Notes: a model not told the origin generated them from the sequence alone. Positions 1-64,000 are shown, numbered from the stretch's first letter. The stretch is DNA of 64,000 nucleotides from Verrucomicrobiota bacterium (GCA_050012855.1 JBEKGJ010000002.1:24842-88841); one strand, 5' to 3'. Numbers and translations are program-made.

Positions 1-904
1 CGGCGCGCTGGGCGCGGCGTTGCGGTTCGAAGAAAATGCTCTCCAGTTCGAGCGGCCGGCCCAGCTCGAAATCGAGCAGCGTCGAGGCCTTGTAGGCGGC
101 CATGCAGCGCGTGTTGGCGATGTTTTTCTCTTCCAGCGCCGGCGGCAGGGGGAAGCCAAGCGCGTTGGCCGCGGCGATGATTTCCCGCATGAGCGCGCGC
201 AGGCACATCTCCCAGCCGGGATCGGCCAGCAGCACGTCGGTGGGCAGGCACTCGGTGGGCAGGACGAACTCGGAAGGCACCGCGCCCGTCGCGAAGGCGG
301 CGTGCCCCACGACGCCCGCCACGCCGAGGCCGTTGAAGGGGACGTTCCAGACGAGCTTCTCCCAGCGAGCCTGGGCGAGATTCGCGGTGATGTCACAACG
401 GATGCCGGCCTGGCGAAACCGTTCCGCGAGCCCGTGCGTCCGCGCCTGCGCTGGCTGGCCATACTCGCCCAGCACGATCTTGCCGTGGGCGCTGTGCCGG
501 ACCACTCCGGGGGCGACCCGGTTGAGGCAAACGAAGCACAACCCGCCGAGCACGCGCTCGCCGCCGAACCGGCGTGCCAGTTCGTCGTCGCTGCCGATCC
601 CGTTCTGGAGTGTGAGCAGCAGCGTGCCGGAACCCAGAAGCGGCGGAAGGAGCCGCGGGAATTCAGCGTTCGCCGTGGTCTTGAGACCGATCACCACGAG
701 GTCGCAGGGCCCGATTTCAGCGGGTTGACGGGCACAGCGCGGGCGGGCCGTGAAATCGCCGTCAACGCTGTACACCCGGACGCCGTCGCGGCATACCGCA
801 TCGAAATCGGCGCGGAGAAGGAAATGCGTCTCCGCGCCGGTCCGGCAGAGTTTGGCGCCGTAGAAGATCCCGACGGCGCCGCAACCCACAACGGCGATCT
901 TCAT
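1..904 (-). CDS. panE: 2-dehydropantoate 2-reductase (ketopantoate reductase); 3' end runs off the window
   Basis: Absent from the ORF track because it is open at the window edge. Manual reverse translation from the ATG at 904 gives MKIAVVGCGAVGIFYGAKL (Rossmann GxGxxG), VIGLKTTAN, ARWEKLVWNVPFNGL and AYKASTLLDFELGRPLELESIF, which are ApbA/PanE family blocks. The listed + ORF 20..967 is its antisense shadow. Confidence 0.85.
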   Translation of the reverse strand, partial: MKIAVVGCGAVGIFYGAKLCRTGAETHFLLRADFDAVCRDGVRVYSVDGDFTARPRCARQPAEIGPCDLVVIGLKTTANAEFPRLLPPLLGSGTLLLTLQNGIGSDDELARRFGGERVLGGLCFVCLNRVAPGVVRHSAHGKIVLGEYGQPAQARTHGLAERFRQAGIRCDITANLAQARWEKLVWNVPFNGLGVAGVVGHAAFATGAVPSEFVLPTECLPTDVLLADPGWEMCLRALMREIIAAANALGFPLPPALEEKNIANTRCMAAYKASTLLDFELGRPLELESIFFEPQRRAQRA

Positions 905-951
905 GCGGCAGCTCGCGCGGGCCGGCATACGGCGGCGGCCCGGCGATACAC

Positions 952-981
952 AAAAAAAGCACCCTGACCCAGTCAGAGTGC
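952..981 (-). terminator. Rho-independent terminator downstream of the HU gene
   Basis: On the minus strand, just after the HU stop: GCACTCTGAC-TGG-GTCAGGGTGC (10-bp stem with one G-U pair, 3-nt loop) followed by TTTTTTT. Confidence 0.6.
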
Positions 982-999
982 CTGGTAAAAAAACCAGTG

Positions 1000-1287
1000 T
1001 TACTTGGCGCCGAGGATCGCGTCCTTGGCGGCCTTGGCGACGCGGAACTTCACGACCTTCTTGGCCGGGATCTTGATTTCGGCACCGGTGGCCGGATTAC
1101 GGCCGATGCGCGCCTTGCGATTGACCAGGACCAGCTTGCCCACGCCCGGGAAAGTGAACGTGTTCTTGGCGTTCTTGTAGGAAAGGCCCGCCAGGATTTC
1201 GAGCACCTGGACGCCCTGTTTCTTGGTGATACCGACCTTTTCCGCAATCTCGGCGGCGATTTGCGACTTGGTGAGAGGTTTTGCCAT
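1000..1287 (-). CDS. hup: HU family DNA-binding protein
   Basis: 95 aa. MAKPLTKSQIAAEIAEK...GVGKLVLVNRKARIGRNPATGAEIKIPAKKVVKFRVAKAAKDA matches the bacterial histone-like HU/IHF fold, including the RNPxTG arm. Confidence 0.95.
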   Translation of the reverse strand: MAKPLTKSQIAAEIAEKVGITKKQGVQVLEILAGLSYKNAKNTFTFPGVGKLVLVNRKARIGRNPATGAEIKIPAKKVVKFRVAKAAKDAILGAK

Positions 1288-1413
1288 AGGATCTGTTGTT
1301 ACTTGGTTAAGGAGTCAACGGACTTCCGGCTGGTTTTAACAAGCCCGCCCGGCGGCGCAAGCAGAAAATCAGTAAAAATCACCAGTATTTCATGGGTTTC
1401 GCACTTCGGCCGG

Positions 1414-2919
1414 TCACGGACGCGGTGCCGCCGGCGCCCGCCGGTAGCTCACAAACGCCGCCTGCCGGCTGTCCGGCGACCACGACGGCACGTTGATCGT
1501 TCCCTGCCCGCCGAACAGCTCCGCCACCACCTGAATTTCGCCACCGTTCGCCGGCATCAACCGAAGCTGGACGTCCTGGTTCTCCGGGTGTCCCTTCACG
1601 TCCGCAGCGTAGGAAAGCAGGACCATCCACTTGCCGTCGGGTGAAGGATGCGCGAACCAGTTGTTCAGCGCGTCGTGGGTGACCTGTTCCTGCCCGCTGC
1701 CATCCGGATGCATCCGCCAGATCTGCATCAGGCCGGTCCGCTCCGAGTTGAAATAAATCCAGTTCCCGTCCGGCGAATACTCCGGTCCGTCATCGAGCCC
1801 CGCCGCCGTGGTCAGGCGGGTTTCCGCGCCGCCGCTGGCGGGGACGGTGTAAACGTCGAACTCGCCGTTGCGCTCGGCGCAGTAGGCCAGGGTCTTTCCA
1901 TCCGGCGACCAGCCGTGCCAGTACGACGGACCCAGTTCGGTCACCCGCCGCGGCGTTCCGCCCGCCGCGGGGACGATGTAGATCCGCGATTTGTCGTCCT
2001 GCGACTGGTCGCTGATCGCCAGCTCCGTGCCGTCGGGTGACAGCCCATGGTCGTTGTTGCAGCGCGTGGCAAGGCCCGTGTCCACCAGTTCGGGAGTGCC
2101 GCCGGTGACCGGCAAACGGTAGATGTGGCCGTGCGCGTTGAACAAAAAGTGCTTCCCGTCGCGCGACCAGTTCGGCGCTTCGAGGTGATCGCGCACATGA
2201 TAAATCGCCCGGCGATCCTTCGAGGCGATGTTGACGACCTCGATCGTGCTTTCGAGCACGAGGTTGGTGGTGGGAACGTGCGGACGCGATTCGAGTTTCA
2301 CATTGGAGAACGCGGCCGTCTCGACCCGCGTGTCATCATGCGCGCACACCCCCAGCCCGACGTAAACCGGATCCTTCAATTTCAGTTTGAACGATCCGCC
2401 CGCCGGTTGCAGCGGTTCGCGGGCGCGAGCCACCGACATGAAAACTTCATCGCCATAACGCTCGATCCGCAGCGTGGCCGGGTTGGTCACGTTGGCCTGG
2501 ATTTCGTGGGTCAGTCCACCGCGCCCGGCGCGACACTGCAGCGAGGTCAGGCCATCCCCGTGCAACGCGGCGTCGGCATAGGCAGCGTCCGGTTCCAGTC
2601 CCTGCCGGATCAGCAGGCAGGCCTTGCGGTGCGCGTTGCCGCCGGTGCCCGCGAATTTCACGTCGGCCGTGAGCGCCACGTCGCCCGAAAGCTGTTTCCA
2701 GACAAAGTGGAACGCGTCGTTCGTGGACCACATGTTCGCGCCGCCGCCGGTCACCGTGAAGGTCCGCGTCGCAGCCTCGAACGAGGCGGCGCCGGCATGT
2801 TGGACCAGGCCAACGTCGGCGTGCTGTTCAAACAAGCCGAGCGGTGCGGGCCCTTCGGCGGAGCGGGCGGTTGGCAGCGCTACGGCAAGAGCCATGATGA
2901 TCTTCGCGAACGAGTTCAT
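1414..2919 (-). CDS. Secreted TolB-like PD40 beta-propeller protein with an N-terminal ConA/DUF1349-like domain
   Basis: The internal ATG at 2919 gives signal peptide [23 protein letters not shown]. The C-terminal half has repeated PD40 blades ([72 protein letters not shown]). Confidence 0.75.
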
Positions 2920-3187
2920 GAACAGCCCCCGGAGATCAGGCATGAATTCCTGGCCAGCCGGGGTGCCGCCATTATCGGCCCGCCGTGACGCGAGGCGAGC
3001 GCAAAGTCGGGTTACGTCCCAATTCAACTTGTTGGTGGAGCGAGAGCGCGAGCCGTGTCGGCGAACTCACGGCGAGCCGGCTCGTCAGGTGTTTCCCCAC
3101 CAAATTAGGACAGTGAATTGCACGCGAGGAGGCGCGTCCACTTTTTCCGCTCTTGCCTGTGGGGGGGGAGGCGGTAGGCTTCCACGT

Positions 3188-3391
3188 ATGTTGACGGAAG
3201 AGCTTAACCAAACGGTGTTGGCGCTGCCCGCCGATGAACGACTTGAGTTGGCGCGCCGCTTGGTCGAGAGCGTGGTGTGGCCCGCCACGCTGAACGAAGC
3301 CGTCGCCGCCGGCATCCGCCGCCTTGAAGACGTGGCTTCGGGTCGAACCAAGGGGCTGACGGAAGCGGAGTTTCGCGCGGCGCTGCAATGA
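3188..3391 (+). CDS. Putative addiction-module antitoxin (small helical component)
   Basis: 67 aa (MLTEELNQTVLALPADERLELARRLVESV...) read from the tail of ORF 2624..3391. Its stop overlaps the start of the downstream toxin (ATGA). Confidence 0.6.
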   Translation: MLTEELNQTVLALPADERLELARRLVESVVWPATLNEAVAAGIRRLEDVASGRTKGLTEAEFRAALQ

Positions 3392-3708
3392 AAGTCCTCT
3401 ACCACCCGGATTTCCCGAAGGACATCCGGAAGTTCGAGGTGGAGTATGCGCGTGTCTCCGCGGGATTGGCGGCCCGCTTCCGCGCGGAGGTGGATGAGGC
3501 CCTGGCCGCCATCACGGCCGCCCCTCAGTCGGCGGGTCATTTCTTGAAGACCGGTTCCCACGTGGTCCGGGACTGTCGACGGCGCAATCTGCGCGCGTTT
3601 CCGTTTTTCGTCCTCTACGGCATCGCCGGGGACCAACTGATCGTGGGCTCGCTGATCCCCAGCCGTTCCGACCCGCTGACGTGGCTGGTCCGGTTCGTGC
3701 CCGCGTGA
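3388..3708 (+). CDS. Type II toxin, RelE/ParE family
   Basis: 106 aa. MKVLYHPDFPKDIRKF...NLRAFPFFVLYGIAGDQLIVGSLIPSRSDP is a typical ParE/RelE layout, translationally coupled to the upstream small ORF. Confidence 0.7.
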   Translation: MKVLYHPDFPKDIRKFEVEYARVSAGLAARFRAEVDEALAAITAAPQSAGHFLKTGSHVVRDCRRRNLRAFPFFVLYGIAGDQLIVGSLIPSRSDPLTWLVRFVPA

Positions 3709-3768
3709 CCCGGTTCGCCGCTGCGACTTGCCACCGGCTTGGACGGCTCGTCAGCGCCCCACCAGACT

Positions 3769-6126
3769 TCACCTCACCGGCTGACTGGCGTCATCTGGCG
3801 CCGTGATTTCATAGACCGTGCCGTCGAGAACGAACTGGACGTTCTGGCCCAGCGCCAGCCACGGCCGGGCGTCCGGATGATTCGCCGCGAAATCGAAGTA
3901 GGCCGCGGAGTTGAACGCGAGTTTGACGTGCTTCGCGTCGGGCGATTTCTGCACCAGCGAGTCCACCCACTGTTCGCCGTTCTGGAAGAAGCTCCGGCCG
4001 CCGACAAACCGGCTTTGCGGACTGGCGGCGACGCTGCTCGTCACCGCCGTCCCGGCGGCGGTGGTCGCGGCGCTCGGCGAAACGCTGCCGCCGTAGCCGC
4101 TGACTGCGGGCGCACCCGCTGGCGCCGTCGCCGCGAACGGCCGTGCCGCCTCGACGCTCATCGCCTGCAAGGCCACGTCCGGCTGATTGGCAGATTTCGC
4201 CGCCAGCCCATAACGGGCCGCCGCCACCGCGCCCCCGCCGGATACGTCCCTTTGCAGGGAACGATACGCCATTTCGGATTGGCGGAAAGCCGTCGCATCC
4301 GTCTGCAATTGTGGCAGCGACTGCTGGGCCAGCGGCACGGCGCGGCGCTGCTCGTCCTCGTGAATCAGATACGCCGTGTAGGGCGTGACGAGGCCGTACT
4401 GGCGGGCGAGTTCGGTGACTTCGTCACGCAATTCCGCGCTCTCGCCGCGCAGGCGGATTTCGTCGAGCAGGTAACCGACCCGCCGGGTCGCCCACAACCG
4501 CGGGATGAATTCCTGTCCCGCGGCGCGCTCGGGGAAGCTGGCCTCGAACTCGAACCGGTGGCTGTGCCCGTTCACCATGCCTTCCAGGACGATCTTGCCC
4601 GCGCCCGTGCCGGCGTAGCGTCCGGCCAGCACGAGTTGATCGCCCTTGAACAAATCCGGCAGCGGCGACGGATAGAGGCGCGTGACCCGCAGGCCGTCCG
4701 GGAAGGTCAGCTTGAGGTTCGCCAGCACCGGGTCCTTCACTTTCGCGTAGAAATTCGAGACCTTCACTTCGAGGTCTTCGTCGGGCAGCACGTAGGCGCT
4801 GGCGGCGCGGGTCGTTTCCGTAAGGCGGTCGAGCAGGTGCGTATTCACGTCGTTGCCGATGCCGAAGCAAAAGACGCGAGTGTTGGCGGCGCCAGCGTCC
4901 TTGGCGGCGGCGACGATCTTGTCGTTGTCGGTCTCGCCCACGGTCGGCAGGCCGTCGGTGAGGAAGATCACGAGGCTGGTCCGTTCGCTGCCCGGCGGGC
5001 GCAGCGACAGTGCCTTTTGGAGCGCGCCATGAATGTCGGTGCCGCCGATGGCGTGGAGGTTGCGCACGAATTCCTCCGCCTTCGCGCGATTGGCTTTGGT
5101 GGCGTCCACGAGCCGGTCGAACAACGGCTCGACTTCGCTCGAGAAGCGCACGAGCTCGAACCGGTCACCGTCATTCAGGTTTTCCACGCAAAACGTCAGC
5201 GCCTTCTTCGCCTGTTCGATTTTCTTGCCGGCCATCGAACCCGAGGTGTCGAGCACGAACACGACATCCTTGGGCACGGTTTTTTCGTTTTTGGTTTCGA
5301 AGGCGGGCGCGGCCAGCAAAAGAAAATAGCCTTCGCTTTCGCCGGCCGGGCGTTCGGTGAGCAGGTTGGCGCCGACCTCGCCCGCTTCCGGCGCGAAATA
5401 GAGCTGGAAGTCGGTGTCCGGCCGGACGTCCCTGGCCTCGAACCCGACCGTCGCGCCGAACTCGCCGTGGCGCGTGATTTCGACGTTGTGGGTCGGCGAG
5501 TAGATGGATTTCAGCGGGCGCTTGGTTTCGATTTCGAGACGAAGGCTGACGGTTGGGATCGGCTTGGCCGAGAATTTCTCGGTGTTCAGAGGATAGAGGT
5601 AACTGACGAGGCCGGCGTCGGCCGGCAGCAATTGCGAATAGGAAAGCTTGATGCGTTTGTGGCTGTGCGGCTCGATCGGGAAGATGCGCACTTTGAAGAG
5701 GTCACGGCCGACGTATTCGAGCAGCGCGGGGTCGCGATGGCGGCGCACGATGTCCTCGTAAATCTGCCGGGCCTTGTCCGCGGCCAGCAGTTCCGCCTCC
5801 ACCTGCTTGCCGTCCACGTCCATGCTGAACTTGTCAATGTGCGCGCCTTTGGGGACGGGAAAGATGTAGGTGCCTTCGAGCTGGCGGTCGTTCGGGTTGA
5901 AGAACTCCTGGTCCACGGCGGTCGTCGCAATCTGGTCGCGCACCTTGACTTCGACATGGTGGAAGGCGACCTCGAGCGGCGCGAAGGTGAACACCGGCGG
6001 CGGTCCCGGCCACGGCGAGCGCGGATGCGGCGGGATGACGAGAGGATCGTGAACGATGATCAGGCCGTCGGCGAGGGCGGCGGCACCCGCCCACAGGCAC
6101 AGCAGCACGGACAGAAGGCGTTTCAT
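3769..6126 (-). CDS. Secreted VIT domain + von Willebrand factor type A domain protein
   Basis: Signal peptide MKRLLSVLLCLWAGAAALA, a VIT-like block (FHHVEVKVRDQIATTAVDQEFFNPNDRQLEGTYIFPVP) and a vWA MIDAS motif (VVFVLDTSGSMAG). Confidence 0.9.
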   Translation of the reverse strand: MKRLLSVLLCLWAGAAALADGLIIVHDPLVIPPHPRSPWPGPPPVFTFAPLEVAFHHVEVKVRDQIATTAVDQEFFNPNDRQLEGTYIFPVPKGAHIDKFSMDVDGKQVEAELLAADKARQIYEDIVRRHRDPALLEYVGRDLFKVRIFPIEPHSHKRIKLSYSQLLPADAGLVSYLYPLNTEKFSAKPIPTVSLRLEIETKRPLKSIYSPTHNVEITRHGEFGATVGFEARDVRPDTDFQLYFAPEAGEVGANLLTERPAGESEGYFLLLAAPAFETKNEKTVPKDVVFVLDTSGSMAGKKIEQAKKALTFCVENLNDGDRFELVRFSSEVEPLFDRLVDATKANRAKAEEFVRNLHAIGGTDIHGALQKALSLRPPGSERTSLVIFLTDGLPTVGETDNDKIVAAAKDAGAANTRVFCFGIGNDVNTHLLDRLTETTRAASAYVLPDEDLEVKVSNFYAKVKDPVLANLKLTFPDGLRVTRLYPSPLPDLFKGDQLVLAGRYAGTGAGKIVLEGMVNGHSHRFEFEASFPERAAGQEFIPRLWATRRVGYLLDEIRLRGESAELRDEVTELARQYGLVTPYTAYLIHEDEQRRAVPLAQQSLPQLQTDATAFRQSEMAYRSLQRDVSGGGAVAAARYGLAAKSANQPDVALQAMSVEAARPFAATAPAGAPAVSGYGGSVSPSAATTAAGTAVTSSVAASPQSRFVGGRSFFQNGEQWVDSLVQKSPDAKHVKLAFNSAAYFDFAANHPDARPWLALGQNVQFVLDGTVYEITAPDDASQPVR

Positions 6127-6200
6127 AGCGAGTTGGACCGTTTTCTCACACCCTCGTTAGACGGGAACTGCGGGAAAAGGCTCCCGCAAGAAGTTCAGAG

Positions 6201-6228
6201 TTTCAAGTTTCAAGCTTCAAGTTTCAAG
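6201..6228. repeat. Heptanucleotide tandem repeat (TTTCAAG)x4, third unit CTTCAAG
   Basis: Read directly: tttcaag tttcaag cttcaag tttcaag. It lies in the divergent intergenic region between the VIT-vWA gene (start 6126, minus) and the LRR gene (start 6406, plus). Confidence 0.95.
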
Positions 6229-6300
6229 TGCTCAGCCGGGATTTTACCCGCCGCGGTACCCACCCCCCATTACAGTTGATTCCACGTGGAGTTTTTGGAC

Positions 6301-6420
6301 CGTGACGTGGTGATTTTCGGTGTTGTGTGCGGCGCTGGGGGTGATACGATGCCGATTGTTCGCCCAGCCACTCGCACGAGCGGTGGGCATTGAACATCTG
6401 GGAGCATGAAAACGCAAACC
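6301..6420 (+). repeat. Promoter/5' leader cassette, copy 1 (upstream of the LRR gene)
   Basis: A 49-bp core at 6311-6359 matches 7473-7521 at 46/49 positions. A second block, ATTGAACA, and the ATGAAA start codon keep identical spacing in both copies (30 nt and 17 nt). The core contains a candidate promoter TTGTGT(6323-6328)-N16-TACGAT(6345-6350). Confidence 0.85.
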
Positions 6421-7467
6421 TGTGGTGCGAGGACGATCAACCCGACGACAATGGGCGCGCGTTTGAGAACCGCCTGCGTCGTGAAGTTGCTGCCGCTGCT
6501 GCTGTTGCTTGCAGTGCCCGCCGCGGTGCAGGCCCAATGGAATTACAAGACCAGTTCCGGCACGATCACCATCACCGGATACACCGGTCCCGGCGGGGCG
6601 GTGACCATCCCGGACACGATCCATGGCCTTCCGGTCACCTGCATCGGGAATTGGGCTTTCGGTGATTGCCTCAGCCTGACCAATGTCACGATTCCGAACA
6701 GCATCACCGCCATCGAGGACTACGCGTTTTTTGCCTGCACTAGCCTTACCAGCGTCACGATTCCCAACAGCGTCACCAGCATCGGGAACTATACATTCTG
6801 GGAGTGCTACGCCCTGACGAGCGTCACGATCCCGAACAGCGTCACCAACATCGGAAATTGGGCGTTCGATGATTGCGTCGGCCTGACCTGCGTCACGATT
6901 CCCAACAGTGTCACCAGCATCGGAGACAGGGTGTTCTGTGCCTGCGACGGCCTGACCAACGTCACGATCCCGAACAGTGTCACCAGCCTCGGGGACTGGG
7001 CATTCTTGGGCTGCACCAGCCTGGCCAGCGTCACGATCCCCAGTAGCGTCACCAGCATCGGGGACAAGGCGTTCGATGACTGCACCAGCCTAGTGAGCTT
7101 GTATTTCCAGGGGAACGCCCCAAGCGTTGGTGGGGCTTCGTCTGAAAATGTCAGTGCGACCGTCTATTACTTGCCGGGGACCACGGGTTGGGGCACCACG
7201 GTCCTTGGCCTGCCAACAGCGCTATGGTCGCTTCCAACCCCGGTGATCCTAAACAACGGCCCCAGCTTTGGCGTGCAAACTAACCGGTTCGGTTTCATCA
7301 TCTCCTGGGCAACGAACATCTCCGTGGTAGTGGAGGCCAGCACCAATCTCGCCAATCCCGTCTGGTCACCGGTTGGAACCAACACCCTGACCGGCGGCGC
7401 GTCCTATTTCAGCGATCCACGGTGGACGAATTATCCCGCCCGTTTCTACCGCCTCCGCTCGCCGTGA
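6406..7467 (+). CDS. Secreted leucine-rich repeat protein (BspA/LRR_5 type) with a C-terminal beta-sandwich-like domain
   Basis: Signal peptide LLPLLLLLAVPAAVQAQ, then six near-identical 23-aa units VTIPNSVTSIGxxAFxxCxxLTx, then a C-terminus ...VVVEASTNLANPVWSPVG...ARFYRLRSP. Confidence 0.9.
   Translation: MKTQTCGARTINPTTMGARLRTACVVKLLPLLLLLAVPAAVQAQWNYKTSSGTITITGYTGPGGAVTIPDTIHGLPVTCIGNWAFGDCLSLTNVTIPNSITAIEDYAFFACTSLTSVTIPNSVTSIGNYTFWECYALTSVTIPNSVTNIGNWAFDDCVGLTCVTIPNSVTSIGDRVFCACDGLTNVTIPNSVTSLGDWAFLGCTSLASVTIPSSVTSIGDKAFDDCTSLVSLYFQGNAPSVGGASSENVSATVYYLPGTTGWGTTVLGLPTALWSLPTPVILNNGPSFGVQTNRFGFIISWATNISVVVEASTNLANPVWSPVGTNTLTGGASYFSDPRWTNYPARFYRLRSP
6685..7098 (+). repeat. Six tandem 69-bp coding repeats (LRR units)
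   Basis: GTCACGAT(T/C)CC... recurs at 6685, 6754, 6823, 6892, 6961 and 7030 with an exact 69-bp period, inside the LRR CDS. Confidence 0.9.
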
Positions 7468-7585
7468 CGCGCTGATTTTCCGTGTTGTGTGCGGCGGCGG
7501 GGGTGATACGATGCCGATTGTGCGCTTGGTGTGTGACGGAAGTTGTTGGAATTGAACAGTTGGAACGATGAAACACGAACCCGCT
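7463..7585 (+). repeat. Promoter/5' leader cassette, copy 2 (starts within the LRR stop codon region)
   Basis: Homologous to 6301-6420, with core 7473-7521. The equivalent promoter candidate is TTGTGT(7485-7490)-N16-TACGAT(7507-7512). The equivalent ATG at 7568 opens only a 70-aa ORF that diverges after about 2 codons. Confidence 0.85.
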
Positions 7586-7704
7586 TTTGGCGGAGATGGT
7601 TTCGAGATTGCATGGAGATGCCGTGAGGCGTCTCGTGCGTTTCTTCCCCCCGCCAGGCACCGAACTAGACCAAAGCTTGTTAGGGGTCAAAACCTCGCTA
7701 GAAT

Positions 7705-8130
7705 ATGGATATCTCGGAATTACAGACTCACCTGGCAAGAGAGCATAAGCGCCTTTATTTCGATTGGGCGAGAGAAATAATAAAGCTTTCAGCAGGTGGA
7801 TTAACTTTGACTGTATCATTGCAAAACTTCTATGTAAAGCCCAATGCGCACGCAATTTGGCTTTTGGCCTTGTGCTGGATTGCGTTGGCGTTGGCGTTGC
7901 TTTTGGGCCTGTGGGTATTGCGCGGCGAGGCCGTCCTGCATTACAATGCGTTAGATACTCTTCGGGGATTACGATCGGACTTTCAAGATCAGGCCATAGC
8001 GCAAGTTTTAAATAAAGAATCATTGGCCGAATTGCATCCCAGATATTTGAGGGCTTACCGAGCGATGCCGATTTCTTTCGCCGCAGCTCTAGTAGGATTA
8101 GTGCTCTTTGGGATTTTAAATTTACCTTAA
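7705..8130 (+). CDS. Hypothetical small membrane protein (about 3 TM segments)
   Basis: 141-aa ORF inside a visibly AT-richer patch. Hydrophobic stretches include AIWLLALCWIALALALLLGLWVL and ISFAAALVGLVLFGILNL. No family was recognised. Confidence 0.45.
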   Translation: MDISELQTHLAREHKRLYFDWAREIIKLSAGGLTLTVSLQNFYVKPNAHAIWLLALCWIALALALLLGLWVLRGEAVLHYNALDTLRGLRSDFQDQAIAQVLNKESLAELHPRYLRAYRAMPISFAAALVGLVLFGILNLP

Positions 8131-8671
8131 CCCCTAACACACCAAGGCATTGCATTGAGCGAGTCGGCGAGCCTTGATTACTGGCTCCCCCTCCTTGACC
8201 CTTTGATCCGTTCCTTGGGATAATACCTGACGGCCTTAACCAGGTCGTAGCGCAGCCCTGGCTTTCTGGCTTGGGGCTGCTTCGTTTCCACCCCCAACCC
8301 AAGGAATCCCCATGTCCGCCGAGTCTGAATCCCTGCTGCTGCACGACGTTGTGCCGCGACTCCGCTCCGCCATTCGCATCGCCGTTGCGCACGTAGGGTC
8401 CGAAGATGACGCCGAACTCCTGCCGGCCGTCGGCGGGACGCCGGCGGCTGCGCCCGAGACGGGCGCGCTCCCCATTTTCAAACCGCCGCCCGGTAGTCTG
8501 CGATCCATCGTGGCGGGTAGTTGGGGTAGGGCGCTGCTGCGTCGGCGCCCCACTTTCTTTTGCGCAATGGAGAAGCAGTCACGGCCGCGGGGCACCGCGG
8601 CCCTACCGCGGCTTGATCACCTGCCCGTGTGGCTGCCATCGCCCCTGCGCGGATGCTTGCCAAAAAGAGCC

Positions 8672-11071
8672 TTACTGCGGCAGCAGGACGTACCCGGTGC
8701 CGGCCTTGGTCGGAAACTCGATCACGCCCGGCGCGGGCTGGCTGACCTTGAGCGGCGCGCCCTTGCCGCCGGCGAGCACTTTCACGGGTTGCGCCGGGCG
8801 GACGCGACAGGCATTGCCGAGTAGCGATTTGATCTGCGCCGAGGCGAGGTTGCCGCCGCGCCAGGCCAGGTCCACTTCGAAGCCGCCGCGGGCGCGCAAC
8901 CCCTTCACGCTGCCGTCGGTCCAGGCTTTGGGTTTCGCCGGCAGCAGATCGAGTTCGCCGGCGTGGCTTTGCAGCAGCATCTCGGCGATCCCGGCCGTGC
9001 CGCCGAAATTGCCGTCAATCTGGAACGGCGGGTGCAGGTCGAACAGATTTGGCGCGGTGCTTTTGCGCAGGAGGGCGAGCAGATTGTCATGGGCCTGCTC
9101 CCCGTCGGCCAGGCGGGCCCAGAAGTTGATGATCCAGGCGCGGCTCCAGCCGGTGTGGCCGCCGCCGAACTTGAGGCGCCGCTCGATGGTGGCGCGCGCC
9201 GCCTTCGCCAGTTCCGGCGTGCCATGCGGCGTGATCTGCTTGCCCGGGTGCAGCGCGAACAGTTGCGACATGTGGCGGTGACCGGGCTCCGGTTCGTCGT
9301 AGTCCTCGGACCATTCCATGATCTGACCGTACTTGCCGACCTGCAGCGGCGGCAGGCGGTTCATGGTGGCCTTGAGTTTGGCCCGGAACTCGGCGTCCAC
9401 GTTCAGGACCTCGGCGGCGGCGATGCAGTTATTAAACAGGTCGCGGATGATCTCGTGGTCCATGGTCGGTCCCATGCACAAGCCGCCGACCTTGCCACTG
9501 GGCAGGCGATAGGTGTTTTCCGGCGAGCTGGACGGGCCGCTGACCAGCCGGCCCTTCGGATCTTCGACGAGCCAGTCGAGCATGAACTCGGCGGCTTCTT
9601 TCATGGTGGGATAGGCGCGCCGGGCGAGGAACTGTTTGTCGCCGGTGAAGGCATAGTGCTCCCACAGGTCCTGGCAGGCCCAGGCGGCGCCCATCGGCCA
9701 GAGCCCCCAGCCGGCGCCGTCGGCCGGGGTGGTGAAGCCCCAGACATCGGTGAGATGATGGGCCACAAAGCCGCGACAGCCGTAATGGACCTGGGCGGTT
9801 TTGCGGCCGGACTCGCGCAGGGATTCGATCAACTCGAACAGCGGCAGGTGGCACTCGCCGAGGTTGGCCACTTCCACGGGCCAATAATTCATTTCGAGGT
9901 TGATGTTCAGATGATAGTCCGCGTTCCACGGCGGGCTCATCCCTTCGGCCCACAGGCCCTGCAAGTTGGCCGGCAGGCCGCCGGGACGCGAGCTCGACAT
10001 CATCAGGTAGCGGCCGAATTGGAAATAGAGGGCGAGGAGTTGCGGGTCCACGCCCCCGGCCTGCACGGCGGCGAGGCGTTCGTCGGTGGGGCGCGAGGCC
10101 GCGTCGCCGGAGCTGCCCAGGTCAAGCGCCACGCGGTTGAAGAGTGACCGGTAGTCCTTGACGTGCGCGGCCAGCAGGTCCGCGTACGATCTTTTCGCGA
10201 GCTTGGTGATCTGTTCGCCGGCCACCTCGTCGGCGTCCTGGCCGCCGAAGCTCGTCGCGGCGGCGAGCAGCAGCGTGACGGCGTTGGCGCCGCGGACTTC
10301 CAGCCGACGCGTCGGGGTGAAGATCTGTCCCCCTTCGGCCGCGGCCCGCAGCATGACATGGTATTCCAGCCCGTTGCCGCGATCAATCTGGCCCTGCATC
10401 ACCAGCCGGTCCGGGGCGCGGGTGGATGTCGTGAAATCCTGCTCGCGATCCAGCAAGGCGAACAGCGTCAGCCCGCCCGGCTTCGAGCAGGTGACGCGCA
10501 TGACGATCACCTGGTCCGGATGGCTGGCGAAAATCTCGCGCGTGTAGCGGGCGTCGCCGACCCGGTAGCTGATCCGGACGACGCCGGTGGCCAGGTCCAG
10601 TTCCCGCCGGTAATCGGTTGCGCCTTCCTGGCCCGCGAATTCGATCCGCAGGTCGCCCAGCGATTGATATGGTTTCACCGTCATGGGCCGGCCCATCATT
10701 TTCTCGCCGGCCAGCTTGACGGCCTCGTCGGGCTTGCCCGCGAAGAGGAGGCGGCGCACCTCGGGCAGGGCCTTGAGCGCGTCGGGGTTCGTCGTGTCGC
10801 GCGGACCGCCCGACCAGAGGGTGTTTTCGTTCAACTGGAGATGTTCCCTGGCCGGATCGCCGAAGATCATGGCGCCAAGCCGGCCATTGCCGATGGGCAG
10901 GGCCTGGCGCTCCCAGTTTGTGGCCGGCTGGGTGAACCAGATCTTCAGGTCGCCGGTGGACGCGGAGGCGGGCTTCGTTGCCGCGACCAGGGGTGCGAGC
11001 AGGCTGGCGCCAATCGCGAGGCCAGTCAGGAACGGAACCCGCGACGGGCACAACGAGGAAAGCCGATGCAT
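8672..11071 (-). CDS. Glycoside hydrolase family 95 (alpha-L-fucosidase-like)
   Basis: The internal ATG at 11071 gives a signal peptide ([31 protein letters not shown]). The N-terminal block [36 protein letters not shown] plus a catalytic region of about 800 aa is typical of GH95. Confidence 0.88.
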
Positions 11072-11356
11072 GGCGGACACCGTTTCCGAATTGGGCGCAG
11101 GCGTCAAGCTTGTGACAGCGGAAAGACGTGTCCTGTTCTCCCACTCTCGGCGTGGCGCGAGCGGAGCTTGTTTCGCTGGGAGTTCCGTCTTTAGGCGGCC
11201 ATGACCGGCTGAAGCCGGGACTCCAAACTCCGGCGATGGCGGCAACAAGGACACTACGCGGCGGAGGTGGTCCCCCGCCCTTCGCCAAAACGACCCGTCT
11301 TTTGCGTTTGACCCGTTTTGACCTCGGCGCTTACGCTGTCACTTTGTCGTTACACT

Positions 11357-13048
11357 ATGATTGGCACAATTCGCAAGCACCAGACCTGGTTGTGGGGCAT
11401 CATCATCGTCGCGGTGATCGTGAGCTTCGTGATCTACTTCACGCCCACCGCGCGCATGGGGGGGGGCAGCGCGATGGGCGGGCACTATGGCACGATCAAC
11501 GGACGCGCCATCTCCCGCAAGCAGTACCTCGAGGCCGCCCGGGAGGCGCAACTGTCCATTTTCATCCGCAACGGCGTCTGGCTGGACAGCGGTGAGGCCC
11601 AGCGGAGCGGCATGAGCCTGGAGCGGGAAACCCGCAACCGGCTCGTCCTGATTGACTGCCTGAACAAGTACAATGTCCAGGTTCCCGAGACCGCCGTGGC
11701 CCAATTCATCGTGGACACCTTCAACGACCCTCGCCGCCCGGGCACGGCGGCCGCGGCCTACCAGAACTTCATCCAAACGAAACTGGACATTCACAACGTC
11801 AGCGAAGCCCAGTTCCAGGAATTCGCCCGCCACCAGACGGGGATCATGCATCTGCTGGCCGTGGCCGGCACTTCGGGCAAGCTCGTGACCCCCCGCGAGG
11901 CCGCGGCCCTGTTCCGCCAGGAACAGGAAAAAGTGCAGGCCCAGGCCGCGATCTTCTCGACCTCCAATTACCTGGCCAAGGTGACGCTCGACCCGGTGGG
12001 CCTGGCCCAGTTCTACACGAACAATCGCAGTCTTTACCGCGTGCCTGAGCGCGTCCAGCTCCACTACGTCACGTTCTCGCGGACCAATTACGAGACCCAG
12101 GCGGAGGCCGTGCTGACGGGCATCACCAACCTCCCCACCCTGCTCGAGAAGATCTACCTGGGCGGGGACCCGGGCAAGTTCACGGACACCAATGGCCAGG
12201 TCCTGCCGCCGGACGCCGCCAAGAAACTGATCCGCGAACAGATGCTTAACGAGCAGGCGCTGATTCTGGCGCACAAGGCGGCGGCCAGCTTCGCGACCAA
12301 CCTCGAAGCCATGACACCGGCACGGGCCGACAACCTCCTCACCCTTGCCAACAAACTGCAAGTCCCCGCCAGCACCACCGAACCTTTCACCCAGGAGGAA
12401 CTGCCGGTGAACCTCAAGGTCGGGTCGAGCTTCGGCGAACTGGCCTTCCGCCTGACTCCCGAGGAACCCATCTCGGCGCCGGTCGTTGGCGACGACCGGG
12501 CCAACGTTTACCTGGTCGCCCTCAAGCAGAAGATCCCCAGCGAGCTTCCCTCGTTCGACAGCCTCCGTCTGCGGGTGACCGACGATTACTTGCGGGACGA
12601 GGCAACCCGCCTGGCGCGCGCCGCCGGCACGAGTTTTGCCACGACCCTGACCAACGCCCTCGCGCAGGGCAAGAGCTTCGCCGACGCCTGTGCGAGTGCC
12701 GGGGTCACCCCCGCCAAGGTGCCGGCCTTCGCGCTGGCCTCGCGGTCGGTTGATGACCTGGATTCGCGGCTGAGCCTCGACCAGCTCAAGCGCGTCGCGG
12801 CCAACACGCCCGCCGGCAAGGCGACGGGTTTCCTGCCGACGTCCACCGGTGGTTTCGTGCTCTTCGTCAACGCCCGCGTGCCGGTGGCGGACACCGAAAT
12901 GAAAACGGAATTCCCCAAGTTCCTCGTCGAGTTGCGGCAGTCCGAGCAGTATCAATCCTCCGACGAATGGTTCCGTCGCCAGCTCCAATTGAGCCGGATT
13001 GACACCGTCCGCGGTCGCGACGAGGAGCCGGCAGGCGGCGGCCAATGA
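11357..13048 (+). CDS. PpiD/SurA-N-like periplasmic chaperone, membrane anchored
   Basis: The ATG at 11357 gives MIGTIRKHQTWLWGIIIVAVIVSFVIYF (N-terminal anchor typical of PpiD), followed by a long SurA-N-like region. I could not identify a parvulin catalytic block. Confidence 0.7.
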   Translation: MIGTIRKHQTWLWGIIIVAVIVSFVIYFTPTARMGGGSAMGGHYGTINGRAISRKQYLEAAREAQLSIFIRNGVWLDSGEAQRSGMSLERETRNRLVLIDCLNKYNVQVPETAVAQFIVDTFNDPRRPGTAAAAYQNFIQTKLDIHNVSEAQFQEFARHQTGIMHLLAVAGTSGKLVTPREAAALFRQEQEKVQAQAAIFSTSNYLAKVTLDPVGLAQFYTNNRSLYRVPERVQLHYVTFSRTNYETQAEAVLTGITNLPTLLEKIYLGGDPGKFTDTNGQVLPPDAAKKLIREQMLNEQALILAHKAAASFATNLEAMTPARADNLLTLANKLQVPASTTEPFTQEELPVNLKVGSSFGELAFRLTPEEPISAPVVGDDRANVYLVALKQKIPSELPSFDSLRLRVTDDYLRDEATRLARAAGTSFATTLTNALAQGKSFADACASAGVTPAKVPAFALASRSVDDLDSRLSLDQLKRVAANTPAGKATGFLPTSTGGFVLFVNARVPVADTEMKTEFPKFLVELRQSEQYQSSDEWFRRQLQLSRIDTVRGRDEEPAGGGQ

Positions 13049-13962
13049 CCTTGGGCGAACGACTGGGTGCCGCCGGCCCCGGTGGAACGGACCGGGAATC
13101 CGGCGGGCGCGACCCAAGCATGGCGAAGCCGGGTTTGCCCATCAAGATCTCCGCCCGCGCCACCCGCGAGTTCTGGGAAATCCCGGTGCTCTTCGAGGAC
13201 GAGTGGTTGTTGGCCTTGGACAAACCCGCCGGGCTCCCGACTTCGCCGGACCCACTGGCGCCCGCCCGGCCTGACCTCATGGGGTTGCTGCACGAAGCCA
13301 TCGCGCGGCACGTCCCGTGGGCCGCCAGCCGGTCGGTCGGCTATCTCACCAACGTTCATCGGCCCGACGGCGACACCAGCGGCGCGCTCCTGCTGGCCCG
13401 GGAGCGTTCCGCCCTGGTGGCCCTGGCGAACCAGTTCAACGCGGATCTGCCCGTGACGACCTGTCTGGCGATGGCGCAGGGTGTGCCCCCGGACGAGGCT
13501 TGGGAGGTCGAGGCGCCGCTGGCGTCACACCCGACCCGGCCGGGGTGTCTGCGGGTGGACCTCAAGCGCGGCAAGAAAGCCCGGACCCGTTTCGCGGTGA
13601 TCGAGCGGTTTGGCGGCTACGCCCTGCTGCGTTGCGAGCCCTCCATCAACCGCCGGCACCAGGTCCGGTTGCATCTGCGACATTGCGGCTTGTGCCTGGT
13701 GGGCGATTCACTGTACGGCGGCCGGCCGTTGTTGCTGTCGCGACTCAAACCAGGTTATCGCTTCAAGGCCGACCGGGACGAACGGCCCTTGCTGGGCCGC
13801 GCCGCCCTGCATCTGGAGCGGCTGACGGTCCGGCATCCGGCCACGGGCGGGGAAGTCGTCATCAACTCGCCCACGCCCAAAGATTTCCTGGTGGCGGTGA
13901 AGTTCCTGCGCCGCTACGCGCCGGCCGGCACGCCGAGCCCGGACAGTCCCGAACCCGGCTGA
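13045..13962 (+). CDS. RluA-family pseudouridine synthase
   Basis: Contains LDKPAGLPTSPD and VHRPDGDTSGALLLARE (HRLD..TSG-type catalytic Asp motif). The ATG at 13045 overlaps the upstream stop (ATGA). An alternative start is the ATG at 13120. Confidence 0.85.
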   Translation: MTLGERLGAAGPGGTDRESGGRDPSMAKPGLPIKISARATREFWEIPVLFEDEWLLALDKPAGLPTSPDPLAPARPDLMGLLHEAIARHVPWAASRSVGYLTNVHRPDGDTSGALLLARERSALVALANQFNADLPVTTCLAMAQGVPPDEAWEVEAPLASHPTRPGCLRVDLKRGKKARTRFAVIERFGGYALLRCEPSINRRHQVRLHLRHCGLCLVGDSLYGGRPLLLSRLKPGYRFKADRDERPLLGRAALHLERLTVRHPATGGEVVINSPTPKDFLVAVKFLRRYAPAGTPSPDSPEPG

Positions 13963-13991
13963 ACCTCCCCAAGATCGAAGCGCAAGCCGGG

Positions 13992-14852
13992 TCAGGGCTG
14001 GGCGTCTTCCCGGCCCGGTTCATCTTCTTCTTCGATTTCCTCGCGCATCTTGCGGGAGATGCGCGGGCGGATGAAACCGTAGAGCAGGTAGGCGGTGAAG
14101 ATAACCGGCAACACCACCGGCAGGATCGCTTCGCGCAGGACGAGGAGCACGCCCAGGAAAAGCGCGCCGACCACGAGCTTGGCGAAGGGACGCTGGACGC
14201 CGAGGTTGAGATTCTTGAACGACGGATATTTGACCTCGCTCACCATCATAAACGAGAGAAAGAGCATGGTGCCAGGCAGCATGTAACGCCAGGTCCCCTG
14301 GGCGAAATCGCGGTCCTCGCCCCAGATGATGAACAGCGTGAGCGACGCCACGAGGCCCGCGGCCGCCGGGATCGGGAAGCCAAGGAACTCCTTGCCGCCG
14401 CCGCCGCCGTTCATCGTGGCCAGGCAGTTGAACCGCGCCAGCCGCAGGGCGCCGCAGATCAGATACACGGAGGCGATGAACCAGCCGATTTCCGGGTGGC
14501 GCACGAACACATCCTTGAGCACGATCCGGTGCACGAGGAACGCCGGCGCGACCCCGAACGACACCAGATCCGCCAGGGAATCGAACTCCCGTCCGAAAGG
14601 ACTTTCGTGGCCGCCCCAGCGCGCCACGCGCCCGTCCAGCAGGTCGAAGATGCAGGCCAGCAGAATGAAGAACAGCGCGCGCCGGATGGCCGCGCCGAAG
14701 TCAGGGGCGTCGGCATCCGCCTCGACGATCTTGGTCAGGGCCACGAAACCGCAGAACAGGTTGCCGGCCGTCATCAGGTTCGGCAGGAAATAAATCCGCA
14801 GCTTCGGCGTGGCGCTGCCGTCCGCCGGTCGGGAGGAGATTTCGTCCGCCAT
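13992..14852 (-). CDS. pssA: CDP-diacylglycerol--serine O-phosphatidyltransferase
   Basis: CDP-alcohol phosphatidyltransferase motif DLLDGRVARWGGHESPFGREFDSLADLVSFG. The start ATG at 14852 lies 5 nt after the psd stop. Confidence 0.9.
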   Translation of the reverse strand: MADEISSRPADGSATPKLRIYFLPNLMTAGNLFCGFVALTKIVEADADAPDFGAAIRRALFFILLACIFDLLDGRVARWGGHESPFGREFDSLADLVSFGVAPAFLVHRIVLKDVFVRHPEIGWFIASVYLICGALRLARFNCLATMNGGGGGKEFLGFPIPAAAGLVASLTLFIIWGEDRDFAQGTWRYMLPGTMLFLSFMMVSEVKYPSFKNLNLGVQRPFAKLVVGALFLGVLLVLREAILPVVLPVIFTAYLLYGFIRPRISRKMREEIEEEDEPGREDAQP

Positions 14853-14856
14853 GTTC

Positions 14857-15543
14857 TCAGGTCCGGGTGGCGAGGATGCTCTCCCCGCCCCGCACGCGAT
14901 CACCGGGTTTCACCTTCACCTGGACCGACATCGGCAGATAGACGTCGCACCGCGACCCGAACTGGATGAGGCTGATCCGACCTCCGCGCTCGACGCGGTC
15001 GCCCGCCTTCACCCACGGCACAATGCGCCGCGCAATGAGCCCGGCGATGAGCCGGACGCCGATGCGCTCGCCCGGCCGTTCCGTCGAGGCAAAACCGAGC
15101 AGCACGTTTTCGTTGAGCGTGGCCGAATCCTGCCGCATCGCATTCAGAAACTGTCCGGGTGTGTGGGTGCACACGACGACCTCGCCGGCCACCGGCGACC
15201 GCTGCACATGGACATCGAAAATCGAGAGAAAAATGGAAACCCGCCGGCAGCGCCCGACCGTCGTGACCGGCTCCTCCCACTCATCCACGAGGTCCACCTT
15301 GCCCGAGGCCGGCGATACGATCGCTTCCGGCGCTGGCGGCACCCGGGCTTCGGGGTCGCGGAAGAAGATGAGGCAGGCGATCAGAAACAGCACCCACACG
15401 CCGAACAAGCCGCCGGCGACATGGACGATCACCTCGCCCAGAAGCCGGGCGAGCGTGGCTGCCAGCATGAGGGCCAGCAGGGAAAACAGTGTCCAATAAA
15501 TCAGCTTGAGGGCGGCGCGAGTGGCCTTGCCCGCGTGTTTCAT
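14857..15543 (-). CDS. psd: Phosphatidylserine decarboxylase proenzyme (short form)
   Basis: Contains FFRDPEARVP, SIFLSIFDVHVQRSPVAG and LIQFGSRCDVYLP (G-S self-cleavage site). It forms an operon with pssA. Confidence 0.9.
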   Translation of the reverse strand: MKHAGKATRAALKLIYWTLFSLLALMLAATLARLLGEVIVHVAGGLFGVWVLFLIACLIFFRDPEARVPPAPEAIVSPASGKVDLVDEWEEPVTTVGRCRRVSIFLSIFDVHVQRSPVAGEVVVCTHTPGQFLNAMRQDSATLNENVLLGFASTERPGERIGVRLIAGLIARRIVPWVKAGDRVERGGRISLIQFGSRCDVYLPMSVQVKVKPGDRVRGGESILATRT

Positions 15544-15618
15544 GGCCCCAGTCTAGGCCGCTCCGCCCGAATGAAAAGCCGATATTTGGCCCCGCGCCCC
15601 GCCCCCGGCTTCCACGCG

Positions 15619-17244
15619 TCAAGGCGAAACCAGCAGCCGGAAGAAATCGTACGGCGGGGTCGTCAGCCGGTCGAACGTGAACTGCTGGACCGATCCCTGC
15701 CCAATCCCGTTGGTCAGACTGGTCCAGGCGACGAGGTTGGTCGAACCGTCAATTTCGAAGTGCAACCCGTTGAGCCCGCTCACCGTGAACTGGAACTGGC
15801 GGAAATTGGCGGGATCCGGAATCAGCGCGAGGCTGGTGAGCTGGAACGTGGGGGCGCTTGTCCCCGAACTGCGGGCGCGGAAGGCGGCAAATTTCTTGCC
15901 GGCGGTCACCGGAAAACTCACCGCGTTCGTCGGTCCGGCAAGCACGTTGGTGCTGACGGGGGTCCAGGCGATCAGGTCGCCGCTGGTTTCGACAATGACG
16001 GCGACGCCGGCGGTCCCGTTGATCGTGAACTGGAAGCTCGCGGCATTCGTGCCCACGGACAGCAGTTTCGGACTGGTCAGCGTGATCGGCCCGGAAACCG
16101 TGCTGACGGTGATGCTCACCGGGGCGGACAGCGTGGTGGCGCCGAGGTTGTCGGTGGCCCGGGCGGTAAGGGTGTAGCTCCCGGCCGCCAGATTGGCCGC
16201 GGTGACCGTGAACGGCGCGCTGGTGGCGGTGCCGACGAGGACGGTACCGACGTAGAAATCCACGCGCGCCACGGTGCCGTCGGGATCGCTCGCGCTGGCG
16301 GTCAGGATGACGTTGGCGGGCGCAGTGAACGTGGCATTGTTGGCGGGTGCGGTTAGGGCGATCTGGGGCGGTTGATTCGGCAGGACGAGGTCGCCGATGA
16401 TCGTCAGGTTGCGCACATCGCCAATGAGATCGCCCGGCACGAAGACCGTGCCCCAACTGGCGTAGTAGCCAAAGGCGCTGGCGTTCGTGGCCGGTGTCGG
16501 CAAAGAAGTGAGCAATTCGATGGTTTCGCCAATCTGGGTCAGGTTCGTCGTACCGGTGGTGGACTGAAAGGCCTGGGCGGTGAGGTGCGTCGTGACGTTG
16601 GTCAGGACCGCACGGTCGGCGCCGGTGGGCGGGGCGAACGTCAGGCTGAGCGTGGCGAAGCTCGTGGGATCGTATCCGGCCAGGTCCGACCACGTGGACC
16701 CGAGACTGGCAAACGCGGGCGACCCGTCGAGGTTGAACAGACTGGTCGTTGACTCGTTCGTGTCACCCGACGCGGCGGTAAAGTCGATCACGATGACTTC
16801 CAGGACGCCGGCAAAGCTGGAAGGGATGGTGCGGAAGGCAATGCCCTGGCCGGCGACCGGGTCCAGCCAGCCCATCACGCCGATCCGGTTCTGGCCGGAG
16901 GTGTCCGCCGGCAACACATCCGCCCGGACCGTGTAATTGGTGCCCAGCAGTTGGAGTCCCGTCGGGTACCAGGCGGCCGAGATCGGAAAATCAACCAGGC
17001 CGTCGGGCGTTTGCTGGGCGAGCAGGGCGTTCCCGAAATTAGGATCCACGGTCAGCGTCAGGTCCGCGCCCCCCGTGCCATTGGCGTTGATGATGCGGGC
17101 GAGGTTCGCCGTGGTGGTGCCGTCATTGACCACGTTGGTGGAAATGAGGTTGGTGGAAGACTGGGCGAAGGTTCCGACCGCGCCGAACAGCAGTGTGGCG
17201 AACAACCCGGCATAACGGCGGAGCAAGCATCCTCGAAGGTTCAT
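15619..17244 (-). CDS. Secreted Ig-like domain protein
   Basis: The ATG at 17244 gives signal peptide MNLRGCLLRRYAGLFATLLFGAVGTFAQS. It has an Ig-like module (DPDGTVARVDFYVGTVLVGTATSAPFTVTAANLAAGSYTLTARATDNLG) and two C-terminal modules ending ...FEIDGSTNLVAWTSLT...YDFFRLLVSP. Confidence 0.7.
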   Translation of the reverse strand: MNLRGCLLRRYAGLFATLLFGAVGTFAQSSTNLISTNVVNDGTTTANLARIINANGTGGADLTLTVDPNFGNALLAQQTPDGLVDFPISAAWYPTGLQLLGTNYTVRADVLPADTSGQNRIGVMGWLDPVAGQGIAFRTIPSSFAGVLEVIVIDFTAASGDTNESTTSLFNLDGSPAFASLGSTWSDLAGYDPTSFATLSLTFAPPTGADRAVLTNVTTHLTAQAFQSTTGTTNLTQIGETIELLTSLPTPATNASAFGYYASWGTVFVPGDLIGDVRNLTIIGDLVLPNQPPQIALTAPANNATFTAPANVILTASASDPDGTVARVDFYVGTVLVGTATSAPFTVTAANLAAGSYTLTARATDNLGATTLSAPVSITVSTVSGPITLTSPKLLSVGTNAASFQFTINGTAGVAVIVETSGDLIAWTPVSTNVLAGPTNAVSFPVTAGKKFAAFRARSSGTSAPTFQLTSLALIPDPANFRQFQFTVSGLNGLHFEIDGSTNLVAWTSLTNGIGQGSVQQFTFDRLTTPPYDFFRLLVSP

Positions 17245-17316
17245 CTTGCCGGCGAGGCTAGCGAACCGTCGCGCGCCGCACAAATGGTTTTGCACGTCGC
17301 GGTTCAAGTCGCCGTT

Positions 17317-18606
17317 CTACAGCAGGCTCTTCGCCGGACCGCAGAACCGGGTGAACGCCCCGCCGAACAGGTTGCGGACATCGCGCTCGATCTCCACGGC
17401 GGTCGGCTCCCAGCCGGTCGCGGCCAGGTCGGCGTATTTGTCCGCGAGGACGTGCGTGACCACCTTCCGCGCGTGGTCCCACTTGTAGATGATCTGGTCG
17501 AGCACGCGGGCGTCCGAGTGCTGGACGGTGAAGCCGGTGCCGAGCAGTTCGAGGCGAAGGCGGGTGATTTCATCCACGAGGTAGGGGATGTTGGTGAACC
17601 ACCAGCAGCCGAAGACGTGGAGGTTCGGGAATTTGCGCGCGAGCACGCACAGCTCGTGCTGGTTCTCGCGCGCCAGCACCGTGACGAGGAATTTATTCTC
17701 CGGAAAAGCGGCGCACAGATTCGCCAGCGCCGTCAGGTCACCGGGGCCGACGCCATCGCCGGCCAGCCGCAGGTGCGGGTTGACACCGCGTTGCACCCCC
17801 AGCATGAGCGCCAGCGGCAGGCCGAATTCGCGGCAGTGAGGAAGCACGGCGCCTTCGAGGAGTTGCGCGATGTCCGTGCCGGCGGGGAAGGCGAAGGTGG
17901 GCGGCAGCGACACCATCAGGTAACGCGCCTCCATCAGGCCGGTCCAGTCGGCGAGAAAGCGGCGCACTTCGCTGAGGGTCGAGGTGGACAGGCCTTCGCC
18001 GACCTGATAGCCCCAACCGGCGAGACGGCCCGCGGCCGTGGGCCAGTCCAGCAGCAGGGGATCCACGCGGAGGGCCGCGATGAAGCGGTCGTCGCGAAGG
18101 AAGCCCTTCTGCCACACCGGCCGTTCCGCGCTGTCGAACGGCGAGTTGGTCATGAAGATGGCCTCGACGTTGGCCAGTTCCATGCACCGGGTGATGTAGG
18201 TGTCCACCGGCCATTGCTTGAACCATTCACGCACCGCCGACAGGTCGCGTTTCTTCACTTCCAGGCCGAGGCGATGGAGCGTGGTGAGCACGCCGCGACA
18301 CGCCTCCGAAACCGGCGAATGTTCGAGGAACAGGGTGTCCCAGATCAGCTCGGACTGTTCGAGTTTGGTCAGCAGCCAGAACTTCTCCGGCGGCATGTCC
18401 AGCCAGCGGAACGCCTCGGCGACGAGGTAATGATAGACCAGCAGGTCATCAATGCCCCAGAGCAGCAGGCCGCCCAGCGTGGGGTCATACAGATGGGTGT
18501 GGATGTCCGTGACGGGCGTGGCGGCAACGACGCGTTCGATCTGGGCTGTGAGCGCAGCGCGACGGAACTCGGTGACCGGGGCGTTCATCGGGACGCAATC
18601 TGCCAT
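17317..18606 (-). CDS. Glucuronate isomerase (UxaC)-like amidohydrolase-fold protein
   Basis: Contains VTDIHTHLYDP (HxH), GCWWFTN (compare GSGWWFND in UxaC) and QHSDARVLDQIIYKWDHAR (compare LTDSRSFLSYTRHEYFRR). Order and spacing match UxaC-family proteins. Confidence 0.65.
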   Translation of the reverse strand: MADCVPMNAPVTEFRRAALTAQIERVVAATPVTDIHTHLYDPTLGGLLLWGIDDLLVYHYLVAEAFRWLDMPPEKFWLLTKLEQSELIWDTLFLEHSPVSEACRGVLTTLHRLGLEVKKRDLSAVREWFKQWPVDTYITRCMELANVEAIFMTNSPFDSAERPVWQKGFLRDDRFIAALRVDPLLLDWPTAAGRLAGWGYQVGEGLSTSTLSEVRRFLADWTGLMEARYLMVSLPPTFAFPAGTDIAQLLEGAVLPHCREFGLPLALMLGVQRGVNPHLRLAGDGVGPGDLTALANLCAAFPENKFLVTVLARENQHELCVLARKFPNLHVFGCWWFTNIPYLVDEITRLRLELLGTGFTVQHSDARVLDQIIYKWDHARKVVTHVLADKYADLAATGWEPTAVEIERDVRNLFGGAFTRFCGPAKSLL

Positions 18607-18654
18607 CCGGCCCGGATCAAGGCGATGAAATTGTGGGCGCCGCGCCCGGCACAG

Positions 18655-19911
18655 TCAGTCGTGAGGCCGTTGGCCGACGGTCCCGCCGACTTCCGGCCGC
18701 AGAATCTGGAATCCACCGTCCGTACGAAACGCGACCACCCGGAGGGGCAGACGCTGATTGCCCGCGTGGTCGAACACCAGCTCGCCCGTCACCCCGGGCA
18801 GGCTCCGCGTGAGCGGAAACTCGCGAAACGCTGGCCGGCCGTCAGCCCGGTTCAGCACATCGGCCAGGAGCCGGACTGCATCGAACGCCAGCCCGGCGAC
18901 CAGGTCCGGCGGCTCCGGTTGGGCCGCAGGCGGCCCGCTTGCGGCCGTCGGACCAGGTGCGCCTTCGGAGAACTCCCGCCGGAATCGCTCCCACCATACG
19001 TTGGTTTCGGTGACCGCCAGCGGCAACGGGAAGAGGATGCCTTCGGCGCTTGGGGCTTGGGTCCGAAGAACGGCCGGCGACCAGGAACGACTGGGCGCGG
19101 CGATGGCACCGGTATAGCCCGCGTTGCGCAGGGACTTCGCGACACCCACCACCGCCGCGGCGTCGAGCCAGGCCAGGATGAGGTCCGGTTTCGCGGCCAG
19201 CGCCCGTGAAACAAGGCCGGCCGTGGGTGCGATCCCAGCGGGCACGGCGAAACTGTCCACCCACGCGACCTGAACGGCCCGGGCGGCCGACTGGAGATCG
19301 TTGGTTACCTCACGACCGGCCCGATCCGTGGGCACGAAGGCCACCACCCGCAAAGGAGGCGATCCGGCCGGCCGGCGCAACGCCGCGAACACGGCCGCCG
19401 CTTCCTCGTCCGTCCGCGGACCCACGCGGATCGTCCACGGGATCCCGGTCCTCGTGACGGAGGTGTCGGCACTCAGCGACACCACGGGCACGCGCGTGCG
19501 GCCGGCGACCTGGAGGGCCTGATGGACGACCGCGCCGCCGGTGGGCGCCACCAAAGCAACCACGTCCTCGTCGAGCGCGAGCGCGACCGCTTCGTCGCCG
19601 TCGGTTCCCCACTGGCCGGGTTTGCCGCGCACGATCAGTTGAACCTTGCGGCCGGATTGGCGGTTGACCATGACGACACCGAGTTGGGCGCCGCGAAGAA
19701 TGTCACCGGCATCCGCTTCGCTCGGCGGCAGCAGCAAACCGATTTTGACGACCGCCGGCCTGACGTTGACGGGCGGCGGTTCCGCCGGGGCCGTGATCGT
19801 CAGCAATCCGCCGCAGATGGCCAGCCACCACCATCGGTGCGGCCGGCCCAAACGCACGCGGCACCCGCGAACGACCGCAGCCCAGTCCCGTGTCCGGCCA
19901 TGACAGCTCAT
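18655..19911 (-). CDS. Periplasmic substrate-binding protein (LivJ/Peripla_BP_6-like)
   Basis: KIGLLLPPSEADAGDILRGAQLGVVMVNRQSGRKVQLIVR...VVALVAPTGGAVVHQALQVAGRTRVPVVSL. The start ATG at 19911 avoids overlap with the upstream paralogue. Confidence 0.72.
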   Translation of the reverse strand: MSCHGRTRDWAAVVRGCRVRLGRPHRWWWLAICGGLLTITAPAEPPPVNVRPAVVKIGLLLPPSEADAGDILRGAQLGVVMVNRQSGRKVQLIVRGKPGQWGTDGDEAVALALDEDVVALVAPTGGAVVHQALQVAGRTRVPVVSLSADTSVTRTGIPWTIRVGPRTDEEAAAVFAALRRPAGSPPLRVVAFVPTDRAGREVTNDLQSAARAVQVAWVDSFAVPAGIAPTAGLVSRALAAKPDLILAWLDAAAVVGVAKSLRNAGYTGAIAAPSRSWSPAVLRTQAPSAEGILFPLPLAVTETNVWWERFRREFSEGAPGPTAASGPPAAQPEPPDLVAGLAFDAVRLLADVLNRADGRPAFREFPLTRSLPGVTGELVFDHAGNQRLPLRVVAFRTDGGFQILRPEVGGTVGQRPHD

Positions 19912-19943
19912 GGAATGCGGCTGCAGGTGAACAACTCCGCCGC

Positions 19944-21326
19944 CTACCGCTGCGTGATCGTCTGCCGATTGCCCGGATGGATCGGCGGCGCGGGATGGAA
20001 GTGCCACGCGCCCCGGTGAAACTCCCCGATCACCATCGGGGCGATGTTGTCCCAGCGGCCATCGAAAACCATGTGCCCGGTCACGCCGTCATACGTGTCG
20101 AGGCTGGCCAGGTAGTCGCGGACCCGCCAGCGATTCGGACCGGCGTGCTGGATCGCCTCGATCATCAGGCGGGCGCCATCGTAACCGTAGGCGGCGTAAA
20201 TGTCCGGCTTCTCGCCATAGCGTTTCTGATAACGCGCCACGAAATCCATCCAGGGTTTGTCGGTCCGGTTGGGGTCGAAGTAGTACGCAATGGTCGTGCC
20301 TTCCGCGGCGCTCCCCGCATTCTTGACGAAAGCGTCCTCCTCCAGCCGGTCAAAACCGAAGAACTGGGCCGTGATGCCCGCCTGGCGGAACTGCGCGGCG
20401 AACCGGCCGATGTCATCCGGCTGCCCGCAGAAGAAAATGGCATCCGCATCGGCGGCCTTGATCGCCTGGAGCTGCATGTGGATGTCGGTGTCGCCCGGCT
20501 TGAATAGCAGGTGCTGCACCGGCGGGTGACCGAGCCGGCGGATGTCGTTGACGAAGTGCATGACGCCGACGCGGCCGGGCCGGCTGCCTTCGCGGAAGAC
20601 GGCGATGCGCTGGCAGCCGCGCTCGCGAACCACCAGGTCCGCCAGGCGGAAGGATTGCTGCCGCTGATCCGGCAGGACGCGCGTCAACCAGGGAATCTGC
20701 GTCTCGGTGAGCGTCGGGTCGGTGTCCGACGTGTTGATCATGTAGGTTTCGATCTTGAGGGCCACGCGCAGGGCGACATGGGTGGCATCGCCGTCAATGG
20801 TGCCCAGGATGCCAAGCACGTCGTTGTCGGCGAATTCCACGGCGATGTTCGCCGCGCTGCCCCACTGGGGCGAGTCCTCGCGGTAAACGATTTCAAACGG
20901 CAGTTCGCCTGGTTTCCGGGCCGCGTCCGCCTCGGCGAAGGCCAGTTGCACGCCCTTTTTGGTCCGGGCGCCGCGCGCCTCCTCCGGACCGTAGGCGGCG
21001 GGACTCAGCAGGCCGACCTTGAGCGATTTGAGATTCGGCGGATCGGTGTAATCCTTGCCCGGCCCCCGGAAGGGCAGGCGCGTGGTCCAGTAACGGTAAT
21101 ACGGCTCGATCGAGTGGAACGGAATCATTTCCTCCGGCGTGTTGCCGTAGTAGGGATAACGGTCTTCGTTCGTGCTGGCGCTGCGCGGTTTGAGCTGCTG
21201 GAGTCCAGCCGGGGGTTTGTCCTCGAGGTTCGCCTGCGGGGGCGGTTCCTTTTCCTCATAACCGGCCCGGCCGACGGGCAGCGCCAGAAGGATCAACCAA
21301 AGTGCGGGGATAAGTTTCATGACCAC
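19944..21326 (-). CDS. Periplasmic substrate-binding protein (LivK/Peripla_BP_6-like)
   Basis: Signal peptide MVMKLIPALWLILLALPVGRA, then LKVGLLSPAAYGPEEARGARTKKGVQLAFAE...VLGILGTIDGDATHVALRVALKIETYMINTSDTDPTLT. Confidence 0.82.
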   Translation of the reverse strand: MVMKLIPALWLILLALPVGRAGYEEKEPPPQANLEDKPPAGLQQLKPRSASTNEDRYPYYGNTPEEMIPFHSIEPYYRYWTTRLPFRGPGKDYTDPPNLKSLKVGLLSPAAYGPEEARGARTKKGVQLAFAEADAARKPGELPFEIVYREDSPQWGSAANIAVEFADNDVLGILGTIDGDATHVALRVALKIETYMINTSDTDPTLTETQIPWLTRVLPDQRQQSFRLADLVVRERGCQRIAVFREGSRPGRVGVMHFVNDIRRLGHPPVQHLLFKPGDTDIHMQLQAIKAADADAIFFCGQPDDIGRFAAQFRQAGITAQFFGFDRLEEDAFVKNAGSAAEGTTIAYYFDPNRTDKPWMDFVARYQKRYGEKPDIYAAYGYDGARLMIEAIQHAGPNRWRVRDYLASLDTYDGVTGHMVFDGRWDNIAPMVIGEFHRGAWHFHPAPPIHPGNRQTITQR

Positions 21327-21329
21327 CTC

Positions 21330-21938
21330 CTATCGGACCAGGATCGCCAGCGCTTCAATTTCAACCAACAGATCGCTCCGGCACAGGCGGGCCTGGATGC
21401 CGGTGCTGGCGGGAAACGGGTTGAGGCCGAGCGCGCGGAAAAACTCGCAGCGGATGCGGTTGAACTCGGCGTAGTCACGCTCGATGTCGCGCAGGTAGCA
21501 CGTGGTGCGAACGACATCGTGCCAGGTGGCGTCTTCGCTTTCCAGGAGCGTGGTGATGTTCCGATAGGTCCGCCAGAGCTGGGCGCGGAAATCGCCCGGA
21601 TGGAGGGTCTCGCCGTTGTCGCCGATGCTCGCGGTGCCGCTGATAAGCAACTGCGTGACGCCGCCGGGCAGTTCGAGACGCAGCCCGCGCGGGAAGGCGC
21701 TTCCGTATTCCATGGCCTCGTTGAGGACGGAGGGCGCGCAGATGGCACGCTTGGTGACGACCGGCCGGTGCGTGGGCCGTCGTTGCAGAATGCCCGGTGG
21801 GGCGGCTTCGCACGGGGGCAGACCCAGCGTCCGGCGCTCGGCCTTCTCGGCCTCAGAGCAAGCGGCCGCGGGTTCGAGTTCGGAGTCGAGGGGGATGGTC
21901 AATGCGTTCATGGCTGCAAGTCTTTGGGTGGAGACCAA
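21330..21938 (-). CDS. RidA/YjgF/endoribonuclease L-PSP family protein with an N-terminal extension
   Basis: The C-terminal ~130 aa read LISGTASIGDNGETLHPGDFRAQLWRTYRNITTLL...TTCYLRDIERDYAEFNRIRCEFF...PASTGIQARLCRSDLLVEIEALA. Confidence 0.7.
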   Translation of the reverse strand: MVSTQRLAAMNALTIPLDSELEPAAACSEAEKAERRTLGLPPCEAAPPGILQRRPTHRPVVTKRAICAPSVLNEAMEYGSAFPRGLRLELPGGVTQLLISGTASIGDNGETLHPGDFRAQLWRTYRNITTLLESEDATWHDVVRTTCYLRDIERDYAEFNRIRCEFFRALGLNPFPASTGIQARLCRSDLLVEIEALAILVR

Positions 21939-21941
21939 GGT

Positions 21942-23093
21942 TCAGTGGGTATCGGCGACGGTGGCGGGTTTGGCATGGGGCGCGAACACGCCGTGGCTCA
22001 AGCCGTTCGAGGTGGCGAACCAGGCATCGTCGTCGTCCACGTAGATTCCCAGCACGAACGCATTCGGCAGTGCCGTGGTCATCGTTTTCTTCTCGACCGG
22101 CTGGTTGGGACGATGAACCTCCAGCAACCCCTCGCCCTGTTCGCCGACGAGGTAGTTGGCCCAGACCTCGCCGTCGGTGACGGACACGCCGCGATCGGTG
22201 CCGACCCAGCCGACATGGCGGTGCGGCCACACGAAATTCACGAAGTTGGAAGCCAGCGGTGACTTGGCGTCAACCCAGGTGCGCCAGCGGGCGCCGTCGT
22301 AGCGCGCGAGGCCGAAATATGTCGCCTGCCACAACACCCCGTCCTCCCAGGCCACCCACGCAGTGATGTCGTTGATTGGGCCGGAATCGGGCACCAGAAT
22401 GTATTGAAAATCGCCGTCCGGATCGCGGTATTCCTTGAAGGTGCCGAGTTTGGGGTCGTGTTCGACGATGCCACCGCCCCAGACCCCGATGTAGATGAAG
22501 TCACGCGCGCAGGCGACGGCATAACACCACGGCTCGTGCATGATGCTGTTGTTGTGATCGTAGATCTTCCAACTGCCCGTCTTGAGGTTCAGCGCCCCGA
22601 TACCCGCCGCCGTGGCGGCCCAGATGGTATTGTCCCGGATGCCCAAGCCATACACCACGTTGTTGGGGAGCCCGCTGCTGGTTTGCAGGTAACTGGTGAT
22701 TTTCCCGCCGCTCAGGCGGTTCAGGCCGCGCATGGTGCCCGCCCACAGGTCGCCCGTCTCCGGGTCCTCCACCAGGCACATCACCAGCTTGTGGCTGAGG
22801 CCGTCCTCGGGGCCGTAGCGATGGAAGGTGCCGTCGGCCTCGCGCACGAGCACCCCGTTGTAGGTGCCCACCCACAGCCGGCCGTCGCTGGCCTTCAGCA
22901 CGGCGTGGGCCTTGTGCGCCGGCAGGCCGTCTTTCTCGGTGTAGTTCTCGAACCGTTCGATCAACGGAAACGGCAGGTTGGCTTCCTTCTTGGGCGCGGC
23001 AGCTTCCGCGCCGCGGCCCTGCATCGCAAGCCCCATGGCAAACACCATCGCACCCAGAATGGTGCGCGTGCCGGGGGGAAGGGTTCGGTTCAT
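21942..23093 (-). CDS. Secreted two-component-regulator-propeller (Reg_prop)-like beta-propeller protein
   Basis: Signal peptide, then repeats of the type DGRLWVGTYNGVLV, GDLWAGTMRGLNRL, NTIWAATAAGIGALN and IYIGVWGGGIVEHD. Confidence 0.72.
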   Translation of the reverse strand: MNRTLPPGTRTILGAMVFAMGLAMQGRGAEAAAPKKEANLPFPLIERFENYTEKDGLPAHKAHAVLKASDGRLWVGTYNGVLVREADGTFHRYGPEDGLSHKLVMCLVEDPETGDLWAGTMRGLNRLSGGKITSYLQTSSGLPNNVVYGLGIRDNTIWAATAAGIGALNLKTGSWKIYDHNNSIMHEPWCYAVACARDFIYIGVWGGGIVEHDPKLGTFKEYRDPDGDFQYILVPDSGPINDITAWVAWEDGVLWQATYFGLARYDGARWRTWVDAKSPLASNFVNFVWPHRHVGWVGTDRGVSVTDGEVWANYLVGEQGEGLLEVHRPNQPVEKKTMTTALPNAFVLGIYVDDDDAWFATSNGLSHGVFAPHAKPATVADTH

Positions 23094-23112
23094 GGTGCCT
23101 CCTTGGGTTGGT

Positions 23113-25080
23113 TCAGAGGGTCTTCAGATACTCGATCAGATCGTTGAGCTGATGCTTGTTCCAGTAGCTGCTGACGCCGTGCAGGTCGTTGGTCTGATAA
23201 GTGGTCCAGATTTCCTCCAGCGTCCGGGCCCGACCGTCGTGCAGATACGGCGCGGTCTGGGCGATCCCGAGCAGGTGCGGCGTGTCGAACATTTCGTCCG
23301 GATTATCCGGACTTTGCGTGCCGACGGAACTCATCAAGCGGTCGGTGTAGAGCGGCGGCCGGTGGCAGTTTTGGCACTGGCGGGCGCGCGGGATCGGGGT
23401 CCCGTCCGGCTGCTCCGTGGCAAAGAACAACCGCCGGCCGCGCGCCTGCGCCGGGCTGAGCAGTTGGCGATGTTTGCGTTCCCACCGTGGCGGCGGCAGG
23501 TGCTTCAGATACGTGGTCAAGTCCTTTAAATCGGCCGGCGGAATCGGGTCGGTGCGCATGAGCACACGCGCGAAGCGCACGCCGCACTGCACTTCCAGGC
23601 TTGGATTCAGCCCGTTCCATTTGAACGGTTCCGTGCCCGCCACGCCCTGGAGTGACCGGTTGTCCAGAAAGTTGTCGCCGATGCCGTTGCCGTCGAAATC
23701 GTAGGCCAGGCCATCCACATGGCCGTCCGGATGGCAGGAGCGGCAGGAAAACTGCCGTTGGAACGTGTGGGAAGCCACCGTGAACACCCGCTCCCCGCGC
23801 CGGATTGGGTCCTCGGTCCCGCCGTCGCCCAGCACGATGCGGCCGGCGGGTTGCAGACTGGCGGTATCCACGACCAACACCGAGTCGTTCAACCGTTCGG
23901 CCACGAAGAGCGTCCGTCCATCCGGACTCAACGCGACCTGGCGCGGGTTGCGCGCCGTGGGGATGCGTGCCACCACATATTCGGCCGAGAGCGTCAAGTC
24001 CTCCACCGCTGTGCGCCGGGTTGACTCGTCCACCTGGGCCAGCCACGCCGCCAACCGGTTCAGATCCACCACCGACACCGTGTCGCTGCCCCCCGAGGCG
24101 ACAAAGGCCCGACGGCCCGCCGGGTCCACCGCGATCCCGGAAGGATCGGCGAAGTAGTCGTTGGCCTCGTCGAGCGGCACCTGGACGACGCGGCCCAGGC
24201 GGTCCGTCACCGCCAGGGCGCTGGACATCACCCAGCCATTGGCGACCTGGGTGATCGGGACGAGGTTCCGCACCTTGACCAGCGGAGCGAGTTCCCAGTC
24301 CCGACCCGGTACGCTCGCCACCGCTTCCGAGAGATGGGCCGAGGCGAGTTTGGCCCGCTTCAAAACACGTCCGGTGGCCGTGTAGATCAAGGTCAACTCG
24401 GCTTCCGACGCGGTCATGAAGTGGTCCGTCTGGGCGAGCCGGCTGACGACGAACGCGAGCTTGCCATCGCCCGAGATGGCAACCCCGTATGGCTCCCGCC
24501 CGGTCTGCGGCCGCGCCACTTCCGCGAGGGGCGACACCGACAGGACCGATGCGTCATCCGACATGGAGTTCGCAACCACCAGTCGCGGGCCGTCCTTGCT
24601 CTCGCACCACGCCAGCGCCACCGGGGCCGCGCCCACGCCGATGTTCGTCACCACCGTGAATTCCTTGGTGATCACCACCGCAACCTGGTCGTGGTCGCGG
24701 CAGGCGACGAACAGTCGTTCACCCCGGGGATCGAGCGCCAGCCCAAACGGTCCTCCGGGCACCGTCAGCCGCCGGGTGATGGCACGCGTGGCGGCGTCGG
24801 CCTCGACCACCTGGTTCACATCGTCAAGGGCGATAAATACATGCCGGCTGTCGGGCGCAACCACCAGCCCCGCCGGCGACGGATGGTGCGGGCGTGGCTG
24901 GGCCCAGGGCATCCGGTCCACGTCCACCAGGTGGCAATGGTTGCAGGTGACCAGGCGCATTTCCGGCCGGCCGGTCCAACGGCGGACATGCACCACGGAC
25001 CAGGCGTAACCGCCCGTGCCCACTCCCGCGCCGGCAATCAGCACAAGGGCGGAGACGATGGCGAGGCCTTTGGGTTTCAT
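23113..25080 (-). CDS. Beta-propeller (YVTN/lactonase-like) protein fused to a di-haem cytochrome c peroxidase-like domain
   Basis: The start ATG at 25080 gives MKPKGLAIVSALVLIAGAGV. There are three CxxCH motifs (CNHCH, CRSCH, CQNCH). The C-terminus ...FDTPHLLGIAQTAPYLHDGRARTLEEIW is CCP/MauG-like. Confidence 0.8.
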   Translation of the reverse strand: MKPKGLAIVSALVLIAGAGVGTGGYAWSVVHVRRWTGRPEMRLVTCNHCHLVDVDRMPWAQPRPHHPSPAGLVVAPDSRHVFIALDDVNQVVEADAATRAITRRLTVPGGPFGLALDPRGERLFVACRDHDQVAVVITKEFTVVTNIGVGAAPVALAWCESKDGPRLVVANSMSDDASVLSVSPLAEVARPQTGREPYGVAISGDGKLAFVVSRLAQTDHFMTASEAELTLIYTATGRVLKRAKLASAHLSEAVASVPGRDWELAPLVKVRNLVPITQVANGWVMSSALAVTDRLGRVVQVPLDEANDYFADPSGIAVDPAGRRAFVASGGSDTVSVVDLNRLAAWLAQVDESTRRTAVEDLTLSAEYVVARIPTARNPRQVALSPDGRTLFVAERLNDSVLVVDTASLQPAGRIVLGDGGTEDPIRRGERVFTVASHTFQRQFSCRSCHPDGHVDGLAYDFDGNGIGDNFLDNRSLQGVAGTEPFKWNGLNPSLEVQCGVRFARVLMRTDPIPPADLKDLTTYLKHLPPPRWERKHRQLLSPAQARGRRLFFATEQPDGTPIPRARQCQNCHRPPLYTDRLMSSVGTQSPDNPDEMFDTPHLLGIAQTAPYLHDGRARTLEEIWTTYQTNDLHGVSSYWNKHQLNDLIEYLKTL

Positions 25081-25081
25081 A

Positions 25082-26530
25082 TTACCGACTTGCCTGCCTG
25101 GTCGCCGCCGCCGGGATTTCCAGGCGGGTGGCCGGCTGACTGGCCGCCAGCGGCCGGATATTGCGCGGCGACCGGTTGTAGGGCTGGTGGCAGCCAATGC
25201 AACTGCGGTTCTCGCCCGGCCGCACCCACACCGCGGGCGGCAGCCGCCGCACGACCGCCCCCTGGGCGTCCAGCGCTTCAAAACCGAGCGGGACCTCCGG
25301 CGGCACCTCCGCCATGAATGAACCATCCGCCTGCAGGCCGACTTCACCCAGAACCCGCGTTTGCCCAGCCTTGACCTCGCCGATCACCCGGACTTTCTCC
25401 GCCTTCGCCGACCGGGCATCCGCCTGGCCCCAGCGGGTGAAGTTGGCGTCGAGGCAGAGGATCGTTCCAAACTTTGCTGCCGGCTTCATCGCGGAGACAT
25501 GGCCCATCGGCCGCGGGCGGGCCACGACGGGCGTGGCATCGAGATTGTTCCACGCCGGATCGAAAAAGACCGGCGCGCCCGGCACCGCGGCGTCAGGTCC
25601 CAGCCGGAACACGGCGAAGGCGCCTCGCATCGTGCGGCCCAGCAGGCCGCGCGTCTCCAGGCACGCCAGCAGCGTGCCATCCCGTTCGGGCTCGATGGAC
25701 TCGCAGCCGCCGACGGAAAACGAAAACAAGGTCGCCCGCGAAGCAAACGGCCGCGCCGTACGCACGACTTCCGCCCGGGCTTCGCCCGCGCGGTCATCCG
25801 CCGCCGCGACGAACGCCACCCGGCCGCCCAGTAGGGCGCGCGGACGGCGCACCTGTGGCGCGCCGTCGCGGTCGAGCGCGAAGGCCGTGAACTCGGTGCC
25901 GTCGTTGTTGATCGTGAAGAGGCCGAGTTCCGGCGGCGCGCTCCGGTTGGTCATCGGTCTGGCGCTGACGAAGAGGATGCGACCGTCGTCGAGCACCGTG
26001 GCTTCCACTGCGGCGGCGGTGCCGAAGGTCAGCCGGCGTGGCAGACCGCTGATCGGCTTGGCATGGAGTGCCGCGGGCCGGTCGGTCTTCCACGTCTCCC
26101 CCGCTTTCGGCACCGGCGAACTGAAGACCAGGTCGCCGTTGGCGATGATCGCCGGGTTCATCGCGCCGCCGGGCATGGCCGTCACCCCCTCGGGACGGCC
26201 GTTCTCGCCGGCCTGGTAGATTTGCCAGGAACTGTGCGCCTCCGCCTTGCCGGTGAAGAACACGCGCCGGCCGTCGGGCGCCACGATCGGCTCCCCGGCG
26301 GCGAGCAGGCCTTTCGACAGGAGGCGCACGTCGCTGGTGCGGAAAGGCGGAACCGCGAGGACCACGCGGCTGCCCGGCGGGTAGCGCAGGTCGAGGGCGT
26401 CCTGAGTCGGCGCGGCCGTGGCCGTAAGCGGGGTTTGGGAAAGGACCATGGCGCCGGGCGGTGTCGAGTGATGACAACCGCTGACGAGCAGCCACGCCAC
26501 CATCAGCGCCGCCCACGCTGGCGCGGACAT
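25082..26530 (-). CDS. Lipoprotein with a PD40-like propeller and a single C-terminal CxxCH motif
   Basis: The start ATG at 26530 gives MSAPAWAALMVAWLLVSGC (lipobox). CIGCH lies near the C-terminus. The stop is 1 nt from the downstream gene's start. Confidence 0.62.
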   Translation of the reverse strand: MSAPAWAALMVAWLLVSGCHHSTPPGAMVLSQTPLTATAAPTQDALDLRYPPGSRVVLAVPPFRTSDVRLLSKGLLAAGEPIVAPDGRRVFFTGKAEAHSSWQIYQAGENGRPEGVTAMPGGAMNPAIIANGDLVFSSPVPKAGETWKTDRPAALHAKPISGLPRRLTFGTAAAVEATVLDDGRILFVSARPMTNRSAPPELGLFTINNDGTEFTAFALDRDGAPQVRRPRALLGGRVAFVAAADDRAGEARAEVVRTARPFASRATLFSFSVGGCESIEPERDGTLLACLETRGLLGRTMRGAFAVFRLGPDAAVPGAPVFFDPAWNNLDATPVVARPRPMGHVSAMKPAAKFGTILCLDANFTRWGQADARSAKAEKVRVIGEVKAGQTRVLGEVGLQADGSFMAEVPPEVPLGFEALDAQGAVVRRLPPAVWVRPGENRSCIGCHQPYNRSPRNIRPLAASQPATRLEIPAAATRQASR

Positions 26531-26598
26531 CGGCCCGCCACATGGCCCGCCGCTCCGGCGCCGCCGCCGCGACGGCGGCCTCATGCTCGAACATCCCC

Positions 26599-28425
26599 TC
26601 ACGACTCCTTCACTTTCAGAATCTGATCCACCGGGATGTCGGTCAGCACTTGAACCGTGCCGCTGGGCCAGCGGATTTCAATCTTCTCTGCGGTTTTCGC
26701 GCCGCCGAGGCCGAAGTGGACGCGACGGTCGGACTGCCCGAGAAATGCCGTCATGCACCGGGCTTCGGCGTAGGTCTGGCGACCGCCGGCGGTCACGGTG
26801 ATTTTCGCGCCGAAACCGTCGCGGTTGCTCTTCGTGCCGACGAGGTCGAAGGCGAGCCAGTGGTTGCCGTTGGTGCAGCGGTTGTGAAGCAGGAAGGGAT
26901 GATCGCCGATGGCCGTCAGCAACACGTCCATCCGGCCGTCGTTGTCGTAATCAAGGAGGACGCTCGAGCGGGCCCGAAGCCGGGCGTTGAAGAACGCGCC
27001 GCCCTTCTCCCGCGCGTTGATGAAATTGCCCTCCCCGGTGTTTTCCAACAACAGGCTCTCCCAACCCACCAGGTGATGGGCGTCGCCGTTGGCCACGAAA
27101 ATGTCCAGGTTGCCGTCGTTGTCGAAATCGAGAAAATTGCTGCCCCAGCCGACGAACTCCGCGGTGATCTGGCCCACGCCCGAGGCAATCATGCGGTCGG
27201 TGAACATGCCGTTGGTCCCGCCCATGTAGAGTGAACCGTAGCCGAAGCGCGAAACAAGGATGTCCGGGATGAGGTCGTTGTTGCAATCGCCGACCGAGGC
27301 CGTCATGGAACCCGCGGCTTCCCCCAGGGCGTTGAAGGCTACCCCGATCTGCTGGGCCACGTCGTGGAAATGGCCCTTGCCGTCGTTCAGGAGCAGTACG
27401 TTCGGCGTGGCGTCGTTGCAAAAGTAGAGATCCTCGAAACCATCCTGATTGAAGTCGTAAGCGCACACGGACATGGCCCGGTGGCCGGGCACGCGGATGC
27501 CGGCCGCCTCGCTGACGTCCTCGAACGTGCCGTCGCCCTTGTTGTGGTAAAGGACGTTGAATTCCGGCTTGAAGGAGAGGGGGCCGGGATAGCCCTCGGG
27601 ATTGAAATACAGGTTGTAGTTCGGGTCGTAGGTGAGGTAGTTGGCGACCAGCAAATCCAGTTTGCCATCGTTGTCGTAGTCGAAGAACACCGCGCCGATC
27701 CCGGTGCCCGCGTGGGTCAGTCCGGCTTTTTCCGTCACGTCCTCGAACGTGCCGTTGCCCCGGTTGTGATAGAGAATGCAGCGGCCGACCGTGACGACGA
27801 GCAGGTCAGGGTAGCCGTCGTTATCGTAGTCGGCGGAAATTGCGGCCGTGGCATAACCGGCGCCGGCGACGCCCGCCTTGACCGTGACATCCTCGAAGCG
27901 TCCGCCGCCCAGGTTGTGATAGAGCCGGTTGGGCTGGCGTTTGGTGCCCGGCGGGTGGTGGGTCACGCCCTCGAGCGGGCCGCTGTTCACCAGGTAAATG
28001 TCCATCAAACCGTCCTGGTCGTAATCCAGAATCGCCGCGCCCGCGCCGTTCGATTCGAGGATGTTCGCAATGCGCGTATCGCAGAACTGCTGGACGAAAT
28101 TCGTGAGCCCGGCGGCGGCCGTGACGTCCTCGAACAGATCGTTCGTGCCGGCGGGAATCGGCGGCGTAACGGTCGCCGCCTCCGCGGTGTTGACCGGGTT
28201 GGCCGTGGATGGTCCGCTGGCTGCGGTGGTGTCTTGCTCGCGACGACATCCGGCCGACGCGAACGCCAAGAGCCCGGCCAGGCAGGCGCAGAGGGTGAAA
28301 CGGCGGGAACGGTTGGCTCGGATCGGGTGTTCCCCCACCTCCGGCTGTGCGCGGTGTTCGGTTTGAGGCAAGTGCGCCGGGCACTGCCCCTCGCCGCCTT
28401 CGATCGCTGGGCGTTGCTCAATCAT
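26599..28425 (-). CDS. CRTAC1-family protein (FG-GAP/VCBS repeats + ASPIC/UnbV domain)
   Basis: Repeats DYDNDGYPDLLVV, DYDNDGKLDLLVANY, DFNQDGFEDLYF, DFDNDGNLDIFVANG and DYDNDGRMDVLL. The C-terminal block is NRDGFGAKITVTAGGRQ...RVHFGLGG...IEIRWPSG. The start is uncertain (ATG 28425 or upstream). Confidence 0.88.
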   Translation of the reverse strand: MIEQRPAIEGGEGQCPAHLPQTEHRAQPEVGEHPIRANRSRRFTLCACLAGLLAFASAGCRREQDTTAASGPSTANPVNTAEAATVTPPIPAGTNDLFEDVTAAAGLTNFVQQFCDTRIANILESNGAGAAILDYDQDGLMDIYLVNSGPLEGVTHHPPGTKRQPNRLYHNLGGGRFEDVTVKAGVAGAGYATAAISADYDNDGYPDLLVVTVGRCILYHNRGNGTFEDVTEKAGLTHAGTGIGAVFFDYDNDGKLDLLVANYLTYDPNYNLYFNPEGYPGPLSFKPEFNVLYHNKGDGTFEDVSEAAGIRVPGHRAMSVCAYDFNQDGFEDLYFCNDATPNVLLLNDGKGHFHDVAQQIGVAFNALGEAAGSMTASVGDCNNDLIPDILVSRFGYGSLYMGGTNGMFTDRMIASGVGQITAEFVGWGSNFLDFDNDGNLDIFVANGDAHHLVGWESLLLENTGEGNFINAREKGGAFFNARLRARSSVLLDYDNDGRMDVLLTAIGDHPFLLHNRCTNGNHWLAFDLVGTKSNRDGFGAKITVTAGGRQTYAEARCMTAFLGQSDRRVHFGLGGAKTAEKIEIRWPSGTVQVLTDIPVDQILKVKES

Positions 28426-28987
28426 TGGGCTGGCAGCCAGACTAGCTTCAAACTGGGGCTGGACAAATCCCGCTGGGGCGAACTGGTCCCGGTGCGGGGC
28501 GAATGGCAGGAAGAGGGCGCTCAAGCGCCCATTTCATGGCCACCCCGCTGCGCCCCATACCGCCTTGACTGGCCGGCGTGTTGGTCAACGCCGTCGTGAT
28601 TTCGCGCCTTCACCCGGATGATTTGCCGCGAAGTTCTCTGACGCACTTCATCGCTTCACCGCCGCGCCGTCCGGTTTCAACACCAAGGCAAACACCAAGG
28701 TGACGCGGACGGTGAAACCCATCAGGGCGACGGCCGCGTTTCCCGCCAAACACGCCAACCACGCGAAAGTACAACTGTCGGGTGGTCCGCCGACCGCTGG
28801 GCGGCGGGGCCAAATGTCGCCGCCCGGCGATCCGCGACCGTGGCGGCTCTGGGCGGGAATCGGGGGCGCGCGGCCGTCCTTGGCGGCCGTCCTCGGCGTC
28901 CCGCCGAGGACTTGGGGAATCGTCCGGCGGGATCAACGATGGGCGCTGCGGCGACGGTGCCCGGACCCTGCCCACCTGGCGGCAGCC

Positions 28988-29016
28988 TTGACGCTGCCCG
29001 CGGCGTCCGGTAGGTT
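28988..29016 (+). promoter_or_regulatory. Candidate sigma70-type promoter for clpP
   Basis: TTGACG (28988-28993), 17-nt spacer, TAGGTT (29011-29016). AGGA sits 3 nt upstream of the clpP ATG at 29037. Confidence 0.35.
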
Positions 29017-29036
29017 GGCTCCCTGATTTTGCAGGA

Positions 29037-29681
29037 ATGAGCACGAACAACTTTCTTGTCCCGATGGTCGTCGAGCAGACCGGCCGGGGCGAACGCGGCT
29101 ATGACATCTACTCACGGCTGCTCGTGGACCGGATCATCTTCCTGGGGACGCCCGTGGACGACATGGTGTCGAACCTGATCATCGCGCAGCTCCTGTTTCT
29201 GCAGATGAGCGATCCCAAGAAGGACATCCATCTCTACATCAATTCGCCGGGCGGCAGCGTCACGGCGGGCCTCGCGATTTACGACACCATCCAGTTTCTC
29301 ACGTGCGACGTGAACACGTACTGTATTGGCCAGGCCGCCAGCATGGGCGCCGTCCTGCTGGCCGCCGGCACCAAGGGCAAACGCTACGCGCTGCCGAACG
29401 CCCGCATCATGATCCACCAGCCTTGGGGCGGTGTGCAGGGCCAGGCCACCGACATCAGCATCCAGGCCCGCGAAATCCTCCGGCTCAAGGACCGCCTCAA
29501 CGAAATCCTCGCCCACCATTGCGGCCAGACCCTCGAAGCCTTGACCAAGGACACCGATCGCGACCGGTTCATGTCGGCGGACGAGGCAAAGACTTACGGC
29601 CTGGTGGACGAAGTGGTGAAGTCGCGCCGGGAAATCCCCGCCCTCGCGAGTGCCGAAACCAAGCCGGCCGTCCTGCCATGA
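29037..29681 (+). CDS. clpP: ATP-dependent Clp protease proteolytic subunit
   Basis: [27 protein letters not shown] (catalytic Ser) and IMIHQPWGG (His). Confidence 0.97.
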
Positions 29682-29737
29682 ACGCGCGATTGGCTTCGAC
29701 CTCCATCGGATGGTTTCGCCCCGTCTGATTTTCCCGT

Positions 29738-31015
29738 ATGGCCCGCCCCACCCAACTCACGATGTGCAGCTTCTGCGGCAAGTCGCATGCGGAAGTCAAG
29801 AAGCTGATTCAGGGTCCGGGCGTTTACATCTGCGACAGTTGCATCCTGGTCTGCAAAACCGTGCTCGACAAGGAACTGCGGACCGACGCCCACCGGAATG
29901 TGCCGCGGCTCAACGTCCCGCGCCCCGCCGAGGTCAAGGCCATCCTGGACCAGCACTGCGTCGGGCAGGAGCACGCCAAGAAGACGCTCGCCGTCGCGGT
30001 GCACAACCATTACAAGCGCATCCAGGCCGAGGCGGAAATCGCGGATGCGCCCGACGGCCAGGAAGCCGACACGGTCGAACTGGAAAAGAGCAACATCCTC
30101 CTGCTCGGTCCGACCGGCTCGGGCAAGACGCTGCTGGCGCGCACCCTGGCCCGCATCCTCGACGTGCCCTTTGCGATTGCCGACGCCACCACGCTCACCG
30201 AGGCGGGCTACGTGGGCGAGGACGTCGAGAACATCGTGCTGCGGCTCCTGCAGAACGCCGATTACGATGTCCGGCGCGCGCAGATCGGCATCGTTTACCT
30301 CGACGAAATTGACAAGATCGCCCGGAAGACGGAGAACGTCTCGATCACGCGCGACGTCTCCGGCGAGGGGGTGCAGCAGGCGCTGTTGAAAATTCTCGAA
30401 GGCACGATTTGCAGCGTGCCGCCGCAGGGCGGGCGCAAGCATCCCCAGCAGGAATACATCCGCGTGGACACCACGAATATCCTGTTCATCTGCGGGGGCG
30501 CGTTCGTGGGACTGGACCGCATCATTCACCGCCGGCTGGGCAACCGCGTGATGGGTTTTTCCGCGGTCGAGCAGGCCGGCCGGGCCGCCGCCCTCACGGT
30601 GTCCGAGGCGTTCAAACAGGTCGAGCCCGAGGACCTGCTCGCCTACGGTTTCATCCCGGAGTTCATCGGCCGTCTGCCCGTCGTCAGCGTGCTCAACGAA
30701 CTGACCGAGGACCAGCTCGTTCAGATCCTCACGGAACCACGCAACGCCCTCACCAAGCAATTCGCCAAACTCATGGCGATGGAAGGGGCGGAACTCGAGT
30801 TTTCGCCCGAGGCCCTGCGGGAACTGGCCGTCCTGGCCATGCGCAAAGGCACCGGCGCCCGCGCGCTCCGCAGCCTGATCGAGAAGCTGATGCTCGACCT
30901 GATGTTCGACGTGCCCGGCAACGGCAAGGTCACCGGTATCACGATCACCGGCGCCGCCGTGCGCGGTGAAGCCAAACCGATTGTTCAGTTGCGGGCCGAG
31001 CAGGTGGCCGCTTGA
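29738..31015 (+). CDS. clpX: ATP-dependent Clp protease ATP-binding subunit ClpX
   Basis: Zinc finger CSFCGK...CDSC, Walker A GPTGSGKT, Walker [10 protein letters not shown], and the pore region GYVGEDVE. Confidence 0.97.
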
Positions 31016-31036
31016 TCCCCGGCTGGCCCCAACCCG

Positions 31037-31762
31037 TTACGCGTCGGCCCGCTCGGCCGCGTTGATCCCCATCGCGCCGCCGAGAAGGTTGTGAATGCGG
31101 ACACCCCGCGTTGGCAGCGCCTGCATCAGTTCCGCCACGCCCCGTTGCCCGGGGTAATGTTCGAGTGACTCGAGGATGTAGGCGTAGGCATCCGCACTGC
31201 CTGCAAACAAACGCCCGAAGATCGGCACTCCTCGGCGGAGATAAGCAAAATAACCGCGGCGCCAGAACGCATTGTCCGGCTTCCCGAAATCCAGCACCAG
31301 CAGGCGCCCGCCAGGCCTGGCCACCCGCCACATTTCGCGCAATCCGCCCGCCACGTCGGCCAGGTTGCGCAGCCCGTAACTGATCGTCACCGCGTCGAAG
31401 CTGCGGTCGGGGAACGGCAGACACATGGCGTCGCCCTGCCGGAACTCAACGCGCGTTCCGTCCGGCGCGGCGGCGGCCCGGCGGCGCGCCACGGCCAGCA
31501 TCGGTTCACTGAAATCGAGCCCGGTGACCGTGGCGCCGGTCCGCGCCAGCGCCAGGGTCACATCGCCGGTGCCGCAGCAAACGTCGAGCGCGTGATCCCC
31601 CGGGCCGACCCGCGCCAGCCGTGCCAGCCGGCGTTTCCAGAACCGGTGCAGGCCGAGGCTCTGGAGATCGTTGATGAGGTCGTAGCGCGCGGCGATGCCG
31701 CTGAAGAGGTCGTTCACCTTCGCGGCCCGCTGCGTGCCCGGCTCGTAAAACGGATTGGCCAT
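31037..31762 (-). CDS. ubiE: Demethylmenaquinone/ubiquinone methyltransferase
   Basis: KVNDLFSGIAARYDLINDLQSLGLHRFWKR, SAM motif LDVCCGTGD, and ISYGLRNL. Confidence 0.9.
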   Translation of the reverse strand: MANPFYEPGTQRAAKVNDLFSGIAARYDLINDLQSLGLHRFWKRRLARLARVGPGDHALDVCCGTGDVTLALARTGATVTGLDFSEPMLAVARRRAAAAPDGTRVEFRQGDAMCLPFPDRSFDAVTISYGLRNLADVAGGLREMWRVARPGGRLLVLDFGKPDNAFWRRGYFAYLRRGVPIFGRLFAGSADAYAYILESLEHYPGQRGVAELMQALPTRGVRIHNLLGGAMGINAAERADA

Positions 31763-31854
31763 GCCGGTACGACGTTAGCCTGCGTCGGACGCGACGCCAA
31801 TCGCGAACAAACCGCTGTTGCCCGCCGCGCGGGGCTCCGGTTACGCTGGCGCCG

Positions 31855-33153
31855 ATGCACTATTTTTGCCTGGGCATGGTCGTGTTCGCTGGTGTCACCG
31901 GGCTGATCGCCCAGGAGACGAACTGGCCGCAATTTCGCGGTCCGCGCGGCGACGGGACCACCGCCGCCACCGCGCTGCCGCTGACGTGGGGCGAAACCAA
32001 CCACGTCCGCTGGCAGACGCCGATCCCCGGCCGCGCGTGGTCCTCGCCTGTCATCTGGGGCGACCAGCTCTGGCTCAGCACGGCAACGACCAACGGCCAC
32101 GAGTTGTCCGCCCTCTGCGTGGACGTCGCGACCGGGCAGATTCGGCGCGAATTAAAACCCTTCACCATCGCGAAGCCCCAATACGCGCATCCGTTCAACA
32201 CCTACGCCTCGCCCACGCCGGTGATCGAAGAAGGACGCGTCTATGTGACGTTTGGCTCCCCGGGCACCGCTTGTCTTGACACCCGCACCGGCCAGGTCTT
32301 GTGGGATCGGCGCGATTTCGTCTGCAACCATTATCGCGGCGCCGGTTCTTCGCCGATCCTCTACCGCGACCTGTTCATCGTGAATTTCGACGGCACCGAC
32401 CACCAGTTCGTGGTTGCGCTGGACAAGCACACCGGCAAGACCGTCTGGCGAACGGAACGTTCGGTGGACTATCGGGACCTCGGTTCGGACGGCAAGCCCG
32501 AGACCGAAGGCGATTTCCGCAAGGCGTTCGCGACGTGTCACGTCGCCGATCTCGACGGTGTGGCCACGCTGCTGAGCCAGGGTTCCAAGGCCCTTTATGC
32601 CTACGACCCGTTGACCGGTCGCGAGCGCTGGCGGGTGGAGGAGCTCAGCAATTACTCCGGCTGCACCCGGCCCGTTGTGGGCCTGGACCTCGTGTTCGTC
32701 CCCAGCGGTTGGTCCAGCGGACAGTTGCTGGCCATCCGCCCGGGTCAACCGGGCGAGGTTGTGGATGCCGCAGTCGAGCCGCCCGCCGGAACTCAATTGC
32801 GCGTCGTGTGGAAGACCAAAAGCCATGTGCCCAAGAAACCGTCGCTGCTCCTGCGCGGCGACCTGCTCTTCGGGGTGGACGACAACGGCACCGTGACCTG
32901 CTGGGAAGCCAGGACCGGGACGGTGGTCTGGAGCGAGCATCTGGGCGGCAATTACTCGGCCTCGCCGCTCGCCGCCGGGGACCGGATTTATTTGTTCAGC
33001 GAAGACGGAAAAACGACGGTCATCGCCGCCGGCCGCGAATTCAAAAAACTCGCGGAAAGCCAGCTCGGCGACGGGTTCATGGCCTCGCCGGCCGTGTCCG
33101 GCAACGCGTTGTTCCTCCGCTCGCGCACGGAACTTTATCGGATCGAAGACTGA
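31855..33153 (+). CDS. Secreted PQQ-like (BamB-like) beta-propeller repeat protein
   Basis: [13 protein letters not shown]...[13 protein letters not shown] and recurring blades ([55 protein letters not shown]). Confidence 0.85.
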
Positions 33154-33170
33154 CCGGCTTGATTCCAACC

Positions 33171-33704
33171 ATGAACTCCGGCTCCGCCACCTCGCGTCTG
33201 ATCCTGGCCGAAGGCGATCTCACCCGGCAAACGACCGATGCCATCGTAAACGCCGCCAACACCTCGCTGCTCGGGGGCGGCGGGGTGGATGGCGCGATCC
33301 ACCGTGCCGCCGGTCCGGAACTGCTCGCGGAATGCCGCACCTTGGGCGGTTGCGCCACCGGGCAGGCGAAGATCACCCGCGGTTACCGCCTGCCGGCGAA
33401 ATGGGTGATCCACACCGTTGGCCCCGTCTGGCGGGACGGGAACCGGGGCGAAGACGAATTGCTGGCCAGTTGCTACCGGAACAGCCTCGCCGTGGCGGCG
33501 CAGCACGGATTGGCGAGCATCGCGTTTCCGTCCATCAGCACCGGGGCGTACGGTTTCCCGCTGGATCGCGCCGCGCGCATCGCCGTCCGCGAATGTCGCG
33601 CGTTGCTGGCCGACCACCTGGAAATCCAGAGGATCGTGCTCGTCTGCTACGGCGCGCAGGCGTTGGCGAGTTATCAAGCGGCGTTGCGCGAAACCACGCC
33701 CTGA
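33171..33704 (+). CDS. ymdB: Macro-domain protein (O-acetyl-ADP-ribose deacetylase-like)
   Basis: 177 aa read from the tail of ORF 32301..33704: [26 protein letters not shown] ... [14 protein letters not shown]. Confidence 0.9.
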
Positions 33705-33955
33705 CGGCGCATCCGGGCACTTTCCCCGGACCGCGGCTATGTCGAAGACCAGCCGCAGCGCCACCGCCCAAGTGCCGGGCTGAAATATGCCGGCATCACC
33801 GGGTTCTTTGAGGTGCTGCGGCTGGTGCAGGGCACACAGCCGCGGTCCAATCCTGTGACGGTCAGCGGAAGTGCCAGGCTGTGTCCCCGGCTTCCGGCTT
33901 CGCCGGCGCTGATTTTGGGCTGCTGATTTTGGGCTTGCGGTCGGGGCGCGAAGCC

Positions 33956-35863
33956 ATGAGAACATCGAGACAGCACCGCCATGTCATGAAAGCCCTTGTT
34001 ATGACCCGATCCATTGTTGACTTCCGTCCTGGCCTCCCGCTGGCAACCGTTGTTGGCCTGGCGCAGGTTCTGTTCATGTTGTCCGGCACCGATGCCCTGG
34101 CCGGCCCGCGGCCGCTTTCGTCCTTCGACCCGCAGGTGAAGGCGTTGCTGTCCCAGATGACCCTCGAGGAAAAAATCGGCCAGATGACCCAGCCCGACCA
34201 GGCGTTCCTGAAAGACCCGGCCGACATCGAGAATTACTTCCTCGGCTCGGTGTTGAGCGGCGGCAACTCCGATCCCAAGGAAGGCAACAGCCTGCAGGCA
34301 TGGACGGACATGTATGACCGGTATCAGGCGCACAGCCAAAAGACGCGGCTGCGGATTCCGCTGCTTTACGGCGTGGACGCGGTTCACGGCCACAACAACG
34401 TGCTCGGCGCCGTGGTGTTTCCGCACAACGTCGGTCTGGGCTGCACCCGCGACGCGGCGCTCGTCGAGCAGATCGGACGCATCACCGCCGAGGAAGTCCG
34501 CGCCACCGGCATCAACTGGGCCTTCGCGCCCTGCGTGACCGTGCCGCGGGATGAACGCTGGGGCCGCACTTACGAGGGATTCTCCGAGGATCCGCGTATC
34601 GTCCGCAAGCTGGGCGAGGCGGCCGTACGCGGTTTTCAGAGAGGCAGCCTCGCCGACCCGCTCGCCGTGCTCGCCTGCGCCAAGCATTATATCGGCGACG
34701 GCGGCACCACGTTCGGCTCCGCCAAGCAGCCCAATCTCCTCGACCAGGGCGACACGCGCGTGGATGAGGCCACACTGCGACGGATTCACCTGCCCGGCTA
34801 TGTGACGGCCGTGCGCGCCGGCGTCGGCTCGATCATGCCCAGCTACAGCAGTTGGAACGGTGTGAAATGCTCCGCCAGCCAACTCCTCCTGACCGATCTG
34901 CTCAAGAAGGAACTCCACTTCGGAGGTTTCCTGATCTCGGATTACAACGCGATTGACCAGATCACGAACGACTATTTGAAGTGCATCGAGATTTCCATCA
35001 ACGCCGGCATGGACATGGTGATGGTGCCCGAGCGCTACCGCGAGTTTTTCGACGGGCTGAAAAAACTGGTCGCCGAGGGCCGGGTGCCGATGGCGCGCAT
35101 TGACGACGCTGTGACCCGCATCCTCCGCGTGAAATTCGCGCTCGGCCTGATGGACCCGAACCGCCCGACGCTCGCTGACCGCCGCCTGTGGGAGTCGTTT
35201 GGGTCGCCCGCGCACCGCGCCGTCGCCCGCCGCGCCGTCCGCGAATCGCTGGTGCTGCTCAAGAACCAGCACCACACGCTGCCAATTTCCAAGCACGCCA
35301 GCCGGATCGTGGTCGCCGGCAAGAACGCCGACGACCTCGGCAACCAGTGTGGCGGCTGGACGATTGACTGGCAGGGCAAGAGCGGCGACGTGACGCCCGG
35401 CGGCACCACCATCCTCGCGGCGATCCGCAACACCGTGTCGAAGAACACGCAGGTCACGTTCTCCAAGGACGGCACGGGCGCGGCCGGCGCGAGCTTGGGC
35501 ATCGTGGTGATCGGCGAAACGCCTTATGCCGAGTTCATGGGCGATCGCGCGGACCTCGCGCTCGCGCCGGAGGACCTCGCGGCGGTGAAGAATCTCAAGG
35601 CGGCGGGCATTCCGGTGGTGGTCGTCCTGGTGTCCGGCCGGCCGATGATCATCAACGAGGCGCTCGAAGAGGCGGACGCGTTCGTGGCGGCGTGGCTGCC
35701 GGGCACGGAAGGGCAGGGCGTGGCCGACGTGCTGTTTGGCGACTACCGGCCCAAGGGCAAGCTCTCACACACCTGGCCGCGCGCGATGTCGCAGATCCCG
35801 ATCAACCGCGGCGACCCCGATTACAACCCGCTCTTCAAGCTGGGCTTCGGTCTGCGCTATTGA
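33956..35863 (+). CDS. Glycoside hydrolase family 3 (beta-glucosidase-like)
   Basis: [43 protein letters not shown] and [11 protein letters not shown] (nucleophile region). The start is uncertain (ATG 33956 chosen). Confidence 0.9.
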
Positions 35864-36105
35864 ACATGGGCACGTCGTCCCTGCCCCAGCGCCGACGTAA
35901 GGAAACCTTGGCCGACGGCGCGTCCAGAAGGTGTGCCATTGACGATCACGAACTTCGTCTCGCGGACCCACAAACCCCGCCTGTGCGATAGGCGCGCTGG
36001 ATTCCTCGTGCACCGAACCGGTGGCGACGACTGGACCTGTCAATATCACCTTTTCGATAGATTTTCCGTCACCTCTTGGGGCTTTTCGGGTGCTTATAGG
36101 GTGAT

Positions 36106-38175
36106 ATGATGACAACCGAAGCGATGCAGAGGGCGGAGATCAACGATGCCGAGCTGGTGGCCGAAAGCCGGGAAGGAAATCGGGATGCCTTCCGCCTGAT
36201 TGTTGAACGCTATCAAACCTTGATCTCGTCGCTGGCGTACTGTGCCACTGGCAACGTGACCCGGAGCGAAGACCTTGCCCAGGAGACCTTCGTGTCCGCC
36301 TGGAAACAACTGGCGAAACTGCGTGAGCCGGCCAAGTTGCGGCCCTGGCTGTGCAGCATCGCCCGCTTCCTCATCGGCAAGGAGTTCCGGCGCCAGGGAC
36401 GTGAGCCGGATCATGCCGCCGAATCGCTGGAGGCGCTGGACGAATGGGTCTCACCAGAACCGCTGCCTTCGGACCGAGTCATCAGCGACGAGGAAAAGGC
36501 GATTCTCTGGCGCTCGCTCGAACGCATCCCGGAAATCTATCGCGAACCGTTGGTGTTGTTTTATCGCGAACACCAATCCATCGAGGCCGTCGTGCAGGAT
36601 TTAGGTCTCAGTGAGGATGCGGTGAAGCAACGACTGTCGCGCGGGCGGAAACTGTTGCAGGAGCAATTCCTCGCCTTTGTCGCCGGCGCGCTGAAACAAA
36701 CCAGTCCGGGCAAGACCTTCACGCTCGGCGTGATTGCCGCCCTGCCGCTGCTGGCCACCACCGCCAAGGCGGCCACGGTCGGCACGGCGCTGGCGCAGCA
36801 CGACAGCGTGGCCGCCAAGACCACGAGCTCGGGCGGGATTCTACAGGCCATTTCCAATGGCCTTATCGTCATGGTTTACTGGCTCAATGCGGCGGTTTTA
36901 CCGTTGGCCGGATACATCGGTTACAAGATGGGAGGCGACAGTCAGAACAGTGAGCGGGTGCGCCGGTCGGTAGCCACCTTTTGGCGCATCATGGGAATCA
37001 GTATGCTCCTCCTTTTCTGTCTCCCTCTGCTATTTGCGCTCTTCGTTGACAAAGTGATCCACTTGTCCGACGCGAAAGGCTTGCCAATCTTGGTTTCTTT
37101 TATGAACGTCTATCTGCCGGTCTTCATGTTTGGGGTGGTGCCGCTGTCCCTCGTCACCTGGATTTGGCAACGCCGGCGGCGAACCGTTCCTGAGGGGACC
37201 ACTGGCGGGCCAGACTCCCGGCAATCTCCGAAATCCATTACGATTTGGGTGGCGCTGGCGATGACCCTGGCTATCACTTGCCTGGGCTTTCAATGCTGGG
37301 TCTACGGTCTCGGCGTCCGCATGCACGTTCTTGGCAAAGACATGCCCACCACTCGATCTCTGTCCACCCGCGAAGTGCAAGCCGTCATCGCCGATTCGCA
37401 AGTGGAGAAGTCTGGCGTGAAGCTGTTCGAAAACGTAAGCGGGGGCCGCACGCTCAGTGGCGATCTGCTGGAGAACGGGAAGACGACCCCTTTCTACGCG
37501 CCGGCGGACAACAGCACGCTGGCATTGCTGGCCGAGAAAGGGATTAGCTATGAGACGCATATTGCGAACCGGGATGATCCACCCTATCCCAGCCGGGCGT
37601 GTTTCGAGGCGCAGCGGCTGCTGACACCGTTCAGTTGTTTCATTGTCGTGGCCGGCGCGGTTACCTTGCTGCGGGGACGGCATAACCGGCAATCCGGGCC
37701 GCAGGCTATCAGCGGGCCAAGCAACGAACGCAGAGTGGACCGGGGTTTTGCGGCGCTGGCTGCGTGCGGCATGCTGGCGCTGGCGGTCGCGGCGGGCCTG
37801 ACCACCGATTGGCGGGTGCGGAGGATTGCCGGTGAGCAGGTCGCAAGGGTCATTGCGCAGCACCCAAAAGCCCGATGCGAAGTATTTCAGTATTTCGACG
37901 GCTCCAGGAAATTGTGGATATCCGACCGCCGCAAGCCCGAGTTTATTGCCCCCGCGAACCAGTCCACACTGGGGCTGTTGACTCGCCAGGGCATCACCTA
38001 CGAGACTTACGTGGCCAGCTACAGGGCCGGAACCCCTGGCTACCTGGGACGGAGTCAATCAGCGGGTGTGCTGTGGATCCTCGCGTTGGCGGCGGCGGCG
38101 GGGGGGCTTTTGTGGTGGGCGGCGAGAAGCCGGCGTGGCTCTGCGTCACGTATCCAAATCGCAGGGGCGGTATGA
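36106..38175 (+). CDS. ECF-type sigma-70 factor fused to a ~490-aa multi-pass membrane region
   Basis: The N-terminal ~190 aa contain region 2 (FRLIVERYQTLISSLAYCATGNVTRSEDLAQETFVSAWK) and region 4 (REPLVLFYREHQSIEAVVQDLGLSEDAVKQRLSRGRKLL). These are followed by several hydrophobic helices and two homologous soluble modules. Confidence 0.85.
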   Translation: MMTTEAMQRAEINDAELVAESREGNRDAFRLIVERYQTLISSLAYCATGNVTRSEDLAQETFVSAWKQLAKLREPAKLRPWLCSIARFLIGKEFRRQGREPDHAAESLEALDEWVSPEPLPSDRVISDEEKAILWRSLERIPEIYREPLVLFYREHQSIEAVVQDLGLSEDAVKQRLSRGRKLLQEQFLAFVAGALKQTSPGKTFTLGVIAALPLLATTAKAATVGTALAQHDSVAAKTTSSGGILQAISNGLIVMVYWLNAAVLPLAGYIGYKMGGDSQNSERVRRSVATFWRIMGISMLLLFCLPLLFALFVDKVIHLSDAKGLPILVSFMNVYLPVFMFGVVPLSLVTWIWQRRRRTVPEGTTGGPDSRQSPKSITIWVALAMTLAITCLGFQCWVYGLGVRMHVLGKDMPTTRSLSTREVQAVIADSQVEKSGVKLFENVSGGRTLSGDLLENGKTTPFYAPADNSTLALLAEKGISYETHIANRDDPPYPSRACFEAQRLLTPFSCFIVVAGAVTLLRGRHNRQSGPQAISGPSNERRVDRGFAALAACGMLALAVAAGLTTDWRVRRIAGEQVARVIAQHPKARCEVFQYFDGSRKLWISDRRKPEFIAPANQSTLGLLTRQGITYETYVASYRAGTPGYLGRSQSAGVLWILALAAAAGGLLWWAARSRRGSASRIQIAGAV

Positions 38176-38512
38176 GATTGAATTCCATCAACTCGGGCGC
38201 GAGGAGGCTATCCTTGCAGACTTTTTAGCCATTGTCACGATTATGAATCCACTTTGGAAGATCTGAGGACTTGCGGTTGCGTTGATTGCTATTTTTGGAC
38301 TAGGAGCGCTCTTGGCAGTTGTCGATCATTTCAGCGCTGGGTGAAGGGTGAAGGGGTCGGTTCTTTGAAGGGGTCGGTTCTTGATATTGGTAAGTGCCGT
38401 TATCCGCCATGCTCGCGTTATGGCCTGGAAGGCGGGTGTCGGGCATCCCGATGTGGTTTATCGTGTCATGAACCCCGGCGACCGAAACTATAACCCGCTC
38501 TTATAGCTTGGG

Positions 38513-39493
38513 TTAACCCGAGAAGGTGTTACGAAGAGGCACGGGTTGGAGGTCACGCCAAACCTGCGAGGTTTCCACCCCGACCTCGCCCGCCAATCGC
38601 TCCACGTCGGCCCGGCTCACTTCGCCCGCCATCCAGGTGAGGGCGTTGGCCGCGCCCGCAGCGCTCCCCCAGCGGCCCGCCTCGCCGAGATCGTCGCCCC
38701 GCACCAACCGCCACACGAGCGCCGCCGTCAGCGCGTCGCCGGACCCGATCGGGTTCAACGTCGCGAGCCGCGGCGATCGGATCCGCCAGACTTGCGTGCC
38801 GTCAAAAAGCAGCGTGGGCTCCCGGCCGGCGGTCACCACAACACGCCGCGCCCCGCGTTCGGCCAGTTCTCGGATGGCGGCCAGCACCGCATGTTCGTCC
38901 GCCAGTTCGCGGCCGACGGTGGCCGCCAGCTCGGCCCGATTCGGTTTCACGAGGTCCGGTCCTGCCGGCAGCGCCGCGATCAGCGCAGGTCCTTGTGCGT
39001 CCACGATGGCGAGCGCGCCGGCGTCGTGCGCCAGCCGCACGCACTGAGCATAGAGGTCGGCGGGGCCGCCGGGAGCGATCGTGCCCGACATCACCGCCGC
39101 CCGGCAGCCGGGCATTCTCCGCCGCACGATCGCCAGCAGTCGCGCAAAATCATCGGGCTCGGCCGGGGCGCTCTCCTCGACCAGTTCGGTGTGCGTGCCG
39201 GCGGATTCGTCAATCACGGTCACACACTCGCGCGTATCGGCGGCCACGGTCACGAACTCCGACTCGATCCCACGCGCCGCGAGCGCCGTACGGATGGCCT
39301 CGCCGCGCGCACCGCCAAGGAAGCCGGTGGCCAGGGGGCGTTCGCCGAGCGCGTGCAGCACTTTCGCGACGTTGACCGACTTGCCGGCAATGCCGTCGAG
39401 GGTGGCCGTGGCGCGGTTCACGGCATCGAGCATCAGGCCGGAAAAGCGCATGACGCGCTGGGCGGCCGGTGTGGTTCCAAGGCAGAGGATCAT
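38513..39493 (-). CDS. PfkB-family sugar kinase (1-phosphofructokinase/tagatose-6-P kinase-like)
   Basis: MILCLGTTPAAQRVM..., GKSVNVAKVLHALG and the C-terminal NPIGSGDALTAAL motif. Confidence 0.85.
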   Translation of the reverse strand: MILCLGTTPAAQRVMRFSGLMLDAVNRATATLDGIAGKSVNVAKVLHALGERPLATGFLGGARGEAIRTALAARGIESEFVTVAADTRECVTVIDESAGTHTELVEESAPAEPDDFARLLAIVRRRMPGCRAAVMSGTIAPGGPADLYAQCVRLAHDAGALAIVDAQGPALIAALPAGPDLVKPNRAELAATVGRELADEHAVLAAIRELAERGARRVVVTAGREPTLLFDGTQVWRIRSPRLATLNPIGSGDALTAALVWRLVRGDDLGEAGRWGSAAGAANALTWMAGEVSRADVERLAGEVGVETSQVWRDLQPVPLRNTFSG

Positions 39494-39636
39494 GGTGTTG
39501 TCCGGCGGAGTGTCGGGTCGAAGGGGGCGGGTTTCAAGCGGCGAGGCGGTCGTGGGTTGCCGTCGAAGCGACGAGAATGCCAGGGCGCGGAGCCTCTAAG
39601 AAGGCAACCTTTTGATGAACAGGGTCTTGCGATGTA

Positions 39637-39721
39637 TGGTGCGCGCGGCAGGACTTGAACCTGCACGGTGTTACCCACTAGAACCTGAATCTAGCGCGTC
39701 TGCCAATTCCGCCACGCGCGC
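39637..39721 (-). tRNA. tRNA-Leu (anticodon CAG), CCA encoded
   Basis: The minus strand reads GCGCGCG-TG-GCGG...CTAGA-TTCAGGT-TCTAG-(long variable arm)-GCAGG-TTCAAGT-CCTGC-CGCGCGC-A-CCA. It has a 7-bp acceptor stem, a canonical T-loop and a class II variable arm, 85 nt in total. Confidence 0.9.
39682..39721. repeat. attL core (equals nt 1-40 of the intact tRNA-Leu)
   Basis: Identical 40-mer to 57130-57169. Identity breaks on both sides of the repeat. Confidence 0.9.
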
Positions 39722-39800
39722 ACGCTGAAATACAACGAGTTACAAACAAAACGCTCCGCGAGCTTGACACTTGCTACAGAATTTGCGACAGTGTTGCCGT

Positions 39801-41111
39801 ATGAAACGCACAGCAACGCCGGGCAATGAAACTGGCTCAAATTCAAACTCACGGCGATACAGATACACCAAGGTTCTGGACAATCGCAAGCACGCAATTC
39901 GCGGCCTCTGGCGGCGCAATGGGAGCTTCGTCGCCCGGATCACCGTCGAAGATGATGCCGGGCGAAAGACGGTCAAATGGGTGCCTTTGGAAGCCGAGAC
40001 AACTGCCGAAGCGCAAGAGCAATTCCGAACGCTGCTGGTGGAGCGGGGGGAGGACCGGCTGCGACACATCGGCCGGTGCCCGAAGTTCTCTGACTACGTG
40101 GAACAGACCTACGAGCAGCGGTTGGCCACTTCGGGCAAAAAGCCGGACACGATGGTTACTGAGCACGTTCATCTTAAACAGTTGTGTGAGTCCATCGGGC
40201 ATCTGGCCCTCGACAAAATCCGGCCCTACCACATCACCGGCCACCTGCAAAAGCTCAAGGAGAAGGGCAAGGCCAACCGGACCTGCAACCTGGCGTTGGT
40301 GGTTTTGCGGAACGTGCTCAAGAACGCCAAGATAGACGGTTTCATCAAAAGCCTGCCGGTGGACGGTATCCCGTGGCAACGCAGCGAGAAGAAGGCCCGT
40401 CGGCTGTTCACCCGCGAAGATGTTGACCTGTTTTGCCAGGCCGGCTTCGCCGCGTCCAAGAACGGCACGGAGTTCGCCGATTACCTTCGGCTGCTGTCCT
40501 TCTGCGGTGCCCGCGAACAGGAAGCCATCAAGCTCCGCTGGGCGGACGTGGATTTCGAGCACAAGCTGCTCACCGTCGGCGCGGATGCCGACACGAAGAA
40601 CCGAGAAGCCCGACGCGTGGACTTCAACGCGGAATTGGAAACGCACCTCAAGGCCATGCACGCCCGCCGGGCGCCGGATTCGCAATGGATGTTCCCCAGC
40701 CCGCAGCGCGGCGAACAAGACGAGCGGGCCAAGACTTTCCGGGAATCGCTGCTGCTGACGCGCGCGGCGACTGGCTGGGCTTGTCTGGACTGCGGCAAGC
40801 TGACGTTCGGGAAGGAAGCTCCGAAAGCCTGCCCGCAATGCCAGGGCGTCCGGGTGGAGGCCAGGGAAAGGGCACTGCCGGAACACCTGCAACGGTTCGG
40901 CTTCCACGATTGCCGGCATCACTTCATCAGTTACGCGGTGATGAGCGGAATTGACTTTATGACGATTGCCCGCTGGGTAGGGCACAAGGACGGCGGGATT
41001 CTCATCGGCAAGGTTTACGGGCACCTGAGCAACGAGCACGCGCAAGCCCAAGCGGCGCGGATGAATTTCGGCCCGGCCATCGTGCCGCTCCCGGACGCCG
41101 CGACCGCCTGA
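39801..41111 (+). CDS. int: Tyrosine-type site-specific integrase
   Basis: Catalytic residues are in order: GAREQEAIKLRWADVDF (Arg), HDCRHHFISYAV (H-x-x-R), GHKDGG and KVYGHL (Tyr). A CLDC-X12-CPQC insertion sits before the HxxR box. The start ATG at 39801 is 80 nt from the tRNA 5' end. Confidence 0.9.
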   Translation: MKRTATPGNETGSNSNSRRYRYTKVLDNRKHAIRGLWRRNGSFVARITVEDDAGRKTVKWVPLEAETTAEAQEQFRTLLVERGEDRLRHIGRCPKFSDYVEQTYEQRLATSGKKPDTMVTEHVHLKQLCESIGHLALDKIRPYHITGHLQKLKEKGKANRTCNLALVVLRNVLKNAKIDGFIKSLPVDGIPWQRSEKKARRLFTREDVDLFCQAGFAASKNGTEFADYLRLLSFCGAREQEAIKLRWADVDFEHKLLTVGADADTKNREARRVDFNAELETHLKAMHARRAPDSQWMFPSPQRGEQDERAKTFRESLLLTRAATGWACLDCGKLTFGKEAPKACPQCQGVRVEARERALPEHLQRFGFHDCRHHFISYAVMSGIDFMTIARWVGHKDGGILIGKVYGHLSNEHAQAQAARMNFGPAIVPLPDAATA

Positions 41112-41558
41112 GCCGAAGGGCGTTTCCGCCCCCGCCCGTCGGGTTGACGGGCAGGGCTTCCCCTGCCGAAGCTCGACCCCTCGCCGCGGCCGGCTGGGGG
41201 GCGGGGGTTAGGAAGTCTCCTTTTTGGCCGGCACACCACCAACGGACCCGGCGCGCCCCCTTTTTGGCGGGGTGGCGTCAGCGTTCACTGTCGGTCGTGA
41301 ACCACAGGGGTCTTTGGGGCTTCCGGCGGCGGGCACCGCGTGTCCCCGCGTTCGGCAAATGAGGACTCCCCCTTTTTCCGCGCCGACCGTCCCCACGGTA
41401 CCCGGCCCCGGCCCCGCCATTCGTCCGGCGTCTCCGCGATGAGACTCCCGTTTTTCAAGGCCCCGGATTTTCCGGGAATGTCCGCCCGGCTCTGACCATT
41501 GGACACGGCATGTCCAATCATCCCTTGACACCCGCGCCCCAGCGGCCGATGGTCTGTC

Positions 41559-41981
41559 ATGGCCCGTTTCAGTGCCGCTAACGCCCGCGAAATGGCCGCT
41601 CGCTCCGTCGCTGTGCGAAAAGCAGCGGAAGCTCAACGATGCGCCGAGCGGGAGTCCGCCGCTCAGTTCCCGTCGTACCAGCGGCTCGGTTACGGGGAGG
41701 ATGGGTTTGCCGCGCGGCGTCTGGCCCGTGTCTCCAACCAAATCGAGCGGGTCAACAGCATGATTGACGGGGAGCGCGATCCCAGCCGGCTGGAGCGGCT
41801 AACCCGGGCGCTGTCAGTTCTCTACAACCTGGACACCCAGCTACGCCGCCCGGCCAGCGACAGCAAGGGCCGGTTAAGCCGGGCTTTCATGCGCGAGCAC
41901 AGCCGCGAAATGGTCAGCGGGTTCGCCGACACACCGCCGCCGCAAGACGAGGGCGCGGAGTCCGACGCCAACTTGGCCTAA
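41559..41981 (+). CDS. Hypothetical protein (element-borne)
   Basis: 140-aa ORF, MARFSAANAREMAARSVAVRKAAEAQR.... A TTGACA-N17-GATGGT motif ends 5 nt before its ATG. Its 3' end lies in repeat A, which flanks the TA cassette. Confidence 0.5.
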   Translation: MARFSAANAREMAARSVAVRKAAEAQRCAERESAAQFPSYQRLGYGEDGFAARRLARVSNQIERVNSMIDGERDPSRLERLTRALSVLYNLDTQLRRPASDSKGRLSRAFMREHSREMVSGFADTPPPQDEGAESDANLA

Positions 41982-42202
41982 GACGCCGCGGCGAGCGGTG
42001 GCGCGGTGTCCGTGAGGCGGTGAAGGCGCGGTCGGCCGCGGAGCCGGAGGCGCCCCAGCCCTCAGCGCCGCCGGTTGGTGCGCCGCCCCCAGCCAAAGGC
42101 CCGCGCCATTCCAAGGTCCGCGATCTGCACCGTTGACTCAGCCTTGCCCGCCACCGAAACAGTGGCCGACTGACTACGTCGCGCGCCAGTAGCGGCGGCC
42201 AA
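41942..42202 (+). repeat. Direct repeat A flanking the TA cassette
   Basis: Block 1 (41942-41978) matches 43482-43518 at 35/37. Block 2 (42131-42202) matches 43656-43727 at 69/72. The sequence between the blocks has diverged. Confidence 0.85.
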
Positions 42203-42265
42203 TTGCCGACCGCCGCCTTCCCGCTCGTGCCGCTGACCGCTTCACGTCGTCAGACGGAGCCGCTT

Positions 42266-42715
42266 TCAACTCTTGACGATTGAAACGCTTCCATCCCGGC
42301 TCACATGCGCTACGAATGGCGGCGACACGGTTGCGCAAAGTCTCTTCATCGCTGGCAGAGCCTTCACAAAAATCTGGCCGATTTCCGCGCCGCTCAAATC
42401 GCCTCGCGCCGTCAGCACGAAGGCGCGGACTTTGGCCGTCATCAGAGCGTTCGTCTCGACTGCGCGGTAACGGAGATGCTTGTCTTTGGTCAGCACGACC
42501 CAGCCTCGCTTGCCTGCTTCTGCGAGCCACGTTCGGTCTTGTGCGTCCTGCGGGAAATGGTCGTCGTGAAGCTCGATCTGCGCGCCAGCGGCGCGGAGGG
42601 CATCGGGAATGACACGACGCCCGAGGGAGCGGTCAACAAAAAAGACCAGTGGCTCAGGCGGCGAGGGCAAGTTCAACCCGGACTGCTTCTTCGACGTGTC
42701 CGCGCTCGCAGTCAT
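42266..42715 (-). CDS. DUF5615-type PIN-like putative toxin
   Basis: PLVFFVDRSLGRRVIPDALRAAGAQIELHDDHFPQDAQDRTWLAEAGKRGWVVLTKDKHLRY resembles the Mut7-C/DUF5615 PIN-like family that partners DUF433. The start is uncertain (ATG 42715 overlaps the antitoxin; a TTG near 42676 is possible). Confidence 0.6.
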   Translation of the reverse strand: MTASADTSKKQSGLNLPSPPEPLVFFVDRSLGRRVIPDALRAAGAQIELHDDHFPQDAQDRTWLAEAGKRGWVVLTKDKHLRYRAVETNALMTAKVRAFVLTARGDLSGAEIGQIFVKALPAMKRLCATVSPPFVAHVSRDGSVSIVKS

Positions 42716-43343
42716 AATCCTGGGCCAGTTCGTCAATGGATTCCCCCGCCTTGTAACGCTCCGCGACGATGCTTGTTGCAATGCCCCTCCGCGCTATCGC
42801 GGGACGACCAAAGGAAACATAGGGGTCAATGACGATGATCTTCGGCTCATCAGCCTCGCGCTTGCGGGTGAACGGATAGAGGCGGACGGCCAGCCCCCCC
42901 GCGTCGTGCTCCACGCGGCGCAAGTGGGCGGCGAGCATTTCCTTCATGGCCAACTGGCCCGCTTGCGAAACCGCGATCAGCTTCTCGAAGCGGGACAAAA
43001 ACAAATCCATGCCATCGGTTTGAAACTTGTGGTCCGCCAGCGGATGCGGGACGCGGAAATACCGGTTCACGTAGTCGAGCGCGGCGCGAACCTTGGGCAA
43101 CGGAATATCGTGCTCGCGGCGAATGGCGTCCAGGATGTGCGCTTCCACCAGATTGACGAACGAAAGCGAAGCTAGGTTCGAGTCCGGGAGTTCGATCAAC
43201 GGCTTGAAAAACCGCTGCCCCCGGCCGGTCGGGTAATAACGGCCACGCACCCACGAGCGCAACGTCGCCACGGGGATGCGCAGATAATGCGCCGCCTCGC
43301 CGATGCTGTAGGCGGGCATTTCACGCGGATCGTTGGACTTCAT
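42654..43343 (-). CDS. HTH + DUF433-type putative antitoxin
   Basis: The start ATG at 43343 gives MKSNDPREMPAYSIGEAAHYLRIPVATLRSWVRGR (MerR-like HTH). The C-terminus DPYVSFGRPAIARRGIATSIVAERYKAGESIDELAQDYDCERGHVEEAV matches the DUF433 pattern. Confidence 0.72.
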   Translation of the reverse strand: MKSNDPREMPAYSIGEAAHYLRIPVATLRSWVRGRYYPTGRGQRFFKPLIELPDSNLASLSFVNLVEAHILDAIRREHDIPLPKVRAALDYVNRYFRVPHPLADHKFQTDGMDLFLSRFEKLIAVSQAGQLAMKEMLAAHLRRVEHDAGGLAVRLYPFTRKREADEPKIIVIDPYVSFGRPAIARRGIATSIVAERYKAGESIDELAQDYDCERGHVEEAVRVELALAA

Positions 43344-43481
43344 CTGGCTCGTGTGCGGTTTGAACGGCGTTCTGTTTTGTATCGTGTCCGGGTGAACATA
43401 CGCGCTGCGCTGATTGCAGGAAAGGTCTATTTCATTCCGAAAAGGCAAGGCGGCGATTGGCGGCTGGCCGGCGCCACCAGC

Positions 43482-43727
43482 GCAAGACGAGGATGCGGAG
43501 TCCGACGCCAACTTGGCCGAGGACGCCGCCGCTCGCCTTGCGGCGCCGACCACCGACTCAGCGAAGCTCAGGCCCTTCTGCGGATGCGGCTCAATTCACA
43601 GTGAAGATCAGACGGCAATCTGAATCCTTGAGCCGCCAACGCCGGCCACGGTCGCCGTTGACACAGCCTTGCCCGCCGCCGAAACGGTGGCCGACTGACT
43701 ACGTCGCGCGCCAGTAGCGGCGGCCAA
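43482..43727 (+). repeat. Direct repeat B flanking the TA cassette
   Basis: See repeat A. In copy B the reading frame continues past ...ESDANLA (ORF 43414..43623), whereas copy A ends with TAA. Confidence 0.85.
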
Positions 43728-44187
43728 CCAATCAAGCCAGCAACCGCCGGATCGGGTCCGGGAGGCTGAACGGGTGCCACGCCGGGAAGCGGACATTGTT
43801 TGCCGTAGGATTCAGCTTCTACGCGGCACAACCCATTGCGACCAGCGATCTTCGGTGCATCACCAACACGCGCGGCGGGTTGGAAAGCCGCATGTAGTTG
43901 AGCTTGAATTCCAACATTGCCGCGCGTGCCTGTTCTGGCTATTCTCGATGGTGTTCGGAAAAAAGAAACGACGACAGAGCTTTAACACCAAAAACCATTT
44001 CGCGTAGCTACGGCTACGGTCTCACCCAAAAACCGCCAGTTTTACGAGTGCAGAGACCGACCGAGCACGCGCCCACACGGGCGCGGCTTGGCGTATTCTC
44101 TGCACGGGCGCCTGGCGGTGCCTTGGGTGGGGGTGCGTTGAGTTCGCGCCCCTTTTGTTCCGTGGTTCGCGGTTGCGCTCGCGCGCA

Positions 44188-47100
44188 ATGTCTGAGCCAA
44201 AACAAGAATCTGCGAAGTCAGTCAAGTCGCCTGTCACTGACTACCGGCACGCGACGAAACGCAAAAACAACCCGCCCGCTGGACTCGCGGCTTCCGGCGA
44301 AATCAAAGAAGCGCCCAAGCTCCATTTCGCCTACAACCCACACCTGCCGCCCAAACTCCGCTCCGATCCCACTGGCAAGGCGGATGCCCTGCCGGAACTG
44401 CTCCACGACGCCACCACGCGCAAGCTCACCAAAGACGAGGCCCGCCTAGTGGCCGATGCACTCCGCAACCAGGAGCCGTGGCTGGAATGGAGTGGCAAGC
44501 AGGAGAAAAAGGCGTTCGCGGTCGAGCCTGTGGCGCTCCACATTCACGAGCGCATTTCGGCGCAGGCCATTCTCAAGGTCGCGGCGCGGGAGGACGTGCA
44601 GCGCGATATGTTTGCCGACCCGCAACTCTCCTATCAGCAGGCCGTGCAGTTCTACGAGCATGACGTGGACTGGGCCAACCGCATGATTCTGGGCGACTCC
44701 CTGCAAGTGATGGCCAGCCTCGCTAGGCGTGAGGCGCTGGCAGGCAAGGTGCAGATGATTTACCTCGACCCGCCCTACGGCATCAATTTCAAATCCAACT
44801 TCCAGCCAGAAATTCGCAAGCGCGAGGTGAAAGACAAAGAGAGCGACCTGACTCGCGAACCGGAAATGGTGAAGGCGTACCACGACACCTGGACACTGGG
44901 CGTTCATTCTTACCTTGCCTACCTGCGCGACCGGCTCATCCTCGCCCGCGAACTGCTTGCCGACGCCGGCAGCATCTTTGTTCAGATCTCGGATGAAAAT
45001 GTTCACCGAGTCCGGTTGTTGCTGGATGAGATTTTCGAGGGCGGGAATTTCATCAGTTTGATAAGCTACAAGACAACGCAAAGCGCAGGCTCATCCAAGT
45101 TGGATACTTCCTGCGACTATCTGATTTGGTATGCAAGAAACCACGAGAAGTTAGAGTGCCGCGCCCTTTTCAAGAAGCTTGTCAGGGGCGAAAAAGGGGC
45201 AACGCGATACGATTTCGTTGAGGACATGGAAACTGGTGCGGTGCGTCGAACTACAGAGGAAGAAGAAGAGGCAAATGCAATACCGGACACTTGCAGGTTG
45301 TTTACCGACCAAGGTTTGACCTCGCGCGGAGAAGGTTCGGAAAACACGATGTCGGCAATCACATTTGAGGACGACAACTATTATCCATCCGTCGGACACT
45401 GGCGCACAACCGTTGCCAACATCATGGGGCGTGTAATCCCGGCGGGCAGAGTGATCAAGACCGGGAAAAACAAACTGAGATTCAAGAAGTGCTTTAAGGA
45501 TTTTGGTTGCTTAGAGTTAACGAACTTTTGGGACGACGTAGGGGGTGGAATACAGAGCAGGAATGACCCGAAGATTTATGCTGTTCAGACCTCCTCCTCA
45601 ATCATTCAGCGTTGTCTGTTGCTTACTACCAAGCCGGGAGACCTGGTTTTAGACCCGACCTGCGGCAGTGGCACGACTGCGTTCGTGGCCGAGCAGTGGG
45701 GGCGTCGCTGGATTACCATTGACACCAGCCGTGTGGCGTTGGCGCTGGCCCGCCAGCGATTGATCACGGCCAGGTTTGATTTTTACAAGCTGCGCGAGGA
45801 TGGGAAAGGCGTCGCGGGTGGCTTCGTCTGTGAAACCGTTCCTCACATCACGCTTGAATCTATTGCAAAGAACGTGGCGTTGGACGGCATCTTCGCCAAG
45901 CACCAGCCCATTCTCGACGCAAACCGCAAGATGTTGAACGAGGCGTTGAGGCGCGTCACTGCCGACCTGCGCCAGAAACTCAACGCCAAACTGCTCGAAA
46001 AGGAAAAACGCGAGGGCAAGAAGGCCGTGACTGAAGCTGACCGCCGCCGTTGGTCGCTGCCCAAAGAGCCGTGGCGCGAATGGGAAGTGCCTTTCGACGA
46101 GGACGAGGACTGGCCTGCCACGTTGCAGACAGCGCTTAAGAAATATCGGGCCGCGTGGCGGATGAAGATGGACGAGGTCAACGACGCCGTTTCCAAAAAC
46201 GCCGAGCCAGAGGAACTGGTGGACAAGCCGGAAGTGGCCAAGGGCGTGGTGCGGGTGTCCGGCCCGTTCACGATGGAAGCGGTGATGCCCGCCGAAGAAG
46301 GGCTTGAATGGGAAACCCCCATTGGCGGCGAGCTGGACGAGATGGAAACTTTCGGCGCTGAAGGCGCGGGCGAGTCTGTCGCAACCGCGAACGAACCCGC
46401 CAATGCCGAGGCGTATCTGGACAAGATGCTGCGATTGCTCAAGGCGGACGGCGTGCGCTTCCCGAACAACAAGGTAGCCAAGTTTTCGCGGCTTGAACGG
46501 TGCCAAAGCGGCGACTTTCTGCATGCCGAAGGTGAGTGGACGGCGGAGAATGGCAAAGAGCGAAAAGTCGCCGTGTCGTTCGGTCCGCAGTTCGGTTCGG
46601 TCACAGCCTATCAAGTGGAGCACGCCTTGCGGCAGTCACACAGGCGCGGGTTTGATGACTTGGTATTCGCCGGGTTCAGCTTCGATGCGACGGCGCAAGC
46701 GGTCATTCAGGAGGAGACGGACCTGCCCAAGCCAAAGGTCCGGCCCCACATGTCTCACATTTCCCCCGACGTGAACATGGGCGACCTGCTCAAGACCACG
46801 CCCAACTCGCAAATCTTCACCGTGTTCGGTACCCCGCGTACGGACTTGCGGCCCACGGCTGACGGCCAGTGGGAAATCGAAATGCAGGGCGTGGACGTTT
46901 ACAACCCGGTGGATAACACCATCCTGCCCACCAGCGCCGACAAAGTGGCGGCGTGGTTTCTGGACACGGATTACGACGGGCGGACGTTCTGCATCACCCA
47001 GGCATTTTTCCCGGATAAGAGAGCGTGGGAAAAGCTGGCCAAGGCGCTCAAGGGCGTGGTGGACGAAGCGGCGTTTGCCGCCTTGAGCGGCACGGTGTCG

Positions 47101-47208
47101 CTGCCGTTTCCGACCGGCCTACGCAAGCGCGCCGCGGTGAAGGTGATTGACCCGCGTGGCAACGAAGTGATGCGGGTGCATCGGTTGAACGGGAAGAAAA
47201 CATACTGA
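44188..47208 (+). CDS. mod: Type III-like R-M system DNA methyltransferase (Mod), beta-class N6/N4 MTase
   Basis: Motif IV (VQMIYLDPPYGINF) precedes motif I (LVLDPTCGSGTTAFVAEQWGRRWITID). About 500 aa of extra C-terminal sequence follow. The stop is 9 nt before res. Confidence 0.88.
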   Translation: MSEPKQESAKSVKSPVTDYRHATKRKNNPPAGLAASGEIKEAPKLHFAYNPHLPPKLRSDPTGKADALPELLHDATTRKLTKDEARLVADALRNQEPWLEWSGKQEKKAFAVEPVALHIHERISAQAILKVAAREDVQRDMFADPQLSYQQAVQFYEHDVDWANRMILGDSLQVMASLARREALAGKVQMIYLDPPYGINFKSNFQPEIRKREVKDKESDLTREPEMVKAYHDTWTLGVHSYLAYLRDRLILARELLADAGSIFVQISDENVHRVRLLLDEIFEGGNFISLISYKTTQSAGSSKLDTSCDYLIWYARNHEKLECRALFKKLVRGEKGATRYDFVEDMETGAVRRTTEEEEEANAIPDTCRLFTDQGLTSRGEGSENTMSAITFEDDNYYPSVGHWRTTVANIMGRVIPAGRVIKTGKNKLRFKKCFKDFGCLELTNFWDDVGGGIQSRNDPKIYAVQTSSSIIQRCLLLTTKPGDLVLDPTCGSGTTAFVAEQWGRRWITIDTSRVALALARQRLITARFDFYKLREDGKGVAGGFVCETVPHITLESIAKNVALDGIFAKHQPILDANRKMLNEALRRVTADLRQKLNAKLLEKEKREGKKAVTEADRRRWSLPKEPWREWEVPFDEDEDWPATLQTALKKYRAAWRMKMDEVNDAVSKNAEPEELVDKPEVAKGVVRVSGPFTMEAVMPAEEGLEWETPIGGELDEMETFGAEGAGESVATANEPANAEAYLDKMLRLLKADGVRFPNNKVAKFSRLERCQSGDFLHAEGEWTAENGKERKVAVSFGPQFGSVTAYQVEHALRQSHRRGFDDLVFAGFSFDATAQAVIQEETDLPKPKVRPHMSHISPDVNMGDLLKTTPNSQIFTVFGTPRTDLRPTADGQWEIEMQGVDVYNPVDNTILPTSADKVAAWFLDTDYDGRTFCITQAFFPDKRAWEKLAKALKGVVDEAAFAALSGTVSLPFPTGLRKRAAVKVIDPRGNEVMRVHRLNGKKTY

Positions 47209-47217
47209 GTCGCTGCC

Positions 47218-50200
47218 ATGCCTGCCGCCAAGCAACAGGAGATTCCGATTCAGCCGGTCAACAAGCCGATTCTGTGCAGCCCGTTTGAAGAACCAGGGGA
47301 GCACTGGCAATACAAGACCGACACCGGCGAGGCGTTTCGCGTGTCCACGCGCCGCCCCGGCGCGTACTGGTTCAAGAGCCGGCGCACCGGCACGGCGCAA
47401 AAGGAGTTCGGTTTCATCACCGAGGAAGAAAGCGAACCGCTGCCGCTGGTGAACGCGCTGCGGGAAGACGTACGCAAGTGGCGCGACGGCGGTTACGAAA
47501 ACGCCACGCCGGTCACGAGGCAATTGCTACGGCACTGGTGGAGCAAAGACCGTGCACGGCGTTTGTTCTTCTGCCAGTTGGAAGCGGTCGAGACGATTAT
47601 CTACTTGAATGAAGTGCTCGCCTCGGGAAAGAAGCCGCGCTGGAAACCGGCGTTCAGCGTCGAGGATTTTCACGCGCTGCGTCGAGGCGAGCGGCCAACC
47701 GGTTTAGAACTTCCGCCGAATCAACTGGTGTATCCATCGCTGGTGGACAAACCGAACGAGCCGGAGTTTCCGCCGCTCACACGCTACGGCTGCAAGATGG
47801 CGACTGGCAGCGGGAAAACCGTCTTAATGGCGATGTTGATTTCGTGGTCGTTCTGCAATCGAGGTCGCGTGCCAGGCGATACGCGCTTCCCCGATGCCGT
47901 CCTGGTGACGTGTCCGAATCTCACGATCAAGGAACGGTTGCAAGTCCTGCGGCCCGATAACCCGGACAACTATTACGAAGCGTTCGATCTGATTCCATCC
48001 TCTGAGCTTCGCGAGTTGTTGAGGCGTGGCAAAGTGCTCATCACAAACTGGCATTGGTTCAATCCCGAATCGCCGCACAGTGAGGGCGGCAGGAGTTTCG
48101 CGGTTGTCAACAAGGGTGAGGAAAGCCCCGAAGCCTTCGCGCGTAATCGTCTTGGCGAGCTTTACGATCGTGCGCCGATCCTCGTGTTGAATGACGAAGC
48201 GCATCACGCCTACAGGCCCGCCCCTGTCGGCCCGAATGAGAAACTGACGGCGGAAGAAAGGGTTGAACGTGAGGAAGCCACAGTCTGGATTTCCGGCCTG
48301 GACACGATCAACGCCGCGTGCGGCATCAAGTTCTGCGTGGACTTATCCGCCACGCCTTTTTATCTGTTCGGCAGCGGCTACGTCGAAGGCTCGCCGTTTC
48401 CGTGGCTGGTGAGCGACTTCGGTTTGGTGGACGCGATTGAATCCGGCATCGTGAAGATTCCACGCATCCCCGTGAGCGACACCACCGGCAGGCCGGAGCC
48501 GAAATTCTTTACGTTGTGGAAGCAGATTACCGCCAATCTGCAACCGGGTGAGAAATTGCCCGGTGGCAAGCCCAAGCCGGATGTTGTGTGGCGCGAAGCG
48601 GAGGATGCGTTGACTACGCTGGCGGCGCAATGGAAAGAACGTTTTGAGTATTACCAAAACCGTGAGCCGGGTAAGGAGCAAGTGCCGCCTGTGATGATCG
48701 TGGTCAGCGACAACACCGACATCGCCCAGCTTTTCTACGAAAACCTCTCCGGTGAGCAGACGGTGGAAGTCGTCAATGCCAACGGGAATGAGAAAGACGA
48801 CGAAGACGAGGAAGAAGAACCGACCGCAAGAAAGAAGAAGCCAAAGACAAAGACGGTTTACGGAACTGGCAAACTGTTTCCGGCGCTTTTTTCAAACAGT
48901 GAGGGGTGCAAGCCGACGCTTCGGATTGACTCGAAATTGCTGGCAGAGGCGGAAAGCGAAGATCCAAACGCGAGTCGCAAAGAGGCCGCAGAGGAATTGC
49001 GGCAAATCGTGGACTCCGTAGGCAAGCCGGGTAAACCCGGCGAGCAGGTGCGCTGCGTGGTTTCCGTGCAAATGCTTACCGAAGGATGGGATGCGAACAA
49101 CGTCACGCACATTCTCGGCTTGCGGGCGTTTCACAGTCAGTTGCTCTGCGAGCAGGTTGTCGGGCGCGGTCTGCGGAGGATGGACTACACCGTTGACCGG
49201 GAAACCGGATTGCTCACCGAAGAATACGTGGACATTTACGGCGTGCCTTTCTCGGTGATTCCGTTCAAAGGGCGCAAGCCGGGTGGCGGACCTGAGATAG
49301 TGGACAAACCGAAGAATCACGTTTGCGCACTCGATCAACGCGCCGCGATGGAAATGCGGTTTCCCATTGTTGAAGGCTATGTGGTTTCGCTGCGGCAGAA
49401 TTTCATCAAGGCGGATGTCGGCAAGATGGAAACGCTGCGCCTTGAACCTTTCCACATGCCCACGGCGGTTTTTGTGAAGCCACAAGTCGGCTATCAGATG
49501 GGCACGCCATCGTTGACGGGCGGCTTTCAGTTTGTGGAGCAAGACCGCGAAGCTTACTACCGCGAAACGCATCTCCAAACGATCAAGTTTGAAATTGCGC
49601 GGCTGGTTGTTTGGGCGCTGACTAACGCGACACCGCTCGGCACGCCGAAACTGCGGCTGCGCTCGCGTCACCAGTTGTTCCCGCAGGTTTACCGGCTGGT
49701 TGAGGAATACGTCAGTCGCAAGGTGGATTTCCACGACTGCCACTCGTGCGAACTTGGCTTGCAGACCTACGTGCAACGCACTGTCGAACGCTTGCTTGCC
49801 GCCATCGAACCTGACGACGCCAAAGGCGAACCGCCGTTGTTGCCGATTCTGAATCGCTCCAAGCCAATCGGCAGTTCAGCGGAAGTGAGCTTCCCAACAA
49901 TCCGGCCCTGCTGCGGCACGTTCAAGAGCCACGTCAACCAGGTAGTTCTCGACACTGACACTTGGGAGCAGACGGCAGCGTTTCGCTTGGAACAGTCGAA
50001 GGCGGTGAAGTTCTACGTTCGCAACGATCACTTGGAACTCACCATTCCTTACGAATACCTCGGCGTCAGCCACAGCTACATTCCAGACTTCATCGTGCGT
50101 CTGATGAACGACGTGAACTTGCTTCTGGAAATCAAAGGCGATGTTCCTGATAAAGCGCGAGCCAAACACCAGGCGGCGCGTCGGTGGGTTTCAGCCGTGA

Positions 50201-50301
50201 ATAATTGGGGCAAGCTGGGCAAGTGGCAGTTTCACCCTTGCCTCGATCCACAGATGTTGGGGCGCGAACTGGATTGGCTGCAACGCTCTACCACGCAATG
50301 A
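47218..50301 (+). CDS. res: Type III restriction enzyme Res subunit (SF2 helicase + PD-(D/E)xK nuclease)
   Basis: Motif I [14 protein letters not shown], motif [13 protein letters not shown], motif VI [36 protein letters not shown], and a C-terminal nuclease block YIPDFIVRL...NLLLEIKGD. Confidence 0.88.
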   Translation: [1027 protein letters not shown]

Positions 50302-50571
50302 CATTTTCGGTTTCAGCATGAAGCAACTGAGACAGGACAGGCAATCCGAACGGCTCCGCGAACGAAGCGGGTTGCTGATGGACCGGGAGCAGTGCCGGCG
50401 TGCGCTGGAGAGGAGGCGTTGGAAGAATTCGCGGGCCACATTTGGAAGACCAGGCGCGCGAGCGCGGCGGGGGACGTGTCGGCGCTGGAGCGGGAGATAG
50501 ACGAGTTGGTGTATGTGCTCTACCGCCTGACGGCGGAGGAAATCAGAATCGTGGAGTCGTCCAGCGCATGA
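50302..50571 (+). pseudogene. Relic of the C-terminal tail of a type IIG/PglX-like methyltransferase-restriction protein
   Basis: The frame ending at 50571 reads ...GDVSALEREIDELVYVLYRLTAEEIRIVESSSA*, with no ATG in frame. ORF 50318..50500 (MKQLRQDRQSERLRER...) lies in another frame. The stop overlaps the AAA+ start (ATGA). Confidence 0.4.
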
Positions 50572-51698
50572 AGAACGTGGGGAATTACGAGAAGAACAGA
50601 CGGTTCCATGAGCGGATTGGACGCCTCATGGTGCATGGGCATTATCGCCGCGCCTTGGAATTGTTGGACAGACTCATCGAAGACACGCTGCCGTTGTTTC
50701 ACGGCGAGGATTGGGTCATTGAAGAAAGGCGGTTGGCCTGGCTTTACCGGACTGAATTGTTGCGTGAGTGGGGGCGGTTGACCGAGGCGCTGGCTTGGGT
50801 GTGTCTGGAAGTGGAGATGAACCCGTCCAACGTTGCCGCTGTGGCCTTGAAAGAGCGGTTGAAGCGGGAAGCCGGGTTGCATCGGCGGCAGGATGGTGGA
50901 ACACAGATCGCTGTCAGCGGCGACAAGCCGACCCGAACGGCTTGGGGCGGCGTGGCCGGGATGCGCGACCTCAAGGCCATGTTGGAGCGTGATGTCATCC
51001 TGCCGCTGCAAGAGCCTGACATCTACGCCCGCTACCGCTTGAATCTCCCCAACGGCATCCTGCTTTATGGCCCGCCCGGCTGCAGCAAGACGTTCATCGC
51101 CCGCAAGCTGGCGGAAGTCGCGGGTTTCAATTTCATGGAAGTAACGCCGGGCGATTTGGCGAGCATCTATGTTCACGGCACGCAGGGGAAGATCGCGGAA
51201 CTGTTCGGCCAAGCGCGCAAACAGGCCCCTTGCATGATGTTCTTCGACGAACTCGACGCGATGGTGCCGAATCGGGGCGGGGATTTCGTCGGCCACCACT
51301 ACGCCAGCGAGGTCAATGAATTCCTGGTGCAATTGAACGAAGCCGGCAAGAACCGCGTGCTGGTGATTGGCGCCACGAATCTGCCGGAGCGGATTGACCC
51401 CGCCGTGTGCCGGCCCGGACGGCTGGACAAAAAGTTCTTTGTCGGGCCGCCCGACTACGAGGCGCGGGTCGAGTTACTTCGCCTCTACCTGGCCAACCGC
51501 CCGCAGGAAGCCATTGACTGGCACAATTGCGCCGGGGAGCTTGAAAACTACACCTGCGCCGAGATTGAATTCATCGTGAACGAGGCGGCCCGAATCGCGC
51601 TCGCCCAAAACCGACCCATCATCAACGGCGACATTCTGAATGCCGCAGGCAACAACCCGTCCGCGCTTTCCGCATCCGACATTGAGAAAATGAGATGA
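50568..51698 (+). CDS. Classic-clade AAA+ ATPase with a helical (TPR-like) N-terminal domain
   Basis: The internal ATG at 50568 gives MKNVGNYEKNRRF.... Walker A LLYGPPGCSKT, Walker B CMMFFDELD, second region of homology VLVIGATNLPERIDPAVCRPGRLDKKFFVGPPD. Confidence 0.9.
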   Translation: MKNVGNYEKNRRFHERIGRLMVHGHYRRALELLDRLIEDTLPLFHGEDWVIEERRLAWLYRTELLREWGRLTEALAWVCLEVEMNPSNVAAVALKERLKREAGLHRRQDGGTQIAVSGDKPTRTAWGGVAGMRDLKAMLERDVILPLQEPDIYARYRLNLPNGILLYGPPGCSKTFIARKLAEVAGFNFMEVTPGDLASIYVHGTQGKIAELFGQARKQAPCMMFFDELDAMVPNRGGDFVGHHYASEVNEFLVQLNEAGKNRVLVIGATNLPERIDPAVCRPGRLDKKFFVGPPDYEARVELLRLYLANRPQEAIDWHNCAGELENYTCAEIEFIVNEAARIALAQNRPIINGDILNAAGNNPSALSASDIEKMR

Positions 51699-51766
51699 CC
51701 CTGGCGCTGCCCTCTTGATGCCTGAACCAATTTGCCAGCGCGCTTTAGGTGAGGTAGATTAGCGCA

Positions 51767-53221
51767 ATGAAGTGTTCTGAATCGGAAGGAGAAGGCGACA
51801 CCACCGCTGGGGTGGAGCCGGAAGACTTCGAGGATTTCGACTACTACTGGCAGCACTTACGGCGGAACTTTGGATACTGCATGGCGGTTGGCGGCATCGC
51901 GTGGAACGAGATGGTTTATCGTTCCGGCGAAACGTTGGGGCGGTTAAGCAAAGTGCGTCACTCGCTCTTCCATCAAAGGCGAGAGTCCGCGGCCTGTTGC
52001 CTCCTGCCTACGCCTGTCGCGGCTGGAGAAAAGGACAGTGGCACGGCATTGCGAGAGGTGTTGAAAAAGAAGCCCAATTTCTTTCAGACCGCACAATGGC
52101 AAACGATCAAAGTAAAAGCATCGGCTGCCGAGCCTGTGGCCTTTTGGAACTTTGGTGGCCCGCACCGATGCGCGTGGAGGGATTATTATGATGGCGAGAA
52201 GTATGAAGACAAACTCTGGAAAGACCCTCGCCAGGATTACTATGAGCGTTTTGCCTTTCGGACAGACGCCCATCACCCGGATATGCATGAAGTGGGGCGA
52301 GAATTTGCGTTTCTGCACATGAATTTGGAGATAAAGGAACAAGAAGCCAGCCACGAGAAGCACCTCGCGCACTCGGCAAAACAACATGGTCGGTCAGTTG
52401 AAGAAGAAGGGAAAGTGAAACAGGCAGAGCACGAGGAAGCGCGGGAAAGGATGAGGCGGTTTCTGGAAGCGCACGCCCGAATGGATTTTGTGGCTGACAC
52501 CCGCTTGCCGTGGGCAACAGTCAGCCGGGCGATGGAAGCCGAATGGGAAAGGATTAAGAATTTACGCCGCCGCGTAGGACTCGAAGCAAACGAGCAACCG
52601 CCAAGAAAGCGCGAATGGAAAAAGCAACTCGAAGTGTATGACGCTTACTTTCCGCACTGGCTAGAGAACCGAAAAAAGATTGCCGCGTTGCCGCGCATCT
52701 GGCGCGAGAATCTTGGCTTTCAGGAAGCGTTCACTTTGCTGGAGGTCAAGCTGACGCCGGAAGCCGCAACCGTTGCGCAACTCATGGACGAGCGAGGCTT
52801 GAAGCCGAAAGGTGTGTTCAAGTTCACGGACAGGTTTCTCCGCAAGCTGGAAAGAGCTTCTTACATGGAAGCCGCAACTCGTGGATTGTCGGACAGGTCA
52901 AAACCAAAACACGGGTCAGGCGCAAAAGGCGTGTTCGACGATGCGAGCCAGCCCGCGGCAGTGATCGAGTTCGATTACGGCGCCGTTGATGCCCTGCTCG
53001 ACGGCGGTGAAGGGCCAGATGTTGAGCCGGGAACTTCATCCGAATGGAGCGAAACAGTGCTGAACACACTGCAATCGTGGCGTCCGCACTTCTGCATCAC
53101 GAAACCGCAACTCCCACCTAACTTGGCGGAAATGGGTGCCGACAAGCGCCGTGAATGGTTCAGAGTCGCACGGCAGCGAATTGAATCACTCTGGCCGCCA
53201 GTGGACTACGACAAGCTCTGA
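51767..53221 (+). CDS. Hypothetical 484-aa protein, no recognisable domain
   Basis: A long ORF with no competing ORF of similar length. TTGCCA-N17-TAGATT ends 6 nt before its ATG. It has an acidic N-terminus, a charged helical centre and no TM segment. Confidence 0.65.
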   Translation: MKCSESEGEGDTTAGVEPEDFEDFDYYWQHLRRNFGYCMAVGGIAWNEMVYRSGETLGRLSKVRHSLFHQRRESAACCLLPTPVAAGEKDSGTALREVLKKKPNFFQTAQWQTIKVKASAAEPVAFWNFGGPHRCAWRDYYDGEKYEDKLWKDPRQDYYERFAFRTDAHHPDMHEVGREFAFLHMNLEIKEQEASHEKHLAHSAKQHGRSVEEEGKVKQAEHEEARERMRRFLEAHARMDFVADTRLPWATVSRAMEAEWERIKNLRRRVGLEANEQPPRKREWKKQLEVYDAYFPHWLENRKKIAALPRIWRENLGFQEAFTLLEVKLTPEAATVAQLMDERGLKPKGVFKFTDRFLRKLERASYMEAATRGLSDRSKPKHGSGAKGVFDDASQPAAVIEFDYGAVDALLDGGEGPDVEPGTSSEWSETVLNTLQSWRPHFCITKPQLPPNLAEMGADKRREWFRVARQRIESLWPPVDYDKL

Positions 53222-53255
53222 CTTAATTTTCAGAATTAAGCCCCCGCCTTTTTCG

Positions 53256-53283
53256 GCAATGCCCATTGTTATATGGGCATTGC
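53256..53283. promoter_or_regulatory. Perfect 11-bp inverted repeat (candidate operator)
   Basis: GCAATGCCCAT-tgttat-ATGGGCATTGC. The right arm begins at the first ATG of ORF 53273. Confidence 0.5.
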
Positions 53284-53593
53284 AATACATGACGTTTCAG
53301 GCAGCGGCGGGCAGCCAATCGCAAGCAGGGGTGTGCGCGCAACCCGCACCGTGTGCCGCGACAGAGGGGTCAGCGACGTGACCTTTTTGAGATGGGAGCG
53401 GCGCGGGTGGATCAAAACTATCAACATTTGCGGCAAGAAATACGTTGATCTTCAATCGCTTGTGGAGTTCGACCGACGGGCGGCGGCGGGCGAATTTGCC
53501 AAGCCGCCGGCAGGGGCAGCGGGTAAGTCGGCTGAGGCGCGAGCAGAGCGGAAGGCACAGGCGGACGCCGCTAACAGCAAGGCGAGTGCGTGA
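53273..53593 (+). CDS. Excisionase/AlpA-like HTH DNA-binding protein
   Basis: TRTVCRDRGVSDVTFLRWERRGWIKTINICGKKYVDLQSLVEF resembles AlpA/Xis-type HTH proteins. The stop overlaps the primase start (GTGA). The true start may be the GTG at 53333. Confidence 0.55.
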   Translation: MGIAIHDVSGSGGQPIASRGVRATRTVCRDRGVSDVTFLRWERRGWIKTINICGKKYVDLQSLVEFDRRAAAGEFAKPPAGAAGKSAEARAERKAQADAANSKASA

Positions 53594-55974
53594 GCACGTT
53601 CCCTGACGCATTTCGCGCTGCCATGCAGGCCGCTGGACTCGACTTCACCGGGCCGGTTGTGGCCGACGGCAAACTGCATCGCTTCCGAGCGGGACGGGAC
53701 ACGGCGCGGAATTCGTGGTTTGTGCTTCACGCTGGACCGCCCGCCGCGGGCGCGTTCGGATGTTGGAAGCGCAGCATCAAGGAAACGTGGTGCGAACGTA
53801 ATGGCAGCCTGTCACAAGTGGAGTGGGATGATGTCCGCCGACGCTGGCAGGAAGCCCAAGCCGAGCGTGAACGGACGGAAGCTACGTTGCAGGCCAAGGC
53901 GCGCAGAACCGCTGCCTTCATTCTCGAAAGGTCCGTCGCGCCGGACGGTAACGCCTATCTGGCGAAGAAAGGCGTAAAACCGCACGGCGAGCTTCGGCAG
54001 TGGCGCGGTGCCTTGCTGGTGCCTCTACGCGACGCGGACGGCACGCTCCACAGTCTGCAATTCATCGGCGCGGACGGCTCCAAACGGTTTCTCACTGGCG
54101 GGCGTTGCGCCGGCTGTTTCTTCACCGTCACCGACAAGGCGGACGGCCCGCTGGTCATTTGCGAGGGCGTCGCCACTGGCGCCAGCATCCACGAAGCGAC
54201 TGGTCTTGCGACCGTGGCCGCAATGAACTGCGGGAACCTGCCCGCCGTGGCGAGCGCATTGCGGGCCAAGTGGCCAACGCGGGAAATCATCATCGCCGCC
54301 GACAACGACGCTTGGACGCCCGACAATCCCGGCTTGAGCAAGGCGACCGAAGCCGCAAAGACCATCCGTGCCAAACTCGCCGTGCCGCACTTCGCGGACG
54401 TGAGCGCCAAACCAACCGACTTCAACGACCTTCACCAACTGGAAGGACTGGACCCCGTGCAAAATCAAATCCAAGCAGCCGAAACCCCGAAGGAAACCGA
54501 TGAGGAGCGATTGCAACGCCTCGCCTCTCTTTCGCCGATTGACTTCGACCGATGCGCCAAGAGTGAAGCGGACGCCATGCATGTCAACATGGGCACCCTC
54601 CGCAGCGAAGTGGAAACGCGCCGCCCAAAGCCGGAAGCCACACGAGCAGACCTGACCGCCGATTTGCTGCCGCAGCGCGAACCGGAACCCTGGGCGCATG
54701 AGGTGGACGGCGCTGCATTGCTCGATGACCTCGCCGCCGCGTTGAACCGCTTCGCCGTATTCGCCCCGCACGCCGCCGACGCGCTCGCGCTGTTCATCCT
54801 GGCAACTTACGCCGCCGACCGGTTCGACGCCGCACCGTATGTCAACTTGCGAAGCCCGGAAAAGCGGTGCGGCAAGTCGCTGGTCATGCGGCTTCTGTCC
54901 AAGCTCTGCGCCCGCGCCCTGCCCGCCGGACCGTGCAGCGAAAGTGCCATCTTCCGCGCCATCGCGGCCGTGACGCCGACGCTCCTGATTGACGAAGTGG
55001 ACACGTTCTTCGCCGACCACGACGAATTGCGCGGCATGTTGAACGTCGGCTGCATCCGCGACGACGCGTTTGTTCTGCGGACCGAAGAGACCATTCGCAA
55101 CGGCGCCCGCGAGTTTGTCCCGCGCCGCTTTTCGGTTTTCGGCCCGAAAGTGTTCGCGGGAATTGGCAAACTCGCGGACACACTCACGGACCGGTGCGTG
55201 GTTATTGTCATGCGTCGCAAGCGTGCCGATGAGAACCGGGAGCGATTCCGTCGCCGGAAGTTTGACGCCGAACCGCTCCGCCAGAAGTGCCGGCGGTGGG
55301 CAGACGACCACGCGGACAAGCTGAGCGCGAGCGAGCCGGACCTGCCAGGCGAGTTGAACGACCGCGCCGCTGACTTGTGGGAACCGATGCTGGCCGTCGC
55401 GGACCTCGCCGAGGAAGGATGGTCCGAACGCGCTCGGGCCGCCGCCATTTCGCTCTCGGGCGAAACAGAAGAAATCGCGCCCGCCAGTCTTGGCACCATG
55501 TTGCTTGCAGACGTTCGCGCCGTGTTCACCGAAGTCGGTGAGGACCGATTGGCGTCTGTAAGTCTCTGCGAACGGCTCAACGGCATGGAAGAAAGACCGT
55601 GGCACGAAATCCATCACGGCAAACCCCTGAATCCGAACCAGCTTGCCCGATTGCTTGCGCCCTACAGCGTCGCTAGTCGAAAAGTCCGACTGGGCGATAG
55701 TACCCGGCAAGGCTACTACGCTGACGATTTCTCCGACGCTTGGGCGAGATACGTCCCGATCCCCAGGGCGGTGCCTCCGAAGTGGAACAATGGAACAAGC
55801 CCCGAAAACAAAGGCGATTCTCGCACTTCCGAAGTGGAACAAACGGAAGCCGTGTTCCACCTTGAAACGGCTGAGAAACCCAATAACGGCGCGGGTTGTT
55901 CCGTTGTTCCACTTTCGACCCTGCCGCCACTGGCGCAAGCGATAAAGGAACACTCCGAAGCCTTGATCTTGTGA
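53590..55974 (+). CDS. Toprim-domain primase fused to a DUF3631-like C-terminal domain (element replication protein)
   Basis: Toprim block PLVICEGVATGASIHEATG...IIIAADNDAW. The C-terminal part, SPEKRCGKSLVMRLL...TLLIDEVDTFF...DRCVVIVMRRK, is typical of DUF3631 proteins of integrative elements. Confidence 0.82.
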   Translation: MSTFPDAFRAAMQAAGLDFTGPVVADGKLHRFRAGRDTARNSWFVLHAGPPAAGAFGCWKRSIKETWCERNGSLSQVEWDDVRRRWQEAQAERERTEATLQAKARRTAAFILERSVAPDGNAYLAKKGVKPHGELRQWRGALLVPLRDADGTLHSLQFIGADGSKRFLTGGRCAGCFFTVTDKADGPLVICEGVATGASIHEATGLATVAAMNCGNLPAVASALRAKWPTREIIIAADNDAWTPDNPGLSKATEAAKTIRAKLAVPHFADVSAKPTDFNDLHQLEGLDPVQNQIQAAETPKETDEERLQRLASLSPIDFDRCAKSEADAMHVNMGTLRSEVETRRPKPEATRADLTADLLPQREPEPWAHEVDGAALLDDLAAALNRFAVFAPHAADALALFILATYAADRFDAAPYVNLRSPEKRCGKSLVMRLLSKLCARALPAGPCSESAIFRAIAAVTPTLLIDEVDTFFADHDELRGMLNVGCIRDDAFVLRTEETIRNGAREFVPRRFSVFGPKVFAGIGKLADTLTDRCVVIVMRRKRADENRERFRRRKFDAEPLRQKCRRWADDHADKLSASEPDLPGELNDRAADLWEPMLAVADLAEEGWSERARAAAISLSGETEEIAPASLGTMLLADVRAVFTEVGEDRLASVSLCERLNGMEERPWHEIHHGKPLNPNQLARLLAPYSVASRKVRLGDSTRQGYYADDFSDAWARYVPIPRAVPPKWNNGTSPENKGDSRTSEVEQTEAVFHLETAEKPNNGAGCSVVPLSTLPPLAQAIKEHSEALIL

Positions 55975-56333
55975 CGACCGCACCCGAAATTTACCAGTGC
56001 GCCGCCCGGCTTGGGTTGACGCTTGAAGCCAGAGGCGACAAGCTCGCCGTCATTCCGGGCCGCCGTTGCCCACCAGAGTTTGCTGACGTGTTACGCGAAC
56101 ACAAAGGCGAGCTTTTGAGCTTCCTTGAAGCCAGGGCCGCTAACTTGGCCCCCGATTGTGCGCCGTGGCTCCACGTTGCCCGGCAAATCCTGGCCGGGGA
56201 GTTCGACGGCGCGGACAAATCCACCCTGCAAAGCCTCCTCATCGGCCTCCGTAGCATCCGGCATCCGCTCTGCCAGCAGGCTCTAGGTTGTCTAAAATGG
56301 CAGGGAGCTAAAGGCGGACTGGCCGAACCCTGA
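55971..56333 (+). CDS. Hypothetical small protein (TubC-N-like motif)
   Basis: A GTG start overlaps the primase stop (GTGA). LGLTLEARGDKLAVIPGRRCPPEFADVLREHKGELLSFL resembles the docking-type motif common in phage and ICE small proteins. Confidence 0.45.
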   Translation: MTTAPEIYQCAARLGLTLEARGDKLAVIPGRRCPPEFADVLREHKGELLSFLEARAANLAPDCAPWLHVARQILAGEFDGADKSTLQSLLIGLRSIRHPLCQQALGCLKWQGAKGGLAEP

Positions 56334-56341
56334 ACGTCAAC

Positions 56342-56806
56342 ATGGACGGACGACCCCGAAACCGACACATCCCGGCGTCACTCCGCCTTGCGTGGGGCTT
56401 CGCCTACGCAGTCAAACTCATCGAGGCGGCCCTGCGTGAAATCCAGGACGACCGTCTGACAGAAGACCAGGCCCGGTTCCGAGATTCACTTTACGATCTG
56501 CTGGACGAGCTTACGCCGACAGACGACCGCCTGACGTTGAAACCAACGAACCAGCAGCTTGCGGACAAGTACGCCGTCAGCCCGCGAACCGTCACCAACT
56601 GGCGCAAGGAGGATTGCCCCTTTGAGGCTGGGCAATGGCGGGTGTTGGATTGGATGGCCGAGCGGCGATACGTTCCCGCCAGAGCGAAGGCCAAGTTCGC
56701 GCGCCAACTTGAGCGCCGAACTTGCCAGGGATTGGACGGGTTGGCCCCGTTGGAGGTGCAGGCGAAAGCACTGGCCAAAGCTGTCCGGGCGCTGGGGCGA
56801 TTCTGA
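56342..56806 (+). CDS. Hypothetical protein with a possible HTH
   Basis: 154-aa ORF. LADKYAVSPRTVTNWRKEDCPF looks like a helix-turn-helix. Confidence 0.45.
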   Translation: MDGRPRNRHIPASLRLAWGFAYAVKLIEAALREIQDDRLTEDQARFRDSLYDLLDELTPTDDRLTLKPTNQQLADKYAVSPRTVTNWRKEDCPFEAGQWRVLDWMAERRYVPARAKAKFARQLERRTCQGLDGLAPLEVQAKALAKAVRALGRF

Positions 56807-57129
56807 GTGGGTGAAATCAACTGTCGCCTGTAGCAAGGTGAACTGTCCCATTGCATACAGTTCCCCCCAGTTTTCAAGGCGGGAAATGACATCCGTATGG
56901 TGGTAATCGAGCGAAAATGTCTGTTTGGAAAAGCGCCGATTTTGGCACCTCACCGCGCAAAGTCGCAAAAACAGGCGGGAATCAATTGCGACAGAAATTG
57001 CGACACTATCGGTAATTCAATTGAAACCCGCCATTGACGTGGTTGAAGCCCATTTCAGCCAATGAAATCAATGGTTTTTATCGCTTTCGTTGAAACGTGA
57101 AGCTGCCCCTTGAAAACGCAGAAAGTGAA

Positions 57130-57169
57130 AACCTGAATCTAGCGCGTCTGCCAATTCCGCCACGCGCGC
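57130..57169. repeat. attR core (orphan copy of tRNA-Leu nt 1-40)
   Basis: Identical 40-mer to 39682-39721. No T-arm or acceptor 3' half follows it. Confidence 0.9.
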
Positions 57170-57258
57170 CACCAATCACCGCCAACTATTGAGCTGCCAT
57201 CTTTGACCCGCGGAAGTTTTGTTTTTTATCCGCCGTTTGCATCCTGGAGGTTTCGGGT

Positions 57259-57480
57259 GTGACCGCCGAACCAAACCAGACCGCAGGGCCAACCGGCAAA
57301 TCACACAGCCACCACTTGTCCAGCGACGGCAAATGGCGCTCGTTTCCAAAGATCCCGCACTTGCTGCAGTACGTCAGCAGGGAAACCTTCTACGGGAGAA
57401 CCAAGGTCAATGGCAAGATCATTCGCCAGATCGCCAGATCATTCGACAGAGCCTTGAAACCGCTTCATGCATACGCGCTG
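57259..57480 (+). pseudogene. Relic of a second integrase (N-terminal ~50 codons only, frameshifted)
   Basis: GKWRSFPKIPHLLQYVSRETFYGRTKVNGKIIRQ, then after a 20-nt offset duplication (GATCATTCGCC at 57417 and GATCATTCGAC at 57437) the reading SLET continues in another frame. No catalytic domain follows. Confidence 0.45.
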
Positions 57481-57502
57481 AATCGCAGCGCGCGGGGATG
57501 CC

Positions 57503-57531
57503 TTGACACACCGGTAGTGCGGGCGTAGAGG
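57503..57531 (+). promoter_or_regulatory. Candidate promoter of the first H-X9-DG gene
   Basis: GCCTTGACA (-35 at 57503-57508), 17-nt spacer, TAGAGG (57526-57531). The ATG lies 7 nt downstream. Almost the same pattern occurs at 58415-58443. Confidence 0.35.
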
Positions 57532-57538
57532 AGCGGGC

Positions 57539-58282
57539 ATGCCCTTGGGAATGGTCAACTACCCTCCTGCCACCCGCGCGTTTTTTCGCCGTGGCCGGGC
57601 ATTCACGTTGATCGAATTGCTGGTGGTTATTGCCATCATTGCGATTCTCGCGGGGTTGCTGTTGCCGGTGCTGGCGAAGGCGCGCGAAGCCTCGCGGAAG
57701 GTCAGTTGCCTGAACAACCTGCACCAGTTGGCGCTGGCCTGTTCCACTTATTCGCTGGATCAAAGCGGCCGTTACCCCTGGTTTCTGACGTGGCTGGCCA
57801 CCAAGCCGGGCCAGCTCACCAGCGGGGTGATCTATCCCTATCTGAACTCGAAGCCGGTTTACCTGTGCCCGACCGACAAGCTGCTCCTGAGCATGAAGGG
57901 TTATGTGTCCCCGGCGGCGCCGACCACCATGCCGTTTGGCAACAGCAATTACCCGCGCGACTACAGCTACGCGATCAACTGCGGCCTGTGCCACGTGAGC
58001 GATGTGTCACGGTTCCTCTCGCCGTCGCAGACGCTCCTGCACATGGAGGCCGACCTGGCGAAGAACGATTACAGCGGGCAGGTGGGGCCGACGTTCGCCA
58101 CGCACGCGCTCTCGACCCGGCACAACGGGCGGGGGCACCTTCTGTTCTCCGATCTGCACCTCGAAACCATGAACGCCGCGGCGGCGGTGAAAATCGAGCG
58201 CAGCAAACGCTTCTGGTTTCCGACCGCCGACACCACCGGCCAGAACGGCATGGCCATCGGCGCCAACCTGCCCGATCCATGA
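57539..58282 (+). CDS. Prepilin-type N-terminal cleavage/methylation domain protein (H-X9-DG/DUF1559 family)
   Basis: [45 protein letters not shown]; C-terminal [13 protein letters not shown]. Confidence 0.85.
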
Positions 58283-58414
58283 CGCCGGGCGCGGGGCAGT
58301 GTCCTGTTTTGGTGAGGCTCCGACGAGCCGGCTCAACGTGAGCTCGTTGACACGGCTCGCGAGGACGCTCGCCACCGGTAAATAGAAGCAGGACACTACC
58401 GGACGCGGGACGCC

Positions 58415-58443
58415 TTGACAGGCCGGCACACGGGGCGTAGTAA
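58415..58443 (+). promoter_or_regulatory. Candidate promoter of the second H-X9-DG gene
   Basis: GCCTTGACA (-35 at 58415-58420), 17-nt spacer, TAGTAA (58438-58443). GGAGAG at 58459-58464 precedes the ATG at 58473. Confidence 0.35.
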
Positions 58444-58472
58444 CAATTAAAATCAATTGGAGAGCGACTGCG

Positions 58473-59297
58473 ATGGAACTTCAAATTGCCCCTCCCGTGA
58501 AGCGCACCACCCGGCGTCGCGGCTTTACCTTGATCGAACTGCTGGTGGTCATCGCCATCATCGCGATCCTGGCCGCCCTGCTCCTGCCCGCCCTGGCCAA
58601 AGCCAAGGCCAAGGCCAAGCAGACCGCCTGCATCAACAACCTCCGCCAGCTTGGGATTGCCACCCTCATGTATGTGGGCGACAACCGGGTTTACCCCGGC
58701 AGCGGCTCGGTCGTGGGCAGCTACTATTATGTCTGGCCGATCCGGCTCTTCCAGCAGATGGGCACCAACCGGGCGGTGTTTTACTGCCCGGCGGCGGTTC
58801 CCAACGCGGCGTGGGACACGAACGTGAACAAGACCCTCGGCGGCACATCTCCCTTCGGCGGCTATGATCCGTGGGCCATTACCAGCAACTCGCGCTTTTC
58901 CTACGGCGACAACGACTGGGGCCTGGACCTCAACCACAAGCCGCAGCTCGGCCTGGGGGGTGACATTGATGGAGGCCTTTATCAGGGGCCGGTGACCGAA
59001 ACCATGGTGGTCGCCCCCAGCCAGATGATCATGCTGGCGGACACCCAAGCGCAGAAAACCGGCTATTCCTGGGAGGCCAACCTCGACCCGACCCAGGACA
59101 GTCAGTGGCCGTCCAACCGCCATAATCGCCGGACCGACATCATGTGCGCCGACGGCCATGCCGAAGAAGCCATCCGCAAGAACGTCATTGACCCCGCGAA
59201 TCAGCAGTGGCGCGCGCGGTGGAACAACGACAACCAGCCGCACCCGGAAATTACCTGGACGGTCAACTGGACCGAGGAAGTGCAACTCAATCCGTAA
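58473..59297 (+). CDS. Prepilin-type N-terminal cleavage/methylation domain protein (H-X9-DG family)
   Basis: [45 protein letters not shown]; exact H-X9-DG motif in [13 protein letters not shown]. Confidence 0.9.
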
Positions 59298-59375
59298 GGC
59301 GGGTCACGCCGGCGGTTCCACGTAAAACACGCCTGACATCGCCCCGCTCGGGGCAGAGAATGCCACGCCAATAGC

Positions 59376-61142
59376 ATGGCGCTTTTTATTCACCGAACCG
59401 GCGCTTCCGATCACCGGGCTTCCGCGGGTTGGCGTGGGCTCCAACCAGCCCTTGTCCTCGGGTTGTTCATCTCGATCCCCATCGCCGTCTTCGGCGCGAA
59501 CGATGCCGCGGGCAAATTCGGCTCCCCGCGGGCTGACCAGCGTGTGGGCGTGCCTTTCGACCTGCAGGGTTTTATTGATGGACAGGTTGCCGCCGGCAAG
59601 ACACGTATTGTCGTGCCTCCGGCTCGTTACCGGGTCACCCCCCGGAATCGGCAGCACCTCGCGCTGCGCGGGTTGAAAGACGTCCAGATTATCGCCGACG
59701 GCGTTGAGATGATCTGCACCGAGACGACCCGCGCGTTGACCCTCAGCCATTGCACCAATGTCACGGTGCGGGGGCTGGTCATTGATTACGACCCGCTGCC
59801 GTTCACGCAGGGACGCATCACCGGGTTCTCGGCCGACAAGAAAATCCACGAGGTTGAGTTGTTCGCGGGTTATCCCGCCGCGGCGGCGGTGCGCAACTTC
59901 AAATATGAAATCTTCCGGCCCGACACCCGCACGCTGCGCGGTGACGACCGTTATCCGGAGAAGGTGGAGGTCGTGGACGCCCGGCACATCCGCATCATCG
60001 TCCCCGGCGGCCACGCCAACGACGCCGAACAGGTCGGTGACTTGATCGTGATCGGCGCCGAAGATGCGCCGCACGGCAGCATCCCCCACGCCGTCGAATG
60101 CAATCACAGCGTCAACGTGCGTCTCGAACGCATCGTTCTTTACGCCTCCAATTGCTTTGGGTTCATCGAGTCCGAGTGCAACGGCACCATTTACGACCAC
60201 TGCCGGATTGACCGGCGGCCGGCAGCGAGCGACCCGGTCCCGCGCGCCGACCCGCGGCTGCGCTCGCTCGATGCGGATGCTTATCACAGCATCGGCGCCA
60301 TGAAGGGCCCGTCCTACCTCGGCTGCACGGCGCGGTTCATGGGCGACGATGCCATCAACATCCACGGCGACTACGACATGATTATGGCGTCGCAGGGGCG
60401 TGCGCTCCGGGTGCTGGCCAAGGGCGGCTTGAACATCCACGCCGACGACCCGGTGGAACTGGTCAGCTACGATGGCCGTCGGCTGCCTGACGCCCGCGCC
60501 GTGGCCATCACATCGGCCGGAACGATCCGGGACGACGAGCGCGCCTTCCTGGGGCGGCAGCGTTTGGACGAGGGCCTGCGGACCGCACGCGGCGCGCTCA
60601 ACCACGCCTACACGATCACGCTCGATCGGGCGGTGGACCTTCCCACCGGCAGCGTGATCTGCGCGGCCAACCGCATCGGCAACGGCTTCCGGGTGAACGA
60701 CTGCGAGTTTGGGTTCAACCGCTCGCGCGGCATCCTGATCAAGGCGAGCCACGGCGAAGTGGTCGGGAACCGCCTCGAAGGCTGTCGGATGTCCGCCATC
60801 CTGGTTTCGCCGGAATACTGGTGGCTGGAAGCCGGCAGCAGCAGCGACGTGCGCATCACCGGAAACACGATCACCGCCTGCCTGGGCACCGCCATCAACA
60901 TCGAAGCCATGGGCGGTGACGGTCAAATCACGCCGGCGGGCGCCCACCGCGATATTGCGATCACCGACAATACCATCGCGGAATGTCCGCTGCCGGCCAT
61001 TCGGGTGACTTCGACCGACGGCCTGCGCCTCGAACATAATCGCGTCGGGTCGCCCGGGTCGGGGAACCCAGCGACACGCGGCGCCGGAAAAGAACCGGTT
61101 CAAGTGATCAATTGCGCCAACGTCACGCCGGGGAACCGGTGA
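59376..61142 (+). CDS. Secreted right-handed parallel beta-helix repeat protein (pectate-lyase fold, probable glycanase)
   Basis: Repeating coils such as CTNVTVRGLVID, SVNVRLERIVLY, NRSRGILIKASHGEVVGNRLEG, SSSDVRITGNTITAC and RDIAITDNTIAEC. Confidence 0.78.
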   Translation: MALFIHRTGASDHRASAGWRGLQPALVLGLFISIPIAVFGANDAAGKFGSPRADQRVGVPFDLQGFIDGQVAAGKTRIVVPPARYRVTPRNRQHLALRGLKDVQIIADGVEMICTETTRALTLSHCTNVTVRGLVIDYDPLPFTQGRITGFSADKKIHEVELFAGYPAAAAVRNFKYEIFRPDTRTLRGDDRYPEKVEVVDARHIRIIVPGGHANDAEQVGDLIVIGAEDAPHGSIPHAVECNHSVNVRLERIVLYASNCFGFIESECNGTIYDHCRIDRRPAASDPVPRADPRLRSLDADAYHSIGAMKGPSYLGCTARFMGDDAINIHGDYDMIMASQGRALRVLAKGGLNIHADDPVELVSYDGRRLPDARAVAITSAGTIRDDERAFLGRQRLDEGLRTARGALNHAYTITLDRAVDLPTGSVICAANRIGNGFRVNDCEFGFNRSRGILIKASHGEVVGNRLEGCRMSAILVSPEYWWLEAGSSSDVRITGNTITACLGTAINIEAMGGDGQITPAGAHRDIAITDNTIAECPLPAIRVTSTDGLRLEHNRVGSPGSGNPATRGAGKEPVQVINCANVTPGNR

Positions 61143-61453
61143 TTCTTGAGGTGGCTGCCCGACCGCCGGTCGGACAGTTGTTCGGTGCGACCTGGCGGTC
61201 CGCGACCCACCACCGTGATCCGTTGCGGGAATCAGGGGAGCGCGGGCCTCTGGCCTGCCGTTCGCCGTGTCTCGCGGCGAACTTCCGGAGGAGGTGGACG
61301 CCGGAAATTCCTCAATCGTGGAAACGGTCGTTCGCCGTGGCCGACGGCGAGGACGCCGTCGGCAGCGCCCGGGCGGTCCACGCCTTCCCTTGGTTTCCTT
61401 GGGGCCCGGCTTTGGGCTGGGCAAGGGGTGCGCCACGGTTTAGTTTCAAGTCT

Positions 61454-62080
61454 GTGAATCGCTCGAGGTTCAAACCGGTCTGGCTGGCGCTCGGCGGTCT
61501 GGTCCTGGCCTGGGTGCTGGCCACGGGCGGCTACGTGATTGCCCGGAGCACGCGCGTCACCGCCGAGAAGGTCCGCGCCTATCTGCGGGCCGTGGACTTC
61601 GCGCGGCTCAACGGCAGCGAGCGCGAGCGCGCGCTGCGTGAGTTGGCCCGCCAACTGAACGCGCTCTCTCTCGAGGAACGCCGCAACGCCCGGTTTGACC
61701 GCGAGTGGTCACGCTGGTTCGCCGCCATGACCGAGGACGAGAAGCGGGGGTTCATCGAGGCCACCATGCCCACCGGCGTCAAGCAGATGCTCACCAGCTT
61801 TGAGCAATTGCCCGCGGAGCGCCGCCGCAAAGCCGTGGACAACGCGCTGAAGCGGTTGAAGGAGGCCCGCGAGGATCTCGACCGCGGCGCCGCCATGCCG
61901 GCCGACCTGGATACGAACGGCCCGCCGGTCATATCCGAGGAAGTCCGCCGGACGATCACGACGGTCGGTTTGCGCACCTACTACAGTTCGAGTTCAGCGG
62001 AGATGAAGGCGGAGCTGGCGCCGGTACTCGAAGAGCTGCAGCGCATGATGGAGCGCGGGGCGTTCCTGCGCGGGCAATGA
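61454..62080 (+). CDS. Hypothetical membrane-anchored protein
   Basis: A GTG at 61454 gives [30 protein letters not shown] (TM anchor) followed by a charged helical region. The upstream part of ORF 61112..62080 looks non-coding. Its stop overlaps the next gene's start. Confidence 0.5.
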
Positions 62081-62679
62081 GCGCCCCGGTGAACCATTCG
62101 ACGGCACGGGCGGCGACCGGCCGAGCTCGTTTCGGTGCCTTCACGCTCGTCGAACTGCTGGTCGTGATCGCTGTCATCGGCATCCTCGCCGGGCTCCTGC
62201 TGCCGGCGCTGGGCCGGTCCACCGAGGGCGGCCGCTCGACCGCCTGCCTGGGCAACCTCCACCAGTGCGGCCTCGCTTTGCAGCTCTATGTCGCGGATTC
62301 CAACAACCGCCTGCCGTTCATGCGCGACGCCCGGTCGGACACCAACGCGCCGCCGCCCGCGGACGCCCTGCCCTCGGTGGACCTCGTGCTTTCGAATTAC
62401 CTCGGCAATGTGAACGTCCTCCGCTGTCCGTCCGACCGGAAGGGCATCTTCGAGCGGACGCGTTCGAGCTATGCCTGGAACAGTCTGCTCAACGGCCAGG
62501 ATGCCGACCATTTGCGCGTCCTGGGCCTCGATTTCGATCCGCACCAGATTCCGTTGCTGTTCGACAAGGAGGCCTTCCACCGGGCCCGCGGCGACAAGAA
62601 GGGCGTCAATTACCTCTACGCCGACGGCCACCTCAGGAACCTCCTCACGATCGAAGGTGTGATCGGGAAATCGCCGTGA
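62077..62679 (+). CDS. Prepilin-type N-terminal cleavage/methylation domain protein (H-X9-DG-like)
   Basis: [44 protein letters not shown]; C-terminal [14 protein letters not shown]. Confidence 0.85.
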
Positions 62680-63593
62680 TTGACCTGCGCCATGTGACCA
62701 AGCGCTTCGGCGCGCGCCTGGCGGTGGACGACCTTTCGCTCCGCGTGCCGGCGGGTGAGATTTTCGGGCTGCTCGGACACAATGGCGCCGGCAAGAGCAC
62801 CGCCATCGGCATGATGCTGGGGCAGGTGTGGCCCACCGCCGGCGAGGTCTTCATTGGCGGCGCGGACGTCGGGCGCGACCGTCGCCGGGCCCTGGGCAAG
62901 GTGGGGGCGATCTTCGAGACGCCGACGTTCTACGAGTATTTGAGCGGCTGGCAGAACCTGCGCATCCTGGCCCACTACACCGCGCCGACGCCGGCCGCGC
63001 GCCTGCGCGAGGTCGTGGAATGGGTGGGCCTGACCGGGCGGGAAAAATCTCCGGTGCGCACCTACTCGCACGGAATGCGCGCGCGGCTGGCGCTGGCGCA
63101 GGCGTTGTTGCCCGCGCCGGAACTCCTCATCCTCGACGAGCCGGGCGAGGGGCTCGATCCCGAAGGCATCGCGGAAATGCGACACACCATCCTCCGCCTG
63201 CACCGCGAACTGGGACTTACGATTTTGCTGTCCTCGCACCTCCTCACCGAGGTGGAGCAGATTTGCACGCGCATCAGCGTCCTGAAGTCGGGGCGGAAGG
63301 TGTTTGAAGGGACCCTGGCCGAGGCGAAGCGGGACAGCAATTGGCTGCGGGTCGAGGTCGGCGATTTTCGGGGGGCCATCGCGGTGCTGGTCGAGGCCGG
63401 CTTGATCAAGCAGTCCAAAGCGGGCGGCTGGCTGGAACTGGCCGATGAGGTCGGGCCGGAACGGGTGGTGCGCCGGCTCGTGGAAGCGGGCATCGCCGTG
63501 TTTGCGGTGACCCGCGCCCAGCCCACGCTCGAGGAATTCTACCTGTCGCTGGTGCGGCCGGACGCCGCCGGGCCGGCCTCCGGCGGCGACTAG
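62676..63593 (+). CDS. ABC transporter ATP-binding protein (ABC-2 type)
   Basis: A GTG start overlaps the upstream stop (GTGA). Walker [10 protein letters not shown], signature [15 protein letters not shown], Walker [13 protein letters not shown]. Confidence 0.9.
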
Positions 63594-63612
63594 ACGACCG
63601 GCGCGTTCCGTC

Positions 63613-64000
63613 ATGTTTTTGCTCCAACTCCGCAACGAGCTGATCAAGCTGTTCGGCAAGAAGCGAACCTACATCGGGTTCGCCATGTTCCTGCTGGCGC
63701 AGAATCTCATCGCCGTCGTGTTTCGTTTCACGCACGCGATGACGCCGCTGCGGCGGATGCTGGAGAGCAGCAGCCAGGAGGTGGCGGCGTACCTGTCGGC
63801 GCTGACCATCGCCACGATCATGATGATGCCGCTGGCGGCCTTTCTGCTGCCCCTGTACGTGGCGCTGATCGGCGGGGACCTGGTGGCCAAGGAGGCGGAG
63901 GACGGCACGCTGCGGATGATCCTGTCGCGGCCGATCGGGCGGGCCCGGCTGCTGGCGGTGAAATGGGTGGCCGGCGCGATCTTCGCGCTGGCCCTTTCGC
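63613..64000 (+). CDS. ABC-2 type transporter permease; 3' end runs off the window
   Basis: Manual translation from the ATG at 63613: MFLLQLRNELIKLFGKKRTYIGFAMFLLAQNLIAVVF...GGDLVAKEAEDGTLRMILSRPIGRARLL. This is the typical N-terminus of ABC-2 permeases that follow such ATPases. Confidence 0.72.
   Translation, partial: MFLLQLRNELIKLFGKKRTYIGFAMFLLAQNLIAVVFRFTHAMTPLRRMLESSSQEVAAYLSALTIATIMMMPLAAFLLPLYVALIGGDLVAKEAEDGTLRMILSRPIGRARLLAVKWVAGAIFALALS

Follow-up and report, generated by a model that had tools for sequence, protein, structure and literature searches.

The gene content of a tRNA-integrated element

The window, the whole 64,000-nt stretch of Verrucomicrobiota DNA analysed here, carries an element of ~17.4 kb (39722-57169) that is integrated at a tRNA-Leu gene (Table 1). 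It has the characteristics of an integrative element, namely a tyrosine recombinase, direct repeats that include part of the tRNA, and a deviating base composition (55-63% G+C in the element genes versus ~65% in the flanks). A 400-aa ORF on the strand opposite the integrase gave no domain match, and a search of IMG/VR returned no matches. The cargo includes a type III restriction-modification (R-M) system, with Mod and Res encoded in one operon and 9 nt apart. It is followed by a gene for a AAA+ ATPase and, 68 nt after the stop codon of the latter, by the gene of a 484-aa orphan protein. An earlier note had placed these two genes together in the cargo slot and proposed them as a two-gene defence module. 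Both ORFs are where it located them, on the + strand, and the flanking genes are also as it described, i.e. the type III Mod and Res before the pair and the 106-aa gene and the Toprim + DUF3631 primase after it.

The genes that follow the orphan have counterparts in related elements. Homologues of the 106-aa protein come after the orphan in loci L005-L010, L012 and L021, the L021 homologue having a weak HTH_17 match, and a homologue of the 145-aa backbone protein comes after the primase in P0020-type elements.

Table 1 Features of the integrated element in the window (positions counted from its first nucleotide).
Feature	Position	Strand	Evidence or remark
tRNA-Leu(CAG), integration target	39637..39721	-	ARAGORN
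attL, left direct repeat (5' 40 nt of the tRNA)	39682-39721		Repeat search, alignment
Tyrosine recombinase (integrase), 446 aa	39771..41111	+	PF00589 3e-14
Type III-like Mod methyltransferase (cargo)	44155..47208	+	PF01555 5.5e-30; PADLOC MTase_III 1.2e-170, 568 bits
Res, SF2 helicase-nuclease, BPTD_3080 restriction endonuclease family (cargo)	47218..50301	+	NCBIfam NF046055 937 bits (cutoff 800); PF04851 ResIII
Relic, 5' end of an earlier AAA+ gene (MKQLRQDRQSERLRERSGLLMDREQCRRALE...)	50318..50415	+	17 nt after the res stop
Relic reading frame, ending ...ALEREIDELVYVLYRLTAEEIRIVESSSA and stop	50386..50571	+	TGA overlaps the AAA+ ATG (ATGA); translation
Classical-clade AAA+ ATPase, 376 aa, last gene of the R-M cargo	50568..51698	+	Pfam, NCBIfam, PDB matches, homologue starts
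Promoter-like site TTGCCA-17-TAGATT, marks the backbone start	51732..51760	+	Ends 6 nt before the orphan ATG, leaderless-type layout
Orphan, 484 aa, first backbone gene, all-alpha	51767..53221	+	Homologues, HMM search, AlphaFold model
Near-invariant 28-nt element at the orphan stop codon	53224..53251	+	Alignment of loci
Inverted repeat, 11-nt arms, 6-nt loop holding the ATG of the 106-aa gene	53256..53283	+	
Xis-like small protein, 106 aa, HTH_17-type core	53273..53593	+	hhalign vs HTH_17 proteins P = 1.8e-4
Primase (Toprim + DUF3631), 794 aa	53590..55974	+	PF13362 9e-14, PF12307 1.2e-49, PHROG DNA primase 1.3e-75
Backbone protein, 145 aa	55896..56333	+	58% identity to a 112-aa gene in L005-L010
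attR, right direct repeat	57130..57169	+	40/40 identical to 39682-39721

The AAA+ ATPase and its neighbours

The AAA+ protein consists of a helical, TPR-like N-domain of ~120 aa, one AAA module and a lid. The motifs quoted for it in the earlier note are all present (GPPGCSKT, MMFFDELD and VIGATNLPERIDPAVCRPGRLD), and the TPR-like N-terminus suggested there agrees with a sub-threshold Pfam match to TPR_16 at residues 21-78. A longer GTG-initiated ORF exists from 50400; the homologues, 13 of 13, begin at the MKN... position. PF00004 matched over its full 131-position model (3.9e-31) and AAA_lid_3 scored above the Pfam cutoff; Walker A/B, arginine fingers, sensor 1 and the alpha-helical lid identify a classical-clade ATPase. 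An alignment of 14 homologues shows no variation in Walker A and B, the SIYVHG pore loop, sensor 1 or the RPGR(L/M)D arginines. Most likely the protein is an active unfoldase or remodeller that forms hexamers. In the PDB, its AAA module comes closest to the D2 domains of Afg2, VAT and p97 (E ~1e-82), and with the Cdc48/p97/VAT/Afg2 D2 domains it shares Walker A/B, the pore loop, the arginine fingers and the lid. Unlike those proteins it has a single AAA module, with neither a D1 nor a double-psi-barrel N-domain; its N-domain is family-specific (ERRLAWLYR...EALAW) and it is found in prokaryotic defence islands.

The family is large, with >120 homologues at 57-87% identity, and only 8 distinct genomic contexts were sampled. 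In 7 of these a methyltransferase + SF2 helicase-nuclease defence system adjoins the AAA+ gene: type III R-M in the window and L035, a type IIG methyltransferase with HKD-SNF2 in L037 and L042, HKD-SNF2 in L039, DISARM DrmB in L043, and a DUF1156 methyltransferase with PLD_Helicase in L045. The remaining context, L044, is a TA/Abi island without a helicase-methyltransferase system. Downstream genes vary by context, being TmtA-like in L045, HATPase-like in L037, DprA/SLOG-like after a 10-nt gap in L042, and in L043 a Zn-ribbon membrane protein that overlaps by 4 nt and is unrelated to the orphan. DNA similarity between the window and other AAA+ loci spans 50529 to 51698, ending at the stop codon. 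The cargo-slot location given in the earlier note was right for this gene, which is cargo, strongly defence-associated, and plausibly an undescribed R-M accessory. The protein is a member of no curated defence family, scoring 88.7 bits with the NCBIfam IteA model against a cutoff of 510.

Between res and the intact AAA+ gene lie two relic sequences. One is the 5' remnant of an earlier AAA+ gene; over 31 aa it shares 55% identity with the N-terminus of the AAA+ protein from L035, and its DNA aligns with four AAA+ gene starts. The second relic is a reading frame whose ending, ...EEI(K/E)IV(E/K)xASA followed by a stop codon, also precedes the AAA+ start in L045, as an intact 64-aa ORF, and in L035. 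By resemblance only, this frame can be read as the C-terminal end of a methyltransferase-type gene travelling with the AAA+ cassette; a Pfam search of it found nothing. The intact AAA+ copy came in together with this fragment of a different upstream gene, the stop of which overlaps the AAA+ ATG, and the conserved AAA+ gene may act as an anchor for recombination when elements exchange R-M cassettes.

In the mechanism that we propose, the unfoldase would act on the motor/nuclease subunit of the neighbouring defence system, either to alleviate restriction as the element becomes established in an unmethylated host or to release stalled complexes. To our knowledge, the only unfoldase with a known role of this kind, in restriction alleviation or remodelling, is so far host ClpXP, whose target is type I HsdR. 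By analogy, the AAA+ protein might be a portable, system-encoded unfoldase for the motor subunits of many unrelated methyltransferase + SF2 helicase-nuclease systems (type III R-M, type IIG with HKD-SNF2, DISARM and PLD-helicase), a generalisation to which we give a limited chance.

The orphan protein and the element backbone

The earlier note recognised no catalytic or binding motif in the 484-aa protein, and searches of Pfam, NCBIfam, PADLOC and PHROGs likewise returned no match at E<=0.01; in the profile HMM searches that it had suggested (Pfam, PADLOC) the protein matches no defence family. It is nevertheless a real, conserved protein: 24 homologues share 61-77% identity with it, one truncated copy is 100% identical, and many Trp and Arg residues are invariant among the homologues. 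The family is rare, an exhaustive HMM search yielding only 29 representative clusters, and the His-rich patch is kept in the close family only, being absent from distant relatives. Structure prediction, also suggested in the earlier note, gave an all-alpha AlphaFold model (pLDDT 72) for which Foldseek found no match in the PDB, RovC and QseM included, or in BFVD. Pfam, hhalign and Foldseek found no DNA-binding domain, including a recognisable HTH, and Pfam found no protease, nuclease, SIR2 or TIR signature.

What can be recognised is a DUF6499-like motif near the N-terminus (F24, W28-Q-H-L-R-R-N34, Y37), and its pattern F..W.HLRRN..Y is invariant or nearly so throughout the family. DUF6499 (PF20109, Trans_reg_dom) is the head domain of the FseA/RovC activators. 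PF20109 matches 6 of 9 distant relatives of the orphan (E 3.5e-5 to 6e-3), P0170 being the only relative above the gathering score (24.5 versus 23.8 bits); the window protein itself gave no PF20109 match even at E<=10. Its only PDB sequence match is RovC, at the W-x-H-L-R-R-N motif (E = 0.58), and hhalign of the family against DUF6499-DUF2285 proteins aligned the motif over 21 columns (P = 7e-4). DUF2285 (PF10074, RovC_DNA-bd) gave no match at E<=10 in 10 family members, and in hhalign against four DUF2285 proteins only the N-terminal motif of the orphan aligns.

Close homologues are encoded at 34 loci in Limisphaerales/Verrucomicrobiota MAGs and metagenomes. The order in these loci is integrase, orphan, small HTH_17-like (xis-like) gene, and primase or helicase. 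An integrase adjoins the orphan in the distinct contexts L003, L005-10 and L049. A small gene on the same strand always follows it, which is HTH_17-like in L003, L049 and the family of the 106-aa protein, and the replication gene after that varies (Toprim-DUF3631, DUF3854, PrimPol or AAA_25 helicase). Since the orphan is syntenic with the integrase, the xis-like gene and the primase, it does not lie in the cargo slot, and the location given in the earlier note fails for this gene. Its homologues are not syntenic with AAA+ genes and belong to a conserved integration/replication backbone, the very outcome that the earlier note had named as speaking against its module. In L001, L014 and L018 an intact orphan has only a 68-80-aa partner, with no integrase or replication gene nearby, which is unexpected for a pure element regulator.

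Both ends of the orphan gene carry conserved DNA. The promoter that the earlier note assigned to it is matched by the promoter-like site upstream, which is kept in L005, L012, L021, L026 and L033; similarity to AAA+ loci stops at 51698 and similarity to orphan loci starts at 51732. No + strand terminator was found between the two genes, so read-through is possible. In the 28-nt element at the orphan stop codon, an AT-rich palindrome (TTAATTTT-N-AAAATTAA) is followed by GCCCCCGCC and then by a T-run. Each of 13 loci has a single copy, invariably at the orphan stop, and the element is kept in all orphan subclades, where the coding DNA is only ~70% identical. The inverted repeat behind it has an RNA fold of -24 kcal/mol (z = -3.98), exists in a compensatory version in L003, and might serve as an operator or, as a hairpin, hide the start codon.

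Based on these sequence features, the orphan is likely an FseA-like element regulator. It would be transcribed from its own conserved promoter-like site, would combine the DUF6499 helix W-x-H-L-R-R-N with a novel all-alpha body, and would control the downstream xis-like and primase genes through the palindromic junction at its own stop codon. This junction (53224-53283) is a candidate site for DNA binding or promoter activation by the orphan. FseA is known to activate an excisionase promoter (PMC10359603), and the orphan, like the FseA/RovC regulators, is encoded on a mobile element together with an excisionase-type HTH module. The same gene order is seen on proteobacterial plasmids, where a DUF6499/DUF2285 protein is followed by a small HTH gene (HTH_17-type) and RepA.

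The relation between the two genes

The AAA+ gene and the orphan are different units on either side of a cargo/backbone junction and not a conserved two-gene module. The co-occurrence check suggested in the earlier note was run on the collected homologues, and the pairing is not conserved: none of the 34 loci with a close orphan homologue has a AAA+ gene within up to 10 kb by tblastn and phmmer, and an orphan-family gene is present in only 2 of the 8 AAA+ contexts and absent from the other 6. The order of AAA+ gene and orphan-family gene recurs once, in L035, where the two are 7 nt apart with a GAGGA motif. There, the AAA+ gene and the orphan relative P0152 are probably co-transcribed, and because the orphan family is so rare, this recurrence is not chance. 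The AAA+ proteins of L035 and the window share 81% identity, the orphan relatives 28%, and the recurrence is best explained by a shared cargo insertion point rather than by a functional link.

The module proposed earlier would be a self-contained anti-phage system, loosely ietAS-like, in which the ATPase is sensor or motor and the orphan a novel effector. The short spacing on one strand, the mobile element with adjoining R-M genes, the gene order in L035 and the PADLOC IetA models, which match the AAA core at 2e-27, would all suit such a system. Against it stand the co-occurrence counts, the unequal identities between the window and L035, the orphan's own conserved promoter, the homology breakpoints between the genes, and the synteny of the orphan with integrase, xis-like and primase genes; the orphan also lacks any protease, nuclease, SIR2 or TIR signature, and the generic CDC48 and FtsH models outscore IteA. 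We therefore consider it highly improbable. A regulatory coupling, in which the AAA+ unfoldase controls the DUF6499-type regulator, e.g. by unfolding or anti-activation, would tie the status of the cargo to excision or replication in elements that carry both genes. In three related elements, those of the window, L035 and L043, the AAA+ gene does immediately precede the first backbone gene, with the 7-nt spacing in L035, and the DUF6499 helix is a known anti-activator target, being bound by QseM in FseA systems (PMC10359603). However, most elements with the orphan have no AAA+ gene, most AAA+ genes lie outside such elements, and in L043 the gene that follows is the unrelated Zn-ribbon membrane protein, which makes this coupling very unlikely.

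Each gene also allows another reading on its own. The AAA+ protein might be an independent single-gene defence or abortive-infection module, or pair with a variable downstream effector, and merely accumulate in defence islands. No two contexts have the same downstream gene, and these genes resemble effectors, an arrangement just as compatible with an independent defence gene; L044 offers no helicase-methyltransferase system for it to serve. On the other hand, its upstream neighbours are much more consistent than those downstream (7 of 8 contexts), its start overlaps the stop of the upstream gene in L037, L045 and the window relic, and the relic copy lies directly after res; we give this reading a limited chance. 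The orphan, in turn, might be a DNA-transaction accessory, such as a replication initiator, an origin-binding protein or an integrase/excisionase cofactor, rather than a transcription factor, and the palindrome at its stop would then be an origin or recombination site. Its fixed position between the integrase and the xis-like/primase genes, the resemblance of the AT-rich palindrome, GC box and T-run to an origin-type element, and the absence of a recognisable HTH favour this. Yet its only recognisable feature is a motif known from activators, some copies have no replication gene nearby, and the orphan is retained alongside different downstream replication genes, which speaks against its being dedicated to a single type of primase. 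We consider this role unlikely. The best joint explanation, which we hold to be fairly probable, is that the AAA+ gene is the trailing gene of the Mod-Res cargo and the orphan the first backbone gene and probable regulator of the element. How the genes are organised and which families they associate with is shown by the comparisons, whereas the biochemical roles of both proteins are inferred.

Several known systems can be compared with this arrangement. IetAS (Gao et al. 2020) reportedly combines a AAA+ ATPase (IetA) with a subtilisin-like protease (IetS); in the window, too, an ATPase of the PF00004 type lies among defence genes and is immediately followed by another gene. The AAA+ protein does not belong to the IetA/IteA family, as NF042959 (IteA) falls below CDC48 (160 bits) and FtsH (157 bits) and the PADLOC IetA matches cover residues 145-358 only. 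In contrast to IetS, the partner here is not a subtilisin-like protease (no Pfam, NCBIfam or PADLOC match; all-alpha AlphaFold model), and the pairing is not conserved across loci. Another analogy for the AAA+ protein may be ClpXP, which targets translocating HsdR during restriction alleviation (PMC4231737): as with the type I HsdR of EcoKI, an AAA+ unfoldase would act on an SF2 motor/nuclease subunit and so protect unmodified self DNA post-acquisition. ClpXP is encoded by the host, is of the ClpX clade and acts together with the ClpP protease, whereas the AAA+ protein is system-linked and of the classical clade, with no protease partner in sight.

The element as a whole is similar to P4-like and PICI-like tRNA-integrated primase islands and satellites in combining an integrase, a regulator, an AlpA/Xis-like gene and a primase with variable defence cargo, which is R-M in the window element and DarT-Macro and PLD-SNF2 in P0020-type relatives. 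It differs from them in that no capsid-redirecting or packaging genes were seen and in that the part of the tRNA duplicated as att is its 5' half. Compared with FseA (ICEMlSymR7A) and RovC, the orphan is longer (484 versus ~265 aa), has a novel all-alpha body without PDB or BFVD match, shows no detected C-terminal DUF2285 extended-turn HTH and no frameshift architecture, and belongs to a verrucomicrobial rather than proteobacterial family. With FseA and RovC it appears to have in common the N-terminal W-x-x-L-R-R-N-x-x-Y helix ('AWEFLRRN' in FseA, alpha-2), and it shares with them its encoding on a mobile element and, as in the proteobacterial loci, the gene order of regulator, small HTH gene and replication gene.

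An integrated element at tRNA-Leu

The region between two tRNA-derived repeats is a 17.4-kb integrated element, as indicated by the repeats themselves, a tyrosine recombinase beside the tRNA and the deviating G+C of the genes measured inside the repeats (55-63%, against ~65% outside). Its gene order is integrase, small genes, Mod, Res, AAA+, 484-aa gene, 106-aa gene, primase, two small genes and attR. The reading frames described in the earlier note were confirmed: a 376-aa AAA+ protein containing GPPGCSKT, MMFFDELD and VIGATNLPERIDPAVCRPGRLD, followed 68 nt downstream by the gene for a 484-aa protein, with type III-like Mod and Res genes upstream and the 106-aa and primase genes downstream.

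The att duplication covers the 5' half of tRNA-Leu(CAG), which runs from acceptor arm to anticodon loop, and the intact tRNA gene has the integrase and element adjoining its 5' end. This arrangement is unusual, since in most tRNA-integrating elements it is the 3' part of the tRNA that is duplicated. An 89-aa reading frame just outside attR resembles the N-terminal part of the integrase of P0020-type elements (loci L005-L010) and may have been left by a second element that was formerly integrated there in tandem. Apart from a 299-aa protein gene, the remaining small reading frames between 41.2 and 43.8 kb gave no Pfam match.

Coordinates of features in the window and in comparison loci (L numbers) from other genomes, metagenomes and plasmids
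Locus	Feature	Position	Strand	Remarks
Window	tRNA-Leu(CAG)	39637-39721	-	
Window	attL repeat	39682-39721		5' 40 nt of tRNA-Leu(CAG); exact copy at 57130-57169
Window	Tyrosine recombinase, adjoining tRNA	39771-41111	+	PF00589 at 3e-14
Window	299-aa protein	42654-43553	-	HTH_66 plus DUF433 at C-terminus
Window	Type III-like Mod	44155-47208		
Window	Res	47218-50301		BPTD_3080 restriction endonuclease family, 937 bits vs cutoff 800
Window	AAA+ ATPase, 376 aa	50568-51698	+	PF00004 and AAA_lid_3
Window	484-aa protein	51767-53221	+	
Window	cis-element region	53224-53283		
Window	106-aa gene, then Toprim+DUF3631 primase	downstream of 484-aa gene		
Window	attR repeat	57130-57169		identical to 39682-39721
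Window	89-aa reading frame	57259-57528	+	P0020-type integrase, phmmer 3.9e-14
L003	cis-element region	11453-11513		
L011	cis-element region	6576-6592		
L018	cis-element region	11376-11394		
L049	cis-element region	9379-9443		
L042	AAA+ plus downstream gene	8001-9707		
L043	AAA+ plus downstream gene	8001-9865		
L045	AAA+ plus downstream gene	8001-11699		
L001/L013	484-aa homologue plus small partner	10001-11700		

Relation of the AAA+ gene to the 484-aa gene

The earlier note had proposed that the AAA+ and 484-aa genes form a defence pair in the cargo slot of the element. This pairing was refuted by the distribution of the genes: we gathered 34 loci encoding close homologues of the 484-aa protein, with available flanks of up to 10 kb, and the AAA+ gene was absent from all of them (tblastn at 1e-5; phmmer at E<=1). 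The 484-aa gene is instead a conserved backbone gene, a finding that the note had itself set against its proposal. The suggested likeness to ietAS failed on each of the three defining features of that system.

One observation favours the pair: the AAA+-then-484-aa order recurred once, in locus L035 from a Verrucomicrobia MAG. Here type III Mod and Res genes precede an AAA+ gene whose product is 81% identical to that of the window, and after 7 nt with a GAGGA motif comes P0152, a distant family member of 388 aa (28% identity), followed by a primase-helicase (Zn_ribbon_DnaG+AAA_25), HTH_17, HTH_31 and an integrase. The 484-aa family is so rare that chance does not account for the recurrence. The divergence between the two loci is, however, discordant (81% for AAA+, 28% for the 484-aa protein, 31% over 165 aa for Mod, and Res proteins not detectably similar), which argues against a co-evolving pair. 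Locus L043 also points away from such a pair: its AAA+ gene, too, adjoins a related backbone, but an unrelated membrane protein comes after it. The 243-aa gene concerned was considered as an analogue of the 484-aa gene and rejected, as it encodes a Zn-ribbon membrane protein without the family motif. The adjacency more likely reflects a shared insertion point for cargo, immediately before the first backbone gene, and a functional link between the two genes is improbable. Reading the adjacency as an accident of the cargo slot removes a false lead, and adjacency on a mobile element is in itself weak evidence of a defence module. What remains are two concrete leads, each with a putative function, and a sharply conserved cis element.

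The boundary between the two genes is sharp. Other AAA+ loci resemble the window at the DNA level over 50529-51698, up to the AAA+ stop codon, and resemblance to other loci of the 484-aa family begins at 51732. The latter position coincides with a promoter-like site, TTGCCA-17-TAGATT (51732-51760), whose -35 and -10 are conserved in L005, L012, L021, L026 and L033, in agreement with the earlier suggestion that the 484-aa gene has its own promoter. Since this site ends 6 nt before the ATG, a leaderless transcript is suggested. Read-through from the AAA+ gene is also possible, because a scan found no + strand terminator-like site after that gene.

Contexts of the AAA+ ATPase

The AAA+ protein matched PF00004 over the full-length model (3.9e-31) together with AAA_lid_3, and a sub-threshold TPR match lies in its first 80 residues. 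Its best NCBIfam models are the generic CDC48, FtsH and PAN, and among solved structures it comes closest to the D2 modules of Afg2, VAT and p97 (E about 1e-82). The family yields over 2,600 hits at E<=1e-30, and homologues of full-length type at 57-87% identity number more than 120; their N-domain is conserved too. All catalytic motifs (Walker A and B, the SIYVHG pore loop, GATN and RPGR(L/M)D) are invariant in 14 homologues. Nothing was found in an IMG/VR scan with the whole protein, nor in PLSDB plasmids using the N-domain (tblastn).

Eight distinct contexts were viewed, including that of the window. Type III Mod and Res genes accompany the AAA+ gene in the window and L035, an Eco57I-type MTase and HKD-SNF2 helicase in L037 (with a 4-nt overlap with the AAA+ gene), a divergent HKD-SNF2 helicase in L039, HKD-SNF2 with a type IIG REase-MTase (1014 bits) in L042, DISARM (DrmB plus helicases and PLD) in L043, a DUF1156 MTase with PLD_Helicase (1493 bits) in L045-48, and a TA/Abi island without a methyltransferase plus SF2 helicase-nuclease system in L044. 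The downstream gene differs at every locus (the 484-aa gene, its relative, or a HATPase-like, 106-aa, DprA-like, Zn-ribbon membrane or TmtA-like gene, or none), and hence what accompanies the AAA+ gene consistently is a methyltransferase plus SF2 helicase-nuclease system.

Two relics lie in the gap of 266 nt that separates res from the AAA+ gene (50318-50571). One, 17 nt after the res stop, is a degenerate version of the start (~95 nt) of an AAA+ gene; the other is a reading frame ending in EEIRIVESSSA and a stop (...ALEREIDELVYVLYRLTAEEIRIVESSSA), whose TGA overlaps the intact AAA+ ATG. Versions of this ending precede the AAA+ genes in L045 (as an intact 64-aa reading frame) and L035. It is putatively a methyltransferase C-terminus, by resemblance only, since Pfam found nothing in the C-terminal fragment. 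The gap looks like the product of recombination in which one AAA+ allele replaced another, carrying a piece of the upstream gene, and it suggests an ancestral, translationally coupled arrangement of the AAA+ gene with a gene upstream of it.

ClpXP is known to act on translocating HsdR (PMC4231737), and by analogy the AAA+ protein is proposed to be an unfoldase acting on the neighbouring motor-nuclease. A serious rival is an independent defence role of the ATPase with variable effectors; for this, the varied effector-like genes downstream might be its variable partners. Genes of this kind closely follow AAA+ in L043 (Zn-ribbon membrane protein, 4-nt overlap), L042 (DprA/SLOG-like, 10-nt gap) and L045 (833-aa TmtA-like protein, PADLOC 1.3e-98). 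We found no R-M-associated AAA+ protein of the present type described in the literature, and the Cdc48-like ATPases of CoCoNuT differ in being tandem-module proteins with different fusions. The protein adds a new, uncurated member to the classical clade, one with a defence-island lifestyle and a putative function. This widespread family accompanies very different DNA-modification-based defence systems and could account for the safe establishment or the regulation of mobile R-M-like systems whose nucleases translocate.

The 484-aa family and its putative role as element activator

A word-indexed search returned 24 homologues of the 484-aa protein, 23 at 61-77% identity and one truncated, 100%-identical copy, and an exhaustive HMM search of 1.84 billion representatives gave only 29 clusters. 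A second word-indexed search using A2, the deeper of two family alignments, added no relatives, and A2 had no match in IMG/VR. Genome matches were Limisphaerales and Verrucomicrobiae MAGs. A tyrosine recombinase recurs just upstream (same strand in L003, divergent in L005-L010), a small same-strand gene always lies directly downstream, and many loci then encode a replication protein (DUF3854/Toprim+DUF3631 primase, PrimPol or a 357-aa rep-like protein). The distant relative P0145 (L049) has a matching layout, with a 4-nt overlap between integrase and gene, and with HTH_17, a 316-aa protein and AAA_25 further on. The small gene is HTH_17-like: it matches HTH_17 directly in L003 (4.5e-5) and in L049, and homologues of the 106-aa protein align with HTH_17 proteins over the HTH core (hhalign P = 1.8e-4).

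In the P0020-type elements cargo lies on the opposite side of the backbone, after a second integrase-like gene, and comprises DarT with a Macro domain (DarTG-like), DUF2513, a 489-aa protein and a 1096-aa PLD-SNF2 helicase. In chromosomal contexts (L001/L013, L014, L016-L018 and L027) an intact homologue is accompanied only by a 68-80-aa basic partner whose gene is related at its 5' end to the 106-aa gene; these loci yielded no replication gene, and an integrase in L027 alone. The L001 pair is flanked by two paralogous amino-acid permease/Usp genes. Such loci may be minimal or domesticated modules.

A 28-nt sequence, TAATTTTCA(A/G)AATTAAGCCCCCGCCTTT (window 53224-53251), overlaps or directly follows the stop codon of every close homologue. 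It consists of an AT-rich palindrome, TTAATTTT-N-AAAATTAA, then GCCCCCGCC and a T-run, and is almost invariant in 11 distinct loci in which the coding DNA is ~70% and the DNA 60-260 nt downstream ~36% identical. The palindrome occurs once per locus, always at this stop codon, whatever gene follows. A second inverted repeat (53256-53266/53273-53283) encloses the ATG of the 106-aa gene (fold -24 kcal/mol, z = -3.98), and in L003, where the downstream gene starts differently (ATGAGCAAAG), the left arm is altered to match (CTTTGCCCAT), giving a compensatory version. This conservation supports a probable link of the 484-aa gene to the downstream genes, and the palindrome and hairpin could be operators, a start-codon-masking hairpin or an origin. 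An intrinsic terminator was rejected on three grounds: an AT-only palindrome, no U-tract at the second hairpin, and no + strand terminator in the scan.

Profile searches of the 484-aa protein, as proposed in the earlier note, gave nothing in Pfam, NCBIfam, PADLOC or PHROGs. Its distant relatives (22-36% identity) share an N-terminal block, F-x-[FY]-x-W-[QE]-H-L-R-R-N-x-x-Y, a central block, M-D-F-V-x-D-T-x-L-P-W...L-R-x-R-V-G-L...Y-D-A-Y, and a C-terminal helix. PF20109 (Trans_reg_dom, DUF6499) matches six of nine distant relatives at the N-terminal block, one above the gathering score, and does not match the window protein itself. Among PDB sequences the family profile matched only RovC (6xz5), marginally (E = 0.58) and at this motif. 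When compared by hhalign with four DUF6499-DUF2285 proteins encoded on plasmids, the family aligned at the motif alone (21 columns, P = 7e-4). AlphaFold2 reached pLDDT 57 with the shallow alignment A1, a model without Foldseek matches in PDB, and pLDDT 72.4 and pTM 0.60 with A2, an all-alpha model without a match at E<0.1 in PDB or BFVD. In FseA, the helix 'AWEFLRRN' is the structural core docking the DUF2285 HTH and the target of the anti-activator QseM, and the promoter of rdfS, the excisionase gene, is activated by FseA (PMC10359603). We therefore read the 484-aa protein as a putative FseA-type-like element activator, not as a demonstrated member of that family. The conserved cis element beside its gene makes this hypothesis directly testable.

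Unlike FseA and RovC, the family has no DUF2285 detected by Pfam or hhalign and no structural match in PDB or BFVD. It would represent a new variant of DUF6499-headed regulators with a new fold, in which a rare verrucomicrobial family appears to carry the activator principle of FseA and RovC beyond the Proteobacteria. The order of the 484-aa gene, HTH_17-like gene and primase is mirrored on the proteobacterial plasmids retrieved, where a DUF6499/DUF2285 protein is followed by a small HTH protein and RepA. On three IncP-type plasmids from Klebsiella, Pseudomonas and Hydrogenophaga (L051-L053) the module order is conserved as a divergent XRE-type HTH gene, DUF2958, DUF6499/DUF2285, a small HTH gene and replication initiator A; this module is the proteobacterial counterpart of the gene order in the window.
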